A stretch of DNA of 52,812 nucleotides from contig CANRME010000002.1 in the NCBI GenBank assembly GCA_947631655.1, forward strand, positions 1 to 52,812. Direction: 5' to 3'. Below the pieces are notes generated by a model. It saw nothing but the letters and a program-made list of their open reading frames with translations, was not told where the DNA came from and did not search any database. This stretch comes from an uncultured Bacilli bacterium (GTDB lineage: Bacteria; Bacillota_I; Bacilli_A; RF39; UBA660). Shown here one piece after another: positions 1 to 52,812 of the stretch. Numbering within the stretch: position 1 is the first letter of the stretch; each line of letters opens with the position of its first letter. The position numbers and the translations under genes are program-made.

Positions 1-4
1 CTAG

Positions 5-628
5 TACAAATACTACCCCCCCCCTACGGAAATTGTCGAATTTAAACAAGAGATAACAAGTCAAAGTTTATCAATTCCTGGTAGTAAATATCAAGATGTA
101 ATTAAAGATACAATTGCTAGTGATGAAAATTTAAAAGAAAAGCTAGCAAATGGTGCTAATGTCGTAATTAAGAGTGAACCAGCTCCAGTAACTGAAAGTT
201 CTCAAAATTCATTTAAAACTGTTGTTCAAGGTGGTAATATTTTAAATTTTGTAGATATTAAAATTAATCTTCAAGCCGATAATCAAGATTATCCAATTAC
301 TAATTTAAAAGATAGAATTGAGTTAGCATTAACTATTCCACCAGCACCAGTAGTTCCAAGTGGTTATTATAGAGAATATTACGTATTAAGAGAACATGAT
401 GGCGAAATTGAAAGATTGGACTCTCAAGTAAGCGAAGATGGTAAGACAATAACATTTAGTAGTGATAAGTTCTCTATCTATGCAGTTGGATATGTAGATA
501 AGAAAATAGTTTCTTCTAATGTTGAAAACCCTAATACTGGCGATAATATATACTTTATAGTAAGTGCATTTATAATAAGTGCAATCGGTATATGCTTATC
601 AACAAGAAAAATGCTTACAAATAAATAA
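5..628 (+). CDS. C-terminal part of a sortase-anchored surface protein (5' end outside the window or frame-shifted at the window edge)
   Basis: Frame 2 is open from nt 5 to the TAA at 626-628, so the ATG at 416 in the ORF track is internal. The C-terminus carries a tripartite cell-wall sorting signal: NPNTG, a hydrophobic stretch (IYFIVSAFIISAIGICL) and a basic tail (STRKMLTNK). NPxTG resembles sortase-B-type NPKTG signals. Confidence 0.6.
   Translation, partial: YKYYPPPTEIVEFKQEITSQSLSIPGSKYQDVIKDTIASDENLKEKLANGANVVIKSEPAPVTESSQNSFKTVVQGGNILNFVDIKINLQADNQDYPITNLKDRIELALTIPPAPVVPSGYYREYYVLREHDGEIERLDSQVSEDGKTITFSSDKFSIYAVGYVDKKIVSSNVENPNTGDNIYFIVSAFIISAIGICLSTRKMLTNK
16..24. repeat. C9 homopolymer tract inside the 5' part of the surface-protein reading frame
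   Basis: Nine consecutive C residues counted directly at nt 16-24, in a genome otherwise extremely poor in G+C. A TAG lies in the downstream frame at 2-4. Frame 1 is open upstream of the tract and stops at 43-45. Confidence 0.9.
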
Positions 629-647
629 GATACTTTAATAAATGATT

Positions 648-677
648 AAAACTTCTCAAAGCGAGAAGTTTTATTTT
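648..677 (+). terminator. Rho-independent terminator of the surface-protein gene
   Basis: Inverted repeat aaaacttctc/gagaagtttt with loop aaagc, followed by a T-run (attttt). Confidence 0.6.
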
Positions 678-701
678 GGCTAAATTTAATATCATACAAA
701 A

Positions 702-719
702 AGACCTAATTAAAGGTCT
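702..719 (-). terminator. Probable terminator of the lipoprotein gene
   Basis: 6-bp stem agacct/aggtct with loop aattaa, followed on the minus strand by TTTT. It lies 10 nt after the stop at 730. Confidence 0.4.
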
Positions 720-729
720 AGTTAATATT

Positions 730-1437
730 TTAGTTTTCTTTTTCTAATGCTTTAGTAGTTGTTACTTTTTCACAAGTTTTAGTTTCAGAATTATAAGTAA
801 AGCCATCAGTTTCACAATTATTTAAAGGTTCTTTAGTTTCGGTAGTATTACATTTTGAACCATCTAAAGTTCCACTTTCACAAGTATAAGTTGTTTTTAC
901 TTGACTTGTTTTATAACATTTACCACTTACTTCTTTAGTACCACTAGGACATGATGTTACAGTTGTAAAATCGGTTTTAGCTAAGGAACCACCATAACAT
1001 ATGCCATTTTTCCAAGTGTTACAAGAATTATACCAGCATTCACCATCTTCAACAGAAGCTACATTTTTCATTTTAGTGCCATCGGCATAAGTGTACTCAC
1101 CGATATCATATTCGGCAGGTAAAAGACACTCTTGAGTAGTTACTTTATCGTATGTTTCTTTACTTAGACAAGTATTACCACTTAAAGTATAGCCATCACT
1201 ACAACTTTGACTTGCTTTAGCATTAGTAGTAGTTGTTTTAGTACACTTTCCATCTTCTAAAGTATAACCATCTTCACAGCTTTGTTTTACTTCTTCGGTT
1301 TCAATAGTTTCACAATTTTCACCATTTAAAGTTCCCTCTTCACAATAGTATTTTTTAGAACTTTCTTTCTTTTCACCACAAGCTGTAAGAGTTAATGCTA
1401 ATACACTACATAAAAAGATATTTAATACTTTTTTCAT
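730..1437 (-). CDS. Cysteine-rich repeat lipoprotein
   Basis: Signal peptide with a lipobox (MKKVLNIFLCSVLALTLTAC). The mature part has six short C-x2-(D/E/S)G(Y)TLxGxxC-type loops separated by T/K/E-rich linkers. Confidence 0.7.
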   Translation of the reverse strand: MKKVLNIFLCSVLALTLTACGEKKESSKKYYCEEGTLNGENCETIETEEVKQSCEDGYTLEDGKCTKTTTTNAKASQSCSDGYTLSGNTCLSKETYDKVTTQECLLPAEYDIGEYTYADGTKMKNVASVEDGECWYNSCNTWKNGICYGGSLAKTDFTTVTSCPSGTKEVSGKCYKTSQVKTTYTCESGTLDGSKCNTTETKEPLNNCETDGFTYNSETKTCEKVTTTKALEKEN

Positions 1438-1568
1438 TAGATTACTCCTTTCTTGGCTATAATTATAGGAGCAAAAATTAGGAAAGTCAAATAAAAATAT
1501 TTACTCAACTAGCAAGAAAAATAATAATTGAGGTTAAGACAGAATATACTTTATGGAGGTGAATAAAA

Positions 1569-1940
1569 ATGAACGGTACATATTACCAAAATCCAACTTT
1601 TCCTAGTAATGAAGCACCAGGAAATACGAATAATTATGATGTAAATATGGCTCCAAATGAAAATAATAATTTATTAATGAATGGAGAACAAAGTTATATT
1701 GAAAATATTTTAAGACTTAATAAAGGAAAAGTAGTTAGAGCTTATGTAAGTTTTCCGGATGCGACGGAATGGCGTAATAAAATTTTTGAAGGAGTTATTC
1801 AAGAAGCAGGAAGAGATCATTTAATATTAAGTAATCCTAATAATGGAGAATGGTATTTAATTTTAATGATTTATTTAAACTATGTTACTTTTAATGAAAG
1901 AATAGCTTATAGTCATGACTTTTCAGAAAAGACATTTTAA
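1569..1940 (+). CDS. gerQ: Spore coat protein GerQ (YwdL)-like
   Basis: The C-terminal block SYIENILRLNKGKVVRAYVSFPD...WRNKIFEGVIQEAGRDHLILSNPNNGEWYLILMIYLNYVTF matches the conserved GerQ core as I remember it. RBS GGAGGTG lies upstream. Confidence 0.65.
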   Translation: MNGTYYQNPTFPSNEAPGNTNNYDVNMAPNENNNLLMNGEQSYIENILRLNKGKVVRAYVSFPDATEWRNKIFEGVIQEAGRDHLILSNPNNGEWYLILMIYLNYVTFNERIAYSHDFSEKTF

Positions 1941-1954
1941 GTCTTTTTCTTTTA
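1927..1954 (+). terminator. Weak rho-independent terminator after gerQ
   Basis: Stem aaaagac/gtctttt with loop attttaa, followed by a T-rich run. Confidence 0.35.
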
Positions 1955-1986
1955 AAAATTTATGTTATAATTAGATAGGTGATAGT

Positions 1987-2532
1987 ATGGGATGGATATA
2001 TGCTTTATTAGTTATTATTTTAATAGGTAGTGCATTAGGACTTGTTTATGTTGTTTGTTTTAATAAATTAAAAGAAAATGATATTAGAATTAAAGAAGCA
2101 GAAAGTATAATTGATGAATCTTTAAGAAATAAATATGACTTAATGATGCGTTTAGATTTGTTATTGCAAAAATATTTTGATAAAGATAAACCTTATTTTA
2201 AAGAGTTAAAAGAACTTAAAGGTCAAGAATTTACTTCCTTTACTTTAGATAGAAAGATAGAAGAAGCCGCTTTAATAGCTTTAAAGGTTATTAATGATGA
2301 AGATAATATTTTAAAAGAAGCTGATTATATAAATATTAGTAATGATATTAAAAAAGCTGATGAAAAATTATCAGCAGCTAAAAGTTTTTATAATAAATAT
2401 ACAACCAAGTATAATGCTTTAGTAAATCATTTCCCATCAAGTATTGTAGCAAAAGTTATTCATTTAGAAGAAAAAAGATACTATGATGGTAAAAATTTAA
2501 ATGACGATATTTACGAAGACTTTAAATTATAA
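1987..2532 (+). CDS. LemA family membrane protein
   Basis: Single N-terminal TM (IYALLVIILIGSALGLVYVV), then a helical domain. The C-terminal FYNKYTTKYNALVNHFPSSIVAKV is like the LemA signature (FYN..V..YN..I..FP.NI.A). Confidence 0.7.
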   Translation: MGWIYALLVIILIGSALGLVYVVCFNKLKENDIRIKEAESIIDESLRNKYDLMMRLDLLLQKYFDKDKPYFKELKELKGQEFTSFTLDRKIEEAALIALKVINDEDNILKEADYINISNDIKKADEKLSAAKSFYNKYTTKYNALVNHFPSSIVAKVIHLEEKRYYDGKNLNDDIYEDFKL

Positions 2533-3186
2533 TCTCCAATCTATTGGAGATATTTTTTTGCTTATTAAAAAGTTATTAGTTTTCGAAAAAGGCTTACTAC
2601 CAAAGAAACCATTACGAGCAGAGAAGGGACTAGGATGCGGACTTTCAATTACATAATGAATAGGATTAGTAATATATTCTTTCTTACTACGAGCAAAAGC
2701 GCCCCACAAAATAAATACTACTGGGGTATTTTTAGCATTTAATTTTTTAATAATATAATCAGTTAACAATTCCCAACCTAAACCTTTGTGAGAAGCGGGT
2801 TTATCTTTTTCAACAGTTAATACAGAGTTTAGAAGTAAGACTCCTTCTTTACCCCATTTGGTTAAATCGCCATATTGACAAGGAGGAATTCCTAAATCAT
2901 CTTCTAATTCTTTATAAATATTTTGTAATGAAGGAGGTATTTTTACCCCTTTTTGAACAGAGAAAGATAAACCGTGGGCCTCACCTACACCATGGTATGG
3001 GTCTTGTCCTACAATTACTACTTTAACATTATTATAAGGTGTTAATTTTAAAGCATTAAAAATATTTTCTTTAGCAGGAAAAATCGTTTTTTCATCATAC
3101 AATTTTAAAATCTTATTATAGAAGCTTTGAAAATACTTACTATTCCATATTACACTTAATTCATTATCCCAATCATTACCTATCAT
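2527..3186 (-). CDS. ung: Uracil-DNA glycosylase
   Basis: Family-1 UDG motifs GQDPYH, LLLNSVLTV and HPSPFSA. Confidence 0.93.
   Translation of the reverse strand: MIGNDWDNELSVIWNSKYFQSFYNKILKLYDEKTIFPAKENIFNALKLTPYNNVKVVIVGQDPYHGVGEAHGLSFSVQKGVKIPPSLQNIYKELEDDLGIPPCQYGDLTKWGKEGVLLLNSVLTVEKDKPASHKGLGWELLTDYIIKKLNAKNTPVVFILWGAFARSKKEYITNPIHYVIESPHPSPFSARNGFFGSKPFSKTNNFLISKKISPIDWRL
2533..2559 (+). terminator. Terminator of the LemA gene, embedded in the 3' coding end of convergent ung
   Basis: Stem tctcca/tggaga with loop atctat, then tattttttt. The same bases encode the last residues (SPIDWRL) of ung on the other strand. The two genes overlap convergently by 6 nt. Confidence 0.55.
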
Positions 3187-3195
3187 ATAAACCTC

Positions 3196-3630
3196 CTATT
3201 TATGATACGTTTCATTATTATTTATTTTAAAAGCGCGATATATTTGTTCTAGTAAAATTCCTCTAAATAACCCGTGAGGGAAAGTTAATTTGGAAAAAGA
3301 TAATTTAAGGTTAGAACGTTTCTTTACTTGTTCACCTAAACCATCACTTCCACCAATAACAAAGGCAATATTACTATTAGTTTGAAAAGTATTATCAAGT
3401 AAAGAAGCAAATTCTAAAGAACTATAAGTATTACCTTCAATGCACAAACTAATAACATAATCCGTAGGTTTAATAAGTTTTAGTAGAGAAGTTTCTTCTT
3501 TTTCTATACACTCATCTTTTATTTCGGTAATTTCTAACTTATGATACTTATTAATTCTTTTTTGATAATCATTAATTAAATCTGCTAAATATTGTTCTTT
3601 AATTTTACCAACACATAATATTTTTATCAT
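3196..3630 (-). CDS. rlmH: 23S rRNA (pseudouridine1915-N3)-methyltransferase RlmH
   Basis: SPOUT-type protein of ~145 aa. It has a GGSDGL loop and a C-terminal LSFSKLTFPHGLFRGILLEQIYRA. Its position after a YycJ-like gene matches Bacillus. Confidence 0.88.
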   Translation of the reverse strand: MIKILCVGKIKEQYLADLINDYQKRINKYHKLEITEIKDECIEKEETSLLKLIKPTDYVISLCIEGNTYSSLEFASLLDNTFQTNSNIAFVIGGSDGLGEQVKKRSNLKLSFSKLTFPHGLFRGILLEQIYRAFKINNNETYHK

Positions 3631-4397
3631 ATAACAATTTCCTCAATAGATTCTTTTGGTTTTGCACAAGTATAATCACTAAAAGATATTTCATATTCTG
3701 CAAGAGTTTCTTTTAATGCGTTCATCGCAAGTTCTTCGGTATTATTCTTTTCACTTAAGTGCATTAGAATAACTTTTTTAGTATCACTGCCGATGAACTT
3801 AGCGAGGTATATTGAAGCATCTTTATTAGAAAGGTGGCCATAAGGTCCTAGAATACGGTCTTGTAACCATATTGGGTATGGTCCATGACGGAGTTTTTCA
3901 ATATCGTGATTACTTTCAAATAAATAAACCGTTTTATTTTTTAATTTAGTAAAATATTTTTGATTAATATACCCAGTATCAGTAATATAAACTACAGATT
4001 TACCATTACTAGTGATAATAAAATTACGCGAATCATTGGTATCATGTGAAGACTTAATTACTTCTACTTTAGCATCAGATAAATAAATATCATCATCATA
4101 AATAACAATATTATCATAATTATTTAAGTCTTTTAAATCAGGAATCATTTTAGGGGTTAAATAAAGTTTTGGATGATAACTATTTAAAAAGGTTTTTAAA
4201 GCATTAATGTGATCACTATGAGTATGACTAATAAATATAGCTGTAATAGAAGAAGGGGAAACTCCAATAGAATTTAACTCCTCACAAATAAATTTAGAAG
4301 TTGTCCCCATATCTATTAAAATTTTTTCTTTTTCCGTTTCGATATAAGTTGAGTTCCCCACGGACCCACTAGTTAAGACACATATTTTCATCGCCAT
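3627..4397 (-). CDS. MBL-fold metallo-hydrolase (YycJ/WalJ-like)
   Basis: HTHSDH zinc motif, ~255 aa, in synteny with rlmH. The start could be the ATG at 4391, which forms an ATGA overlap with the upstream stop. Confidence 0.8.
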   Translation of the reverse strand: MAMKICVLTSGSVGNSTYIETEKEKILIDMGTTSKFICEELNSIGVSPSSITAIFISHTHSDHINALKTFLNSYHPKLYLTPKMIPDLKDLNNYDNIVIYDDDIYLSDAKVEVIKSSHDTNDSRNFIITSNGKSVVYITDTGYINQKYFTKLKNKTVYLFESNHDIEKLRHGPYPIWLQDRILGPYGHLSNKDASIYLAKFIGSDTKKVILMHLSEKNNTEELAMNALKETLAEYEISFSDYTCAKPKESIEEIVI

Positions 4398-5887
4398 AAC
4401 ACCAATGGGTTAATGAAGTAACCACCACCAAATGGTTTACCTACTGATACACTTAAATGTAAGTGAACTCCTTCGGCATATCCTGTTTCGCCCATTGAAC
4501 CAATTCTTTGTTTACGACTTACCGTATCGCCTTCTTTAACCATTGGCATTCCAATTAAATGGGCGTAGATTGACCAATAACCATTTGGGTGTTCAATTAC
4601 CACATTATATCCAGCATCATTACCAGCTATTCCACCCCAACCAGCATTTCTTACGACACCATCAGCTATAGCGTAAATAGGAGAACCTGCTCCTGTACCA
4701 GAAATATCTGTACCATTATGTAAAACACCCCAACGCCAACCATATGGCGAAGTAATCTTATATGGTGAATTAGTTGGCCAAGCCCAAGTTGTACCATCAT
4801 CAAAATAAATTCCATTATCATTTTCAATATAATTACTACGTCCTCTTACAATTACTTCATCTTGTTTTTCTCTTATTACCACTGGATCACCAATAGTCTC
4901 CGCTTCCGATGAAGTAGCCCCATTTATAACTTCCGTTCTTGTAGTTGTTCTAATTAACCCATTTACTCCTCTTGTTTCTACTAAACGATATGTTGCTGAC
5001 TTAGAATAATCATATTTAATTTTCGTATCATATTTATCTTCAAAATCTTCTGTTTCAATCAAATGATAAACAAAATGTAATTGTGGGTCAATTAAAGCAA
5101 TATTAATTTTTTCGCCAATAGCTAATAGATCATATGAACTAGTAAGAGAAGGATTAGCTATTAAAAGTTCTTGCGTACTCATATGGTTATCTTCAGCAAT
5201 AGATTCAATAGTATCACCGGCTTTTACTTCATAAAATTTATCTTCCATATCAGGACCAAATAATAAAAATTGCGATAATTCTTGAACATTAGTATAGATT
5301 TTATCTTGGGTACTAATATATCCTTCTTTAACCGTAATATTTTCTTGAAAATACATATCCTCTATTAGACTTCCGGTATCAACAATCGCAGATTGGGTAC
5401 CATTAATATAATTTTGATATTGTTCGGCACTAATAAATGATGTTACTAACATTTTCATAGCATCTTCAAAAACACTCTTATCTAAAACATTAATAGTATA
5501 AGCCTTACTTTTTTCTTCATCTTCATCCTCATAAGTAACCGATATCGTATAACCTTTAATAGTAAAATCTCTTTCTTCTTTAATTTTAGCATAAACAGAA
5601 TTAATATCATTTAAAGTTTCATCATAGGTATATAATTCAGCTACCTCAAATCCTTTAGGAGGATATACTCTATTGATGTTATATTCTTTTTTAATCCCAC
5701 TTTGATCATCATCGATTAGGTTATAAAGTTTTTCTTCATCATCAATGACTCCAATAGTTTCACCATCTAAGTATATTTGGTAATAAGTATGGGGTTTAGA
5801 AAAATTATGAGCGGTAAAACCACATAAAAAGATTACTACTCCCATAATTAGAGCACAAAATACTGCAATAATTCTTTTTTTAGTCAT
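4388..5887 (-). CDS. Membrane-anchored M23 family metallopeptidase with LysM and G5-like domains
   Basis: N-terminal TM; LysM (YEVKAGDTIESIAEDNHMSTQELLIANP); G5-like VETRGVNGLIRTTTRTEVINGA...VVIREKQDEVIVRG; M23 motifs HNGTDISG and GVHLHLSV. Confidence 0.85.
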   Translation of the reverse strand: MTKKRIIAVFCALIMGVVIFLCGFTAHNFSKPHTYYQIYLDGETIGVIDDEEKLYNLIDDDQSGIKKEYNINRVYPPKGFEVAELYTYDETLNDINSVYAKIKEERDFTIKGYTISVTYEDEDEEKSKAYTINVLDKSVFEDAMKMLVTSFISAEQYQNYINGTQSAIVDTGSLIEDMYFQENITVKEGYISTQDKIYTNVQELSQFLLFGPDMEDKFYEVKAGDTIESIAEDNHMSTQELLIANPSLTSSYDLLAIGEKINIALIDPQLHFVYHLIETEDFEDKYDTKIKYDYSKSATYRLVETRGVNGLIRTTTRTEVINGATSSEAETIGDPVVIREKQDEVIVRGRSNYIENDNGIYFDDGTTWAWPTNSPYKITSPYGWRWGVLHNGTDISGTGAGSPIYAIADGVVRNAGWGGIAGNDAGYNVVIEHPNGYWSIYAHLIGMPMVKEGDTVSRKQRIGSMGETGYAEGVHLHLSVSVGKPFGGGYFINPLVLWR

Positions 5888-7232
5888 GACTCTCCTCCGC
5901 TTCTATATAATTTCGGAAATTAATTTTTTTAAGTTCAAATAATAGTTTAAATTTACCAGTTGAACCTTTACGATGCTTAGCTATAATAATATCGGCGATG
6001 ACATTATCTTGAGTATCAATTTCCCCTTTATTTTGATAATAATCACTACGATTTATAAATATTACTAAGTCCGCATCTTGTTCGATAGAACCTGATTCTC
6101 TTAAATCGGCTAGCATCGGTTCATTTTTTTCTCTTTTTTCAGCATTACGTGAAAGTTGGGCTAAAGCGATAACGGGAACTTTAAGTTCCATCGCCATAGT
6201 TTTAAGCGAACGAGATATTTCACTTACTTCTTGTTGACGGCTGTCAGGGCGATGACCTCCACTGGTAATAAGTTGTAGGTAATCGATAATCACTAAACCT
6301 AAACCTTCCTTTTTTTGGGCAAGCCGACGACATTTAGCCCGAATTTCAGAGGCAGTGATATTAGCGTTATCTTCGATGTAAATATTAGTATTTTCTAGTT
6401 GACTTTTCGCTTCATTATATCTTTTCCAATCATTGGGTCCCATCATACCATTTTGGATTTTAGAGGAATCTATCCCACCTAAGGCTGATAACATTCTATC
6501 TACTAAAGATTCCGCAGGCATTTCTAGGTTAAATAAGGCAATAGCTTTGTTAGTTTTCATCGCCGCATTAGTAGCAATATTTAAAGCAAAAGCAGTTTTA
6601 CCCATACCAGGACGAGCAGCGATAATGATAAGTTCCCCTTCATGGAAACCAAATACTGCTTTATCTAATTTATAGAAACCAGATGGAATACCGGTGATTT
6701 CATTTTTATTTTTACTTCTTTCTTCTAGTTGTTCATGAGCTCTCTTTAAAACATCTTTAATAGGAACAAATTCACTACTTTCCCGATCACGAACAACATT
6801 TAAGATTTTCTTTTCCGCTTCATCTAATAAAACGGTAACATCTTCTTTTTCTTCATATGAATTGGTAACAATATCAGTGGCAGTATTAATTAAGTTTCTT
6901 ACTACACTTTTTTCTTTGACGATTTTCATATAGTATTCTAAGTTCGCAGCAGTAGCTACCGAATCAATAACATCACCAATATATTCTATGCCACCAATAC
7001 TAGATAAATCTTTTTGTTTATCTAGTTCTTCTTTAAGAGTTGTTATATCTAAAGGGGTATGTTCTAGGTAAAGGTTTCTAATAGCTTTAAAGAGTTTTTG
7101 ATTTGCTTCGCTATAGAACATTTCTGCATTCATTTCTTCACAAACCCGTGCTAGAGCTTCTTTAGAAAGAAATGTGGCACCTAAAACGCTCATTTCGGCA
7201 TCTAAGTTTTGAGGCATTTTTCTAGTTGCCAT
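5880..7232 (-). CDS. dnaB: Replicative DNA helicase
   Basis: DnaB N-terminal PQNLDAEMSVLG, Walker A ARPGMGKTAFALN, IIDYLQL and SGSIEQDADLV. The ATG at 7232 is preceded by AGGTGA. The track start at 7241 is a GTG inside that RBS. Confidence 0.95.
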   Translation of the reverse strand: MATRKMPQNLDAEMSVLGATFLSKEALARVCEEMNAEMFYSEANQKLFKAIRNLYLEHTPLDITTLKEELDKQKDLSSIGGIEYIGDVIDSVATAANLEYYMKIVKEKSVVRNLINTATDIVTNSYEEKEDVTVLLDEAEKKILNVVRDRESSEFVPIKDVLKRAHEQLEERSKNKNEITGIPSGFYKLDKAVFGFHEGELIIIAARPGMGKTAFALNIATNAAMKTNKAIALFNLEMPAESLVDRMLSALGGIDSSKIQNGMMGPNDWKRYNEAKSQLENTNIYIEDNANITASEIRAKCRRLAQKKEGLGLVIIDYLQLITSGGHRPDSRQQEVSEISRSLKTMAMELKVPVIALAQLSRNAEKREKNEPMLADLRESGSIEQDADLVIFINRSDYYQNKGEIDTQDNVIADIIIAKHRKGSTGKFKLLFELKKINFRNYIEAEESHD

Positions 7233-7246
7233 AAAAATCACCTACT

Positions 7247-7687
7247 TTACTTTTTTAATTCTATTTTTAATTTAAATATTACTTTTTTATGTAATTCAAT
7301 AGTTACTTCAGAAACACCTAAAGTATCTATTGGATAATCTAATTTAATTTTTTTCTTATCAATATTAAAACCTAATTCATTTAGTTTATCAGCAATTTGT
7401 TTAGTAGAAATAGTACCAAATACTTTATCATTAGTACCAGTTTTAACTTTAAATGTTAAAGTAACGTTTTCTAATTTTTTCTTTATTTCTTCACATTCTT
7501 TAATTAGAGTTTCTTCGTTTTTTGCTCTTTTGTCTAATTCATTTTGTAATATACTTTGAGAGGTTTTAGTGTATGGTACTGCTAAATTGTTTTTAATTAG
7601 ATAGTTTTTAGCATAACCATCACTAACATTTATTATATCATCTTTTTTACCTTGTTTTTTAACATCTTTTAGTAAAATTACTTTCAT
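7247..7687 (-). CDS. rplI: 50S ribosomal protein L9
   Basis: MKVILLKDVKKQGKKDDIINVSDGYAKNYLI is the canonical L9 N-terminus. GGGAG lies 8 nt before the ATG at 7687. Confidence 0.95.
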   Translation of the reverse strand: MKVILLKDVKKQGKKDDIINVSDGYAKNYLIKNNLAVPYTKTSQSILQNELDKRAKNEETLIKECEEIKKKLENVTLTFKVKTGTNDKVFGTISTKQIADKLNELGFNIDKKKIKLDYPIDTLGVSEVTIELHKKVIFKLKIELKK

Positions 7688-7709
7688 AAACACTACTCCC
7701 TTGTTTTAT

Positions 7710-7738
7710 ATTATATCAAATTAGCATAAGAAAAGAAA
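7710..7738 (-). promoter_or_regulatory. Putative sigma-A promoter for rplI-dnaB (extended -10)
   Basis: Minus strand reads TTTCTT, 17 nt spacer, TATAAT, with TGa immediately upstream of the -10 (tgaTATAAT). Confidence 0.4.
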
Positions 7739-7775
7739 CTTTTTTATCGTAAGAATATAAAAGCAGAGATAGTTG

Positions 7776-9602
7776 CTATTTCCATCTCCGCTTATCATTT
7801 AAATAATCATTAACTTTTATTTTTTTTCTATGAAGTTCTAAACTATATGGTTTTTCTTCAGGGAAATATTCCTTTTGAGAAGTATAATCATAAGAATCTA
7901 CTATTTCTTTTGGATGTAATTCATTGTATGGTACCGCTTTTAATACGTTACTTATTTCTTTAGCAAAAACATTATTTATAAAATCTGCTATTTCTTTACT
8001 ATTAGCGATTGGATAATTTTCTCGAGGAATTGAATACACATTTAAATCAGTTTTAATTTTATTTAATACTTCTTCATCAAATTTGATTGGTAAACCTGCA
8101 ATTAATATTTTTTTAAATTCCGCATAGTTCCCCTTAATTAAACATTCAATTGGTTCTACTCTTACCCAGGTTGGTTTTTCATAACTTCCACGATAAGTAT
8201 TACCATTAGAAAAGTGATAACAAAAATCATCTGTTCGATAAAAACTGGGTGTTACTCTTATTGCTTTAATACCAAAAGCGTGATAAACGCTTTGTTTCTC
8301 TTTGGTTTTAGGATTCGTAAAATAAGTATCAGTTTTTTCTAGCAAATCGTTTTGATAAGCTTTTTCAAATAATTCTTGGTATCCATCATTTAAAATGCTT
8401 TGAGGAGATTCCTCTTTTAGCCAGCCGATGCTTCCTTTTACCTTAGTAAATGTTTTTTCTAACGAATCGAAATAAAATCCCATTCTTATTCCTAAAAAAC
8501 TGAAATCAAAGTTTTTCATAAACTCTATGGTTCCTATTGCTCCTAGATAATCAGCGCTACCCAAATCCCAATTTGCATTAAGATGATTCCACTCTGTTAA
8601 ATAAGAACATTCAGTTGTACCTTTATGTGCCACCCAGTTACGATAATCTTCATAATCTTCTTCTCCCATATTTACAAGTCCAAGACCCCCTGTTAATAAA
8701 GCATAATCACTAATTTCACGGGCATTTTTATCTCCCAAATTTGTAGCATAAATAAAACGGCCTTCGATAACTCGAGATCCTAAAGAAACTAAAGATAGTT
8801 TTTTTACTTCTTCTTTTTGGAGTATTGAAACTAAATAATGTTCCTTAAAGCTTTTAAATAATTGAGTTTTTATTCTTTTAAGAAATTCTTGTTTATCAAA
8901 AGCTTCATTCCAAACTTCTTGCATTTTTTTGTACACATTTTCTTCACTAACCATTTCTCTCGATAAAATTGGACTTATAAAATAGTTTCCCACTTTACAA
9001 AATGGAACTCTTTGAACTAGAAAATATTCTTTACGTCTTCCATCATAAACTACTTTATAAGGAGTATCGCTTATTTGATATTCATCCAAACCATCATATT
9101 TTTTCCCGGTTTTTAATAGAGAGTGACCACCAAGACCAATTAAAAAAACATCTTCAACCATTCTTGTAAATAGTTTCCCTGGATAATTAAAAAAAGGAAA
9201 ATAAAATTTATTTGGTTTTGCATAATCTTTTTTCATAATTTGAAAATCACTATCACATTCCAAATCTGCTAACCATTCATCAGGAATTGCTAATTTAAAC
9301 ATGAATGGAACACAAGCACAATTACGGACGGAATTCTCCCAAGCATCCATACGTGTCAATTTCCCGTTATTTTTATACCAATATGGATTACAATCCGCGG
9401 TTGCTCTATCAGGGGCCCATGAACCAAAGCCAGTGCTATAATCTGTTGGGGCAATACCAAAAGTCCAAGGATATATTTTTTTATACTGACTATATATATT
9501 TTTTATTGCTAAGTCCATCGCTGATGCTTGATAATCGGTACCAACCTCAGTAGGTAATTCTGGTTTAATATCAAAATCAAATATTTCTTCTAATTTATTC
9601 AT
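7776..9602 (-). CDS. Hypothetical cytoplasmic protein, 608 aa, aromatic-rich, no family recognised
   Basis: Long uninterrupted ORF with a good RBS (AGGAG) and its own promoter and terminator. It has no signal peptide or TM segment, and I could recognise no catalytic motif. Confidence 0.6.
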   Translation of the reverse strand: MNKLEEIFDFDIKPELPTEVGTDYQASAMDLAIKNIYSQYKKIYPWTFGIAPTDYSTGFGSWAPDRATADCNPYWYKNNGKLTRMDAWENSVRNCACVPFMFKLAIPDEWLADLECDSDFQIMKKDYAKPNKFYFPFFNYPGKLFTRMVEDVFLIGLGGHSLLKTGKKYDGLDEYQISDTPYKVVYDGRRKEYFLVQRVPFCKVGNYFISPILSREMVSEENVYKKMQEVWNEAFDKQEFLKRIKTQLFKSFKEHYLVSILQKEEVKKLSLVSLGSRVIEGRFIYATNLGDKNAREISDYALLTGGLGLVNMGEEDYEDYRNWVAHKGTTECSYLTEWNHLNANWDLGSADYLGAIGTIEFMKNFDFSFLGIRMGFYFDSLEKTFTKVKGSIGWLKEESPQSILNDGYQELFEKAYQNDLLEKTDTYFTNPKTKEKQSVYHAFGIKAIRVTPSFYRTDDFCYHFSNGNTYRGSYEKPTWVRVEPIECLIKGNYAEFKKILIAGLPIKFDEEVLNKIKTDLNVYSIPRENYPIANSKEIADFINNVFAKEISNVLKAVPYNELHPKEIVDSYDYTSQKEYFPEEKPYSLELHRKKIKVNDYLNDKRRWK

Positions 9603-9630
9603 ATGAAGTCACTCCTTTAAAAGTATTTTT

Positions 9631-9658
9631 ATTATACCACCAATAGATAAAATGACAA
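9631..9658 (-). promoter_or_regulatory. Strong sigma-A-type promoter of the 608-aa gene
   Basis: Minus strand reads TTGTCA, 16 nt spacer, TATAAT, with TGg just upstream (extended -10). AGGAG and the ATG follow about 25 nt downstream. Confidence 0.55.
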
Positions 9659-9662
9659 AGAA

Positions 9663-9689
9663 AAAAGAGTGAAATTAATCACCCTTAGT
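9663..9689. repeat. Left copy of the 27-bp direct repeat (target-site duplication) flanking the IS
   Basis: aaaagagtgaaattaatcacccttagt is identical to 10811-10837. On the minus strand it contains a terminator-like hairpin (AGGGTGA TTAATT TCACTCT TTTT). Confidence 0.9.
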
Positions 9690-10810
9690 GTAGTGTTACA
9701 ATTGATGTGAGACATTTCTATATAAAAAAAGTAATTCAAGTCGTATAATTGAGTTAACGAAATAACAATAATACGAAAGGACTTGAATTACATGAATAGT
9801 ATATCACAAAACATTAGATATTTACCACATGATTTAAACACTAAATTTTATGCTGTTAAAGCTTATAGAAATGGCAATAAAGCTCAATATGTTTGTAGGA
9901 AGTATCATATCTCTAAAGCTTCTTTATCTAGATGGAACAGAAAATTTGATGGCACCAAAGAATCTTTAATTGATAAATCCCATCGCCCTCTTACTCCTCA
10001 TCCTAATGCCCATACTGATTTAGAACTTAAATGGATTAAAGATTATATTAGAAGAAATCCTCATATAACTCTTTGTGAATTATGGTATAAATTAAGATTA
10101 AACAAAGGTTATTCTAGACATCCTGGTAGTTTATATCGAGTTTTAAAAAGAATTGGGTATTATAATGAATTCAACATTAAAAATACCTCTAAATATACCC
10201 CTAAGAAGTATGATACTCCTAAAGAGATAGGTAAGAAATGGCAGATTGATGTTAAATTTGTTCCTAATGAATGTAAAGCTTCTAATTTACCACATGATTT
10301 AAAGTTTTATCAGTGGACTTGTATTGATGAAGCATCACGTGAAAGATTTATTTATCATTATACTGAACATATTCCTGCTAACACTGTTGATTTTATGTAT
10401 AGATGTTTCTTATTTTATGGATATAAACCTAAAGAAATACAAACTGATAATGGTACGGAATTTACTTGGAACCAAGACAAAATGAAAAAGATCCATCCTT
10501 TAGATGCTTTATGTTTGAAAGAAGGAATATATCATCATAAAATTAAACCTAGAACACCAAGACATAATGGTAAAGTAGAAAGAAGTCATAGAAATGATAA
10601 TGAAAGATTTTATAATAATTTAAAATTTTATTCTCTAGAAGATTTAAGATATCAAGCTAAGTTATATTTAAAAAGATCAAACAATATACCAATGTCTGTA
10701 CTAAATTATAGAACACCAAATGAACAAAGATTATATTTAGAAAAAAAATTAACCCAATTATCTTGAATTAATTTTATAAATTTTTAGTTTCACATCATTT
10801 ACAAATATAC
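9690..10810 (+). mobile_element. Insertion sequence (~1121 bp) with a single DDE/rve transposase gene, IS481- or IS1202(ISNCY)-like
   Basis: Imperfect terminal inverted repeats both start with GTA and share the core TGATGTGA(G/A)AC. They are 9690-9713 GTAGTGTTACAATTGATGTGAGAC and the reverse complement of 10787-10810, GTATATTTGTAAATGATGTGAAAC. An identical 27-bp direct repeat flanks the element. Confidence 0.8.
9792..10766 (+). CDS. DDE (integrase-core/rve) transposase
   Basis: N-terminal HTH region. Catalytic-triad contexts are WQIDVKFV, IQTDNGTEF and HNGKVERSHR. The ATG at 9792 has AAAGGA upstream; the track start at 9783 is a TTG. Confidence 0.85.
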   Translation: MNSISQNIRYLPHDLNTKFYAVKAYRNGNKAQYVCRKYHISKASLSRWNRKFDGTKESLIDKSHRPLTPHPNAHTDLELKWIKDYIRRNPHITLCELWYKLRLNKGYSRHPGSLYRVLKRIGYYNEFNIKNTSKYTPKKYDTPKEIGKKWQIDVKFVPNECKASNLPHDLKFYQWTCIDEASRERFIYHYTEHIPANTVDFMYRCFLFYGYKPKEIQTDNGTEFTWNQDKMKKIHPLDALCLKEGIYHHKIKPRTPRHNGKVERSHRNDNERFYNNLKFYSLEDLRYQAKLYLKRSNNIPMSVLNYRTPNEQRLYLEKKLTQLS

Positions 10811-10837
10811 AAAAGAGTGAAATTAATCACCCTTAGT
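10811..10837 (-). terminator. Right copy of the 27-bp repeat, acting as intrinsic terminator of the YfcC-like gene
   Basis: It lies 10 nt downstream of the stop at 10847. On the minus strand the hairpin AGGGTGA/TCACTCT (one G-U pair) is followed by TTTT. Confidence 0.6.
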
Positions 10838-10846
10838 TGCTTTATA

Positions 10847-12286
10847 TTATAGATACGCAATTACTACAAATACTAGTAATAAAATAACTAACATTGTAGC
10901 AAAGAATTTCCAAATAAATTTTAACCATGATTTATAAGAAACATCAGCATATGATAAGCCAGCCATTAAGATAACACTAGTTGGAACAACTAAACTTGCT
11001 AAACCATTTATACTTGGATATATAATCGCAATTATGTTAGTAAAATCAGTATAAGATGCTGCATAGAATGCTCCAACAGTATAACCAGTGAATCCAAAGT
11101 CGGAATGGAATAAAGTAGTTATGAAACTAGTTAAGGTTGTAATTATTGGATTGAATCCTTTAAATAAGTTTTCAATAAAGTTTACCATTGTTGGTACATT
11201 GTATGTTGCTGCTCCAAACATACAAACAGTATAGCAAAGAATAATGAATAGTGCTGGACGTAACATTTTTTTAACACCATCGAAGGCATTTTCTAATAAA
11301 ACATCAAATTTAACATGAGAGATAAATTTTAATAAGAAAGTCGATAACATAATGATTAAACTTATAACGTTCATATCCCAAGTACCAAAAGCACTAATAC
11401 CGCTACCTAAAATAGTAGTAATTATAGGGATATCACCTATTTTGACATCGGTTCTTAGCCAAGTATCGAAATCATTAAAGATATTTACTTTAAAGACGCC
11501 AGCGTAATCAACATATCCTAAAACAATAAAGATTAATAGTAAGCTAAAGATTAGAATTATTGGCCACGTATGCGCTTTACTACTCTTAGTTTCTGCTACC
11601 ATAAATTTATCAGTTTCAACTTCTTCTTTTAATTCTTTATTCTTTTTAGTAGTTATCTTATGAATATATAGAGCCATAAATAAAGCATATACAACATAAG
11701 CAATGACTAAAATACCAAATTTTAAGCCCATATCAACAGTTTGTTCTAAGCCTAAATTTTGTAGTAAGAAACTTAAACTATAGTTACCATAAGTGGTTCC
11801 AAGAATACCAATTAAAGCAGCTCCAAAGGTTGATGCTACTCCTACGACTTTACCAAGTCCTAATTTTAGAATAACACTTATAACGAATGGCGCAAAAACT
11901 AAAATAGGTAAAACTTCCATAGAAATTGAAGCATAAACGGCAAATAATAAAGATGCTAATAAAACGAATAGTAAAGGTTTATTTTCAAATGTCTTAGCAG
12001 TTTTAGATACTAGTTTACGATAACCATCAGTTCTTGATAAAACACCATAGAATGCTCCAACTACTAAGATAAATACAATATTTGGTAAATATGAATTTAG
12101 AACATAGTAAAATGGCATTCTAAATAAATCATCAAGTCCCAAACGATACATTCCGCTACTTGAAAAAGTTGCGCCACTAAATTGACCACCAGGAATAATC
12201 CAAGATAAAATAACAACAAGAATTAGAACTCCTAGTAGAACTTTAAATAAATCATGATTTTTAAACCATTGTTTTAATTTTTTCAT
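10847..12286 (-). CDS. YfcC/DcuC-superfamily integral membrane transporter
   Basis: About 12 hydrophobic segments. The N-terminus KQWFKNHDLFKVLLGVLILVVILSWIIPGG resembles YfcC-family proteins. Confidence 0.55.
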   Translation of the reverse strand: MKKLKQWFKNHDLFKVLLGVLILVVILSWIIPGGQFSGATFSSSGMYRLGLDDLFRMPFYYVLNSYLPNIVFILVVGAFYGVLSRTDGYRKLVSKTAKTFENKPLLFVLLASLLFAVYASISMEVLPILVFAPFVISVILKLGLGKVVGVASTFGAALIGILGTTYGNYSLSFLLQNLGLEQTVDMGLKFGILVIAYVVYALFMALYIHKITTKKNKELKEEVETDKFMVAETKSSKAHTWPIILIFSLLLIFIVLGYVDYAGVFKVNIFNDFDTWLRTDVKIGDIPIITTILGSGISAFGTWDMNVISLIIMLSTFLLKFISHVKFDVLLENAFDGVKKMLRPALFIILCYTVCMFGAATYNVPTMVNFIENLFKGFNPIITTLTSFITTLFHSDFGFTGYTVGAFYAASYTDFTNIIAIIYPSINGLASLVVPTSVILMAGLSYADVSYKSWLKFIWKFFATMLVILLLVFVVIAYL

Positions 12287-12331
12287 TTCTATCTCCTCCT
12301 ACTAAAATTATATCACAAGTTAGAAAATATA

Positions 12332-12362
12332 GAAAAAAATTTAGGATTTTTCACCTAAATTT
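12332..12362 (-). terminator. Rho-independent terminator of lysS
   Basis: Stem aatttagg/cctaaatt, followed on the minus strand by a T7 run. Confidence 0.6.
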
Positions 12363-12372
12363 CATCTAAAAT

Positions 12373-13851
12373 TTAATTATTTGGTTTCATTAATGGGAAT
12401 AAGACCACATCACGAATGGATGGTTGGTTATAAATTAGCATCATTAATCTATCAATACCAAATCCTAAACCAGAGATTGGAGGCATTCCTTGTTCCATAG
12501 CGCTAAGGAATGTTTCATCCATATCCATAGTTTCTTCGTCCCCTTGAGCTTTAGCTTTTAATTGGTCTTCAAAAGCATTTCTTTGAACTACTGGGTCAAC
12601 TAACTCACTATAAGCTTTGCATAATTCGGTACCACAAACTAGAACTTGGAAAACATCAATAATTCTTTTGTCTTTATCATTTCTTCTAGCTAGAGGAATT
12701 AAAACGGCAGGATAGTTATAGATAATCGTTGGTTCAATAATGTCAGCTCTAATTAATTTTTTATAGCAGAAATCAATTATTTGACTTAAACTTTTATATT
12801 CTTCTAATTCTGCATAGGTAAATAAACCTTTATCAACAATTTGTTTTTTTAGTTCTTCAGGTTCTTCAATACTTAAGAAATTAAAACCAAATTTTTTAGT
12901 CATTTCTTCAACGTAGTTAATTCTTTTCCAATTTTCTTTACCAAAATCCAATGTGTGTCCTTGGTATTCAATAGTAGTTGTTCCAACAAGTTCTTGTAAT
13001 AACCCTCTAATAAAGTTTTGATAGAATTTAATGTTATCTTCAAAATTCCAGTAAGATGCATACCACTCTACTTGGGTAAATTCTTGTAAATGTTCGGTAT
13101 CCATTCCTTCATTTCTAAAACATTTAGCAACTTCATAAACACGGTCATAACCAGCAGCGATACATTGTTTTAAGTAAGTTTCCGGAGCAATTCTTAAATT
13201 ACAATCGATATCTAGGGCATTATGATGAGTATAGAAAGGACGAGCAGAAGCACCACAGACAGCCGTTTGAATAATTGGAGTTTCTACTTGTAAGAAACCA
13301 TTTTCACCTAGAAATTTATGGATATATGCATATAACTTACTACGTCCTAAGAATACTTTACGGGCTTCTTCGTTCATGATTAAATCGACGTATCTTTCGC
13401 GATATTTAATTTCCGTATCAGTAAGACCGTGGAACTTTTCAGGTAGTGGTCTTAAGGCTTTACCGAGGAATTCAAAAGTATGAACTCTTAGGGTTTTTTC
13501 ACCAGTTTGAGTAGTAAATATTTCACCTTTAGCACCGATAAAATCACCAATATCAATAAGTTTTTTAAAGAAATCATATTTTTCTTCACCAACTTCATCG
13601 ATTTTAAATTCTAATTGCATATCACCTTCAATATCTCTAATTCTTACAAAGGAAAGTTTTCCCATTTTTCTAGCAAAAACAATTCTTCCGGCAAGAGAAA
13701 CATCTTTAGTACCATCTTCTAAGGCACGGGCATCTTTTAGAGAATGCGTTTTTTCATATCTTTCAGGATAAGGATTACAAATCTCTCTTATCTTTTCTAC
13801 TTTTTCCATTCTTACTTGTTCTTGTTCACTATATTCTTTCATAAGTTTCAC
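12373..13851 (-). CDS. lysS: Lysine--tRNA ligase (class II)
   Basis: OB-fold N-terminal domain; class II motifs FRNEGMD and GLGFGIDRLMM; typical length of 492 aa. Confidence 0.95.
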   Translation of the reverse strand: MKLMKEYSEQEQVRMEKVEKIREICNPYPERYEKTHSLKDARALEDGTKDVSLAGRIVFARKMGKLSFVRIRDIEGDMQLEFKIDEVGEEKYDFFKKLIDIGDFIGAKGEIFTTQTGEKTLRVHTFEFLGKALRPLPEKFHGLTDTEIKYRERYVDLIMNEEARKVFLGRSKLYAYIHKFLGENGFLQVETPIIQTAVCGASARPFYTHHNALDIDCNLRIAPETYLKQCIAAGYDRVYEVAKCFRNEGMDTEHLQEFTQVEWYASYWNFEDNIKFYQNFIRGLLQELVGTTTIEYQGHTLDFGKENWKRINYVEEMTKKFGFNFLSIEEPEELKKQIVDKGLFTYAELEEYKSLSQIIDFCYKKLIRADIIEPTIIYNYPAVLIPLARRNDKDKRIIDVFQVLVCGTELCKAYSELVDPVVQRNAFEDQLKAKAQGDEETMDMDETFLSAMEQGMPPISGLGFGIDRLMMLIYNQPSIRDVVLFPLMKPNN

Positions 13852-13895
13852 TTCTTTCTTTGATTATTTTATCATAAATATTTATTATTTCCTAC

Positions 13896-15797
13896 TTATT
13901 TTAACTTTAAGTCTAATTTATTAACGTCTAAGTCTAAATCAGTATCTAATTTTATTCTATCAATTTCGGTGATGATACTATCGATTTCGGTAATATTATC
14001 ACTAACTTTTTGTTTATTCTTTATGACGTCTATAAGAGTAAGTAATCTTTGATAATAATTTTTTAAAGCGATATTAATCTCTCTATAACTTAACTTATTA
14101 GGACGATTATAAACAAAATTTATATAATCAACCGCAATATCTCTTACTTGTTCTTGGTCAATACTAGAATGTTCATAATCATTATTCTTAATCATATTGA
14201 TAACTTTGATAATATCTTTAATAAACATATCTTTTTCAATAATAGAATTATCTACGGAAGGATTTTTTAAAGCATCTTTAATACTTTTATTAATAGTTAA
14301 AACTTTTTCGCTAGTATTTTGCTTTTTAGAAAATGATGATTCGATAGTATATTCGCGACCATAAAAATCTTTAGTTTCAGCATTTAATTCTAAATTAGGT
14401 TTATAATTTGGACTTCTATGAATATATTCTACATAATCTGTGGCTAGTTGTTTTAGATCCGCAATATCTTCTTCACAATCTTTATAAGGATTATTTTGAA
14501 TATATGCAATATTTTGCATTATATCTTTAATAAAACTATCTACTCTAGTTTCTTCTTTCCCTTTAGACGATTTACCTTCTTTTATTTCGGCTATTCTATC
14601 TTTTAAATTAGGCACATATACATCTTTTAAAGTTTTATTACCTTTAATTATAGGGGGAAGGTAACAAGAAGATAATGATAGAAATAAACTTAGAGGAATA
14701 TTTCCTGTAATAAGATGGGAAATAGTATATACGACCATATAAATAGCAATTTGAAATAGGGATATTTGAATATCTATACGACCTAATTCGTCAGCAGGAC
14801 AGCTATTCATTTTTTTCTCTTCTATTTTGTGAAAGTAAGATAAGATACTATATAATAATTTATGATGTTTAATTCTATTTAAAATATTATTTAAATAAAT
14901 TTTAGAAGATTCTTTGGCATACAAATTTCTTTTAGAACCAGCATTTAAATCATTAGCTATTTCTAAAGACCCCAAGTATTTAATGTTAATATTTTCTTTT
15001 AATTGGTCTTCTTCTATTTTATAATATACTGGTGTATTATCATCTTCATTTTGGTTATTTTTATCATAAATTAGGCTATCTAACTTTTCTATACTATGAG
15101 CGATACGATATTTAGATTGTTCTGATTTTATTTTTTCTTTAATGTTTTTTAATCTATTTTTTAATTCTTCTTGTTTATTACCTAATGTTAAAACAAAATT
15201 AGTACTTTCATCTTGATATTTTAGATACTCTTCACTTAATTCTTGTAAACTAATTAGTTCTTCTTTACAACTTGGATAAGAATTTACTTTTATAGCATTA
15301 ATAGTATCCACAATTTCTTCTAAGAAATTATCATTTAATTGAACTTTTTTTACAATATTTTTTTCTTCTTCACGATTAATGAAACTTAAAGCATTAGTAA
15401 GAACCTGCTCACATTCATAATATTTTTGTTTAGCACTTTTAAAACTTAAAATTTTTATCAATAGTTTAGAAGCACATCTTGATCCCATAAATATAGAAGA
15501 AATAAAGATTACTAAAGCATCAATATATGGTATTATACCTAAAGGGAAAAGAGAACTTAAAATGGCAAAAACTAAAGCACAACAAAAAGCAATTAGAAAA
15601 TTCATTCCTATATCTAGTGAACCAATATCATAAAACGTATTTTCTCTTTTTCTTAAAATTTTAAGATAAGCATTTTTATTATTTTTTAAATCTCTATAAG
15701 ATGCTTCTACTTTTTCTTTAGTAAAATAATAATTATAAAAATGTTCAATATAGGATATATTATCAGATATTTCTTTTTCCCTTTCTTTTTTCATCAT
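13896..15797 (-). CDS. Paralogue 1 (most divergent) of an uncharacterised 4-TM helical-repeat membrane protein
   Basis: It has the same architecture as the two upstream genes. It carries three copies of the DxF(I/L)(K/E)(D/E)I..I..I..N.Y....(D/E)...L...(A/S).(D/E)Y motif, two TM hairpins and the C-terminal tail LDLDVNKLDLKLK. It lies only 22 nt after paralogue 2. Confidence 0.7.
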   Translation of the reverse strand: MMKKEREKEISDNISYIEHFYNYYFTKEKVEASYRDLKNNKNAYLKILRKRENTFYDIGSLDIGMNFLIAFCCALVFAILSSLFPLGIIPYIDALVIFISSIFMGSRCASKLLIKILSFKSAKQKYYECEQVLTNALSFINREEEKNIVKKVQLNDNFLEEIVDTINAIKVNSYPSCKEELISLQELSEEYLKYQDESTNFVLTLGNKQEELKNRLKNIKEKIKSEQSKYRIAHSIEKLDSLIYDKNNQNEDDNTPVYYKIEEDQLKENINIKYLGSLEIANDLNAGSKRNLYAKESSKIYLNNILNRIKHHKLLYSILSYFHKIEEKKMNSCPADELGRIDIQISLFQIAIYMVVYTISHLITGNIPLSLFLSLSSCYLPPIIKGNKTLKDVYVPNLKDRIAEIKEGKSSKGKEETRVDSFIKDIMQNIAYIQNNPYKDCEEDIADLKQLATDYVEYIHRSPNYKPNLELNAETKDFYGREYTIESSFSKKQNTSEKVLTINKSIKDALKNPSVDNSIIEKDMFIKDIIKVINMIKNNDYEHSSIDQEQVRDIAVDYINFVYNRPNKLSYREINIALKNYYQRLLTLIDVIKNKQKVSDNITEIDSIITEIDRIKLDTDLDLDVNKLDLKLK

Positions 15798-15819
15798 TTA
15801 TCTCTCTTTCTATTACTTT

Positions 15820-17739
15820 TTACTTTAACTTTAATTCTAATTTATTAACATCTAGATTTAAATTATTATCTAATTTTATACCATCATTAATAGTTATTGT
15901 TGTAATATCATCTATATCTTCAATATTATCGCTTATTTTTTGTTTATTTTTTACTTTGAATACTACATTGTTTAATTGATAGTAATATTTCTTCATTTCG
16001 CTATTTATTTCTTCATAAGTATGAACACTTCCAAGTTTCCAATTAAGATAGTTTACTAAAATTCCTCTAGCCTCTTGTAATTCGTTATTAGAATAAGGAT
16101 AATCATTAGCTTTAATAGCATTTATTACTTTAATTATATCTTTGATAAAGACATCATTGTTAATAAGATAGTTATCAGTTTCGGGTTTATTTAAAGCTTC
16201 TTTAAGAGCTTTATTTATTTCAATAATATCTTGTTCTCTTTTTCTACTTTGATACATATGCATTTCAATTTCATATTGACGTTCATAAAAATCATATATA
16301 TCTTGATTGATTTTCAAAGTAGCATTATCGGCATATTGATAAGTAAACTCTGCATAATCTCTAGCTATTTCGTTTAAAGTAACAATATCTTGTTCACAAT
16401 CTTTATAGGGATGAGCTTTAATATATTCTATATCAGAAAATAAATCTTTTATAAAACTATCAACTTTTTTATTTTTAAAATTTTCTTTTATCTCATCTAT
16501 TCTTTTATCTCTATTTATTTCGTAACCAGTTTTTAATACTGATTTAAAGATTTTTTGTTCTTCCATATATCCTTTGTGTTCAGCCATATATGATTCCATT
16601 TTCTTTAATTCTTTATTTAAGTTATGCTTACCAATCAACATGCTAGGTACGAGGTAACAAATAATAGCACTTACTAAAGAAGTTATAATAATATGTCCAC
16701 TAGAAAACGCTAGAAATGGATTTATAATGGCGAAAAGCAAGCCAGAAATCCAGTTAGGTTTTTTATATTTATAGATATAAGACCAAAAAGTATACTTAAA
16801 ATTATGTTTATTAATTTCTTTATAATATTTAGTTACTTTCTCCATTTCTTTATTAATTGATGGTGAACTCCAATTCCTTGAAGTACGATTATTATATTGG
16901 TCAATTTTATCTAAGCTTTCTTCAGCTTCTTTAAAAATATTACGATATGGAGAAACGTTAATTCCTTTTGATGATTTTTGGTTGAGTGTTACTTTTTCCC
17001 CCACAATTAATTTATCTATTACTCTTAAAACGTTTTTTATTTTATAAGTTTGTTGTTTTGAAGATACTCTATCTTCTATTTCGTCTAAGCGTTTAGTAAA
17101 TTCATCTTTTTGATTAGTTAAAGATAGTTCTAAATTTGTATTATTATTTTGATAAGAAATATATTCTAAAGCTAAAGTTTGTAAAGATAATAATTCTTCT
17201 TTAGCAGTTTCATAAGAATTATATTGAATGTCTTTTATGGTGGAATAAATTTCTTGTAAAAAGGAATCAGTTAAAATTTCACTTTGATAATTTTCTTTTA
17301 TAGGTTTATCTAAATTATTAGTAAAACGTTCAACTAAATTATTATAAATTAGTCTAGCATAAGCTTTACGCCATTTGCTTTGGTATAGTTTTTCTAGAAT
17401 CCGGGTGTTTATAAGAATTGAAGGAATGATGGTTCCAATGACCATTTCTATTATCATGATATTGGTCATTGGTAAGACAGCAGGCGATAAAAGAATTATT
17501 CCACCTACAACAATATAAAAAATAAATAATGCTGCTTGTGAAAGAATAACATCATTAGAATCTAATTTATTTTGGAAAATGTTTGCTTTTTCACTAGACA
17601 AAATCATTTGCATAACTTCTTTTTTATGAGTTGTTAAAAAATTATGCATATCATTAAGAGCATCTCTATCTAAATCTAGTTTTTTTATATTACCATCTAA
17701 AATATCTTTAATAATAGATAATTCATTTCCATCTTCCAT
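15820..17739 (-). CDS. Paralogue 2 of the uncharacterised 4-TM helical-repeat membrane protein
   Basis: 639 aa, with RBS GGGGGA. TM hairpins are at about aa 65-115 and about aa 330-370. The motif copies are DSFLQEIYSTIKDIQYNSYETAKEELLSLQTLALEYISY, DSFIKDLFSDIEYIKAHPYKDCEQDIVTLNEIARDYAEF and DVFIKDIIKVINAIKANDYPYSNNELQEARGILVNYLNW. The tail is LNLDVNKLELKLK. Confidence 0.7.
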   Translation of the reverse strand: MEDGNELSIIKDILDGNIKKLDLDRDALNDMHNFLTTHKKEVMQMILSSEKANIFQNKLDSNDVILSQAALFIFYIVVGGIILLSPAVLPMTNIMIIEMVIGTIIPSILINTRILEKLYQSKWRKAYARLIYNNLVERFTNNLDKPIKENYQSEILTDSFLQEIYSTIKDIQYNSYETAKEELLSLQTLALEYISYQNNNTNLELSLTNQKDEFTKRLDEIEDRVSSKQQTYKIKNVLRVIDKLIVGEKVTLNQKSSKGINVSPYRNIFKEAEESLDKIDQYNNRTSRNWSSPSINKEMEKVTKYYKEINKHNFKYTFWSYIYKYKKPNWISGLLFAIINPFLAFSSGHIIITSLVSAIICYLVPSMLIGKHNLNKELKKMESYMAEHKGYMEEQKIFKSVLKTGYEINRDKRIDEIKENFKNKKVDSFIKDLFSDIEYIKAHPYKDCEQDIVTLNEIARDYAEFTYQYADNATLKINQDIYDFYERQYEIEMHMYQSRKREQDIIEINKALKEALNKPETDNYLINNDVFIKDIIKVINAIKANDYPYSNNELQEARGILVNYLNWKLGSVHTYEEINSEMKKYYYQLNNVVFKVKNKQKISDNIEDIDDITTITINDGIKLDNNLNLDVNKLELKLK

Positions 17740-17765
17740 ATATATCCCCCAAGACAGTATTGCTT

Positions 17766-17794
17766 ATTCTACTATAATTACCTTTAAAAGTAAA
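17766..17794 (-). promoter_or_regulatory. Putative promoter of paralogue 2 (duplicated copy of the paralogue 3 promoter)
   Basis: Minus strand reads TTTACT, 17 nt spacer, TAGAAT. The whole ~65-nt leader is roughly 85 percent identical by eye to 19752-19815. Confidence 0.4.
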
Positions 17795-17822
17795 GATATA
17801 TTGATATACCAATAATAAATTA

Positions 17823-19751
17823 TTATTTTAACTTTAATTCTAATTTATTAACGTCTAAGCCAAGATTAGCATCTAATTCTACACCATCTTGAAGAGTTAA
17901 TTTCATAACATTATTTATATCTTTGATATTATCACTGATTACTTGTTTATTTTTTACTTTGAAAATAACATTGTTTAATTGATAATAATATTTCTTCATT
18001 TCTCTATTTATCTCTTCATAGGTATGATACTCTACAAATCTCCAATTAAGATAGTTTACTAAAATTCCTCTAACTTCTTGTAATTCATTATTAGAATATG
18101 GATAATTATTTGCTTTAATGGCATTTATTACTTTAATTATATCTTTAATAAAAATATCATTATTGATAAGGAAGTTATCAGTTTCGGGGTTATTTAAAGC
18201 GTCTTTAAGAGCTCTATTTATTTCAACTATATCTTTAACTTGGTTTTGTTTTTGCATCATATGATATTCTATCTCATATTGTTTTTTATAAAAATCATAT
18301 ATACCTTGATTAATTTTTAAAGTAGGATTATCACTATGATTATACATATATAAAGCATAATCATTTGCAATTGTATTTAAGTCAATAATGTCTTTTTCAC
18401 AATCTTCATAGGGATGAGCTTTTATAAGTTCAATATCATAGTATAAATCTTTTATAAAACTATCAACTTTTTTATTTTTAAAATGACTAGCTATTTGTTC
18501 TAAGCCTTTATCTCTATCACGTTCTTTATCAGTTTTAAGAAGGGATTCTGTATCTTTTTGACCTCTTTGATACCTTTCACTTTGTTCAATATAACCTTTT
18601 AAGATAGAAAGGTCATTTTTCAAACATTTACTTCCCAGATAAAACATTGGAGCAATATAAGTAGAAACAAAAGCTAATAAAGCACTAAGAATAATATTTC
18701 CGTTTATACCTGTTAAGAAAGGATTAATAACTAAGAGAGGATTAACAACAGCAAAAACTAAGGCGAAAAGTAGAGTATCGATTCCCTTAGAATTATGTAA
18801 ATAAGACCAAAGTGTATATTTTAATCTGTGTTTTTTCATTCGGTTATAAATCTTAACTAATTTAGAGTATTTAATGGCTAACTTTTCATAGCTAATTTCA
18901 TTACTAGTTAGTTTATCTATTTCATCAAGATCATTATAACCTTTATCACTATCACTTAAAAAATCTAATTCAATTGATTGTTCTTTTTCTTTTAATTCTT
19001 CTACTTTTTCTCCCTTAATTAATTTATCAATTACTCTTAATACATTTTCTATTTTATAATTTTTTTGATTAGTTTTAACCTTTTCTTTAATTAATTTTAA
19101 ACGATTTTCAAATTTTTCTTTTTGGTTAGTTAAAGTTAAATCGACAACTTCCTTATTTTGGTTTTTATAATCTATATATTCTAATGCTAAAACTTGTAAT
19201 TCTTGTAATTCCATTTTAGCAGTTTTATAAGAATTATTTTGAATATCTTTAATAGTAAGATAAATTTCTTGCAAAAAATTATCAACTATATTATTGTTTA
19301 AAGATACATTTAAATTTAACTTATTATCTCTTTTGGCAAAAAACTTAACCATATTATTATAGGTTTCTTTAGCTTTTTTATTAATGATTTTTCTTTGATA
19401 TAAATATTCTAAAATTTGAGAATTAATAATTAATAATGGAAAGATAGAATTTATTGTAAATCTAATCAACATTAAAACATTGCTAGAATTAAAAGGCCAC
19501 TCGCCTAATAGGGCAAAAGCACCATAAAAAGTTGAAAGGCCAAAACTTATAAGGAAACTAAGTACTAATGTTTTAAAGTTTGGCATAGTTTCTAAAAGTT
19601 TTCTTTTTTCATTAGCTTTGATTTTTTTAATAACTTCCTTTTTATCATTTATTAGACAATCATAAATATGCTCAGCTGCTTCTTTATTATAAGATTTTAT
19701 ATTACCATTTAAAATGTTTTCAATAGCATGTAATTCATTTTCATAATTCAT
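17823..19751 (-). CDS. Paralogue 3 of the uncharacterised 4-TM helical-repeat membrane protein
   Basis: The likely start is the ATG at 19751 (MNYENELHAIENIL), 5 nt after GGGGGA; the track start at 19769 is a TTG. The C-terminal ~230 aa are about three-quarters identical to paralogue 2 by eye. Confidence 0.7.
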   Translation of the reverse strand: MNYENELHAIENILNGNIKSYNKEAAEHIYDCLINDKKEVIKKIKANEKRKLLETMPNFKTLVLSFLISFGLSTFYGAFALLGEWPFNSSNVLMLIRFTINSIFPLLIINSQILEYLYQRKIINKKAKETYNNMVKFFAKRDNKLNLNVSLNNNIVDNFLQEIYLTIKDIQNNSYKTAKMELQELQVLALEYIDYKNQNKEVVDLTLTNQKEKFENRLKLIKEKVKTNQKNYKIENVLRVIDKLIKGEKVEELKEKEQSIELDFLSDSDKGYNDLDEIDKLTSNEISYEKLAIKYSKLVKIYNRMKKHRLKYTLWSYLHNSKGIDTLLFALVFAVVNPLLVINPFLTGINGNIILSALLAFVSTYIAPMFYLGSKCLKNDLSILKGYIEQSERYQRGQKDTESLLKTDKERDRDKGLEQIASHFKNKKVDSFIKDLYYDIELIKAHPYEDCEKDIIDLNTIANDYALYMYNHSDNPTLKINQGIYDFYKKQYEIEYHMMQKQNQVKDIVEINRALKDALNNPETDNFLINNDIFIKDIIKVINAIKANNYPYSNNELQEVRGILVNYLNWRFVEYHTYEEINREMKKYYYQLNNVIFKVKNKQVISDNIKDINNVMKLTLQDGVELDANLGLDVNKLELKLK

Positions 19752-19778
19752 AAAAATCCCCCATGACAAGTATTGTTT

Positions 19779-19807
19779 ATTCTACTATAAATACTTTTAA
19801 AAGTAAA
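19779..19807 (-). promoter_or_regulatory. Putative promoter of paralogue 3
   Basis: Minus strand reads TTTACT, 17 nt spacer, TAGAAT. It sits back-to-back with the ABC promoter 9 nt away. Confidence 0.4.
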
Positions 19808-19815
19808 TATATAAC

Positions 19816-19844
19816 TTGTCTTAAGCTAAGATATTTTTTATAAT
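19816..19844 (+). promoter_or_regulatory. Sigma-A-type promoter of the ABC gene pair
   Basis: TTGTCT (19816-19821), exactly 17 nt spacer, TATAAT (19839-19844), followed by RBS GAGGAAG and the ATG at 19862. Confidence 0.55.
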
Positions 19845-19861
19845 ATAAATACGAGGAAGTT

Positions 19862-21247
19862 ATGAAAAAGAATTTAAAATATATTATACCTACTTTAATT
19901 ATTAATACTTTGATTATTTTAAATATAATTAATTTTAAAATTAGTTTTATTTCTTTTTTTAATTTGATAATTTTGTCTAGTTTTTCTCTATACTTGACAG
20001 CAAGTCTTACTTCTAAAATAACAATATCTTTACATACCAATTTCTTAGCTTCTTTTTATAAGCCGAATATATCAGAAAATTTAGAACACAAAATAAATAA
20101 CATCTATAATATTGAACAAAGTATATTTATATATTTTTTTACTTTACTATATGGTTCTTTACATAGTTTAATATATTTTATTTATAGTTTTTATAATAAT
20201 ACCTATCTTTATATAATGATTATTTTTATCTTAACCCTTGGTTGGTATAAATATCGAAAAAGATATAATACTATTTTTTCTAATGAAAATTACATAAAGG
20301 GAATTAATATAATTAAACTAGCTAATAAAGAAGATAAAGAAAAGAAAGAATTAAAATATAGATTTCATAATTATCTTATTCAAAAAAGAAAGATGGTTAT
20401 TTTAGAAAGTATTTATTTACTAACTTTATTTATTTTATTAATTATTGGAAAAAATATATATTTAGTTACTTTTGTCATCCCTTTATTATGTATACTTTAT
20501 AAAGCAGACGAATTAGATACGGCTTATGGTTATATTAGAAACTATAATAATTTTTATAATATACCTAAATATAAAACATTATCTGATTTTAATAACTTAA
20601 TTACTTTAAAAAATGTTAATATTCATAACTTTAATGATTTAACAATTACTTTTCCTAAAAATCATGTTTGTATGATATATGGTCCTTCTTTGAGTGGCAA
20701 AACTACAATATTAGATGTTCTTGCTAATCGAATAAATATAAATAATGGCGAAATAATTGTGGATAACAAACGACTTATCCACAAGAAACTTAATACTTCT
20801 TACATGCGCCATGATGATTATTTATTTTCTAATTCTTTAAAAAAATTATTTTTAGAATTAAATTCTAAAACAAACGAAACAAGGATTCATTTTTGGTTAA
20901 AACAAGTAAATGCTGAATATTTTACTTATGACTTACAAAAGATTATTACTAAAAATGGCGATAAATTAACGAAAGAAGAACAAAGTAAATTAAAAATAGC
21001 TCTAAATTTAATAAAAGATAGTAATATTTTATTATTTGATGAACCATTTAAGTATTTAGATACTAATACTATTAAAAGAATTACTGCTAATTTAAGATAT
21101 TTAAGTAATACAATTATTATAACGACTAACGACTATGCACATTTAAAATTTGCGGATTCCGTTTATATTATTGACGATAATAAATTATTATATAGTGGTA
21201 CTTATAAAGATATACCCGATTATTTAGAAAGGAAGTATAAAATATGA
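19862..21247 (+). CDS. ABC exporter half-transporter (compact TMD fused to NBD), divergent signature motif
   Basis: The N-terminal ~240 aa are hydrophobic, with an exporter-like coupling region (GINIIKLANKEDKEKKELKYRF). Walker A is GPSLSGKTT and Walker B is ILLFDEP. LTKEEQ stands in place of LSGGQ. Confidence 0.75.
   Translation: MKKNLKYIIPTLIINTLIILNIINFKISFISFFNLIILSSFSLYLTASLTSKITISLHTNFLASFYKPNISENLEHKINNIYNIEQSIFIYFFTLLYGSLHSLIYFIYSFYNNTYLYIMIIFILTLGWYKYRKRYNTIFSNENYIKGINIIKLANKEDKEKKELKYRFHNYLIQKRKMVILESIYLLTLFILLIIGKNIYLVTFVIPLLCILYKADELDTAYGYIRNYNNFYNIPKYKTLSDFNNLITLKNVNIHNFNDLTITFPKNHVCMIYGPSLSGKTTILDVLANRININNGEIIVDNKRLIHKKLNTSYMRHDDYLFSNSLKKLFLELNSKTNETRIHFWLKQVNAEYFTYDLQKIITKNGDKLTKEEQSKLKIALNLIKDSNILLFDEPFKYLDTNTIKRITANLRYLSNTIIITTNDYAHLKFADSVYIIDDNKLLYSGTYKDIPDYLERKYKI
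20757..20784. promoter_or_regulatory. Back-to-back pair of perfect DnaA-box consensus 9-mers forming a 10-bp inverted repeat
   Basis: TTGTGGATAA (20757-20766), 8 nt spacer, TTATCCACAA (20775-20784). TTATCCACA is present on each strand. The pair lies inside the ABC gene coding sequence (EIIVDNKRLIHKK). Confidence 0.5.
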
Positions 21248-22596
21248 TAGCAGTAATTATAACTTTTTTACTACCTTATTTATATATTTTATTAAATAAT
21301 AAATTTTGGTTATTATTAATTTATATAGTTTTATACAGTATATCTTTTTATATAGCAAGTGATTATATCTTAAAAAAATTGGTTAATATTTTATTAGACA
21401 AAAATGAAAATATAAATTTATATCTTAAACTAAGTATTATTTATTTATTCTTAGTATCTAATATACCTATTTTAATTTATAACTACCCTATTTTCTTATT
21501 AAGTCTTACTATGGTAGTAATATTATATACAATTAATATTTTCGTTTTTAAACTTTTTAATAAATATGTAAGTAATAAATATTTGATAAGTAACTATTTA
21601 AAAGAATGTTACTTAGAAAAAGATACCGCATTAAATAAAGGAACAGTTAATATTAGAATTGATTCTTTTAAAAAATATTTAAAAAGATATAAACATAATT
21701 TATTTAAGAGATTGTTTTATTCTAGTATTATTTATTTAATTAATTTTATTTATGTTATATTAATTATCTATTTATTAAAAGACTTTACTATTGTAAATAT
21801 TATTTTAACTTTATATATGAGTGTTTATAGTTATTTATTTATTAAATATTTAAAATATATTAAAGGGTATTATAAAATATTTAAGCATAATAAAGAAGAC
21901 AATAAAAAAAGGACTACTTCCTTTAAAAAGATTACTCTTAAAAATATTTCTATTCCTAATTTAGTTACTAACTTTAATTTAACTATTAATAATAACGATA
22001 AAATATATATTATAGGAGAAAATAAAGATTATACTCCTTTACTTAATACTTTATTAAATAAGAATAATTATTTAGGAAAAATAACAGTTGATAGAAAAGA
22101 TATTAAAAATATAGATCTAAGTGCATTATTAATGTTAGATTATAATAATTTATGGTTTAAGGAATCTACTATAATTGATAATATTTTATACAATAAAGTT
22201 CTTAATTCTAAAAATTTTCACCAGTTAATCAATACTTATTTACCTAATAATTTTATAGAATCATTTATTAATGAAGAAGGGACAGAAATTAAAAATGTTT
22301 ATGACTACCCTATTTATTATCAAAGATTAATTACGTTTATGAGAAGTATTAATACTGATAAAGATATTATAATATTAGATAAGCCATTTAATAATTTAAG
22401 TAAATATAATCAAAATATTATGGAAAAAGAATTAGCAAAATTAAATAAAACTATAGTAATTTTTAGTAATACTCCTCCTACTTTAGATAGCTATTCTAAA
22501 ATACTTTTATTAGAGAACTTACTAATAAAAGAAGAAGGAACATATAATGAATTAATTAAAGAAAAAAGAGATTTCTACCGATTAATTAATAGATAA
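21244..22596 (+). CDS. ABC exporter half-transporter with degenerate nucleotide-binding site
   Basis: Its start overlaps the upstream stop (ATGA). The hydrophobic N-terminal half is followed by an NBD-like half with degenerate motifs. Walker A is replaced by GENKDYTP, the signature by PIYYQ, and Walker B by IIILDKP (D-K instead of D-E). Confidence 0.65.
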   Translation: MIAVIITFLLPYLYILLNNKFWLLLIYIVLYSISFYIASDYILKKLVNILLDKNENINLYLKLSIIYLFLVSNIPILIYNYPIFLLSLTMVVILYTINIFVFKLFNKYVSNKYLISNYLKECYLEKDTALNKGTVNIRIDSFKKYLKRYKHNLFKRLFYSSIIYLINFIYVILIIYLLKDFTIVNIILTLYMSVYSYLFIKYLKYIKGYYKIFKHNKEDNKKRTTSFKKITLKNISIPNLVTNFNLTINNNDKIYIIGENKDYTPLLNTLLNKNNYLGKITVDRKDIKNIDLSALLMLDYNNLWFKESTIIDNILYNKVLNSKNFHQLINTYLPNNFIESFINEEGTEIKNVYDYPIYYQRLITFMRSINTDKDIIILDKPFNNLSKYNQNIMEKELAKLNKTIVIFSNTPPTLDSYSKILLLENLLIKEEGTYNELIKEKRDFYRLINR

Positions 22597-22606
22597 TCTC
22601 TTTTTA

Positions 22607-23471
22607 TTATACATTTATGTTAGCTTGATTAGTTTTTAGTTTGTTTAGTTGTTTATTAGTTAAACCTGTAGCTTTTAATATTATTTCTGGTTGGACTCCT
22701 AAATTTAATAAATTTCTGGCATTATTAATTTTTTCAGTTTGAGCACCTTTTTTAACACCTTTTTTAAGTTCTTCTTTTAGTTCTTCTTTATGACGGTCTC
22801 TTATGGAATTCATCATCCATTCGTGTTCTTCATCAACATCTCGGTATCCATATGGTATATCCATTGCATCATAGTGAATCATCTCTCTTATAACATCTTT
22901 CAAAATATCATCTCCTCTACTTATTTTTATTAATTCTTCTTCATCTTCTAATATCATTATTTTTAGGTATTTTAATATCTCTTCTTTTACACTTTTAGTA
23001 TATTTTTTGCTTTGCAATTTGTCAAGTTTTATGTGATATATTTCTATATCTATTGGATACTCTTTTCCTTTATTATCTTTTAATGTATATTTATTAATTA
23101 ATTTATCTCCTACTTTTCCATTGAAATCAAAGTTTAATAACAAATATTTCTGCCCTATGGGATATTTCTTATTCTTTCTATTATTTTGATTATGTATAGA
23201 AAATAAGTAACTTATATTTTTTCTATATATTCTCTGGAAGGATTTTTATTCATTTCTAATATTATATTAAAGTCGTTTATTTTAGTAATAATATCACTTC
23301 GATGATGTTTATTTTTTCTATAATCTTCTTTTAAATTAGTATCTAGATATTTTAAATCTTCTAGTTCTTCTAAAGGTATATCGGTTATATAATGGATTAA
23401 TCTTTTTACATATTTTTTTTATAAGTTATTATATGAGCAAATACTAAATCGTCAATCATAGCTTTAATCAT
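22607..23471 (-). pseudogene. PD-(D/E)XK nuclease family transposase-like gene (PDDEXK_2 / Rpn-like), disrupted by two -1 frameshifts
   Basis: RBS AAAGGAG and the ATG at 23471 give MIKAMIDDLVFAHIITYKKNM, then a stop. Restoring one A in the A8 run (plus-strand T8, 23413-23420) gives ...RSDIITKINDFNIILEMNKNPSREYIEK. Restoring one A in the A6 run (23217-23222) joins this to the 178-aa ORF 22607-23143. The reconstructed product is ~289 aa, which is typical for the family. Confidence 0.7.
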
Positions 23472-23522
23472 AATATTTCTCCTTTCAGTAAGAAGAACTA
23501 TACACTAAAGAAAATGAAATGT

Positions 23523-23569
23523 AAAATTGCAGATTTTGCGAGTTTGGGCTCCAAATTAGAAAATTGGTA
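23523..23569. repeat. Copy 1 of a ~50-nt non-coding repeat with an internal palindrome
   Basis: aaaattgcagattttgcgagtttgggctccaaattagaaaattggta shares cagattttgc and ctccaa(a)tt..aaaattggta with 23675-23731. Confidence 0.6.
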
Positions 23570-23674
23570 TTTCCCGAACATATGGGAAACTTTTAAAACT
23601 TTATCACACCAAAAATATCTTACAAAGTAAGGTATAATCTAAGTTTAATTAATATTTATTAAACTTTTAAAATC

Positions 23675-23731
23675 AAAATACAGATTTTGCTCATTTTTTA
23701 AGAAAAAGCCCTCCAATTTTAAAAATTGGTA
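23675..23731. repeat. Copy 2 of the ~50-nt non-coding repeat (contains the palindrome ccaatttt/aaaattgg)
   Basis: aaaatacagattttgctcattttttaagaaaaagccctccaattttaaaaattggta lies immediately downstream of the 442-aa gene stop. It may double as that gene's terminator. Confidence 0.6.
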
Positions 23732-23743
23732 AAATTTAATTTT

Positions 23744-25072
23744 TTACGTTGATAAAACATAAGGACTTTCATATGTGCCATCACCACTTAAGACCTTCAC
23801 ATTTGATTTTAAATATAAAGTTGGTCTAACTATATATGGCGTAGTAGTGTAAGCTTGATAAACAAGCCCAGTACCACCCACAATGTGTGTAACGCAAGCA
23901 CATGACCATCCGATCGGCATAATTACCCATTGTGATCTACTCAATAACCAACTATTTCCGGCACAATTGGTTCTATAATCGTCTTTATTCCATGTATATA
24001 GTGCGGAATTTAAACATCCATTTCTATTAGTTGTTTCATTACCTTCTAAACCACTAGTTGCATATGCATAATCACTGGGATATATTAAGCCGATATATCC
24101 ATCCCATGTTGTGGGCAATCCAGGGGATACAAGTATACCTCTTTCCTCTTCATAAAATTGAGCAGCATCTGAATCTATGTATTCTTCGGGTCCACCGATG
24201 TTCCATCTTACTTTTTCGATCATTTCTTTAGTATTTGCTGTTATTCCTTTATAATTATCATTTCTTGTGTTGGAGCCGACAATACTTGTATATTCTGCTT
24301 CAGTTATCCAAGTGCCATCATCGGTTTTTTCTAAATATGGCCCATTTAATCCTTTCTGCAAACTTGCTTCCGCCCAATTATTTTTGTTTGAACTATCCCA
24401 TGCAATAAGTCCTATACTATCAGCTCTGATTATCTTTACTAAATTTTCTTTAGTGGTTGTTTCGTCAGCATTTACTTTTTCAATGTTCTTAAATGAACCA
24501 ATAATCCTCCATCTTTCACATGTTTCTTCTGAAGGAGCACTATAATCATCACAATTAAACCAAATGTAATTTGCTGGTTCTTTACCATAATATCTAGCAT
24601 TACTATCTGGATCATCAAAAGCTAATTCTTTATTATATTGTAATTCTTTCTTTAATAAGCATTCTGACATTTCTGTATCTTTACATATCGCTGCTTTAAA
24701 GGGATTACTGGTAAATTTAATATTACATCTATTAGGTTTATCTAGTTTTAATTCTAGTTTCCATGTTTCACTATTAAAACTAGCAGTTATATCTTCATTT
24801 TCACATTCTATTCCTTCATATAAATATCCTTCTTCTTTAGAGGGAAAATCTTCTTGTTTTTTATTATCAACATAAACAGCTAATTGTATATCTTTACTAT
24901 AGAATTTATCTACAGTAGTATATATAATTCTTTTATTATATTTTATTTGATATAGTGCATAACTACTTCCTATGGCTACTATTAATAGTAATAAACATAC
25001 ACCTAATATTACTTTATTTTTATTTCCTTTTTGAATTTTTCTTAATTCTTTTTCTGGATTAAATACTCTCAT
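23744..25072 (-). CDS. Membrane-anchored extracellular protein, 442 aa, family not recognised
   Basis: N-terminal basic region plus one TM (VILGVCLLLLIVAIGSSYALY). The extracellular part is Cys/Trp-rich and ends in YIVRPTLYLKSNVKVLSGDGTYESPYVL, a motif I associate with secreted Firmicute proteins of unknown function. Confidence 0.6.
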   Translation of the reverse strand: MRVFNPEKELRKIQKGNKNKVILGVCLLLLIVAIGSSYALYQIKYNKRIIYTTVDKFYSKDIQLAVYVDNKKQEDFPSKEEGYLYEGIECENEDITASFNSETWKLELKLDKPNRCNIKFTSNPFKAAICKDTEMSECLLKKELQYNKELAFDDPDSNARYYGKEPANYIWFNCDDYSAPSEETCERWRIIGSFKNIEKVNADETTTKENLVKIIRADSIGLIAWDSSNKNNWAEASLQKGLNGPYLEKTDDGTWITEAEYTSIVGSNTRNDNYKGITANTKEMIEKVRWNIGGPEEYIDSDAAQFYEEERGILVSPGLPTTWDGYIGLIYPSDYAYATSGLEGNETTNRNGCLNSALYTWNKDDYRTNCAGNSWLLSRSQWVIMPIGWSCACVTHIVGGTGLVYQAYTTTPYIVRPTLYLKSNVKVLSGDGTYESPYVLST

Positions 25073-25106
25073 ACTATTGCTCCTTAATATTATTCTAACT
25101 AAATAT

Positions 25107-25149
25107 TACACCTTATAAGGTTTAAAGTCAATACATCTATTTAGGTGTA
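25107..25149. promoter_or_regulatory. Divergent control region with inverted AGGTGTA motifs and a 12-bp palindrome
   Basis: TACACCT is at 25107-25113 and AGGTGTA at 25143-25149. A perfect palindrome ACCTTATAAGGT is at 25110-25121. The region lies between the 442-aa gene and the XRE gene. Confidence 0.45.
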
Positions 25150-25176
25150 TGCAATAATCTAGTTATGGTGATTTTA

Positions 25177-25398
25177 ATGGATATATCAAGATTAAAAGAT
25201 ATTAGAGAAGATCGAGATTATAATCAAACGCAGATTGCAAAGATATTAAATACAACCCAACAACAATATTCAAAATATGAATTAGGTATTCAATTAATAC
25301 CAATTGATAGATTAGAAAAATTAGCTGATTTTTATGACTTAAGTATAGATTATATAATAGGAAGAACGAATGTGCGGAAACCTTATCCTAAAAAATAA
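25177..25398 (+). CDS. XRE/Cro-C1 family helix-turn-helix transcriptional regulator
   Basis: RLKDIREDRDYNQTQIAKILNTTQQQYSKYELG...IPIDRLEKLADFYDLSIDYIIGRT is a classic HTH_3 pattern. The ATG at 25177 is preceded by GGTGA; the track start at 25165 is also possible. Confidence 0.85.
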   Translation: MDISRLKDIREDRDYNQTQIAKILNTTQQQYSKYELGIQLIPIDRLEKLADFYDLSIDYIIGRTNVRKPYPKK

Positions 25399-25458
25399 AA
25401 TATTATTTTTATTCTTACCAATGTTCTTTTTTATTATATTTTTTGATGAAATAATTTA

Positions 25459-25516
25459 CAAAAGTGGGTGCAAAAAGGTGTAAATTAGAGCAAAAAGTGG
25501 GTGCAAAAAGGTGTAA
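25459..25516. repeat. Two tandem ~25-bp direct repeats (four phased GGTG half-sites) upstream of the truncated DUF4143 gene
   Basis: caaaagtgggtgcaaaaaggtgtaa (25459-25483) and caaaaagtgggtgcaaaaaggtgtaa (25491-25516). Each ends in AGGTGTA, the motif also present around the XRE promoter. tgcTATACT (extended -10-like) follows. Confidence 0.7.
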
Positions 25517-25573
25517 GTATGCTATACTAATCATCAGGAAAAAAATATAATGATTTAAAAATTTTATTAGATT

Positions 25574-26488
25574 TTGATTTTGATAAATATGTACCCTATG
25601 GATTTTGAAGAGTTTTTAATTGCTTTTAATCAAGAAGCTTTGTTAGATAAAATTAAATATTGTTTTCAAAAGAATGAACCTATGGGTATTCTTCATAATA
25701 AAGCAGTAGATTATTATAGAAGATATTTATTATCAGGCGGAATGCCAGATAGTGTTAAAAATCTACTCAATTGTGGAGATGATTATTATAACTATGATTT
25801 AGCAATATTAGATAATATTATAGAAGACTATTTAAATGATATGAATAACTATGTTAGTAATTCTAGTGAAACTTTGAGAATTAGAAAGATATATAATTCT
25901 TTATCATCACAATTACAAAATACTTCTAAAAAATTTCAATATTCAGTTATTGATAATGGAGCTAAAGCAAGAGAATATGCACAACCATTAAATTGGTTAA
26001 TAGAAAGTAATATGGTCCAAATGTGTAAATGTGTTAAATTACCTGAAAAACCATTATTAGGATTTGTAGACAATGATACATTTAAAATATATTATTCTGA
26101 TGTAGGTGTATTTAATAGATTATTAAATAATGATATAAAAACGATTATTTTAGATGATATGAAAATTTACAAAGGAATTATTACAGAAAATTATGTTGCT
26201 AACGAATTAAAAGCTAATGGAACTGAATTATTATATTGGAAAGGGACTAGAAACTCTGAAATAGACTTTTTAATTTCCACAAGAAATGACGGAATAATAC
26301 CTATTGAAGTTAAAGCCGATATTCATACCCAATCCAAGAGTTTAAGCGTTTATAAAGATTTATATCATCCTAAATATATGATTAGAATTAGTTTAAAAGA
26401 TTTTGGATTTGAAAACGATATTAAATCTGTTCCTTTATATGCAACATTTTGTATTAATAATAAATATTTAGACCGTGATGAAAACTAA
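25574..26488 (+). CDS. DUF4143-domain protein, a 5'-truncated remnant of an AAA-ATPase (AAA_14+DUF4143) gene
   Basis: The ORF begins at the family's inter-domain motif (YPMDFEEFLIAF...YYRRYLLSGGMPDSV). It continues through the DUF4143 region (KIYYSDVGVF) and the C-terminal nuclease-like part (EIDFLI...IPIEVKA). No Walker-A domain is encoded upstream. Confidence 0.7.
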   Translation: MILINMYPMDFEEFLIAFNQEALLDKIKYCFQKNEPMGILHNKAVDYYRRYLLSGGMPDSVKNLLNCGDDYYNYDLAILDNIIEDYLNDMNNYVSNSSETLRIRKIYNSLSSQLQNTSKKFQYSVIDNGAKAREYAQPLNWLIESNMVQMCKCVKLPEKPLLGFVDNDTFKIYYSDVGVFNRLLNNDIKTIILDDMKIYKGIITENYVANELKANGTELLYWKGTRNSEIDFLISTRNDGIIPIEVKADIHTQSKSLSVYKDLYHPKYMIRISLKDFGFENDIKSVPLYATFCINNKYLDRDEN

Positions 26489-26509
26489 TTATAGTTATTC
26501 CAAAAAATT

Positions 26510-26532
26510 AAGCTGCGATTAAGCAGCTTTTT
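26510..26532 (-). terminator. Intrinsic (bidirectional) terminator, probably the ancestral rpmE terminator
   Basis: Stem aagctgc/gcagctt with loop gattaa, flanked by A6 on one side and T5 on the other. The right arm and loop are part of the 20-bp direct repeat. Confidence 0.6.
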
Positions 26533-26537
26533 GATTA
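26518..26537. repeat. Left copy of a 20-bp direct repeat bounding the rpmE-3' cassette
   Basis: attaagcagctttttgatta is identical to 28255-28274. Confidence 0.9.
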
Positions 26538-27922
26538 TAATAATTTTCTCGTATTTCTACAGGAGTCCACCCGTAATCAGTCCATATTCTTGAATTATTG
26601 TATATTTCCATAAGATACTCTATTAATTCATCTATGTTATTTTGATTTATTTCTAAATCAAAAGCTTCTAACATTTCTATTGATGGACCTACAGCACTAT
26701 TTCCTATTCTGTATATATGTGATATGGTTTCTACAATATTTTCAATTATATCTTCCGAGATATTATGTTTTTGTAAATATTTTTTAAATTTTAATATAGA
26801 TGGAGTTATTTCATAATAATCATAATTAGAATACTTAAGTAGTTCTTTTAATTTAATTGGTTTTCTTTCTATAGTTTCTTGGCGGTTAATGATATAATCT
26901 ATCATCTCGTTTAAATCCTCATCATTTAACATTTTATGAATAAAATATAAATTATTTTCTTTAAATTTTATATTTATGTTATCTATTCTATCGCAAAATA
27001 ATATACTATCAATTGGTATATCTAAATTGTATTTTCTATAATATAAATAATAGTTATGATACAAATCATCCAATGAAACAACTCCATATAGTTCAATCAT
27101 TGCTTTTAATAAAGTATATACTTTAGTGTTTTCTTCTACTATCTTATCAATAGTTTCTAGATTAATATCTTTAATAACATTATAAATGTCGTTAGTCATA
27201 GAAATATAAAATTTATCATTTCTTCTAAATAAAAATACTAAGCCGGACATATATAAGAAATGATATGTCTCCATACTTATATTATTATCTTGAATAGTAC
27301 CATTATTAACTACTAATTTTTTTAACAAGTCTAATTCTTCACGGGTAAATCTTTCAATTAAGTTAGTTAATATTTCTTTATTAGTAAGAGAATTATAAAT
27401 AATATTAACAAGTTCTTTTTTAGGTTTATTACTTAATTTATCAAGTTTTAATAGATAGCCAATATGTTTTAAATCTTTAATTGTTAAAACTTTTAATAAT
27501 TCTTTTAAGTCTTTTACTAGCGGAGCATTAGCGGCATTTTCTAAATTTATTTGAGCATCAACGGTCATATTATCAAATGTATGAGTAATTATTTCTTTGA
27601 TTTCAGTTGGTATATAATAGATATGGTTATCTACTGAACCATAGATAAATACAAAAAATGATTTTATGTCTTGATCATAAATATATATTAAATTAGTATT
27701 TTCAAATTTAATTAAATTTTCAAAATATATTTTTGTATGTATATCTTCCTTGGATATTTCTAAAAATGTTTTAAAAGAATCTAAGATATAATCTTTTAAT
27801 TCATATATATCATTAAGATCATATTTCTTTAGTGTTTCATTAATAAGTTCTTTATCTAATGCTTTTAATGATGATAATAAATCTAATTTGCCCTTTTTTA
27901 TTAAATACTTTTTATAATTCAT
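26519..27922 (-). CDS. Hypothetical protein, 467 aa (cassette gene 2)
   Basis: Long ORF with no TM segment. It has a SAP/Rho-N-like stretch (LKELLKVLTIKDLKHIGYLLKLDKLSNKPKKELVNIIY) and ends IWTDYGWTPVEIRENYYNQKAA. The last five codons and the stop are supplied by the duplicated rpmE 3' end. Confidence 0.55.
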   Translation of the reverse strand: MNYKKYLIKKGKLDLLSSLKALDKELINETLKKYDLNDIYELKDYILDSFKTFLEISKEDIHTKIYFENLIKFENTNLIYIYDQDIKSFFVFIYGSVDNHIYYIPTEIKEIITHTFDNMTVDAQINLENAANAPLVKDLKELLKVLTIKDLKHIGYLLKLDKLSNKPKKELVNIIYNSLTNKEILTNLIERFTREELDLLKKLVVNNGTIQDNNISMETYHFLYMSGLVFLFRRNDKFYISMTNDIYNVIKDINLETIDKIVEENTKVYTLLKAMIELYGVVSLDDLYHNYYLYYRKYNLDIPIDSILFCDRIDNINIKFKENNLYFIHKMLNDEDLNEMIDYIINRQETIERKPIKLKELLKYSNYDYYEITPSILKFKKYLQKHNISEDIIENIVETISHIYRIGNSAVGPSIEMLEAFDLEINQNNIDELIEYLMEIYNNSRIWTDYGWTPVEIRENYYNQKAA

Positions 27923-27946
27923 ACTTACCTCTTCTACTTGTCAATG

Positions 27947-28249
27947 CTATTTAATATATTTAGTCATTACCTTTTTAGCTAACTCTTCGCCTTTATTAGT
28001 TAAAGATACTGATTTATTGGAATGTTTACTATAAAACAAATATCCTTTATTTGTTAATTCGTTCAAAATATCAAAGTCATATCCTTTCCAACAGTTTTTT
28101 ATTGTTACTTCTTTTATCCCGCCATTTTCGTCGTCAACATAAGCATTTTCTTCCCAGGAAGTTAAATACATAAGTAATAATGTTAATTCTTCTACTAATT
28201 CTTTATTCATATCTTTTACCTTTTCTACATTAAATTCAAAAAAAGCCAC
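27947..28249 (-). CDS. Small DUF6429-like protein (cassette gene 1)
   Basis: ELTLLLMYLTSWEE...CWKGYDFDILNELTNKGYLF....KSVSLTNKGEELAKK matches my memory of the DUF6429 pattern. The start is uncertain: a GTG at 28249 lies 6 nt after the rpmE stop, and there is an internal ATG (MNKELVEEL). Confidence 0.5.
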   Translation of the reverse strand: MAFFEFNVEKVKDMNKELVEELTLLLMYLTSWEENAYVDDENGGIKEVTIKNCWKGYDFDILNELTNKGYLFYSKHSNKSVSLTNKGEELAKKVMTKYIK

Positions 28250-28254
28250 TAAGT

Positions 28255-28274
28255 ATTAAGCAGCTTTTTGATTA
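28255..28274. repeat. Right copy of the 20-bp direct repeat (last five codons plus stop of rpmE)
   Basis: attaagcagctttttgatta. On the minus strand it reads AAT CAA AAA GCT GCT TAA T (NQKAA, stop). Confidence 0.9.
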
Positions 28275-28468
28275 AGACCAAATTTTTTGTTAAATTTTTC
28301 TACGGCACCTGTCTTTTTAGCACGACCTTGGTTACCAGTATAGAATGGATGACATTCACTACATACTTCTACATGAATTTCTTCTTTAGTAGACATAGTT
28401 TCGAATGTTGCACCACAAGCACATTTTACAACAGCTTTTTTAACATCTGGATGTATATTCTTTTTCAT
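28256..28468 (-). CDS. rpmE: 50S ribosomal protein L31 (zinc-binding type)
   Basis: [24 protein letters not shown]...[16 protein letters not shown] precedes the ATG at 28468. The 93-aa track ORF is extended upstream of the true start. Confidence 0.93.
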
Positions 28469-28581
28469 ACTAATGCTCCCTTCGCCATGTATAATCTTAT
28501 ACATAGTAATTTCGTTTCTTGAAGTATTATATATCATAAAGGCACTTTAATGCAATAGTTTTTTTAATTTTTGACACTTTT

Positions 28582-29136
28582 TTAGATATAATTTAGTTCT
28601 TTTAAGTAAGATAATAACTTGGAAGATATATCTTCATTAGAATTTAAATAAACAATATGATATTCATTAGCTAAATTTTTTAATGCTTTATTTAAAGTGT
28701 TAGATATACCGGGAGGAGATATATAGATTATATTTTTAGAATTAATTCTTCGTATATCTTTAAAAATTATTTCTAAATCAACCAGTATTTCTCTAGTAAC
28801 ATTAGAGTTATAACTATTGTTATCTTTTATTTCATCTTTACCAAGATGAATAATTATTAAGTCAGATTTGCGAATTAGTTGTTTAATATCATATTTATTT
28901 TCAATTAAGTAGTCTTTTAAATTTTCTATTTCAAAGTTATATTTAGATAGAGAAGTATCATAAGTAATTTTAGTATCTTTTAATGCGTTTTTAATAATAT
29001 TATTATAGTTAGATTCAGGTAAAGTGGTTTTATCATATATAGATAAAATATAAGGATTAGTAGGAGGAGCAGAATCATAAATTAAATAAACAATTAAAAT
29101 ACTTAAGATAATAAGTAGAAGAAGTTTAAATTTCAT
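28582..29136 (-). CDS. Membrane-anchored hypothetical protein, possibly a catalytically dead SGNH-like fold
   Basis: N-terminal TM. Spacing resembles SGNH blocks (ILSIYDKT in place of GDS, IIIHLGKDE in place of GxND), but no catalytic Ser or His motifs are present. Confidence 0.4.
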   Translation of the reverse strand: MKFKLLLLIILSILIVYLIYDSAPPTNPYILSIYDKTTLPESNYNNIIKNALKDTKITYDTSLSKYNFEIENLKDYLIENKYDIKQLIRKSDLIIIHLGKDEIKDNNSYNSNVTREILVDLEIIFKDIRRINSKNIIYISPPGISNTLNKALKNLANEYHIVYLNSNEDISSKLLSYLKELNYI

Positions 29137-29170
29137 ATAATCACCAAAATAAAAATAATAGATTTCTCTA

Positions 29171-30430
29171 TTATTCTATTTCGTTTACTTTAATTTTAGC
29201 ACCGACACCAGATAATTTTTCGACTATATTTTCATAACCTCTTAAAATATGTTCGGCAGCATTAATAGTAGTAATACCTTTAGCTGCTAAGGCGGCGATG
29301 ACAAGAGAAGCACCGGCTCTTAGGTCACTAGCTTCTACTTCTTTATTTAAAAAGATAGTAGGGCCATGAACGGAAATTTTTTCTTTGTTTTCCACACTAA
29401 TATTGGCATTCATTTTAACTAGATAAGGAACATGACCTAAGCGGTTTTCCCATATAGTTTCCGTAATAGTTGAAGTACCATTACATCTAGTTAAAACAGA
29501 GGCGAGCGGTTGAGCTAAGTCGGTAGGAAATCCAGGATAAAAAGTTGTCGTAACATTAATAGGATTATAAGTTTCTTTTTTAGTAATAGTTAGAGAATCA
29601 TCGTTTAAAGTATAATTTGCTTGCATTTCATCTAGAGCATGAAATAGGGAAGTTAGATTTTCTTTTTTGATTCCACTTATAGTTAAATTATTCCCCATTA
29701 AAGCGCCCGCTAATATATAGGTACCAGCTTCGATACGATCAGGAATAACAGATATTTTACCATTTTGATAAGTTGTTTTACCATTAATGGTTATAGTATC
29801 AGTCCCGGCCCCCGTAATATTTGCTCCTAAATTATTTAAAAATTCTGCTATATTTATGATTTCTGGTTCTTTGGCCGCATTATTAATATGCGTTATACCT
29901 ATAGCAGCAGTAGCTGCAATCATCAAATTAATTGTCGCACCGACACTTGGAACACGTAAGTTTATATCTGTACCTACTAAACCATCTGTTTTAATCGTAA
30001 TTTTATCATCTGTGGTAGTAATAGTAGCTCCTAAAGATTTGAAACCATCTAAATGAAGGTCGATAGGACGAAGACCAATATTACAACCACCAGGAATAGA
30101 CATTTCAACATAGTTATATTTAGCAAGTAAAGTTCCCATTAAATAATAAGAAGCTCGTAAACGTTTAGAAAGTTCTCCTGGAATAAAAGTGTTTTTAACT
30201 TCGGTAGTATCAATATTTAAAGTTTCATTTTCATAAGTTATATGGCAATTTAAAATTTTTAACATTTCTAATAAAGATGCGGTATCGCTTATATTAGGAA
30301 CGTTTTCAATTAGGGCATGAGATGGTGCAAGTAGAGCGATAGGAATTAAAGCAACCACACTATTTTTAGCTCCACTTATTGGAATTTTTCCAGTTAGAGG
30401 AGTTCCCCCTTCGATTATAATTTGTTTCAT
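29171..30430 (-). CDS. murA: UDP-N-acetylglucosamine 1-carboxyvinyltransferase
   Basis: MKQIIIEGG...SGAKNSVVAL, active-site loop PGGCNIGLRPIDLH and C-terminal RGYENIVEKL. The track start at 30439 is a GTG overlapping the fba stop. Confidence 0.93.
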   Translation of the reverse strand: MKQIIIEGGTPLTGKIPISGAKNSVVALIPIALLAPSHALIENVPNISDTASLLEMLKILNCHITYENETLNIDTTEVKNTFIPGELSKRLRASYYLMGTLLAKYNYVEMSIPGGCNIGLRPIDLHLDGFKSLGATITTTDDKITIKTDGLVGTDINLRVPSVGATINLMIAATAAIGITHINNAAKEPEIINIAEFLNNLGANITGAGTDTITINGKTTYQNGKISVIPDRIEAGTYILAGALMGNNLTISGIKKENLTSLFHALDEMQANYTLNDDSLTITKKETYNPINVTTTFYPGFPTDLAQPLASVLTRCNGTSTITETIWENRLGHVPYLVKMNANISVENKEKISVHGPTIFLNKEVEASDLRAGASLVIAALAAKGITTINAAEHILRGYENIVEKLSGVGAKIKVNEIE

Positions 30431-30438
30431 AAACTTCA

Positions 30439-31281
30439 CTATCCTTTATTTTTACTGCCTAGGATTCCAATATAGGTTTTTACTTGTTTTTTAAGACTTT
30501 CTTCCCCAGATGAAATAATCTTGCGAGGGTCGTAGACAGCTATATTATTATTAATGAAGTCTCTAACACTTTTATTCCAAGCTAGTTGTAATTCCGTGTT
30601 AAAATTTATCTTACAAACTCCATTTTTAATACACTCTTTTAAAATATTTTCGGGTAAACCAGAACCACCATGGAGCACTAAAGGAATATTAAATGTTGTA
30701 CTTATTTCTTGCATTCTTTGAGTGTTAATCTTAGGTTCACCTTTATAGATACCATGAACGCTTCCTAAAGCGGGAGCATACATATCTATATTGGTATTAT
30801 TTAAAAATACTCGACTATCTTCTATGGTTGTATAATAAACTTCACTAGTTAAATTATCTTCCGTGCCACCAATGTGCCCCGTTTCGGCTTCGATTAGGGC
30901 ATCTTTACAATACTCACTTACTTCTTTAGTCATCTTTATATTTTCTTCTAAAGAGTAACGAGAGGCATCAATCATTATAGAACGGAAGCCAGCATCATAA
31001 GCTTTTTTACAATCTTCCACGTTATTAGCGTGATCTAGATGAAGCATAACAGGTATAGTGATATTTAAGTCTTTTATTAAGCCATTAACCATACCCGCAA
31101 TAACATCAAAACCACCCATGTATTTGGCAGCTCCTAAAGAGACACCTAAAAATACTGGACTTTTATTTGCTTCACATTCTTCTAGAATATATTTTGTCCA
31201 TTCTAAGTTATTGATATTAAAATGCGGAATAGCATAATGTTCATTTTGAGCTTTTAATAACATAGCACTATAAAGTTTCAT
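30439..31281 (-). CDS. fba: Class II fructose-1,6-bisphosphate aldolase
   Basis: HFNINNLEW, HLDHA and LVLHGGSG motifs. About 280 aa, in fba-murA synteny as in Bacillus. Confidence 0.9.
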   Translation of the reverse strand: MKLYSAMLLKAQNEHYAIPHFNINNLEWTKYILEECEANKSPVFLGVSLGAAKYMGGFDVIAGMVNGLIKDLNITIPVMLHLDHANNVEDCKKAYDAGFRSIMIDASRYSLEENIKMTKEVSEYCKDALIEAETGHIGGTEDNLTSEVYYTTIEDSRVFLNNTNIDMYAPALGSVHGIYKGEPKINTQRMQEISTTFNIPLVLHGGSGLPENILKECIKNGVCKINFNTELQLAWNKSVRDFINNNIAVYDPRKIISSGEESLKKQVKTYIGILGSKNKG

Positions 31282-31342
31282 ATAGTTTCACCTATATTGA
31301 TTATAAAGGAAAATAGGTAGTTTCGCAAATAATAAGTCAGTT

Positions 31343-31879
31343 TTATTTACATAAATAGTAAAGTCCTAAAAGAATTAAAATAGTAAGACCTAGGTAATTC
31401 GCTTTTTTACCTAATTTAGAAGATACTTTTTTACTAATAATACATCCTAAGAAGGTAAAAAAGCCACTAGTTAAGGAGAATGTTGTTGAAGAAAGAAAAA
31501 AATTGGTAGTTATTGCAGGAAGGCCAATACCAGTAGTAAAGGAATCAAAACTTACTAAAACTGCAAATAAAAGATACCCAAAGATATTTAAAGAGAAAGT
31601 GGGTTCTTCTTTGGAAAACATATCATAAATAATTTTTAGGCCTAAAACTAGGAGAATAATACCTAGTAAATCATTAGGGTTGATAGGTAGGGTAGATATA
31701 GCTTTATTACCTAAAGCTAAGCCAAGTAGAGGAAGAAAGAAATGGAATATAGCAGTAGTTATACTAAAGAAAAAAATATTTTTTTTAGTGATATTTAGGG
31801 GACCAAAGGTTAGAGAAAGGGAAAATGCATCCATACTAAGAGCGATACCAACAAATAATATGGCTAAAAAATTAGACAT
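31343..31879 (-). CDS. DUF204 family membrane protein (MntP manganese efflux pump / YtaF-like)
   Basis: Two DUF204 half-repeats (IALSMDAFSLS and LVSFDSFTTG), six hydrophobic segments, 178 aa. Confidence 0.65.
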   Translation of the reverse strand: MSNFLAILFVGIALSMDAFSLSLTFGPLNITKKNIFFFSITTAIFHFFLPLLGLALGNKAISTLPINPNDLLGIILLVLGLKIIYDMFSKEEPTFSLNIFGYLLFAVLVSFDSFTTGIGLPAITTNFFLSSTTFSLTSGFFTFLGCIISKKVSSKLGKKANYLGLTILILLGLYYLCK

Positions 31880-31920
31880 ATAAAAACCTCCTAATTAATT
31901 ATATAGAGAAGGTTTTAGTT

Positions 31921-32436
31921 TTATTTCAAATATTTACTAATTATTTCTTTTACAATAGATTTATATTCTACCGTATCGGTACCATATTTATCCTCATCAA
32001 TTAAGCATAAAGGCGGGTACAAAACACACCAATAGTTCGAACCTTCACCTTTGCCTAAAGTAATAACTAAAGACTCATATTTACCCGGATTATAGGTTTG
32101 GTTTAACAGCATCTTTTCAGGGAAAAAATTTTCTCCATAATTTAGGGAATAAGTAATGTTTAAGGTATTTAATTTTTCTTTAATTAGAGGTATGGAGTTG
32201 GTTATTTTAGTTCTAGTGTCTTCTAAAGTTTTTTCAGTAGATAATAGGGGAATTATTTCTTTTTTGACTAAATCTTTGACTTTAGCTTTATCTACTAACG
32301 CATTGGCACTATTATCAGCGGGAATTATTCGAAGTCTTATCGAAGAATTAGCAGGAATTAAGACATCTTCGGTTTTTGGTTTATATAAATTAATAAAAGT
32401 TATTAAAATAACTAAAATAGGAATTATTTTTTTCAT
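31921..32436 (-). CDS. spoIIR: Stage II sporulation protein R
   Basis: Signal/anchor segment; IRLRIIPADNSANALVDKAKVKDLV (cf. LRLHVIANSDS..DQ.LK..VRD); C-terminal GKGEGSNYWCVLYPPLCL. Confidence 0.75.
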   Translation of the reverse strand: MKKIIPILVILITFINLYKPKTEDVLIPANSSIRLRIIPADNSANALVDKAKVKDLVKKEIIPLLSTEKTLEDTRTKITNSIPLIKEKLNTLNITYSLNYGENFFPEKMLLNQTYNPGKYESLVITLGKGEGSNYWCVLYPPLCLIDEDKYGTDTVEYKSIVKEIISKYLK

Positions 32437-32479
32437 TTTAAAATATCACCACTTATATAGTGAGTGATATTTATATTAT

Positions 32480-33193
32480 TTATTCATTTAATATAAAGAT
32501 ATATCTATCTAAGTTATTATAATCGGTTTCACATATAACTTTGGATGTTGGTAAGTTTTTTTTAATGTAGGCGGTGATACTTTTTTTCTGTGTGGCACCA
32601 ATTTCTAAAGCACATAATTTAAAGTTAATAAGTTTTAAGTTATCAACAATTTTTTTATAAAATGCTAAACCAGAATCACTGGCATATAAAGCTAAAGATG
32701 GTTCATATTTTACTTCGGGAGCTACTTCCTCATCATAAGCAATGTAGGGAGGATTACTTATAATTACATCATAATCAGTTATTTTAGTATTTAAAATATC
32801 TTGATTAAAAAAAGTAATATCAACATTATTTAATTTAGCATTAGACTTAGCTACTTTTAAAGCAGTTTCACTAACATCTAAAGCAGTTACTATTGAAGTG
32901 GGAAGAAGTTTTTTTAAACTTATGGCTATACAACCACTACCGGTACCAATATCTAAAATAGTAGGGGAAGTAATATTTAATTTTTCTATAAGTTTATAAG
33001 TTTTATCGACTAAGTATTCGGTTTCAAAACGAGGAATTAAGACATTCTCATTAACTTTTATCTGATAACCACAAAAAGATACATCACCAATTAGATATTG
33101 CACAGGATAATTATCCTTTAATTTATCTAAATAAGATGTATCGTTTTGATATTTTTCTTTTAATAGTTTTTCATCTGTTTTAGTTATTTCCAT
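32480..33193 (-). CDS. prmC: Peptide chain release factor N5-glutamine methyltransferase
   Basis: SAM motif DIGTGSGCIA and catalytic NPPY. It lies immediately downstream of prfA with a 1-nt overlap. Confidence 0.9.
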   Translation of the reverse strand: MEITKTDEKLLKEKYQNDTSYLDKLKDNYPVQYLIGDVSFCGYQIKVNENVLIPRFETEYLVDKTYKLIEKLNITSPTILDIGTGSGCIAISLKKLLPTSIVTALDVSETALKVAKSNAKLNNVDITFFNQDILNTKITDYDVIISNPPYIAYDEEVAPEVKYEPSLALYASDSGLAFYKKIVDNLKLINFKLCALEIGATQKKSITAYIKKNLPTSKVICETDYNNLDRYIFILNE

Positions 33194-34260
33194 TAGATAC
33201 CTTGATTTTCACCGGCAAGTTTTAAGCGCATGTCTTCGTTAATTAAAGCATCAATAATAGGACCAAGGTTACCTTCCATAACTCGATCTAATTCCATAAT
33301 ACTAAAATTAATACGATGGTCAGTTACGCGGTTTTGCGGATAATTATAGGTTCTAATTTTTTCGCTTCTATCACCGGTACCTATTTTACTTTTACGTTCG
33401 GCTCCTAATTCGCTTTCTTGTTTTTGTTGCTCATAATCATAGATTTTAGATTTTAATAAAGCTAAAGCTCTTTCTCTATTCTTTAATTGACTTCTTTCCG
33501 TTTGACAAGTTACAACGACACCAGTAGGAATATGAGTAAGTCTTACGGCAGAATTTGAAGTATTAACGGATTGGCCACCAGCACCAGAACTATGATAAAC
33601 ATCCATTTTAATATCGGATTCTTTTACTTCAATGTTAACATCTTCCACACTTGGCATTACTAAAACCGTTGCTGTAGAAGTATGAACGCGTCCTTGCGTT
33701 TCGGTTGTAGGAACTCTTTGAACACGATGCGAACCGCTTTCATATTTCATTTTAGAGTATACGTCGTCGCCTTTAACGATAAATTCAATTTGAGCATAAC
33801 CGCCACTAGCTCCTGGAGTTTCATTAATTACTTCAATCCGCCAGCCTTGGTCTTCAAAGTAGTGCGAATACATTCTAAATAAGTCACCAGCAAAAATATT
33901 GGCTTCGTCTCCTCCAGCGGCACCTCTTATTTCCATAATAATATCTTTGCCGTCATTAGGGTCTTTAGGTACTAACATTATTTGTAGTTCTTCTTCTAAT
34001 TTAGGAATTTTTTCTTTTAACTCATCTATTTCTAATTTAGCCATTTCTGCTAGTTCTTGATCGTCTAGCATAGACTCTGCTTCTTCTAAATTATTCTCGG
34101 CCGTAGTAAGTTCATCATATTTTAAAACAATGTCTTCTAAATCTTTTTGTTCTTTAGATAAATCCTTTAAAAGGTTATAATTACCTAATACTTCGGGGTC
34201 CGTTAACCTTTCACTTACTTCGTTATATTTAGCTTTAATAGCTTCTAAGCGGTCGTGCAT
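33193..34260 (-). CDS. prfA: Peptide chain release factor 1
   Basis: GGQ motif (SSGAGGQSVNT), RF1-type tripeptide region RVQRVPTTETQGRVHTS, 355 aa. Confidence 0.95.
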   Translation of the reverse strand: MHDRLEAIKAKYNEVSERLTDPEVLGNYNLLKDLSKEQKDLEDIVLKYDELTTAENNLEEAESMLDDQELAEMAKLEIDELKEKIPKLEEELQIMLVPKDPNDGKDIIMEIRGAAGGDEANIFAGDLFRMYSHYFEDQGWRIEVINETPGASGGYAQIEFIVKGDDVYSKMKYESGSHRVQRVPTTETQGRVHTSTATVLVMPSVEDVNIEVKESDIKMDVYHSSGAGGQSVNTSNSAVRLTHIPTGVVVTCQTERSQLKNRERALALLKSKIYDYEQQKQESELGAERKSKIGTGDRSEKIRTYNYPQNRVTDHRINFSIMELDRVMEGNLGPIIDALINEDMRLKLAGENQGI

Positions 34261-34272
34261 TAGAGCACCTCC

Positions 34273-34716
34273 TTACATTAAATCTTTTTCTTCTTCATCG
34301 TCACCAATGATTACTAAATCTTTTAAATCATCATCGTCTTCGTCATCATCTACATCATCATCGTAATAAAGTTCTTCTTCCTTGTCCTCTTCATCTTCAA
34401 TATCAGGTTCTTCTTCATCGCTTACAACGACTTCTTCTTCATCATCTAAGTCCATAACAATATTAGACTTATGACGACTTTTTAAATCCCAGTAACCATT
34501 TTCTAGCATTGTAAATCTTTGGTCAGTAGATAATACTTGAAAGAAATCTCCGATTTGACGTTCATATACAGCATCACTTAATTTTAATAAAGTACATATT
34601 TCTTTAAATAAATCCGTGATTTTAATTTTCTTTCCTGTTTCATTTAATATTTCATAAGCTATGTCATCATAAGACATATTTTCTAATTCTTCTTCCGTAA
34701 TATTTTTTAATTTCAT
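34273..34716 (-). CDS. rpoE: DNA-directed RNA polymerase subunit delta
   Basis: The N-terminal HARE-HTH-like domain (MSYDDIAYEIL...GDFFQVLSTDQRFTMLENGYWDLK) is followed by a long D/E-rich acidic tail. Confidence 0.88.
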   Translation of the reverse strand: MKLKNITEEELENMSYDDIAYEILNETGKKIKITDLFKEICTLLKLSDAVYERQIGDFFQVLSTDQRFTMLENGYWDLKSRHKSNIVMDLDDEEEVVVSDEEEPDIEDEEDKEEELYYDDDVDDDEDDDDLKDLVIIGDDEEEKDLM

Positions 34717-34724
34717 AATTCCTC

Positions 34725-36335
34725 CTACATTCTTTCTGGTGGTATAACACCAATTAAATCAAGGGCATTTTTTAAAGTTACCCTAATAGCACTTAAAAAA
34801 TTCATATATTCATTAGTTTCATCTTCATTTTCCGTTATAAAACGCTTTTTAGAGTATAGAACATGGAAGCTTGAAGCTAACTCATAAACATAATTAGTTA
34901 TTAAATGAGGTAACTTTTTATTCGCTGCGTTTAAAACAACAGATGGAAACTCATATAATTTTTCTAGAACATTATATGACAAATTATCATTAATGTATAG
35001 GTATTTATTAATATTTTTGATATTTTTATAAGAATTTAGAATTGTAGAGATTCTAGCGTAGGCGTAAGATACGTAATAAACAGGGTTTTCATTTGATTTT
35101 TTCTTTGCAAGTTCTAAGTCAAAATCCATTTGGGTATCTAGACTATGCATAGAGAAGAAATAACGAGCGGCATTAATGCCAACTTCATCGATTAGCTCTT
35201 GTAAACTTACGGAGTTTCCAGTTCTCTTACTCATTTTAACTTCGACACCATCTTTTACTAAACGAACTAATTGTAATAATTTAACATCTAGAATATCAGG
35301 ATTATAACCTAAGGCTTTTAAAGACCCTTTAAGACGAGCAACATAACCATGATGATCGGTTCCTAAAACATCAATAAGATTTGTATAACCTCTTTTTATT
35401 TTATCAATATGATACGCAATATCCGGAACTAAATAAGTATAAGTACCATCGTTTTTAATTAAGACATGGTCTTTATCATCACCTAAAGCACTAGATTTTA
35501 ACCAAGTAGCTCCTTCGCTTTCATAAGCATAGCCATTATCTTTCATGGTCTCAATCATTTTAGGAAGATTACTTTTACCAACAATATTTTTTTCACTAGA
35601 ATAAATATCAAAATTTATTCGGTAATCTCTTAAAACTTTTTTTATTTTATCTAGTAAAATATTAGTACCTAGTTCTTTAAAGTAATCTAGTTCTTTATCT
35701 TTTAAAGTGTCTTTATGTTCTTTAAATAAGTTTTCCGCAATCTCCGTTATTTCCGGACCATGATAACCGTTTTCTGGTATTTCCGTAGGAATACCTAGAA
35801 GGGTTAGATAACGCGCTTGGATTGATAAACCTAAATTAGTAATTTGGACACCTGCATCATTGACATAATATTCTTCGGTTACATCATAACCACTAAACCT
35901 TAGGATTCTAGCTAGGGAGTCACCATAAGCTCCACCACGAGCATTGCCCAAATGTAAGATACCAGTAGGGTTAGCACTAACAAATTCGATATTATAATTT
36001 AAGCCTTTTCCACTAGTATTACTTCCGTAGTTTGCTCCTTCTTTATTAATAGTATTAATATTATCGAGTAGGTAATCCTTTTTAACAAAGAAGTTAATGA
36101 ATCCCGGAGGAGCAACTTCGACATTGGTTACAAGTTCACATTTAAAATTATTTTTTATCTTATTCGCGACATTCAAAGGATTATCTTGTAAACTTTTCGC
36201 TAACTTTAAAGCTATATTAGTAGCAAAGTCCCCATTTTCTTTCTTTTGAGGTTTAGTAAGTTCAATAATAGTATCATGAATATCTAAAGTAGCTAGGGCT
36301 TCATTTAAAGAGTTTTTTATACTTTCTTCAATCAT
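34725..36335 (-). CDS. argS: Arginine--tRNA ligase
   Basis: HIGH-type motif SANPTGILHLGNARG, KMSKRTGN, and a C-terminal DALR anticodon-binding region ending in M. Confidence 0.95.
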   Translation of the reverse strand: MIEESIKNSLNEALATLDIHDTIIELTKPQKKENGDFATNIALKLAKSLQDNPLNVANKIKNNFKCELVTNVEVAPPGFINFFVKKDYLLDNINTINKEGANYGSNTSGKGLNYNIEFVSANPTGILHLGNARGGAYGDSLARILRFSGYDVTEEYYVNDAGVQITNLGLSIQARYLTLLGIPTEIPENGYHGPEITEIAENLFKEHKDTLKDKELDYFKELGTNILLDKIKKVLRDYRINFDIYSSEKNIVGKSNLPKMIETMKDNGYAYESEGATWLKSSALGDDKDHVLIKNDGTYTYLVPDIAYHIDKIKRGYTNLIDVLGTDHHGYVARLKGSLKALGYNPDILDVKLLQLVRLVKDGVEVKMSKRTGNSVSLQELIDEVGINAARYFFSMHSLDTQMDFDLELAKKKSNENPVYYVSYAYARISTILNSYKNIKNINKYLYINDNLSYNVLEKLYEFPSVVLNAANKKLPHLITNYVYELASSFHVLYSKKRFITENEDETNEYMNFLSAIRVTLKNALDLIGVIPPERM

Positions 36336-36337
36336 AG

Positions 36338-36724
36338 TTATTTCCTTTCTAGAGTAATAGTTATTTCTTCTTCTTGACTTTCTAATTTGTAAGTAAATGT
36401 TATCTTATTATCTTTATTTTCATATTTACAAGAATGAACTTTAATAGCAAAATTAATATCTTTTTCTTTAAATAGGTAAGTGCATTCTTTATTATGGGAA
36501 TCTAATCTAAAGTAATACTCATTATTATCTCTTTCATAATTTAAATTATCATTAATAGTTATAGTATTTAAAGTATTATCATAATAAAATCTATAACAAT
36601 GTGCAGATATATCAACTAGTATTTCTTCATTAATATTAATATCTTTAGAAATAATAGTTAATTTATAGGGTACTTCTTTTTCCATAAATTCCATTCCTTG
36701 ATTACTAATTATAACATAAGACAT
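36338..36724 (-). CDS. DUF1934 (YwiB-like) beta-barrel protein
   Basis: Small protein immediately upstream of argS, as in Bacillus ywiB-argS. The composition and length fit, but there is no stronger motif evidence. Confidence 0.5.
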   Translation of the reverse strand: MSYVIISNQGMEFMEKEVPYKLTIISKDININEEILVDISAHCYRFYYDNTLNTITINDNLNYERDNNEYYFRLDSHNKECTYLFKEKDINFAIKVHSCKYENKDNKITFTYKLESQEEEITITLERK

Positions 36725-36780
36725 AAGAAATATTTATAAATTATTTATTTCTTTACATACTAAGAGTATGGTGATGTCTC

Positions 36781-38724
36781 GTGAAACATTTTAAGAGATT
36801 TTATAAGATTTGTCTAGTACTTTTGATAATTTTTTTAGTGGGATTAGGAAGTTTATATATTTGTGCTTATTTTGCGCCGACGTTAGATATTAAAAATTCG
36901 GGACATTTTTATATTTATGATGGAAAAGAAAATTTAGTTTATCAAGGGTCCTCTTCTAGTAGATGGATAGATTTAGAAGATGTAAGCCCTTATATTATTG
37001 ATGCCGTAATTAGTGTGGAAGATAAAAACTTTTATAAACATAATGGATTTGATTATTTACGAATTATTAAAGTTTTATTTAGTAATATGATAAATAGAGA
37101 AATAGTGGCAGGGGCATCAACTATATCGCAACAATATATTAAGAATTTATATTTAGATTTTGATAAAAAGTGGAGTAGAAAGATAGAGGAGGCATGGCTT
37201 ACTTTAAAGCTGGAAGTCCACTATGATAAAGATGAAATATTAGAGGGTTACTTAAATACGATTAATTATGGACAAGGAAATTATGGTATAGAGAATGCGG
37301 CGAATTACTATTTTAATAAAAGCGCTAAAGAGGTAACGTTAGAAGAAGCCTTAATTCTGGCGGGGATTCCTAAAAGTCCATACTATTTTAATCCAGTAGC
37401 GGATTACAATTTAGCAAAAGAAAGAGCTTTAATCGTTGCCGATGCCATGGTAAAAAATGGTAAACTTACCAAAGAAGAATACGACAATCTATTTAAAGAA
37501 GAAGTTAGTATTTATGGGAAGAAAAGTGAAAATAATTTACAAACTTTAATGTATTATCAAGATGCGGTTTATGATGAGTTACACTCTTTGAAATCAGTCC
37601 CGGAATCATTAATAGAAACGGGGGGACTTAAGATATATACTTCTTTAGATATGAATGTGCAAAGTAAAATGGAAGAAACTATGTTAAAAGAAATGCAAGA
37701 TACGGGAGATTTACAAGTAGCTAGTGTCGCTGTGGACCCCAAAACCGGGAATGTCTTAGGACTTATCGGAGGTTTAGACTACGCTAAAAGCCAGTATAAT
37801 AGGGCGATTGATGCGGAAAGGCAAGTGGGAAGTACTATGAAACCGCTTCTTTACTATGCCGCTTTAGAAAACGGAATGACTTCTTCAAGCACCTTTTTAA
37901 GTGAACCTACTAATTTTGTATTTGCAAATAATCAAACTTATAGTCCAGAAAACTATAATGGAAAATACGGTAACCAAAATATAACGATGGCAGCGGCGAT
38001 TTCGTATAGTGATAATATTTATGCGGTTAAAACCCATTTGTTTTTAGGAGAAGATGTGCTAGTAGATACCGCAAAAAGAATGGGAATTAAAAAGAAATTG
38101 GAACCAATTGTTTCTTTACCTTTAGGAACAGTAGAGTTATCAATGCTAGATTATGCTAATGCATATACAACTCTAGCTAGTGGCGGTTATAAGAGAGATA
38201 TTTCTTTTATTACTAAAGTAGAAGACTTAGACGGCCATGTTTTATATGAAAAAAAGCAAAAAGACGATTTAGTTTTAGAACCTAGTTATGTTTATATTTT
38301 AAATGAAATGCTAACAAGCACTTATAATTCGGCATTTATCGATTATAATACCCCAACAGTCCTTAGTATTGCGGGAAAGATTTCAAGGAAATATGCGGTT
38401 AAAACAGGAACCACAGGAACGGATTGTTATATGGTTGGTTATAACCCAGATATTATGATGATGGTCTGGAACGGATATGATGACAATAGAGCAGTTGAAA
38501 ATAAGCTGGGTAATATTTCTAAAAATATATGGGTTGATACCGTGGAAAATTTTGAATTAGATAGAGATGTAGTTTGGTATCAAAAACCCGAAAATGTTGT
38601 AGGAATGGCCTTAAATGCAATTACAGGTAAGTTAGATAATGATTTAGAACATAGTAATATATTTTACTTCATTGATGGTAGTGAAGGGGTTTATGAAGTA
38701 AAAAGTGCTGATTATGAGGAATAG
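36781..38724 (+). CDS. Class A penicillin-binding protein (glycosyltransferase + transpeptidase)
   Basis: N-terminal TM; GT51 motifs EDKNFYKHNGFD and STISQQ; transpeptidase motifs STMKP, YSDN and KTGTT. GTG start. Confidence 0.92.
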   Translation: MKHFKRFYKICLVLLIIFLVGLGSLYICAYFAPTLDIKNSGHFYIYDGKENLVYQGSSSSRWIDLEDVSPYIIDAVISVEDKNFYKHNGFDYLRIIKVLFSNMINREIVAGASTISQQYIKNLYLDFDKKWSRKIEEAWLTLKLEVHYDKDEILEGYLNTINYGQGNYGIENAANYYFNKSAKEVTLEEALILAGIPKSPYYFNPVADYNLAKERALIVADAMVKNGKLTKEEYDNLFKEEVSIYGKKSENNLQTLMYYQDAVYDELHSLKSVPESLIETGGLKIYTSLDMNVQSKMEETMLKEMQDTGDLQVASVAVDPKTGNVLGLIGGLDYAKSQYNRAIDAERQVGSTMKPLLYYAALENGMTSSSTFLSEPTNFVFANNQTYSPENYNGKYGNQNITMAAAISYSDNIYAVKTHLFLGEDVLVDTAKRMGIKKKLEPIVSLPLGTVELSMLDYANAYTTLASGGYKRDISFITKVEDLDGHVLYEKKQKDDLVLEPSYVYILNEMLTSTYNSAFIDYNTPTVLSIAGKISRKYAVKTGTTGTDCYMVGYNPDIMMMVWNGYDDNRAVENKLGNISKNIWVDTVENFELDRDVVWYQKPENVVGMALNAITGKLDNDLEHSNIFYFIDGSEGVYEVKSADYEE

Positions 38725-38740
38725 ATTTTTATGCTTTTAA

Positions 38741-38764
38741 AAAATAACCTTACTTGGTTATTTT
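38741..38764 (+). terminator. Terminator of the PBP gene, overlapping the stop of the convergent parB-like gene
   Basis: Stem aaaataacc/ggttatttt with loop ttactt. Confidence 0.5.
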
Positions 38765-40071
38765 CTAACTATTATGGTATAAATTGTTGAATTTAAGGTA
38801 TCTGTAGTATTTAGTTCTACATTTAATCCAGCTTGTTTTAGCGCACCTATAGCATTATCAATGATTGATTTTTCTGAAGATGGAGTAGGAGTTAAAGTAT
38901 CTGATTTTTCTTCTTCAACTAAGTCCATGGGATCAAATATTTTATTAGTAACTTCAGGTTCAGATATAACTGGAGTATCATTTGGTATAGCATTAAAGAA
39001 TCTATTTGTTTGAGGACCTAAATAATCTTTACTATCATTTTCTATTGGAGGTATAACTGGTTTTTCTTCAGGTTTTGGAGTCATTGGTTTATCAATAACA
39101 TTTAATCTTGTAGAATCAAAATTATCATTAGTTTGAAACAAAGAATTAATATCAAATTCATTTTTTGGCTCGTTAGAAGGAGAAGGTAAATCTGTGAAGA
39201 AACGATTGGTAGTAGGTTGTTCCTCTTCTTTGACAGATTCTAAAGTAGGTAATCCTAAATCCACTTTGTTAGGAGTTGGATTATTTAATAGAGAAGATAA
39301 ATCTGGTTCGTCTTTCTCTGGTAAATTTGCAGAATAATCAGTCATCATAGAATCGGGAACCATCATTGTATCAACTGGTAATCTTGTAGCATTTAAATCC
39401 ATTGCATTATTTTTAATGGCTTCTAAATTAGGAGTTAAATTAACTTTTGGAATGGCAGCATCACTACCTTCTAAATATTTTTTAATTTCGGCATCAAGAT
39501 TACGAACCGTTAATCTTTCCGTAATAGTTTTTTCTAAGAATTTTTTTTGGTCTTCTTTATTAGTTAAAGCTAGTAAGGCTCTCGCATGACGTTCGCTTAT
39601 TCTTTCCTCTAATAACGCTTGTTGTACAGATTCATCTAGATTAAGTAAACGTAATTTATTAGAGATAGCAGATTGGGAAAGACCCATTTTTTTGGCTAAT
39701 TGTTCTTGAGTAAGATAGCCTTTATCTAATAAACTTTTATAAGAACGAGCTTCTTCAATAGGGGTTAAATCACGACGTTGAAGGTTTTCTACTAAAGCAA
39801 CTTCAGCACTTTTGTTATCATCTATATTAGAAATTACGGCTGGAACAGTAGTAAGACCCGCCATTTGACTGGCTTTATATCTTCTTTCACCCGCAATTAT
39901 TTCATATTTATTACCTAATTTACGTAATACTAGAGGTTGAATAATTCCGTGTTCTTTAATAGAAGCCGCAAGTTCTTGTAATCCTTGCTCATCAAAAGAT
40001 AACCGTGGTTGAAAACGGTTAGGAATTATATCATCAATATTTACTTGTAAAACTTCATTGTCCATATTCAT
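38758..40071 (-). CDS. parB: ParB/Spo0J/Noc-family protein with a long low-complexity C-terminal extension
   Basis: IPNRFQPR, the GERRYKA arginine patch and the HTH LTQEQLAKKMGLSQSAISNKLRLLNL. Residues from ~205 onward are P/N/T/D/E-rich, and the protein is 437 aa rather than ~280. Confidence 0.85.
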   Translation of the reverse strand: MNMDNEVLQVNIDDIIPNRFQPRLSFDEQGLQELAASIKEHGIIQPLVLRKLGNKYEIIAGERRYKASQMAGLTTVPAVISNIDDNKSAEVALVENLQRRDLTPIEEARSYKSLLDKGYLTQEQLAKKMGLSQSAISNKLRLLNLDESVQQALLEERISERHARALLALTNKEDQKKFLEKTITERLTVRNLDAEIKKYLEGSDAAIPKVNLTPNLEAIKNNAMDLNATRLPVDTMMVPDSMMTDYSANLPEKDEPDLSSLLNNPTPNKVDLGLPTLESVKEEEQPTTNRFFTDLPSPSNEPKNEFDINSLFQTNDNFDSTRLNVIDKPMTPKPEEKPVIPPIENDSKDYLGPQTNRFFNAIPNDTPVISEPEVTNKIFDPMDLVEEEKSDTLTPTPSSEKSIIDNAIGALKQAGLNVELNTTDTLNSTIYTIIVRK

Positions 40072-40230
40072 AGTATACAGCCCTTTTCTATTCTTATAAT
40101 TATCTATATTAATAATACCTTAAAGTTATTTTTTTTGCAATAGTAAACAATGTAAAATTTTTATTTTTTAGGGTAATAGTAATAGATTTTTTTAATAATC
40201 CGTGGTATGAATATAATAGGATGTGATAGT

Positions 40231-40341
40231 ATGACTAGTAAGAATTTAAAAGATCTTAGTTTTGAAGAGTTAGTGAAAATTATGGAAGAAATTACAAATC
40301 TAAAAATTGCAATTACTAAAAGAATAGAGGGTGAAAAATAA
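40231..40341 (+). CDS. Possible 36-aa leader/partner ORF translationally coupled to the 629-aa gene
   Basis: AGGA lies 9 nt upstream of the ATG. It encodes MTSKNLKDLSFEELVKIMEEITNLKIAITKRIEGEK. Its TAA overlaps the next ATG (TAATG), and the RBS of the next gene (GAGGGTG) lies inside it. Confidence 0.35.
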   Translation: MTSKNLKDLSFEELVKIMEEITNLKIAITKRIEGEK

Positions 40342-42230
40342 TGACTTATTTAGAATATAAAACTGCTATTGAAGGAATTCATCAAAGAATGAGTAGTGAA
40401 GGAATTAATAATCAACAGTTACAAAATGATTTAATTTTACTTGAATCTATTTATCATAATGAACTTAAAGAGGCTTTAAAGACAAAGATAGACCAAATGG
40501 AAGAAAGAGAACTTGATGATAATATTGCAAAAATGAGTCCGAGCTTTGAGGAAGAAGACGAAAAACTAAAAGCTATTTATTTAGAGCCACAAATTAAAGA
40601 ATTTACTAGTCAAAGAAATATTACTTTTACAAATATTAAAGAGATACAGGAAATACTAGACATGCACGATAAATACTCCAAGGCAAAGATTGATTATGTA
40701 GATATGCTTACTAAATCTTCATCTTTTAAAGTTGCTATGAGTTGGTTTAAGACGACTGATTTTTATAAAAATAATAAACAAAATTTTGATGCTTTTGAAA
40801 CTCAAATGAACTATCGTTTTAATGGTAATGAGGTGATTGATAGACAAGTAGTAGAACTATTATTTAATGAAACAATGGGAGAGTTAGTTAATAATTACTT
40901 TTTTAAATTAAATTTTATTAATGAACATTATTTTGAACCAGACTATCATGATCGAAAAGTAGAAGACCCACTTACTATAGAAGATATATTAAATCATGTG
41001 GCTAATGCTTCAGGACTTAGTAATAGTATAAGAGAGAAATCGTTTGAAACTTATTATAAAACGACTGATTTTTATAAACAAAATCCTAATTTTAGCGTTT
41101 TAATGAATGATAGGGTAGTAACAGAGATGGGTAGTGGTATCCAAACTCTTCATACTTTAAAAGATATTTATACAACAGCTTATCAAAAATATGCGGAAGA
41201 AAAAGATAAAATGATTGTAAAGCCACAAGAAAAAATAAAGAGTAGAACACAAACTATTGAAGATAAAAAGGCTTATTTACTAGAATTAATTACTGGCAAA
41301 TATACACGGAGTGTTGATGCAAATAAAGCTATTCAAAATAGCGAAATGTTACAAGGATTAAGTGCCCAAGTTCCAGAGATGGAAGGATTTAATCATAAGA
41401 CTAAAGAAGGAGTAAGTTTAGATGATGTATTAAGTACATCAAATCCTAGTTTAGGAGGACTAGGTAGTGCTTTACACGAATTATCAGGATTAGATTCCGA
41501 ACAAGAACAATTCTATAGTTTATTACAAAATTATGAAACAGTTATATTGCCAGCATATAATTCAGAGATACAAGTAATAAATGATCAAAGAGAACAATAT
41601 GAAGCTCAATTAAAAGAAGCCCAAAATTTAGTAGCGAATGCAGAAGTACAATTATCTGTTAAACAAAATGAAAAAGTAAATATATTCAATAAAAATAAAC
41701 ATAATATAGAATTAGCACAATGTACACAATCTTATAATGAGGCGAAGAAAAGGGAAGAAGAAGTTAATTCTTTACTTGATAATATTAAAAAAGCAAATGA
41801 AAGTAGTTATCTAAAATTAAATACCGAGTACACTAAGTTAATACAATATGTACCACATGTAAGAAATTATTTACCACATCAATTAGAAAATATTAAAAGT
41901 GACGCTAGAGCTTATTTTGAATTAAAAAGAAATACAGCTTTACAAGCTTATAGAGAAGCGATTATTAATTACGTTAGTAATGTTTCTAAGTTCTTTAAAA
42001 CGACACCAGAAAAATTATATGAAAAATTTAGTATCAATTTAGAAGTGTTCCAACCAGATATTTTAAATCGCATAACTCTTATGGCCCAAGCTTTAAATGA
42101 AGCGGTTAATTTAAGTGTTCAAGATGAACAAGTTTTAGAAGCTATGAGAAATGCGGCCGGTTCTGATATAGAGCTAGCTCAAGATGATTTGAATACAATT
42201 ATAAATGAAGAATCACAAAGACATCGTTAA
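40341..42230 (+). CDS. Hypothetical coiled-coil protein, 629 aa
   Basis: Long ORF with a strong RBS and no TM segment. It has an internal duplication (FKTTDFYKNNKQNFDAFETQMN / YKTTDFYKQNPNFSVLMN) and a heptad-rich C-terminal half. Confidence 0.6.
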   Translation: MTYLEYKTAIEGIHQRMSSEGINNQQLQNDLILLESIYHNELKEALKTKIDQMEERELDDNIAKMSPSFEEEDEKLKAIYLEPQIKEFTSQRNITFTNIKEIQEILDMHDKYSKAKIDYVDMLTKSSSFKVAMSWFKTTDFYKNNKQNFDAFETQMNYRFNGNEVIDRQVVELLFNETMGELVNNYFFKLNFINEHYFEPDYHDRKVEDPLTIEDILNHVANASGLSNSIREKSFETYYKTTDFYKQNPNFSVLMNDRVVTEMGSGIQTLHTLKDIYTTAYQKYAEEKDKMIVKPQEKIKSRTQTIEDKKAYLLELITGKYTRSVDANKAIQNSEMLQGLSAQVPEMEGFNHKTKEGVSLDDVLSTSNPSLGGLGSALHELSGLDSEQEQFYSLLQNYETVILPAYNSEIQVINDQREQYEAQLKEAQNLVANAEVQLSVKQNEKVNIFNKNKHNIELAQCTQSYNEAKKREEEVNSLLDNIKKANESSYLKLNTEYTKLIQYVPHVRNYLPHQLENIKSDARAYFELKRNTALQAYREAIINYVSNVSKFFKTTPEKLYEKFSINLEVFQPDILNRITLMAQALNEAVNLSVQDEQVLEAMRNAAGSDIELAQDDLNTIINEESQRHR

Positions 42231-42245
42231 GGATGTCTTTTTTTA
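42218..42245 (+). terminator. Rho-independent terminator of the 629-aa gene
   Basis: Stem aagacatc/gatgtctt with the stop codon in the loop, followed by T7. Confidence 0.65.
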
Positions 42246-42248
42246 AAG

Positions 42249-42270
42249 TTAGTACGGTACATCGTACTAA
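42249..42270. repeat. Hairpin 1 with GTACAT loop
   Basis: ttagtacg GTACAT cgtactaa. It shares the 10-mer cggtacatcg with the hairpin at 42286-42311. Confidence 0.6.
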
Positions 42271-42285
42271 ATCTTAATTTTAAAA

Positions 42286-42311
42286 AGTTATTTCGGTACA
42301 TCGAAATAACT
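42286..42311 (-). terminator. Terminator of rsmG (hairpin 2 with GTACAT loop), potentially bidirectional
   Basis: 10-bp stem agttatttcg/cgaaataact, flanked by A5 upstream and TTT downstream. It lies 3 nt from the rsmG stop. Confidence 0.6.
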
Positions 42312-42314
42312 TTT

Positions 42315-43016
42315 CTATTTATTTTCTTTTAATATTTGTTTATAAGGGCGGGGATATTTAGGATTGGTTGGTTTTAATTTGGTTATTTTAATTATGGTTC
42401 TTTTAGATTCTTCAAAAGGAAGAGTAAAATCTTTTTGAGTAGTTATCTTACTATCTAAAGTAGTTAAGATTTTAGAGCTTGCTTCTAGTTCTTTAGATAT
42501 TTCACCTTTTAAAGCAATAAAATAACCATTTACTTTAACATAAGGAAGTGCTAACTCACTTAAGATTGGTAAAGAAGCAACGGCTCTTGAAGTTACCAAA
42601 TCAAAATATTCTCGTTTATCTTTAATGTATTCTTCAGCTCGAGCATGAACTAATGTTACTTTAAGATCTAATTTTTCACATAATTCTTCTAAAAATTTTA
42701 TCTTTTTATTATTGCTATCTAGTAAAGTAACTTCTAAATGAGGATAGAAAATTTTTAGAACAAGACCAGGGAAACCAGCACCAGTGCCAATATCTAATAA
42801 AGTGTTTATAGTATTTGAATCTATTACTTTGGTAATAGTTAAAGAATCATAAAAATGTTTTAAATAAATATCTTTAGTTTCAGTTATAGCAGTTAAATTA
42901 GTATGTTTATTATAATCTTGCAGGAAAGTACAATATGTTTTTAGTTTGTCTAAAACATCAGGTGTAGGAGTAATATTTAAATCAGTTAAATTTTTAATAA
43001 ATTCTTGTTCAGTCAT
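42315..43016 (-). CDS. rsmG: 16S rRNA (guanine527-N7)-methyltransferase
   Basis: SAM motif LLDIGTGAGFPGLVLKI, and SRAVA. It lies downstream of mnmG with an 8-nt overlap. Confidence 0.92.
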   Translation of the reverse strand: MTEQEFIKNLTDLNITPTPDVLDKLKTYCTFLQDYNKHTNLTAITETKDIYLKHFYDSLTITKVIDSNTINTLLDIGTGAGFPGLVLKIFYPHLEVTLLDSNNKKIKFLEELCEKLDLKVTLVHARAEEYIKDKREYFDLVTSRAVASLPILSELALPYVKVNGYFIALKGEISKELEASSKILTTLDSKITTQKDFTLPFEESKRTIIKITKLKPTNPKYPRPYKQILKENK

Positions 43017-44868
43017 TTTTGTTATACTCCTTTTTTAAATAAACTTGTAAGACAGATAAGTCGCTTGGGTTGACACCACTGATACGAGAAGCTTGTGCTA
43101 ATGTTTTGGGACGAACTAATTCGAGTTTTTGACGAGCTTCACTAGCTAAGTTTTTAATATCTTTATAATTAATATCTTCAGGAACTTCTTTCTCTTCTAG
43201 TTTAGCTAATTTTTCAACTTCTTTGTAAGATTTTGCAATATAACCTTCATATTTAGTAGCTATTTCTACTTGTTCTAAGACTTCATCATTATAGTCTAGA
43301 TTTAATAATTCTTTTAAGAAAGATATTTTTATTTCCGGACGTTTTAATAATTGATAGTAAGTAATATTTTCTTTAGGAATTTCTAGATTATATTTTTTAA
43401 ATAGGTCTTTATCTTGTTTAATTAAGTGATGTTCTTGTAAATATTTAGTTAAAGTATCTATATCTTTTTCTTTAGTAGTTAAACGATTCATTTGTTCTTC
43501 GTTAATTAAGCCACAATTATATCCATATTTTCGAAGACGTAGGTCAGCATTATCATGACGAAGAAGTAAACGGAATTCGGCACGAGATGTGAGCATTCGA
43601 TATGGTTCTTTCGTACCTTTAGTTACTAGATCGTCTATTAAAACACCAATATAAGATTCATTTCTTTTTAGTATTAAAGGTTCTTTATTTTGAAGTTTTA
43701 GAGAAGAGTTAATACCAGCGATTAAGCCTTGACCAGCGGCTTCTTCATAACCAGAAGTACCATTTATTTGACCAGCGGTGAAAAGATTAGTTATAACTTT
43801 ATTTTCAAGAGAAGGACTTATTTGGAGAGGATCGATAGCATCATATTCAATAGCATAAGCATTCTTAGTAATAACTGCGTTTTCTAGTCCCTTTAGAGAA
43901 TGAACCATTTTTTCTTGAATATCTTTAGGCATACTAGTAGAAAAACCTTGTAAGTACCATTCATCATAATATAAGCTTTCAGGTTCTAGAAATAATTGAT
44001 GACGTTCTTTATCACTAAAACGAACGATTTTATCTTCAATAGAAGGACAGTAACGAGGTCCAACACCTTCTACGATACCACCATACATACTTGATTTATC
44101 TAAGTTATCTAAAATTAATTTTTTAGTTTCGGGAGTAGTATAAATTAAATAACATTTTTGTTGCTTATTTTTATCATATAAAGGAGGGTTATCGAAACTG
44201 AAGGTCCAATATTCATCGTCACCATTTTCTTCTTTCATGACAGAAAAATCAATAGAACTAGCTTTGATACGAGGAGGAGTTCCAGTTTTTAAACGTAGGA
44301 TTTTAATACCTAGTTTTTTTAGATTATCACTTAGATGACGGGAGTAATCTTCGCCATGAGGTCCACTTGGAGTTTTCGTATGACCCACTAGAATTTGGGC
44401 TTTTAAATAAGTACCGGTGGTTAAGATTAAATTAGTACAAGATATTTCTTCACCATTAGATAGAATTATTCCTTTAATAGTATTATCTTCGACAATAATA
44501 TCTTCAACCATAGCTTCTTTAATAGTAAGATTAGGAGTGTTTTCTAAAACTCTCACCATTTCTTTAGGATAAGTTATTTTATCAGCTTGAGCACGTAGGG
44601 AACGCACAGCAGGGCCTTTACTATTATTAAGCATTTTTATTTGGAAGTGAGATCTATCAGCAACTTTACCCATAATACCACCTAAAGCATCTATTTCTCT
44701 TACAATAATACCTTTAGCGGTTCCACCAATAGAGGGGTTACAGGGCATGTCCGCAATATTTTTTTTGTTCATGGTTACTAAAAGAGTTTTAATACCCATA
44801 GTAGCACTAGCATGAGCAGCTTCACAACCGGCGTGACCACCACCAACAACTATACAATCATATTTCAT
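43009..44868 (-). CDS. mnmG: tRNA uridine 5-carboxymethylaminomethyl modification enzyme MnmG
   Basis: YDCIVVGGGHAGCEAA FAD motif, NPSIGG, GQINGTSGYEEAA, 619 aa. Confidence 0.95.
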   Translation of the reverse strand: MKYDCIVVGGGHAGCEAAHASATMGIKTLLVTMNKKNIADMPCNPSIGGTAKGIIVREIDALGGIMGKVADRSHFQIKMLNNSKGPAVRSLRAQADKITYPKEMVRVLENTPNLTIKEAMVEDIIVEDNTIKGIILSNGEEISCTNLILTTGTYLKAQILVGHTKTPSGPHGEDYSRHLSDNLKKLGIKILRLKTGTPPRIKASSIDFSVMKEENGDDEYWTFSFDNPPLYDKNKQQKCYLIYTTPETKKLILDNLDKSSMYGGIVEGVGPRYCPSIEDKIVRFSDKERHQLFLEPESLYYDEWYLQGFSTSMPKDIQEKMVHSLKGLENAVITKNAYAIEYDAIDPLQISPSLENKVITNLFTAGQINGTSGYEEAAGQGLIAGINSSLKLQNKEPLILKRNESYIGVLIDDLVTKGTKEPYRMLTSRAEFRLLLRHDNADLRLRKYGYNCGLINEEQMNRLTTKEKDIDTLTKYLQEHHLIKQDKDLFKKYNLEIPKENITYYQLLKRPEIKISFLKELLNLDYNDEVLEQVEIATKYEGYIAKSYKEVEKLAKLEEKEVPEDINYKDIKNLASEARQKLELVRPKTLAQASRISGVNPSDLSVLQVYLKKEYNKND

Positions 44869-44876
44869 TTTTTCAC

Positions 44877-46223
44877 CTACTTTCCTAAACAGAAATTTTT
44901 AAATAATTCGTCGATTAATTCTTCCGAATAAGTAGCACCAATAATTTCCCCTAAAGCATTCCAAGCATTTTTAATATCTATTTCTGCTAAATCAATAGGT
45001 GTTTCATCATTTAAGGAAATAATACTATTATTAATATAATTAATCGCTTTTTCAACTAATGCTATTTGGCGCGCATTCGACATATAAGCTAAGTTTTTAC
45101 TTTCAATTTTACCTAAGTTAAAGATTTTTAATATTTCTTTTTTAAGGGCATTGATGCCATCTTCACTATTGGTATTTCCCTCAATATAAGATGGAAGATG
45201 TTCTAACTCTAACTTAGTTTGTAAATCATTTTTATTAACAAAGATGATATGAGTTAGATCTTTTATTTTTTCTAATAAATCTTTATCTTCTTTAGTTAAT
45301 TTTTCATTACTATTTAAAACTAAGATTACTAAGTCAGCTTTATTTATGGCTTCTAAACTTTTATCAACACCAATTTTTTCAACAACGTCAGTAGTGTTTC
45401 TAATACCAGCAGTATCAATGAAATTAAGTTTTATACCATCAATTACGATACTACCTTCCACTATATCACGCGTAGTTCCAGCGATGTTAGTAACAATGGC
45501 TTTATTTTCATTTAAGAAACGATTTAATAAACTAGATTTACCAACATTAGGACGGCCGACAATACAAATATTTAAACCATCTTTAATGATTTTAGAGGTT
45601 TTACTTTCTTTTAAAATAGTATTTAAATTTTCTTTTACTTCTTCTAATTTAGGTAATAAAGTTTTATGGGTTACTACTTCAACATCTTCATATTCAGGGT
45701 AGTCAATATTTACTTCAATATTAGATAAAAGATATGCTAATTTTTCTCTTTCATTAGTTATTAATTTAGATAAAGTACCAGTTACTTGGTTTATAGCCAT
45801 CTTACGAGCATTATCTGTATCAGCAGTGATTAGATCACTTACAGCTTCGCTTTCGACTAAATCGATACGTCCATTTAGGAAAGCTCTCTTAGTAAATTCA
45901 CCAGGTTCAGCAAGACGAGCACCAATAGTTAATAAAATTTCTAATATTTTATTAGTGATAGCAATACCACCATGGGTATTTATTTCAACGACATCTTCGG
46001 TAGTAAAAGTTTTAGGAGCACGCATTACAGATACTAATACTTCATCAATTATTTCATTTTTATATTTTATATAACCATAATGAATAGTATGAGATGGGAC
46101 TTTAGTTAAATCTTTAGTAAATATACTGCTTACTAAAGAAATAGCTTCTTTACCACTTAATCTAATTATGGCGATAGCACCTTCCCCTAAAGGTGTTGAT
46201 ATAGCACAAATTGTATCAGTCAT
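44877..46223 (-). CDS. mnmE: tRNA modification GTPase MnmE
   Basis: DTICAISTP N-terminus, G1 GRPNVGKSSLLN, DTAGIR, and the C-terminal FCLGK motif. Confidence 0.95.
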   Translation of the reverse strand: MTDTICAISTPLGEGAIAIIRLSGKEAISLVSSIFTKDLTKVPSHTIHYGYIKYKNEIIDEVLVSVMRAPKTFTTEDVVEINTHGGIAITNKILEILLTIGARLAEPGEFTKRAFLNGRIDLVESEAVSDLITADTDNARKMAINQVTGTLSKLITNEREKLAYLLSNIEVNIDYPEYEDVEVVTHKTLLPKLEEVKENLNTILKESKTSKIIKDGLNICIVGRPNVGKSSLLNRFLNENKAIVTNIAGTTRDIVEGSIVIDGIKLNFIDTAGIRNTTDVVEKIGVDKSLEAINKADLVILVLNSNEKLTKEDKDLLEKIKDLTHIIFVNKNDLQTKLELEHLPSYIEGNTNSEDGINALKKEILKIFNLGKIESKNLAYMSNARQIALVEKAINYINNSIISLNDETPIDLAEIDIKNAWNALGEIIGATYSEELIDELFKNFCLGK

Positions 46224-46473
46224 AGTAACCCTTCTTTCCGCTGTATTATAGCACGAAGTAAGAAAAGTTTAAAGATTAAATGAATAAAAAATGATGCTTC
46301 TTAAATACTTACCCTTTATTTAGTTTCTTCTTGCAAAATAATTACATAACAGCAAACCGATATTTATCATCAACTTTTTAATTTTTTTATAAAAAAAGAA
46401 TTAATGTTTTTTATTCAATAATTCTTTTAATATTTCTAATTTTAAATTCTTCATTTTTATTGCCGTTCTGTAA

Positions 46474-47058
46474 TTATCCGTTATTATTTTTTTCTTTATA
46501 TTCAATTCTACGACGACAGTATTTACATCTTCCTACATTGGAAGTTAACATATTATCAGCTCCACAATAAGGACAGTAAACAACGTGAGTATTTTTAGCT
46601 TTTTCGCGTTTTTCTTTCATAATTAGATCATTCTTTTCTGATATTTTAGCATTTTGTTGTTCTGATTCTTTTATATAATTTCTTATGCTACTATTTAATT
46701 TACTGCTTACTTTTGAAAAAATCATATTAAATATATAAGTAATTATAATAAATATAATTCCAACTGTTATTAATAATTTACTATAATTGAGTAGTTTAAA
46801 ATAAATATTTGATTCTATTATAGTAGATAAATAAGGAAAAGAAGAAATACTAATTTTAAAGATATTTAAAATATATTTAGATATTTCAGGTATTAATATA
46901 AGTATCCCACAACATAAAATAGTTATAGGGGTTGAATACTTTTTAGAACTAAATATGTAATATCTAAATAATATTAAACAGATTCCTAGGAAAGGAATAA
47001 AGTATAAAGTTAGTAGAATTACTGGAATACTACATAGTATTTTTAAAAATCTATTCAT
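46474..47058 (-). CDS. 4-TM membrane protein with C-terminal zinc ribbon (operon gene 4)
   Basis: Four hydrophobic segments, then a basic helix and CPYCGADNMLTSNVGRCKYCRR. The start lies 13 nt after the upstream stop. Confidence 0.6.
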   Translation of the reverse strand: MNRFLKILCSIPVILLTLYFIPFLGICLILFRYYIFSSKKYSTPITILCCGILILIPEISKYILNIFKISISSFPYLSTIIESNIYFKLLNYSKLLITVGIIFIIITYIFNMIFSKVSSKLNSSIRNYIKESEQQNAKISEKNDLIMKEKREKAKNTHVVYCPYCGADNMLTSNVGRCKYCRRRIEYKEKNNNG

Positions 47059-47071
47059 AAATTATTCCTTT

Positions 47072-49924
47072 CTATTTATTAAAGAATTTTAAATCTGATT
47101 CTAGCGATTCGCTAATTCTTATAGGTTGATTAGAACCTTTATAATAATCATTTGCTTTAGTAACACAAGTTTGTTTATTACACTTTAAATCAACATATCT
47201 TTTTTCTCCGGGGTAATTATTGTCATATACTCCAATATAATAATGATTAGCGTCTTTATTATCTTGTACTAAACTTATAGCATTTATTGCGTGATAACTA
47301 GAACCCCCATCAAATGCTGAAAAAATAACAGGAGCATCTTTATTATCTAATCTATTTTTTAATAGTTCAATAAATGCTGCTCTATTTAGTTTTTCTGATG
47401 ATTCTGTGCCAATAACGTTTCTTAACCATACCAAAAAATTTGACGAAGATGAGTAATTTCGAGTAACATCTTGCTTAATAAAACCGGCATAAATAGCATT
47501 TAATAGTTGTTTATCACTATTATCTATAACAGAACTGGTTTGCATTTTATCTTCATTTAATAGAACTTCTTCATAATCTTCATATTTAACTCCCCATTTT
47601 TCTACTTTAGTTTTATCATCTAAGGTAGACTTAAATACTGAAGTATCATACATACCTGAATTAGCTAACTCTTTTTTATATTTTTCAGCATATACCATTG
47701 TATTACCAGATAATGTCAGTAAATCTGATGGTGGAGTTTCATTAAAATACTCAAATCCAAATGTATATTTTAAATTATTTGTTTTTAATTTATAATCATA
47801 AAGATTCTTAAAATTAGCAAAATATGTATTGTTTAAATCATAAGCATAAGATTTGTTTTTATCGGCAGTTATCCTATCCGCACTTAAAGGTAATTTTTTT
47901 GTATAGTATAATTCAGCAATAGTAGCCATTCCATAACAATGGCCTTCCGCTGAAAGGTTTGTACCGTAATTATGAAATGAGAATCCATCACGGTTTACAA
48001 CAAATCCACTGTCAGATATTAACATCCCATCTACTTGTCCATCATTATCTAAATCTATTAAGTTATCATCTAATTCTGCACCAACATTTTCAAATAATTC
48101 AGTTAATCCGTTAACGTCACTTGAAGAATAAAACTTACAACCTGTTTTATTTGAAATAGTTGATAATTCTGTATTGGTAGCTCCGCTACCAAATCCGATA
48201 GAACATATTTTTACATTATCAGAATTAGCATTATCAATTATAGTTTGAGTTTTACTTTTTAATAATGAATCTTCTCCATCAGTTAATATTACAATAAATT
48301 TATTATCACTTTCCGCATTAAATTCCTTTATTCCTTTGAATAGAGCATTTACAATATTTGTACCTTCTACTTCTGTAATAAATTTTCCATTCATTCCACT
48401 TAAAGTGTTCTTTATTGATGAAGCATCTGTTCCTATTTTATTGGCACTAGCATAATCACTTCTAAATTCTGATAATCCTATTTGATAATTTTTTTGAGAT
48501 AATCTAGTAACTAAATCACTAGTTAATGTAAATCTTACTCCATCGGCATCATAACCTGGTAATGGAGAATTATCAAAAATAGTTCCCGTATACTCTTCTC
48601 CAGTTATCTCTTTATATTGCTCACTATTATACATACTCCATGAATTATCAAGGATAAACAATATTTGAGTTGTTGTTTTTGTTTTTACAATAGTTTTATC
48701 ACCTATAACATAATTTGAAAAATGTTTTAAAGTTGCTGATAAGGTATTGTTATCTTTATCAATAGTAGTTTCTATTTCTTCATATTCCGAATTTTCTTCA
48801 TTAAAGTAATATATAGATAAGTTATCTTCATTTAAAGAGTATTTTATTAAATCTTCATCGGTATATGATAATGTAACTAATGCTTTTTCAATTGTACCAG
48901 GAGTATAGAAAGAATATAAATTATCTATCATTCCTTTTTTATTGCTAATTTTTGTATTTGAATTTATTTCGGCTGTAGTACTAGCAATATTTCCTTTTCC
49001 AGAAATTGTAAGGTTTATATTATCAGTTGAATAACTATAGGATAAAGCTCTTTCGCCATCTTTTAGGCCATCTCCTTTGGAATCGATTTTTAATGGATCT
49101 AACTCTAATTCTATTTCATTATAATCATTTAATCCGTCGCCATCAGTATCTTCTTTATTAGGATCGGTTTTACTTGTAAACAATTCATAGTTATCGTCAA
49201 GTCCATCCATATCACTATCAAGTAGTTCAGGATTGGTATTATATTCTTTTTCTTGTTTATTAGTTAATCCATCAAAATCTATATCTTCATCGGAATCATA
49301 ATCTACTTTCATATCTAATGCTAATTCTTGGTGTTCGGTATTAGGATTTATTACTGTAAATTCCTTCTTAAGTGTTTTTAATTTGTATTTAACTTCAATA
49401 TTACACTTACCAAGAGAATCAGATACATCCCATAATATATCTAATCCGTTTCTTACATAATTTCCACATGTAGTTTTTATTTTTAGTTGGTCTAGTTTCT
49501 TTTCATTTGAAAAATTGATTCCTAAATCTAAATTACTTTGAGTGACATAGCTTAAATTTATTACTTCTTTGTCTTTATTCCAACTTAAGTTTTCGAACCC
49601 AATTATTTGGTCATAAATAAATACTACGATTACGATAGCAAGTAAGCTGCCAAGACTTATTAATAAATTCTTTTTATATTTTATTACAAATTCTTGAATT
49701 TTTGTAAGCAATGGTTTTATAAAATTTTGACTTTTGGTAGAAAGCATTTCTGTCATAGTTCCACTACTATTTGTAGGAACATTTAAGTTGCTTTCTTGAG
49801 CTATATTTGATTCATTAACTTGTGGTGTTGTTTGTTTGAATTGAAAATTTTTTAAATTAGTACCACAGTTTGAGCAAAACTCGGAATTTTCAGGTAATTT
49901 AGTACCACACTTTGGACAAAACAT
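47072..49924 (-). CDS. Zinc-ribbon-anchored surface protein with TSP3-type calcium-binding repeats and a vWA domain (operon gene 3)
   Basis: N-terminal CPKCGTKLPENSEFCSNCG and one TM. Dx(D/N)xDGxxDxxE repeats (DSDEDIDFDGLTNKQE, DSDMDGLDDNYE, DTDGDGLNDYNE). vWA MIDAS ILFILDNSWSM, plus later ILTDGED. A ~300-aa C-terminal domain is of unclear type. Confidence 0.7.
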   Translation of the reverse strand: MFCPKCGTKLPENSEFCSNCGTNLKNFQFKQTTPQVNESNIAQESNLNVPTNSSGTMTEMLSTKSQNFIKPLLTKIQEFVIKYKKNLLISLGSLLAIVIVVFIYDQIIGFENLSWNKDKEVINLSYVTQSNLDLGINFSNEKKLDQLKIKTTCGNYVRNGLDILWDVSDSLGKCNIEVKYKLKTLKKEFTVINPNTEHQELALDMKVDYDSDEDIDFDGLTNKQEKEYNTNPELLDSDMDGLDDNYELFTSKTDPNKEDTDGDGLNDYNEIELELDPLKIDSKGDGLKDGERALSYSYSTDNINLTISGKGNIASTTAEINSNTKISNKKGMIDNLYSFYTPGTIEKALVTLSYTDEDLIKYSLNEDNLSIYYFNEENSEYEEIETTIDKDNNTLSATLKHFSNYVIGDKTIVKTKTTTQILFILDNSWSMYNSEQYKEITGEEYTGTIFDNSPLPGYDADGVRFTLTSDLVTRLSQKNYQIGLSEFRSDYASANKIGTDASSIKNTLSGMNGKFITEVEGTNIVNALFKGIKEFNAESDNKFIVILTDGEDSLLKSKTQTIIDNANSDNVKICSIGFGSGATNTELSTISNKTGCKFYSSSDVNGLTELFENVGAELDDNLIDLDNDGQVDGMLISDSGFVVNRDGFSFHNYGTNLSAEGHCYGMATIAELYYTKKLPLSADRITADKNKSYAYDLNNTYFANFKNLYDYKLKTNNLKYTFGFEYFNETPPSDLLTLSGNTMVYAEKYKKELANSGMYDTSVFKSTLDDKTKVEKWGVKYEDYEEVLLNEDKMQTSSVIDNSDKQLLNAIYAGFIKQDVTRNYSSSSNFLVWLRNVIGTESSEKLNRAAFIELLKNRLDNKDAPVIFSAFDGGSSYHAINAISLVQDNKDANHYYIGVYDNNYPGEKRYVDLKCNKQTCVTKANDYYKGSNQPIRISESLESDLKFFNK

Positions 49925-49937
49925 AGTTTACCTCCTT

Positions 49938-51818
49938 TTATTTATATTCAAAAAACATTTTTCCCGTAGTATATGAATAGTATTTACTACCTACTTCAAA
50001 ATGTTGTTCTCTTAAATAAGGTTGTTCATTAATAGTTACTATTTCTTTACCACTTTTAAAGTCATATAATGTGTATTTTCCATCTTTTTCAATAAATATG
50101 TATTTTGTTCCGTTAACTGTCTTAGTTTCAAACCATTTAGTTGTATATAGTTTTTTACCATTTATTTCAAAAATTGTTCTTGTTCCATCAGCATTATCAC
50201 CATAATAAATATTATTAGTTCCTTCTATATTATAAATTTTATATGCTGATCTATTATTAACATAATAGTCAGAAACTTTTTCCCCCTTTAAATTAATAAC
50301 ATAAAAATTCTCTTCATCATCACTTACAACTGCATACCCATTTTCATCGAAAGGATAAGCAAGTTCATAAGCTTTATCATCTAATCTAGTTCCATCACTT
50401 TTTATATAGATTTTTTTCCTATCATAATCCGTACAAGACCTTAATAAATATATTCCTTGTACAGCAAAGTTTTCATTACTATCCTTAAAACAATGGTAAT
50501 TTGTTTTAAACTGATTGTTTACATATACGTCTACGCCTATATCGGCATCTCTAAGATAGTTATTAGTATCAATATAAGCTTCATCACTTGTCAATTCTAG
50601 AATAGCATTACCTTGGTCATTAAGAATTTGTTTTTTTATACCATCATTTAAAACCAAATTATCTCCTTCATAGTGTAAGGCATCCATTGAATTACTTGTT
50701 TTAGTGAATTGAATCTTACCATTTTTAACAAATTTATAATTATTTCCTGAACTTAATATAAATTCATTTCGGTCATTTTCATTTATTTCGTCTATACTAT
50801 AACTATTTTCATCAGAAAACGATAATACTAATTTAGATTTTGTAATATCAAAATAGTAATTAATATTATTATAGAATAAATGAGTATATTCATCATATTG
50901 AGATGTTGATGGAACACTTCCATTATCCAAATCATCAAATGATAATAAGACATTTCCTTTGTAATCATAGAGAATATATTTTTCTGTGTCTTTATTTTGA
51001 ATTATACAATATTCCTCATCATGTGTTGTAACAAAATCTAAGCTTTCTCCTTTAATAACCAACTTTTTTGTAGTTGTATAAATGTTATCATCATAATTTT
51101 CGTCAACACAGTTATAAAATGGCCCTTCATCAAAAAGGTATTTGCATTCTCCAAAATCGAATAACATCTTACCATCACTTTTAATAACACCACTTTGCTC
51201 TTCTAAATTAGTAACTCTTGCTGTTCCGTTAACGAAACTAGAAACACTTTTAAAATTAACATTGGCTAATTGTTCACCATCTATATTAAATATCGTATAT
51301 TCCCCTGCTTTATTATAGACAGAGAAAGAATCTGAAGATGGCAATATTGAATGATCATTATTTTTGTTGGTTTTATTTGAGTTTCCTTTAATAAAGAAAA
51401 ATACTCCTACAACTAATCCAATAATTATTATAATTATAGCTATTATTAATACGTTTTTATTTTTACTTGGTTTGGTATTATTTATAGGATTTTCATAAAC
51501 AGGTTTGGAAATTGGGGGCGTTGATTGAAATTGAGGTGAGGAAGTTTGAGGGCCCATTTCATTTGAAGACTCTGGTTCACCCATTTGACTATTTATTGGT
51601 TGTTGCATTGGGGCACTTTGATTTTGAAAATAACTTGGTTGTTCTATAGGTTCATTAGAATTTATATTGTTATTTCCTAATTGTTGATTGAATTCGTTGG
51701 AATTAGGTATAGGATTTGGTTGCATAGTAGGTGCATCATTAGTAACTGGCTCTGTAGGCTGATTATTTGATAATTGGGAGTTTTCACTCCCAATATTATT
51801 ATTTAAATTGTTATTCAT
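49938..51818 (-). CDS. Single-pass membrane protein with N/Q/P-rich cytoplasmic tail and WG-repeat-like extracellular domain (operon gene 2)
   Basis: The first ~115 aa are low-complexity (N, Q, P). The TM is IAIIIIIIGLVVGVFFFI. Repeated ~35-aa units of the form F.NG.A.V......G.I...G follow (for example FVNGTARVTNLEEQSGVIKSDGKMLFDF and PFDENGYAVVSDDEENFYVINLKGEKV). Confidence 0.55.
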   Translation of the reverse strand: MNNNLNNNIGSENSQLSNNQPTEPVTNDAPTMQPNPIPNSNEFNQQLGNNNINSNEPIEQPSYFQNQSAPMQQPINSQMGEPESSNEMGPQTSSPQFQSTPPISKPVYENPINNTKPSKNKNVLIIAIIIIIIGLVVGVFFFIKGNSNKTNKNNDHSILPSSDSFSVYNKAGEYTIFNIDGEQLANVNFKSVSSFVNGTARVTNLEEQSGVIKSDGKMLFDFGECKYLFDEGPFYNCVDENYDDNIYTTTKKLVIKGESLDFVTTHDEEYCIIQNKDTEKYILYDYKGNVLLSFDDLDNGSVPSTSQYDEYTHLFYNNINYYFDITKSKLVLSFSDENSYSIDEINENDRNEFILSSGNNYKFVKNGKIQFTKTSNSMDALHYEGDNLVLNDGIKKQILNDQGNAILELTSDEAYIDTNNYLRDADIGVDVYVNNQFKTNYHCFKDSNENFAVQGIYLLRSCTDYDRKKIYIKSDGTRLDDKAYELAYPFDENGYAVVSDDEENFYVINLKGEKVSDYYVNNRSAYKIYNIEGTNNIYYGDNADGTRTIFEINGKKLYTTKWFETKTVNGTKYIFIEKDGKYTLYDFKSGKEIVTINEQPYLREQHFEVGSKYYSYTTGKMFFEYK

Positions 51819-52729
51819 TATTTAAACATATCCAAAATATTATCAAGTCCTCCAGTTACAGAACTTGTAAATAACTTAATAAATGCAAAGTATCCAACAA
51901 CTGCTAATACACTAAAGCATACTAAGTTAAAGTATATTTTGATATCTCCATCTAATTTTAATTCGTTATTAATTAATTCATAGAATATTAATAATGTATA
52001 AGCTGAACCTACAACCATAAATATAACACTTAATGGAGCCCATACCAAACTTCCAATGGGTGCTAAAATCATTACTCCAACTACCATAGGAATTAAAGAT
52101 GTAGCTGATATTGATAACATTTTAATAAAATTAGTTTGTTTTTTAATAATTAAACTTCCTAAATAGAATACTAGAGCCAGTGCTACTATAATAACTGCAT
52201 ATATTAAAAAGTTTTTTCCTATTAATTCAACCCATTTAATATTTTTTAAATTTTCCCATTTCCAAGTAGTAGTTAAACCTGATGTCCAACTATAATCTGT
52301 TACTCTTACAGTAGTAATTATTGTTTTTATCATATTAACTATAGTCATAATAGCTGCAATTATTACACTTAAAATAATTGATGTTTTAGTATCGTTTAAT
52401 TTATTTTCCTCTTCTTTAAAACATTTTAAAGGTTTTAATAATATTGCAACCATATACATTAAATAATTTAATGAAATTGTAGCAGTATTTGTTGTTACTG
52501 GAACTGTTTGAGCTGACATTTGCATTGTAGGTTGAACTGTTGATTGAGTTGGTTGAGCAACTTGAACTGGTTGTTGAATATTTTGTGATGGTTGAGTTGG
52601 CACACTTGATTGTTCGTTTATCGGAACAGCTGGTGTACTAGATTGTTCTACACCACCTAACCTTGTTCCACATTTTATACAAAATGAAGAACCATCAATA
52701 TTTTCTGCTCCACAATTTGGACATTTCAT
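51818..52729 (-). CDS. Zinc-ribbon plus Yip1-like multi-pass membrane protein (operon gene 1)
   Basis: MKCPNCGAENIDGSSFCIKCGTRL, then a Q/P/T/V-rich linker and five hydrophobic segments in a Yip1/DUF1282-like arrangement. RBS GAGGAGG. Its stop overlaps the next start (TAATG). Confidence 0.6.
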   Translation of the reverse strand: MKCPNCGAENIDGSSFCIKCGTRLGGVEQSSTPAVPINEQSSVPTQPSQNIQQPVQVAQPTQSTVQPTMQMSAQTVPVTTNTATISLNYLMYMVAILLKPLKCFKEEENKLNDTKTSIILSVIIAAIMTIVNMIKTIITTVRVTDYSWTSGLTTTWKWENLKNIKWVELIGKNFLIYAVIIVALALVFYLGSLIIKKQTNFIKMLSISATSLIPMVVGVMILAPIGSLVWAPLSVIFMVVGSAYTLLIFYELINNELKLDGDIKIYFNLVCFSVLAVVGYFAFIKLFTSSVTGGLDNILDMFK

Positions 52730-52758
52730 TTTATTTTCCTCCTCGTATAATAGTTTTT

Positions 52759-52790
52759 GTAAGAGATATTTATGTCTCTTACAAATTATA
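52759..52790 (-). promoter_or_regulatory. Promoter -10 element plus 8-bp perfect inverted repeat over the predicted start site of the zinc-ribbon operon
   Basis: On the minus strand, TATAAT (52790-52785) is followed after 2 nt by GTAAGAGA, an 8-nt spacer and TCTCTTAC (52782-52759). The RBS GAGGAGG lies further downstream. Confidence 0.45.
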
Positions 52791-52812
52791 CTTTTCTAGT
52801 TATTGTTTAAAA

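Follow-up and report, generated by a model that had tools for sequence, protein, structure and literature searches.

Three long genes lie in tandem on the minus strand of the window, a stretch of 52,812 nucleotides from an uncultured Bacilli bacterium, directly upstream of lysS (12373–13851, minus strand). Paralogue 1 (13896–15797, 633 aa), the most divergent of the three copies, ends 44 nt from lysS on the same strand, and is preceded by paralogue 2 (15820–17739, 639 aa) and paralogue 3 (17823–19751, 642 aa, or 648 aa if translation starts at the TTG at 19769). The ATG at 19751 is the start used by the orthologues P0003 and P0004, and a Shine-Dalgarno sequence, GGGGGA, precedes it. On the plus strand, across a divergent intergenic region of 110 nt as counted from this ATG (19752–19861), two ABC half-transporter genes, A (19862–21247, 461 aa) and B (21244–22596, 450 aa), overlap by 4 nt (21244–21247). 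The block is very AT-rich (20–25% GC), its intergenic gaps measure 22–110 nt, and the neighbourhood of the array is a core, origin-proximal one with dnaB, parB, mnmE, mnmG and lysS. The coordinates and sizes of the three ORFs given in an earlier note on this DNA were reproduced exactly. That note had also reported neither a terminator between paralogue 1 and lysS nor a precursor peptide, modification enzyme, two-component system or phage gene in the block; our sequence scan detected no terminator-like site at that position, and scans with Pfam, NCBIfam, PADLOC and PHROGs matched none of these genes in the block. Because paralogue 1 and lysS follow each other without a terminator, the array probably reads through into lysS. 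Furthermore, the block contains no C39 peptidase domain or LanFEG-type immunity gene, so that it does not resemble a bacteriocin or lantibiotic export-immunity locus, and the small ORFs in 23144–23743 are without leader-like features. Prophage or mobile-element cargo is not indicated either, given no PHROG match for the paralogues, no IMG/VR relative and no long flanking repeats. Only remnants are found near the block, namely a C-terminal fragment of Rpn, an rve integrase and a DUF4143 gene truncated to 304 aa, without the AAA_14 domain. Note that all sequences compared here are metagenome assemblies, some of them at 3–5x coverage.

The three proteins are paralogues over their full length (51% and 35% identity), far beyond chance. 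As the earlier note had described, they share four hydrophobic segments arranged as two TM hairpins, three helical repeats and a conserved tail. The hairpins, all encoded on the minus strand, lie at aa 62–109 (nt 19425–19568) and aa 324–371 (nt 18639–18782) in paralogue 3, at aa 66–112 (nt 17404–17544) and aa 331–368 (nt 16636–16749) in paralogue 2, and at nt 15462–15608 and 14646–14777 in paralogue 1. Their loops of 2–10 aa contain no Lys or Arg, and each flank contains 2–5 of these residues. The predicted topology is N-in/C-in and, with two TM hairpins, would leave about 85% of the protein in the cytoplasm.

The three "helical motifs" of the earlier note turned out to be copies of a single repeat, a three-helix domain of about 85 residues that we call the R domain, with the motif F[IL]xxIxxxIxxI-x4-YPxCExDLxxLxxLAxEY followed by the third helix. 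It occurs three times in each window protein, each copy being recognised by the HMM with a domain E-value between 1e-18 and 1e-29 (minus strand; nt 19032–19286, 18213–18467 and 17907–18161 in paralogue 3; 17017–17271, 16210–16464 and 15904–16158 in paralogue 2; 15081–15335, 14289–14543 and 13980–14234 in paralogue 1), and one or two times in each of 12 other family members examined. In all three window proteins an R domain lies downstream of a tight TM hairpin, the arrangement by which we delimit the family. The tail LDVNKL(E/D)LKLK is invariant in six sequences; it reads LDVNKLELKLK at 15823–15855 in paralogue 2, and the same peptide lies at 17826–17858 in paralogue 3 and 13899–13931 in paralogue 1, all on the minus strand. 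AF2 modelled the full-length protein poorly (pLDDT 62.7, pTM 0.29), and a domain model reached a pLDDT of about 80 over residues 10–180, where it is all-helical with two three-helix units. The tail was disordered in the AF2 model and is probably unstructured. The form of about 640 aa seems to have arisen by the joining of two ancestral modules, each composed of N-helices, a hairpin and one or two R domains; modules of this type persist elsewhere as proteins of 263–526 aa.

Searches for relatives returned very little. Pfam gave no match on the window paralogues; on these and 13 relatives together, nothing in Pfam or NCBIfam reached a curated threshold, and neither PADLOC nor PHROGs matched. Sequence-profile searches of the PDB with full-length and R-domain profiles found no relative (E of at least 0.19). 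Foldseek with the full-length AF2 model was empty; with the domain model, nothing fell below E = 1 in PDB and BFVD, only generic helical bundles being matched (best PDB matches three-helix bundles with E > 2). A word-index search was also empty, its query, the R-domain profile of 86 columns, being too short for a database of that size. On the other hand, a full HMM scan of 1.84 billion representative proteins recovered 11 family members (clusters), and a search of 5.8 billion proteins recovered four clusters. No member was found by pattern scans of 185,579 GTDB species representatives or of IMG/VR and JGI metagenome contigs, nor within 10 kb on either side of lysS in 80 related species. The motifs are kept in relatives down to 15–20% identity. 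A literature search for similar systems returned only a general review of polymorphic-toxin systems (PMC3482391). Thus the statement that the three largest genes cannot be assigned to a family has survived profile, structure and billion-scale searches, and the three genes are a tandemly duplicated set from a real membrane-protein family that has not been described before and has an extremely narrow distribution. Its novelty is judged against Pfam, NCBIfam, PADLOC, PHROGs, PDB and BFVD, and it may have remote kin in a known family.

Several identities were considered and set aside. The NCBIfam match to chlamydial Inc proteins (E 0.016; 14.6 bits, with the cut-off at 240) is at chance level. An S_4TM match was obtained for one of 16 members, below the gathering score. 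For PspA/IM30, flotillin, TelA/XpaC and EzrA-type proteins there was no Pfam or NCBIfam match, and Foldseek against the PDB gave nothing below E = 1. The likeness to Inc proteins, which are type III secretion substrates inserted into the host vacuole membrane, is an analogy of composition and architecture: both have a bilobed hydrophobic hairpin that leaves the two ends of the protein on one side of the membrane, soluble domains that are helical or form coiled coils, and large, fast-evolving paralogous families. However, no homology was found, and no type III secretion gene is present among the window genes scanned.

We next consider selection on these proteins. Between the window and the related locus L003, dS is similar for lysS (0.55, ω 0.016) and paralogue 2 (0.58, ω 0.30). 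The overall ω of the paralogues is 0.30–0.32, and the R domains and the tail are under strong purifying selection, with ω of 0.12 in R2R3 and 0.05 in the last 39 residues. In paralogue 2, nt 17425–17592 (aa ~50–105, minus strand) form a hypervariable cassette, defined from three strains only, of about 55 residues that span the juxtamembrane stretch, TM1, the outer loop and most of TM2 of hairpin 1. Nucleotide identity with the L003 and L095 orthologues is 32–57% inside the cassette and 87–97% in its flanks; the cassette is unalignable between orthologues, and pS is saturated inside it only, with sharp borders. TM anchors commonly tolerate substitution, but plain tolerance would not explain synonymous saturation that is confined between sharp borders. 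TM1-loop-TM2 of hairpin 1 thus appears to be a cassette that is swapped wholesale between close strains, and it is the only membrane-exposed segment of the family proteins. Mosaicism between paralogue 3 and its orthologue in L094 indicates that the paralogues also exchange segments among themselves. Silent donor copies of the cassette were not found in the window or in the relatives' loci. A DGR was considered an unlikely source of the variation, since the genes scanned include no reverse transcriptase and the cassette is unalignable rather than point-mutated. Copy number also varies, being 1 versus 3 in strains whose lysS genes are 98.8% identical.

Back-to-back promoters had been proposed for the divergent intergenic region, and candidates are present in both orientations: -35 TTTACT (19802–19807) and -10 TAGAAT (19779–19784) for the paralogues on the minus strand, and TTGTCT-17-TATAAT (19816–19844) for the ABC genes on the plus strand. 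A generic promoter scan is uninformative in such AT-rich DNA (108 sites versus 108.4 expected by chance), so the proposal rests on sequence conservation. The region is 93–95% conserved in L003 and L095, which with the window make three strains, whereas divergence is much greater in the coding sequences that flank it. A second copy of the paralogue promoter lies in the gap before paralogue 2 (17740–17822, minus strand; -35 at 17789–17794, -10 at 17766–17771) and is 91% identical to 19769–19813, so that the duplication unit would have carried its own promoter. Paralogues 3 and 2 thus each have a conserved candidate promoter.

The ABC exporter had been called atypical, and its sequence bears this out. 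Subunit A has a TMD of about 245 aa followed by an NBD above the PF00005 gathering score (57.8 bits; cut-off 25), with intact Walker A (GPSLSGKTT) and Walker B-Glu (LLFDEP) motifs and degenerate Q-loop, signature (LTKEEQ) and H-loop. Subunit B, with GENKDYTP for Walker A and ILDKP for Walker B, lacks the Walker A Lys, the Walker B Glu, the signature motif and the H-loop; it has no Pfam match, and its C-terminal half, a pseudo-NBD, aligns to exporter NBDs (NCBIfam CydD, E 3.7e-14; joint PDB profile). Of the canonical set of Walker A, Walker B-Glu, LSGGQ, Q-loop and H-loop, A therefore has two and B none, and this pattern of degeneration is common to three orthologue pairs. Heterodimeric ABCB-type (type IV) exporters with one degenerate ATP site, such as TM287/288, LmrCD and BmrCD, offer a comparison for the ABC pair only. 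Like them, the pair consists of adjacent, overlapping, co-oriented half-transporters with an N-terminal TMD and a C-terminal NBD, of which one lacks catalytic motifs, and the best PDB matches of the NBD profile are ABCB1, TM_0288 and PCAT1. Unlike them, both signature motifs are degenerate, subunit A lacks the canonical Q-loop Gln and H-loop His, and close homologues occur in only a handful of assemblies. The TMDs, of about 240 aa, also differ: PF00664 (ABC_membrane) did not match, so that a six-helix type IV TMD is not recognised, the hydrophobic segments would allow for about 6 TM helices, and only the last helix aligns to exporter models (NCBIfam). The pair is best described as a predicted, highly degenerate ABCB-like heterodimer with one dead NBD. 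By itself it is of interest as a case of extreme NBD degeneration still under purifying selection (ω 0.28–0.45).

The earlier note had proposed that the paralogues and the ABC pair are one functional unit. In such a unit the hairpins of the paralogues would touch the ABC TMDs, giving the paralogues an accessory, sensor or regulatory part like that of the intramembrane-sensing partners of Bce-type transporters, and the unit would serve export, envelope stress or immunity. This is partly supported: the ABC pair divergently adjoins a paralogue in three distinct strains (window, L003 and L095), the 110 nt between them are far better conserved than their coding flanks, and both partners evolve fast. 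However, each also occurs alone. In L004 (GCA_947623855.1) the genes upstream of the ABC pair (67% and 66% identity) are an ATP-grasp gene and rpiB rather than a paralogue, and in L094 the paralogue 3 orthologue has no ABC gene start within 370 nt upstream. The separated genes keep only their own half of the intergenic region, which splits cleanly into a paralogue-promoter half in L094 and an ABC-promoter half in L004. Furthermore, no ABC gene is found in the sequence examined beside the arrays of L088 (three members, then a DUF4143 ATPase, a 647-aa protein of unknown function and lysS), L090 (two members), or L091 and L093 (two members each, downstream of rpoC); the last two are identical there and do not count as independent lineages. 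Distant relatives with a single hairpin thus also stand in tandem next to lysS or rpoC with no ABC genes among them. The search returned no family member from NCBI sources, even though its database includes the proteins of the L004 assembly. Taken together, we consider a single unit rather improbable. The ABC pair would be a separable neighbour, not an obligate partner: a putative separate transcription unit with its own promoter, whose adjacency to a paralogue appears specific to this lineage.

Other readings were weighed against the same data. The proteins could be housekeeping scaffolds, with spectrin- or EzrA-like three-helix-bundle repeats at the inner membrane face that organise the division, chromosome or translation machinery, and with TM anchors that vary because they are unconstrained. 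Their origin-proximal core site, the tight, co-oriented spacing to lysS (which adjoins family arrays also in L003 and L088), the arrays kept between rpoC and lysS/rpsL in a distant lineage, the selection on R domains and tail and the all-helical, three-helix units of the model would all suit this, and EzrA likewise has an N-terminal membrane anchor followed by repeated cytoplasmic helical bundles of about 85–100 residues. Yet EzrA has a single TM segment where the paralogues have two hairpins with a hypervariable anchor, neither sequence nor fold searches linked the paralogues to EzrA, PspA, flotillin or comparable proteins, and the distribution is extremely narrow, with absence from the lysS loci of related species and from GTDB representatives. 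Together with a copy number that changes where lysS hardly does, and saturated synonymous divergence unlike mere relaxed constraint, this makes a housekeeping role decidedly unlikely. Membrane-disrupting abortive-infection or defence effectors of the S-4TM/SLATT kind (PF18159 and related, from nucleotide-centric conflict systems), with the DUF4143 AAA ATPase and XRE regulators as sensor and regulator, are very unlikely. Such proteins likewise have TM hairpins, helical cytoplasmic segments and fast-evolving loci, and copy number varies in the fast-evolving island described here. The distant member P0036 has a weak S_4TM match (E 1.9e-4; 21.4 bits, with the gathering score at 26.9), and the arrays of the window, L003 and L088 have a DUF4143 ATPase, the PADLOC candidate PDC-S01, in their vicinity. 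Against this, the other 15 of 16 members have no match, PADLOC is silent on the paralogues, and the genes scanned around the block (window genes 4388–30439; L003, L088 and L091) include no cyclase, SMODS/CD-NTase or other signal generator. The paralogues are also much larger, with a triplicated R domain missing from those families, and the likely constitutive read-through into lysS would be odd for a toxic protein. The DUF4143 copy in the window is truncated, and its adjacency is plausibly by chance, because DUF4143 genes are very common in gut Firmicutes. Decaying duplicates or spurious ORFs, as AT-rich DNA and missing annotations might suggest, have a negligible probability: three uninterrupted ORFs of about 1.9 kb with orthologues in other assemblies, the ω values, which effectively refute this reading, a conserved promoter and Shine-Dalgarno sequence, and motifs retained in remote relatives all speak for functional genes.

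Our preferred explanation combines the new family with a role as a membrane-tethered adaptor with an exchangeable hairpin, and we give it as a whole a probability of about 0.35. Its descriptive part (family, layout, selection, cassette, promoters and a separate ABC unit) is very probable, and its mechanistic part, an adaptor with an in-membrane specificity cassette that is possibly conflict-related, is tentative. From conservation patterns alone, and with low confidence, we propose that the paralogues are membrane-tethered cytoplasmic adaptors that would engage a conserved partner in the cytoplasm through their R domains and C-terminal docking peptide, and whose hairpin would act as a specificity element in the membrane or at its outer face. 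With a conserved cytoplasmic part and an exchangeable hairpin, the array would serve as a diversified set of recognition proteins in conflict or self-protection, in the manner of immunity or exclusion systems, and not as export machinery that depends on the ABC pair. Polymorphic-toxin and bacteriocin immunity arrays and colicin immunity proteins offer a parallel in their tandem paralogues, copy-number variation between strains and recombination-driven replacement of a membrane-embedded specificity segment; pore-forming colicin immunity proteins recognise toxin helices inside the membrane. In contrast to these, the paralogues have five to ten times the size of a typical immunity protein, and a large part of each is conserved and cytoplasmic; their neighbourhood contains no toxin, LXG/WXG or secretion gene, and no homology was found. 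A more specific version, in which the variable TM1-loop-TM2 cassettes, grafted on a conserved signalling or adaptor chassis of three R domains and the docking peptide, recognise different membrane-inserting agents (bacteriocins, phage membrane proteins or toxins) and are diversified by tandem duplication and gene conversion, is doubtful to the point of being unlikely. Note that the core-genome location and the likely co-transcription with lysS fit housekeeping equally well, and that the ABC adjacency and the shared, conserved intergenic region could reflect coupling in this lineage.

Practical impact is limited for now, given an uncultured host, a very rare family and a putative function. If the adaptor reading is true, diversifying replacement would target a membrane-embedded hairpin rather than a surface domain, on a strongly conserved cytoplasmic module, which would be an unusual case. 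Bacterial recognition or self-protection proteins would then be known in one more architecture, and there would be a new domain of about 85 residues and a C-terminal docking motif to look for. The family, with its 11 clusters among 1.84 billion proteins, illustrates the extent of lineage-restricted biology in uncultured, small-genome gut Bacilli.

The three genes on the minus strand at 13896-15797 (paralogue 1), 15820-17739 (paralogue 2) and 17823-19751 (paralogue 3) were recovered exactly as called in the earlier note, with products of 633, 639 and 642 aa. These products aligned end to end with 51% and 35% identity, confirming the paralogy proposed there. Hydropathy analysis showed that the four hydrophobic segments of each protein form two tight hairpins, whose loops comprise 2-10 residues without any Lys or Arg, and each flank carries 2-5 Lys/Arg. 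By the positive-inside rule, the paralogues would adopt an N-in/C-in topology, so that ~85% of each chain is predicted to be cytoplasmic. The three "helical motifs" described previously could be defined more sharply as copies of one ~85-residue three-helix unit, the R domain, with the consensus xDxF[IL]xxIxxxIxxIxxNxYxxCExELxxLxxLAxEY, followed by a third helix with FxxRLxxIE; every copy was found independently by HMM (domain E-values 1e-18 to 1e-29). The tail LDVNKL(E/D)LKLK was invariant in 6/6 full-length sequences, and the paralogue-3 ATG at 19751, preceded by GGGGGA, is the start also used by its orthologues. The full-length AF2 model was all-helical and poor (pLDDT 62.7, pTM 0.29). The AF2 model of residues 420-639 was usable (pLDDT ~80 over residues 10-180, pTM 0.55) and consisted of two three-helix units plus a disordered tail.

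The statement that these proteins cannot be assigned to a family held at the family level in Pfam, NCBIfam, PADLOC, PHROGs, PDB and BFVD. Specifically, the window paralogues had no match in Pfam, PADLOC or PHROGs, and no family member reached a curated threshold in Pfam or NCBIfam. The best E-values in PDB sequence-profile searches were 2.3 with the full-length alignment and 0.19 with the R-domain alignment. No Foldseek match under E = 1 was obtained for either model in PDB or for the domain model in BFVD, the best local matches being generic three-helix bundles. A link to S_4TM was rejected, as the lone sub-threshold match on one distant member was absent from the other 15. Only 4 clusters were returned by a word-indexed search of 5.8 billion proteins, and 11 when 1.84 billion representatives were scanned exhaustively by HMM. 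Pattern searches detected no member in IMG/VR, in JGI metagenomes or in the 185,579 species genomes of GTDB, and when six-frame ORFs from ±10 kb around lysS were scanned by HMM in 80 related species, none was found either. Compared with these databases, the family is outside every described kind tested. These results show a real, lineage-restricted and previously undescribed family of hairpin-anchored, cytoplasm-facing helical-repeat proteins; the family is tiny and its host uncultured.

The distant members are shorter proteins, of 263-464 aa (P0030 and P0032-P0037), together with 526-aa and ~470-490-aa members at locus L088 and a 503-aa member at L091, both from other assemblies. Each combines a helical stretch at the N-terminus with one or two R domains that contain a YP(G/N)CE motif. 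A hydrophobic pair precedes the R domains in all except P0034, where no clear hydrophobic segment was seen; most members have it as a tight hairpin, and in the L091 member ~45 residues separate the two segments. In several, the C-terminus is a similar alternating Leu tail. On this basis, the 640-aa window proteins look like fusions of two such modules. Members also recur in tandem: three in a row at L088, followed by a DUF4143 AAA ATPase, a 647-aa protein, lysS and rpsL-rpsG-fusA; two each at L091 and L093, immediately 3' of rpoC; and two at L090. Note that the L088 647-aa protein, encoded at 10384-12327 (+) immediately 5' of lysS, belongs to no Pfam family, lacks TM segments and, although similar in size to the window paralogues, is unrelated to them. 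The number of paralogues varies as well, from three in the window to one at L003, a close relative sampled in the same series. The family thus shows tandem arrays that recur and flux in copy number.

We compared the block, that is, the paralogues and the adjacent ABC pair, with L003, in which the single paralogue lies between the first ABC gene and lysS. The lysS proteins (window gene at 12373-13851, minus strand) were 98.8% identical, with dS 0.55 and ω 0.016. The L003 paralogue was 70% identical to paralogue 2, with dS 0.58 and ω 0.30, and ω was 0.33 and 0.45 for the two ABC genes and 0.47 for a neighbouring 442-aa protein. With dS in the paralogue matching that in lysS, the block has been inherited vertically, and its proteins evolve ~20-30 times faster than lysS. 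Selection data also excluded the reading that these ORFs are not genes. Constraint along paralogue 2 was very uneven: against the L003 orthologue, the second and third R domains had ω 0.12 (88% amino acid identity) and the tail ω 0.05 (85%), and in hairpin 1 identity was 27-29% and ω was not computable as pS was saturated. In 60-nt windows against the L003 and L095 orthologues, both flanks were 87-97% identical, and identity was only 32-57% from about nt 150 to 330, a segment that encodes aa ~50-105 and spans the juxtamembrane stretch, TM1, the loop and most of TM2. Within this cassette pS was 0.60-0.74 (saturated), versus 0.11-0.25 in the flanks. The confinement of synonymous saturation to the cassette marks it as a replaced segment and not a product of relaxed drift, and the three strains (window, L003 and L095) have three unrelated hairpins. 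No silent donor copies of the cassette were found in the available DNA. Paralogue 3 and its L094 orthologue form the converse mosaic, with the first 1.2 kb 95-100% identical and the last 0.5 kb 68-88%, which indicates exchange among paralogues or alleles. At L094, the gene after this orthologue, at 2427-3128 (+) in the place of paralogue 2, encodes an unrelated 233-aa hairpin protein. This protein combines a coiled coil at the N-terminus with a TM hairpin and a helical C-terminal region, and has no R domain; its architecture is family-like, and homology to the family is not detectable.

The block has a GC content of 16-25%, compared with ~27-35% in most of the remaining window. The nearest lysS among GTDB species representatives (89-85% identity) belong to MAGs named "Lapin-…", and those of Clostridium sp. 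CAG:302, UMGS "Tenericutes" MAGs, Ca. Scybalousia and Ca. Aphodocola are near 80%; the chromosome is that of an uncultured gut member of class Bacilli. Genes around the block are core and origin-proximal (dnaB, M23/LysM peptidase, murA, rpmE, prfA, argS, parB, mnmE, mnmG and class A PBP), and no tRNA genes or Rfam matches were found in the window. The cumulative GC skew minimum (-3.00) at ~36000-36800 and the switch in gene orientation between 36338-36724 (-) and 36781-38724 (+), with parB, mnmE, mnmG and dnaB nearby, indicate that this is probably the replication origin region. An rve-type integrase gene of an IS element (9783-10766, +) lies between a DcuC-like transporter gene and the gene for a 608-aa protein matching no family (7776-9602, -). 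Together with the position of the rplI-dnaB-M23 cluster on the opposite side of lysS compared with L012, L014 and L017, this suggests an IS-associated rearrangement. Three large ORFs had no Pfam match (467 aa, 26519-27922, -; 629 aa, 40341-42230, +; 626 aa, 49938-51818, -), and zinc-ribbon proteins with VWA (950 aa, 47072-49924) and Yip1 membrane (51818-52729) regions were also present. The L31 ORF as listed (28256-28537, -) has a ~23-residue N-terminal extension ahead of its Pfam match, and the real start is probably the internal MKKNIHPD.

The 442-aa protein near the block (23744-25072, -) combines a membrane anchor at the N-terminus with a Cys-rich body that is probably extracellular. It has no Pfam family and only a local match to an unknown PHROG, and its gene is divergent to a 77-aa XRE-type HTH gene (25165-25398, +). 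Two such pairs occur in L003 (proteins of 445 and 435 aa; 50% identity, ω 0.47), and L021 and L023 have relatives at 34% identity close to lysS. The protein represents a second family in this island that evolves fast and has no assignment. Immediately after the ABC pair is a 178-aa ORF (22607-23143, -), not present in L003, whose similarity to Rpn-family recombination-promoting nucleases is limited to their C-terminal part (TIGR01784, E 1.6e-7, under the cut-off); it represents a remnant or else a C-terminal fragment that stands alone. The 304-aa DUF4143 protein (25574-26488, +), which is without the AAA_14 ATPase half, aligns with residues ~140-440 of PDC-S01, a PADLOC candidate (E 5.5e-87). 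Intact copies are present in L003 (442 aa, with 94.6% identity in the common part) and directly after the L088 array. Proximity to the family is recurrent.

The ABC half-transporter genes, ABC A (19862-21247, +) and ABC B (21244-22596, +), overlap by 4 nt. In ABC A, the NBD is bona fide (PF00005, 57.8 bits) and contains Walker A GPSLSGKTT and Walker B LLFDEP; the signature reads LTKEEQ, and the canonical Q-loop Gln and H-loop His are missing. ABC B retains none of the catalytic motifs (GENKDYTP, ILDKP). Both patterns are kept in three orthologue pairs under purifying selection. The ~240-aa TMDs gave no PF00664 match, and the NBD profile was nearest to ABCB1, TM_0288 and PCAT1. Among the degenerate-site heterodimeric exporters, the pair is best regarded as an extreme variant. 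In L095, ABC A (676-1987, +) is split into ORFs of 285 and 147 aa on a contig with 2.9x coverage; the split reflects an assembly error or, alternatively, a frameshift that would mean pseudogenisation in this one strain.

The 110-nt region between ABC A and the paralogue next to it, which in the window is paralogue 3 with its ATG at 19751, is 93-95% conserved across the window, L003 and L095, with far lower conservation in the coding DNA on either side. The back-to-back promoters postulated here were seen as divergent candidates, TTTACT-17-TAGAAT for the paralogues (minus strand) and TTGTCT-17-TATAAT for ABC A (plus strand), with candidate -35 elements 8 nt apart. The paralogue half is duplicated, with 91% identity, in the 83-nt gap 5' of paralogue 2, so the duplication unit included its own promoter, and the family has its own conserved candidate promoter. 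Transcripts are predicted to begin ~7 nt past the TAGAAT at 19779-19784 and past the corresponding element at 17766-17771. The gap before paralogue 1 is 22 nt, and the 44 nt between paralogue 1 and lysS contain no terminator-like site, as noted before; transcription likely reads through the array into lysS.

The single ABC-coupled system proposed in the earlier note is only partly supported. The two units are adjacent and the 110-nt region is conserved in three strains. On the other hand, each unit is also found apart: L094 keeps the paralogue half alone, with no ABC A start in 370 nt upstream, and L004 (GCA_947623855.1) keeps the ABC half alone, its pair (67% and 66% identity) adjoining an ATP-grasp gene and rpiB. 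The two units are thus modular and separable despite their adjacency. In addition, no ABC genes were present on the available stretches of the L088, L090, L091 and L093 arrays, and the ancestral family is ABC-independent. That the paralogues are accessory subunits coupled to the ABC pair is doubtful, though the likeliest of the alternatives considered.

Conserved R domains and a conserved C-terminal peptide are found in the same proteins as a cassette-like hypervariable membrane segment. A housekeeping membrane scaffold seems rather unlikely, and an Abi-type membrane effector more unlikely still. We tentatively favor, with a probability of roughly 0.25-0.3, a recognition, immunity or exclusion-type role, based on the following features taken together. 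The conserved cytoplasmic chassis may bind a conserved partner, the disordered, alternating-Leu C-terminal peptide resembles a docking motif, and the exchangeable hairpin may give specificity within the membrane or at its outer face.

Follow-up and report, generated by a model that had tools for sequence, protein, structure and literature searches.

A ribbon-tagged surface-protein cassette in an uncultured gut Bacilli bacterium and its possible attachment to a PspA-free SPFH scaffold pair

We examined a 52,812-nt stretch of DNA from an uncultured Bacilli bacterium (hereafter the window), whose ORF analysis revealed four co-directional genes, g1 to g4, on the minus strand at 46474-52729. We give an even chance to the reading that these genes constitute a modular surface-protein cassette of small-genome gut Bacilli whose products are tied to an SPFH scaffold pair functioning without PspA. 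In relatives, the cassette would normally be co-transcribed with, and translationally coupled to, a gene pair encoding an SPFH+SHOCT protein (YdjI/SamI-like) and a double-ribbon membrane protein (YdjG/SamG-like in architecture). Gene order and enrichment suggest that the zinc ribbons would serve as cytoplasmic handles holding the proteins at this platform, and the ectodomains would thereby be clustered in one membrane patch. There, g3 would bind a ligand via its MIDAS and probably cleave a protein substrate, the propeller-like domain of g2 would act as a binding partner, and g1 and g4 may be membrane adaptors.

To our knowledge, SPFH scaffolds are universal and their clients mostly unknown. 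The YdjGHI (SamGHI) system of Bacillus subtilis was only recently tied to PspA recruitment and development. A PspA-free lineage with swappable ribbon-tagged proteins behind an SPFH pair would thus provide concrete candidate SPFH clients, and the position of the cassette after the scaffold pair in relatives hints at what the scaffold organises.

Domain architecture of the four proteins

All features located by coordinates in this text lie on the minus strand of the window. The genes g1 (51818-52729, 303 aa), g2 (49938-51818, 626 aa), g3 (47072-49924, 950 aa) and g4 (46474-47058, 194 aa) are packed exactly as an earlier note on this DNA had stated, with a TAATG overlap between g1 and g2 and two 13-nt gaps, TAA-AAGGAGGTAAACT-ATG between g2 and g3 and TAG-AAAGGAATAATTT-ATG between g3 and g4. 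Rfam returned no family for positions 46000-52812 at E up to 0.1, and a promoter scan was uninformative in this AT-rich DNA (54 found versus 51 expected).

We found that g1 combines an N-terminal zinc ribbon of the CX2CX10CX2C type (52658-52726; Pfam Zn_Ribbon_1, PF13240, 36.4 bits, cut-off 25), a P/Q/T-rich linker and a multi-pass membrane domain of the Yip1 family (51905-52444, residues 96-275; Pfam PF04893, 31.0 bits, cut-off 28.6). Its ribbon cysteines were kept in 18 out of the 18 homologues having the position. The small protein g4 comprises three or four hydrophobic segments (46720-47022, from hydrophobicity), a charged helix and a C-terminal Cys4 ribbon (46507-46581; CPYCG..CKYC), which differs in type from the ribbon of g1 and g3, gave weak Pfam matches and kept its cysteines in 19 of 19 homologues having the position. 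The description of g4 as a 4-TM protein holds for the presence of membrane segments, but three of them, not four, are clearly hydrophobic. We agree with the earlier note that three of the four products (g1, g3 and g4) join a ribbon to TM segments, the Cys4 set being conserved wherever the position is present, and prediction puts all three ribbons on the cytoplasmic side. Two candidate relationships of g4 were rejected: homology with a 191-aa gene close to the L013 cluster (18% identity, no ribbon), and paralogy with another ribbon protein with four TM segments (c8), given that the alignment was limited to the ribbon.

The g2 protein starts with a cytoplasmic tail (51474-51818; residues 1-115, 61% N/Q/P/S), which matches the 115-aa N/Q/P-rich tail described before, followed by a single predicted TM segment (51396-51452) and an all-beta ectodomain with blade repeats of the WG type (49941-51383; AF2 model and hhalign). 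The WG repeats claimed for it find indirect support, but its own match to WG_beta_rep (PF14903) is sub-threshold (16.3 bits, E 0.01, cut-off 25.6). In particular, a homologous sister family that occupies the same slot (hhalign probability 99.2%) includes a member matching WG_beta_rep at 38.8 bits (E 9.4e-10), and the AF2 model of g2 is made of all-beta blades, with Foldseek matches to beta-propellers at E 1e-12 and a TM score of only 0.2-0.25. Among the members of the cassette, g2 is the fastest evolving (27-33% identity).

The largest product, g3, carries a zinc ribbon (49853-49921; Pfam Zn_Ribbon_1, 34.5 bits, cut-off 25), with its cysteines kept in 30-31 of the 30-31 homologues having the position, and a predicted TM segment (49613-49669). 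Three TSP3-type DxDxDG repeats follow (49046-49306; DxDxDGL motifs at residues 214, 236 and 259), with a beta-rich module before and a second beta module after them, and then a VWA domain (48089-48664; Pfam, 47.1 bits) in which the MIDAS residues D426, S428, S430, T522 and D549 were invariant across 18 sequences. The earlier claim of a vWA domain with intact MIDAS was thus borne out, and the calcium-type repeats are seen as three motifs, the TSP3_bac (PF18884) match itself staying below the cut-off (18.1 bits against 25). Many g3 homologues carry a precomputed PF18884 match, and some do not have the whole 63-residue block. In NCBIfam, residues 207-293 aligned to the repeat region of CglD (E 1.6e-8); BatA was matched by the VWA domain (E 1.1e-7). 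Intact DxDxDG repeats and MIDAS are shared with Myxococcus CglD and BatA-type VWA proteins; however, g3 scores far below the equivalog cut-offs (33 versus 400 bits) and differs in anchoring, partners and C-terminal domain.

The C-terminal region of g3 (47075-48067), which lay outside the finding of the earlier note, was modelled by AF2 with a pLDDT of 86 as a domain carrying Cys663, His878 and Asp901. In the model, Cys sits at a helix N-terminus, His opens a beta-strand and the Asp/Asn follow the next strand. We found C663, H878, D901 and N902 to be invariant, with the triad present in 29-32 homologues. The best eleven matches in a Foldseek search of the PDB were all Mac/IdeS/T-Mac proteases (IdeS, Mac-1, IdeC and the C-terminal domain of Treponema denticola T-Mac), with a probability of 0.85-0.98 for ten of them and 0.51 for the eleventh; with about 110 residues aligned at E 0.008-0.03 and TM 0.2-0.25, the fold match is weak. 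The His-to-acid spacing is 23-24 residues in g3 (Asp at 23), compared with 22 in IdeS and 24 in T-Mac (PMC11833123), whereas Cys and His are 215 residues apart, against 168 and 149, respectively, due to a large helical insert in g3. We consider this region a probable Mac/IdeS-type papain-fold cysteine protease domain, as far as the model and conservation indicate. Unlike the Mac/IdeS proteases, the domain is fused to a VWA domain, TSP3 repeats and a membrane anchor, has no detectable sequence similarity to them (a profile search against PDB sequences gave nothing significant), and belongs to an uncultured gut commensal and not to a pathogen. In distant relatives, the module formed by TSP3, VWA and the C-terminal domain sits on SLH, dockerin or Listeria-Bacteroides-repeat anchors; therefore, the g3 module is extracellular, and the surface display proposed in the earlier note, with extracytoplasmic ectodomains, is upheld.

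The scaffold pair and the modularity of the cassette

Co-occurrence was counted in 21 species-representative loci with enough flank around g3. The g3 gene was accompanied by g1 in 11 loci, by a WG-repeat gene in 13 and by g4 in 13; all three partners were present in 8 loci and none of them in 3. The four genes recur together, as the note had them, but as a modular set and not as a closed four-gene operon. An SPFH gene was found near g3 in 13 of the 21 loci and a double-ribbon gene likewise in 13; in 13 of 21, an SPFH+SHOCT gene and then the double-ribbon membrane gene stand upstream of the cassette. The gap between the double-ribbon gene and g1 was -4 to +5 nt in 10 out of 11 loci of relatives, and, read from sequence, g1 is translationally coupled to the double-ribbon gene in these 10. 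The two genes overlap in genome G024. The SPFH protein is cytoplasmic and consists of Band_7_1 (30 bits in a relative and 29.2 bits on contig C71 of this genome, cut-off 24) plus SHOCT. In the double-ribbon protein we saw a pair of Cys4 ribbons and, towards the C-terminus, two TM segments; its Zn_Ribbon_TF match is sub-threshold, and NCBI names one relative 'TFIIB-type zinc ribbon-containing protein'. In this genome the pair is found outside the window, on contig C71, where it stops 48 nt short of the end of the contig. Its adjacency to g1 is at most putative here, as a repeat of at least 75 nt intervenes and g1 has its own leader. A divergently oriented HTH_3 (XRE-type) regulator bearing CxxC pairs at its C-terminus is located ahead of the scaffold pair in 8 of 28 loci, as well as on C71.

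Relatives' cassettes also hold other ribbon-tagged membrane proteins, a lipoprotein and membrane-anchored proteins with EF-Tu domains. The genes that follow the scaffold pair differ between genomes, with various ribbon-tagged proteins recurring there, and the double-ribbon family is far larger (at least 4766 matches) than that of g3 (at least 328), which fits a core pair plus swappable clients. This genome encodes only 5 credible ORFs with both a Cys4 ribbon and a TM segment, and four of those are the double-ribbon protein, g1, g3 and g4. Of 25 genomes of the family, 2 (this one among them) have a full-length g3 and 5 have the scaffold pair. In G024, a g4-g3 pair lies directly after tdk, on another contig than the block of scaffold, g1 and g2; together with the three loci where g3 has no partner, this indicates that g3 can function away from the scaffold.

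The earlier note knew of no characterised system with this composition, which needs qualifying, since the upstream pair in 13 of 21 loci resembles the described YdjI and YdjG. YdjG joins a globular domain, NTF2-like in type, to two zinc ribbons and a TM segment (PMC11237479), and the SPFH protein YdjI is recruited by YdjG/H (PMC8581546). By architecture, the pair resembles pspA-ydjGHI in its Band_7_1 SPFH protein and in a protein with two N-terminal ribbons, a globular part and a C-terminal TM region (PMC11237479, PMC8581546, PMC9239133). Unlike in B. subtilis, the relatives' pair has no PspA and no TPM-domain YdjH, places the SPFH gene first, ends the SPFH protein with SHOCT instead of a zinc ribbon, and is followed by ribbon-tagged surface proteins, which are missing from B. 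subtilis. PspA (PF04012) was absent from this genome (64% complete) and from 25 relatives, 21 of them at least 90% complete, while the control was positive in 9 genomes including B. subtilis. No TPM_phosphatase match of the YdjH type was found among the cassette proteins scanned.

The mnmE slot and the leader of g1

In five relatives, rpmH-rnpA-yidC-jag is followed by no or one small gene and then by mnmE. The operon does occupy this position here, as had been noted, but the position is peculiar to this species, as neither mnmE nor mnmG was found near the related loci (about 30 checked). Flanked by the rpmH-jag block and mnmE, the cassette thus sits in a variable insertion slot. The mnmE gene has its own promoter-like box (46245..46273; TTTAAA-17-TATAAT with an extended -10 TG), which is kept in the same-genus genome G001, and therefore the cassette sits upstream of that box. 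The G001 gene between jag and mnmE was rejected as a link to contig C77, being thymidylate-kinase-like with no match to the C77 end.

The leader of g1 (52738..52812), a possible promoter region, contains a Shine-Dalgarno sequence (GAGGAGG), a hairpin and a TATAAT box. The extended hairpin or palindrome (52745..52791; GTATAAT-TTGTAAGAGA ... TCTCTTACAA-ATTATAC) has no following U-tract on the operon strand and was listed solely as terminator-like on the opposite strand; its folding energy is -15.3 kcal/mol (z -4.57), and 0 of 200 shuffles were equally stable. The leader is repeated exactly, over at least 75 nt, by a second copy that ends contig C51 (100% identity over 75 nt) and precedes an unrelated operon of a 248-aa gene, thyA, folA and tmk. 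The contig stops upstream of g1 because of this repeat: contigs from other samples break 55 nt into the sequence shared with C51, compared with 75/77 nt in this assembly, so that low coverage or AT-richness was discarded as the cause of the recurrent break. An invertible promoter was discarded as well, the leader having the same orientation beside g1 in all six assemblies with no sign of inversion. The two copies may be placed divergently. In neither G001 nor G002, both of the same genus, was the leader found. Between C71 and the window we found no suffix-prefix overlap, and no other contig end continued the repeat.

Alternative readings and the role of the ribbons

The ribbon itself has precedents. 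In Lactococcus lactis, the CX2CX10CX2C motif of Llmg_0524 and Llmg_0526 chelates zinc, the proteins affect cell-wall integrity and a role in protein stability was proposed for the ribbon (PMC4628341); TcaA of Staphylococcus aureus has been discussed in the same context (PMC10328498). Both g1 and g3 begin with exactly this motif and continue with TM segments, zinc binding here being predicted; their ectodomains are unrelated to those proteins, beside which an SPFH pair has not been reported. These cases lend substance to a possible, though doubtful, alternative, namely that g1-g4 form an autonomous surface adhesin/protease operon whose ribbons are no more than stabilising or topogenic N-terminal anchors, as in TcaA or Llmg_0524, functionally independent of the SPFH pair. 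The shared neighbourhood would then result from common regulation or from a hot spot of insertion. The stability role proposed in L. lactis agrees with it, as do the SD, hairpin and TATAAT box of the g1 leader in this genome, the absence of the scaffold pair from 8 of 21 g3 loci (g3 being alone in 3), the g4-g3 pair after tdk in G024, and the SLH or dockerin anchors borne by the TSP3-VWA-protease-like module in other bacteria. The tight translational coupling, seen in 10 of 11 loci, between the double-ribbon gene and g1 argues against it, and so do the recurrence of differing ribbon-tagged proteins behind the same pair and the fact that either the scaffold pair or the cassette accounts for 4 of the 5 ribbon-plus-TM proteins of this genome.

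It seems unlikely that the system senses envelope stress, with ectodomains that detect a wall or membrane perturbation or a ligand and ribbons that relay it to the SPFH protein or the XRE-type regulator, in the manner of YdjGHI/SamGHI. The divergent HTH_3 regulator with CxxC pairs (8 of 28 loci and C71) and the influence of SamGHI on the transcriptional state of B. subtilis (PMC13713150) speak for such a role; however, no kinase, sigma/anti-sigma or other transducer is present, and VWA, TSP3 and protease-like domains characterise effectors or adhesins and not so much sensors. The palindrome overlapping the g1 leader would also suit a sensing system, but it lies within a larger duplicated leader that is found before thyA too. 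We regard as very improbable an anti-phage or surface-exclusion function, by which a patchy accessory cassette would block adsorption or trigger abortive infection. The patchy spread of full-length g3 and the scaffold pair (2 and 5 of 25 family genomes), the variable content, the fast evolution of g2 (27-33% identity) and an AbiD gene adjoining the regulator on C71 would be in line with it, whereas relatives' cassettes have no AbiD gene, no nuclease, NTPase or toxin domain is present, and PADLOC gave no credible match for g1-g4 or the scaffold pair (two weak matches below 1e-3 fell in low-complexity or ribbon regions).

Returning to the scaffold-attached cassette, we tentatively suggest a wider role for the ribbon, which would be speculative at this stage: the short Cys4 ribbon of PF13240 type might be an address tag that docks its bearer on a PspA-free SPFH platform of the YdjI/YdjG type, where gut Bacilli would bring exchangeable sets of surface proteins together in a single scaffolded patch of membrane. 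As far as we know, few N-terminal modules without an explained role are commoner than this ribbon in the membrane proteins of Bacillota, and a testable role would thus be offered for a very common zinc-ribbon module. If so, the set carried here would pair a propeller-like binder with a VWA protein bearing a Mac/IdeS-like protease. Finally, the TSP3-VWA-Cys/His module of g3, which forms 382 uncharacterised clusters at 50% identity, may represent a surface protease of gut commensals.

Organization and domain content of the operon

The window comprised the entire contig C2 of a fragmented metagenome-assembled genome (G000; 1.23 Mb in 126 contigs, 64% complete, 27% G+C). Its minus strand carried four head-to-tail ORFs: g1 (51818-52729, 303 aa), g2 (49938-51818, 626 aa), g3 (47072-49924, 950 aa) and g4 (46474-47058, 194 aa). 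The tight packing described in an earlier note was recovered, with a TAATG common to g1 and g2 and 13-nt gaps at g2/g3 and g3/g4 that hold AAGGAGG and AAAGGA, respectively. A 250-nt spacer after g4 led to mnmE and mnmG.

The g1 protein combined an N-terminal Zn_Ribbon_1 with a Yip1 domain, each exceeding the Pfam cut-off, in agreement with its earlier description as a Yip1-like zinc-ribbon protein. In g4, described as a ribbon protein with four transmembrane (TM) segments, the C-terminal ribbon (CPYCG..CKYC) was present, but the clearly hydrophobic segments were three. In g3, a Zn_Ribbon_1 and a single TM segment were joined by a VWA domain and three DxDxDGL repeats; its proposed TSP3 character was only partly recovered, since the TSP3_bac match remained sub-threshold while the repeat region aligned to the CglD repeat region in NCBIfam (E 1.6e-8). 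The MIDAS residues, which the earlier note had read as intact, were invariant in the species-level homologue alignment. Likewise, all four ribbon cysteines were kept in every species-level homologue covering those positions (18/18 for g1, 19/19 for g4 and 30-31 of 30-31 for g3), so the conservation expected of the ribbons was complete. We also found three extracellular Cys pairs in g3, all invariant, in keeping with an extracytoplasmic location. At least 328 g3 homologues were retrieved (59-68% identity), all without a name.

The g2 protein consisted of a tail with 61% N/Q/P/S, a single TM segment and a beta-rich ectodomain. Its assignment as a WG-repeat protein was not sustained by its own Pfam match to WG_beta_rep, which was sub-threshold, but it was supported at the family level: a ~520-aa protein in the g2 slot of many relatives matched WG_beta_rep (E 9.4e-10), and a profile-profile alignment joined the two families over their full length (99.2% probability, E 7e-20). 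The AF2 model of the ectodomain showed beta-blades throughout (pLDDT 83.5), with local matches to beta-propellers (E about 1e-12) and low global TM-scores. g2 evolves fastest by far, with 27-33% identity to orthologues compared to 49-64% for g3 and 36-58% for g1 and g4, as would be expected if diversifying pressure acted on an exposed binding surface. In one g2 homologue (L040:8036-9970) an N-terminal Cys4 ribbon (MICPKCN...CSVCG) replaced part of the N/Q-rich tail, thus gain or loss of the ribbon is possible in the g2 family as well.

The C-terminal domain of g3

Residues 620-950 were the most conserved portion of g3 and had no sequence match in Pfam or PDB. H662-C663, H878 and D901-N902 were invariant among the homologues. 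The AF2 model of this domain was confident (pLDDT 86, pTM 0.84) and placed Cys663 at a helix N-terminus, His878 at a strand start and Asp901 just past the next strand. The top 11 Foldseek matches in PDB were all papain-fold cysteine proteases of the Mac/IdeS type, including T-Mac of Treponema denticola, IdeS, Mac-1 and IdeC, with probabilities of 0.85-0.98 for ten of them and 0.51 for the eleventh; these matches were weak by E-value (0.008-0.03) and TM-score (0.2-0.25). The spacing from His to the acidic residue was 23-24 residues in g3, compared to 22 in IdeS and 24 in T-Mac (PMC11833123). The invariant residues, the confident model, the fold matches and the spacing together point to a probable cysteine protease or transglutaminase-like domain, and catalysis is predicted on these grounds.

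A profile of the domain searched against 1.84 billion representative proteins recovered 382 clusters. Distant members kept the TSP3, VWA and C-terminal domains, and were anchored by SLH domains, dockerins, Listeria-Bacteroides repeats or DUF285 instead of the ribbon and TM segment; this exchange of anchors identifies the three domains as a cell-surface unit.

A modular cassette and its SPFH/double-ribbon neighbours

We collected 28 species-representative g3 loci, all from gut metagenome-assembled genomes (rabbit, goat, mouse, chicken and Hadza people), and annotated them with family HMMs; partners were counted in the 21 loci with sufficient flank. g1 was a partner in 11/21 loci, and the WG-repeat gene and g4 in 13/21 each. 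Co-conservation of the four genes, as put forward earlier, was therefore partial: all three partners accompanied g3 in 8/21 loci and none of them in 3/21. Also recurrent were two kinds of membrane protein with the ribbon at the C-terminus, a 4-TM protein and another TM protein, together with a lipoprotein, a 126-aa protein and a TM-anchored protein of EF-Tu domains 2 and 3. The gene order was also variable, with g4 ahead of g3 in L025, L034 and L039.

The cassette came after an SPFH gene and a double-ribbon gene in 13/21 loci, and the gap between the double-ribbon gene and g1 was -4 to +5 nt in 10/11 loci. In relatives, the SPFH product is a Band_7_1 protein with a terminal SHOCT domain, the double-ribbon product (~500 aa) combines two Cys4 ribbons and a globular region with two TM segments, and a divergent XRE-type regulator often lies upstream of the pair. 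One double-ribbon record is titled 'TFIIB-type zinc ribbon-containing protein' at NCBI. In architecture the pair resembles YdjI and YdjG of Bacillus subtilis, where YdjG combines a TM segment with two zinc ribbons and an NTF2-like domain and YdjI is a Band-7 protein (Ravi et al., PMC11237479); YdjG and YdjH recruit YdjI, which recruits PspA (PMC8581546, PMC9239133, PMC13713150). In contrast to B. subtilis, no TPM-type YdjH accompanied the pair here, and PspA was not found in G000 or 25 relatives in a search with positive controls.

In G000 the pair was found on contig C71, together with the regulator and a 425-aa TM protein; the contig ends 48 nt beyond the double-ribbon gene. A Cys4 ribbon was combined with a TM segment in five credible ORFs of G000, four of which were the double-ribbon protein, g1, g3 and g4. 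The double-ribbon family had at least 4766 matches, far exceeding the g3 family, and close orthologues within the bacterial family occurred in 5/25 genomes, compared to 2/25 for g3 (G000 counted in both). The genes downstream of the double-ribbon gene varied, being other ribbon proteins in G018 and nothing in G015. These differences support a core pair that is conserved and ribbon-tagged partners that can be exchanged.

At about even chances, we favour a surface-protein cassette whose cytoplasmic ribbons would attach it to a PspA-less scaffold of the YdjI/YdjG type. The architectures, the conservation, the linkage of the genes and the enrichment are observed; docking to the pair and clustering of the surface proteins are what we infer. 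In this model g3, with its probable protease domain, would bind in a metal-dependent manner and g2 would be a propeller-like binder. An autonomous adhesin/protease operon would involve no such attachment; we regard it as possible but less likely, with the differently anchored distant relatives of g3 speaking for it and the recurrent tight junction of g1 with the double-ribbon gene against it. A stress-sensing module, analogous to YdjGHI signalling in B. subtilis, appears improbable. Phage exclusion is the least probable of these readings; PADLOC gave no credible match for g1-g4 or the scaffold pair.

We further recorded several features of these loci. On C71, an AbiD-family abortive-infection gene (341-1210; PADLOC E 7e-51) adjoins the XRE-type regulator, and the gene of the 425-aa TM-anchored protein (1919-3196) separates this regulator from the SPFH gene, where the cassettes of relatives have no such gene. 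In a genome of the same order, the double-ribbon gene (G025:C1:5137-6286) was split, had three in-frame stops and is probably a pseudogene. In G024, which besides G000 is the sole g3-bearing genome of the family, a g4-g3 pair comes after tdk (L011, on the same contig as L034) and g3 is devoid of the entire TSP3 block, a precise absence of 63 residues; of its contigs C30 and C33, one carries g4-g3 and the other ends with a block of SPFH, double-ribbon, g1 and g2-like genes. EF-Tu paralogues anchored in the membrane, each with a single TM segment and a tail rich in N and Q, were found in L035 (13100-15281), L012, L015, L036 and L041, and none in G000. One type (about 303-312 aa) has domains 2 and 3 after the TM segment, and a 411-aa protein of one genome (L015/L035) matches domain 3 together with the GTPase domain; both the location and the topology are unusual for parts of a translation factor.

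Contig break and the mnmE interval

Upstream of g1 the window extends for 83 nt. A break at this point was shared by five further assemblies of the strain, whose sequence matches the window without a single difference over 6256 nt, and by the contig of the double-ribbon gene. The 75 nt running outward from the SD (52738-52812) were identical to 8965-9039 at the end of contig C51 (L061), where the repeat precedes an operon unrelated to the cassette (genes for a 248-aa protein, thyA, folA and a tmk-like gene); this shared repeat explains the recurrent break. The contigs of each assembly end k nt inside the shared sequence, and 75 nt is a lower bound on the repeat length. Besides the SD, the repeat holds a stable hairpin (z -4.6), and a TATAAT box forms part of this hairpin. 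The repeat was absent from the same-genus genomes, and an Rfam search of 46000-52812 returned no family at E up to 0.1.

The earlier placement of the operon in the slot upstream of mnmE was real, but the slot is variable and none of the related cassettes lay near mnmE; the position is without functional meaning. In G000, rpmH-rnpA-yidC-jag lies on contig C77, followed by a convergent gene fragment. In one genome of the same genus and in four further genera of the family, rpmH-rnpA-yidC-jag was followed by none or one small variable gene and then by mnmE. In these genomes (L055-L059; G001 and G003-G006), the interval held a different gene in each genus (237 aa, thymidylate-kinase-like and on the opposite strand; 290 aa; 178 aa; 169 aa) or none, thus it is a recurrent insertion site or variable slot. 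Finally, a promoter-like box of mnmE was kept between G001 and G000, which places the cassette ahead of the promoter of mnmE itself, within a variable interval.
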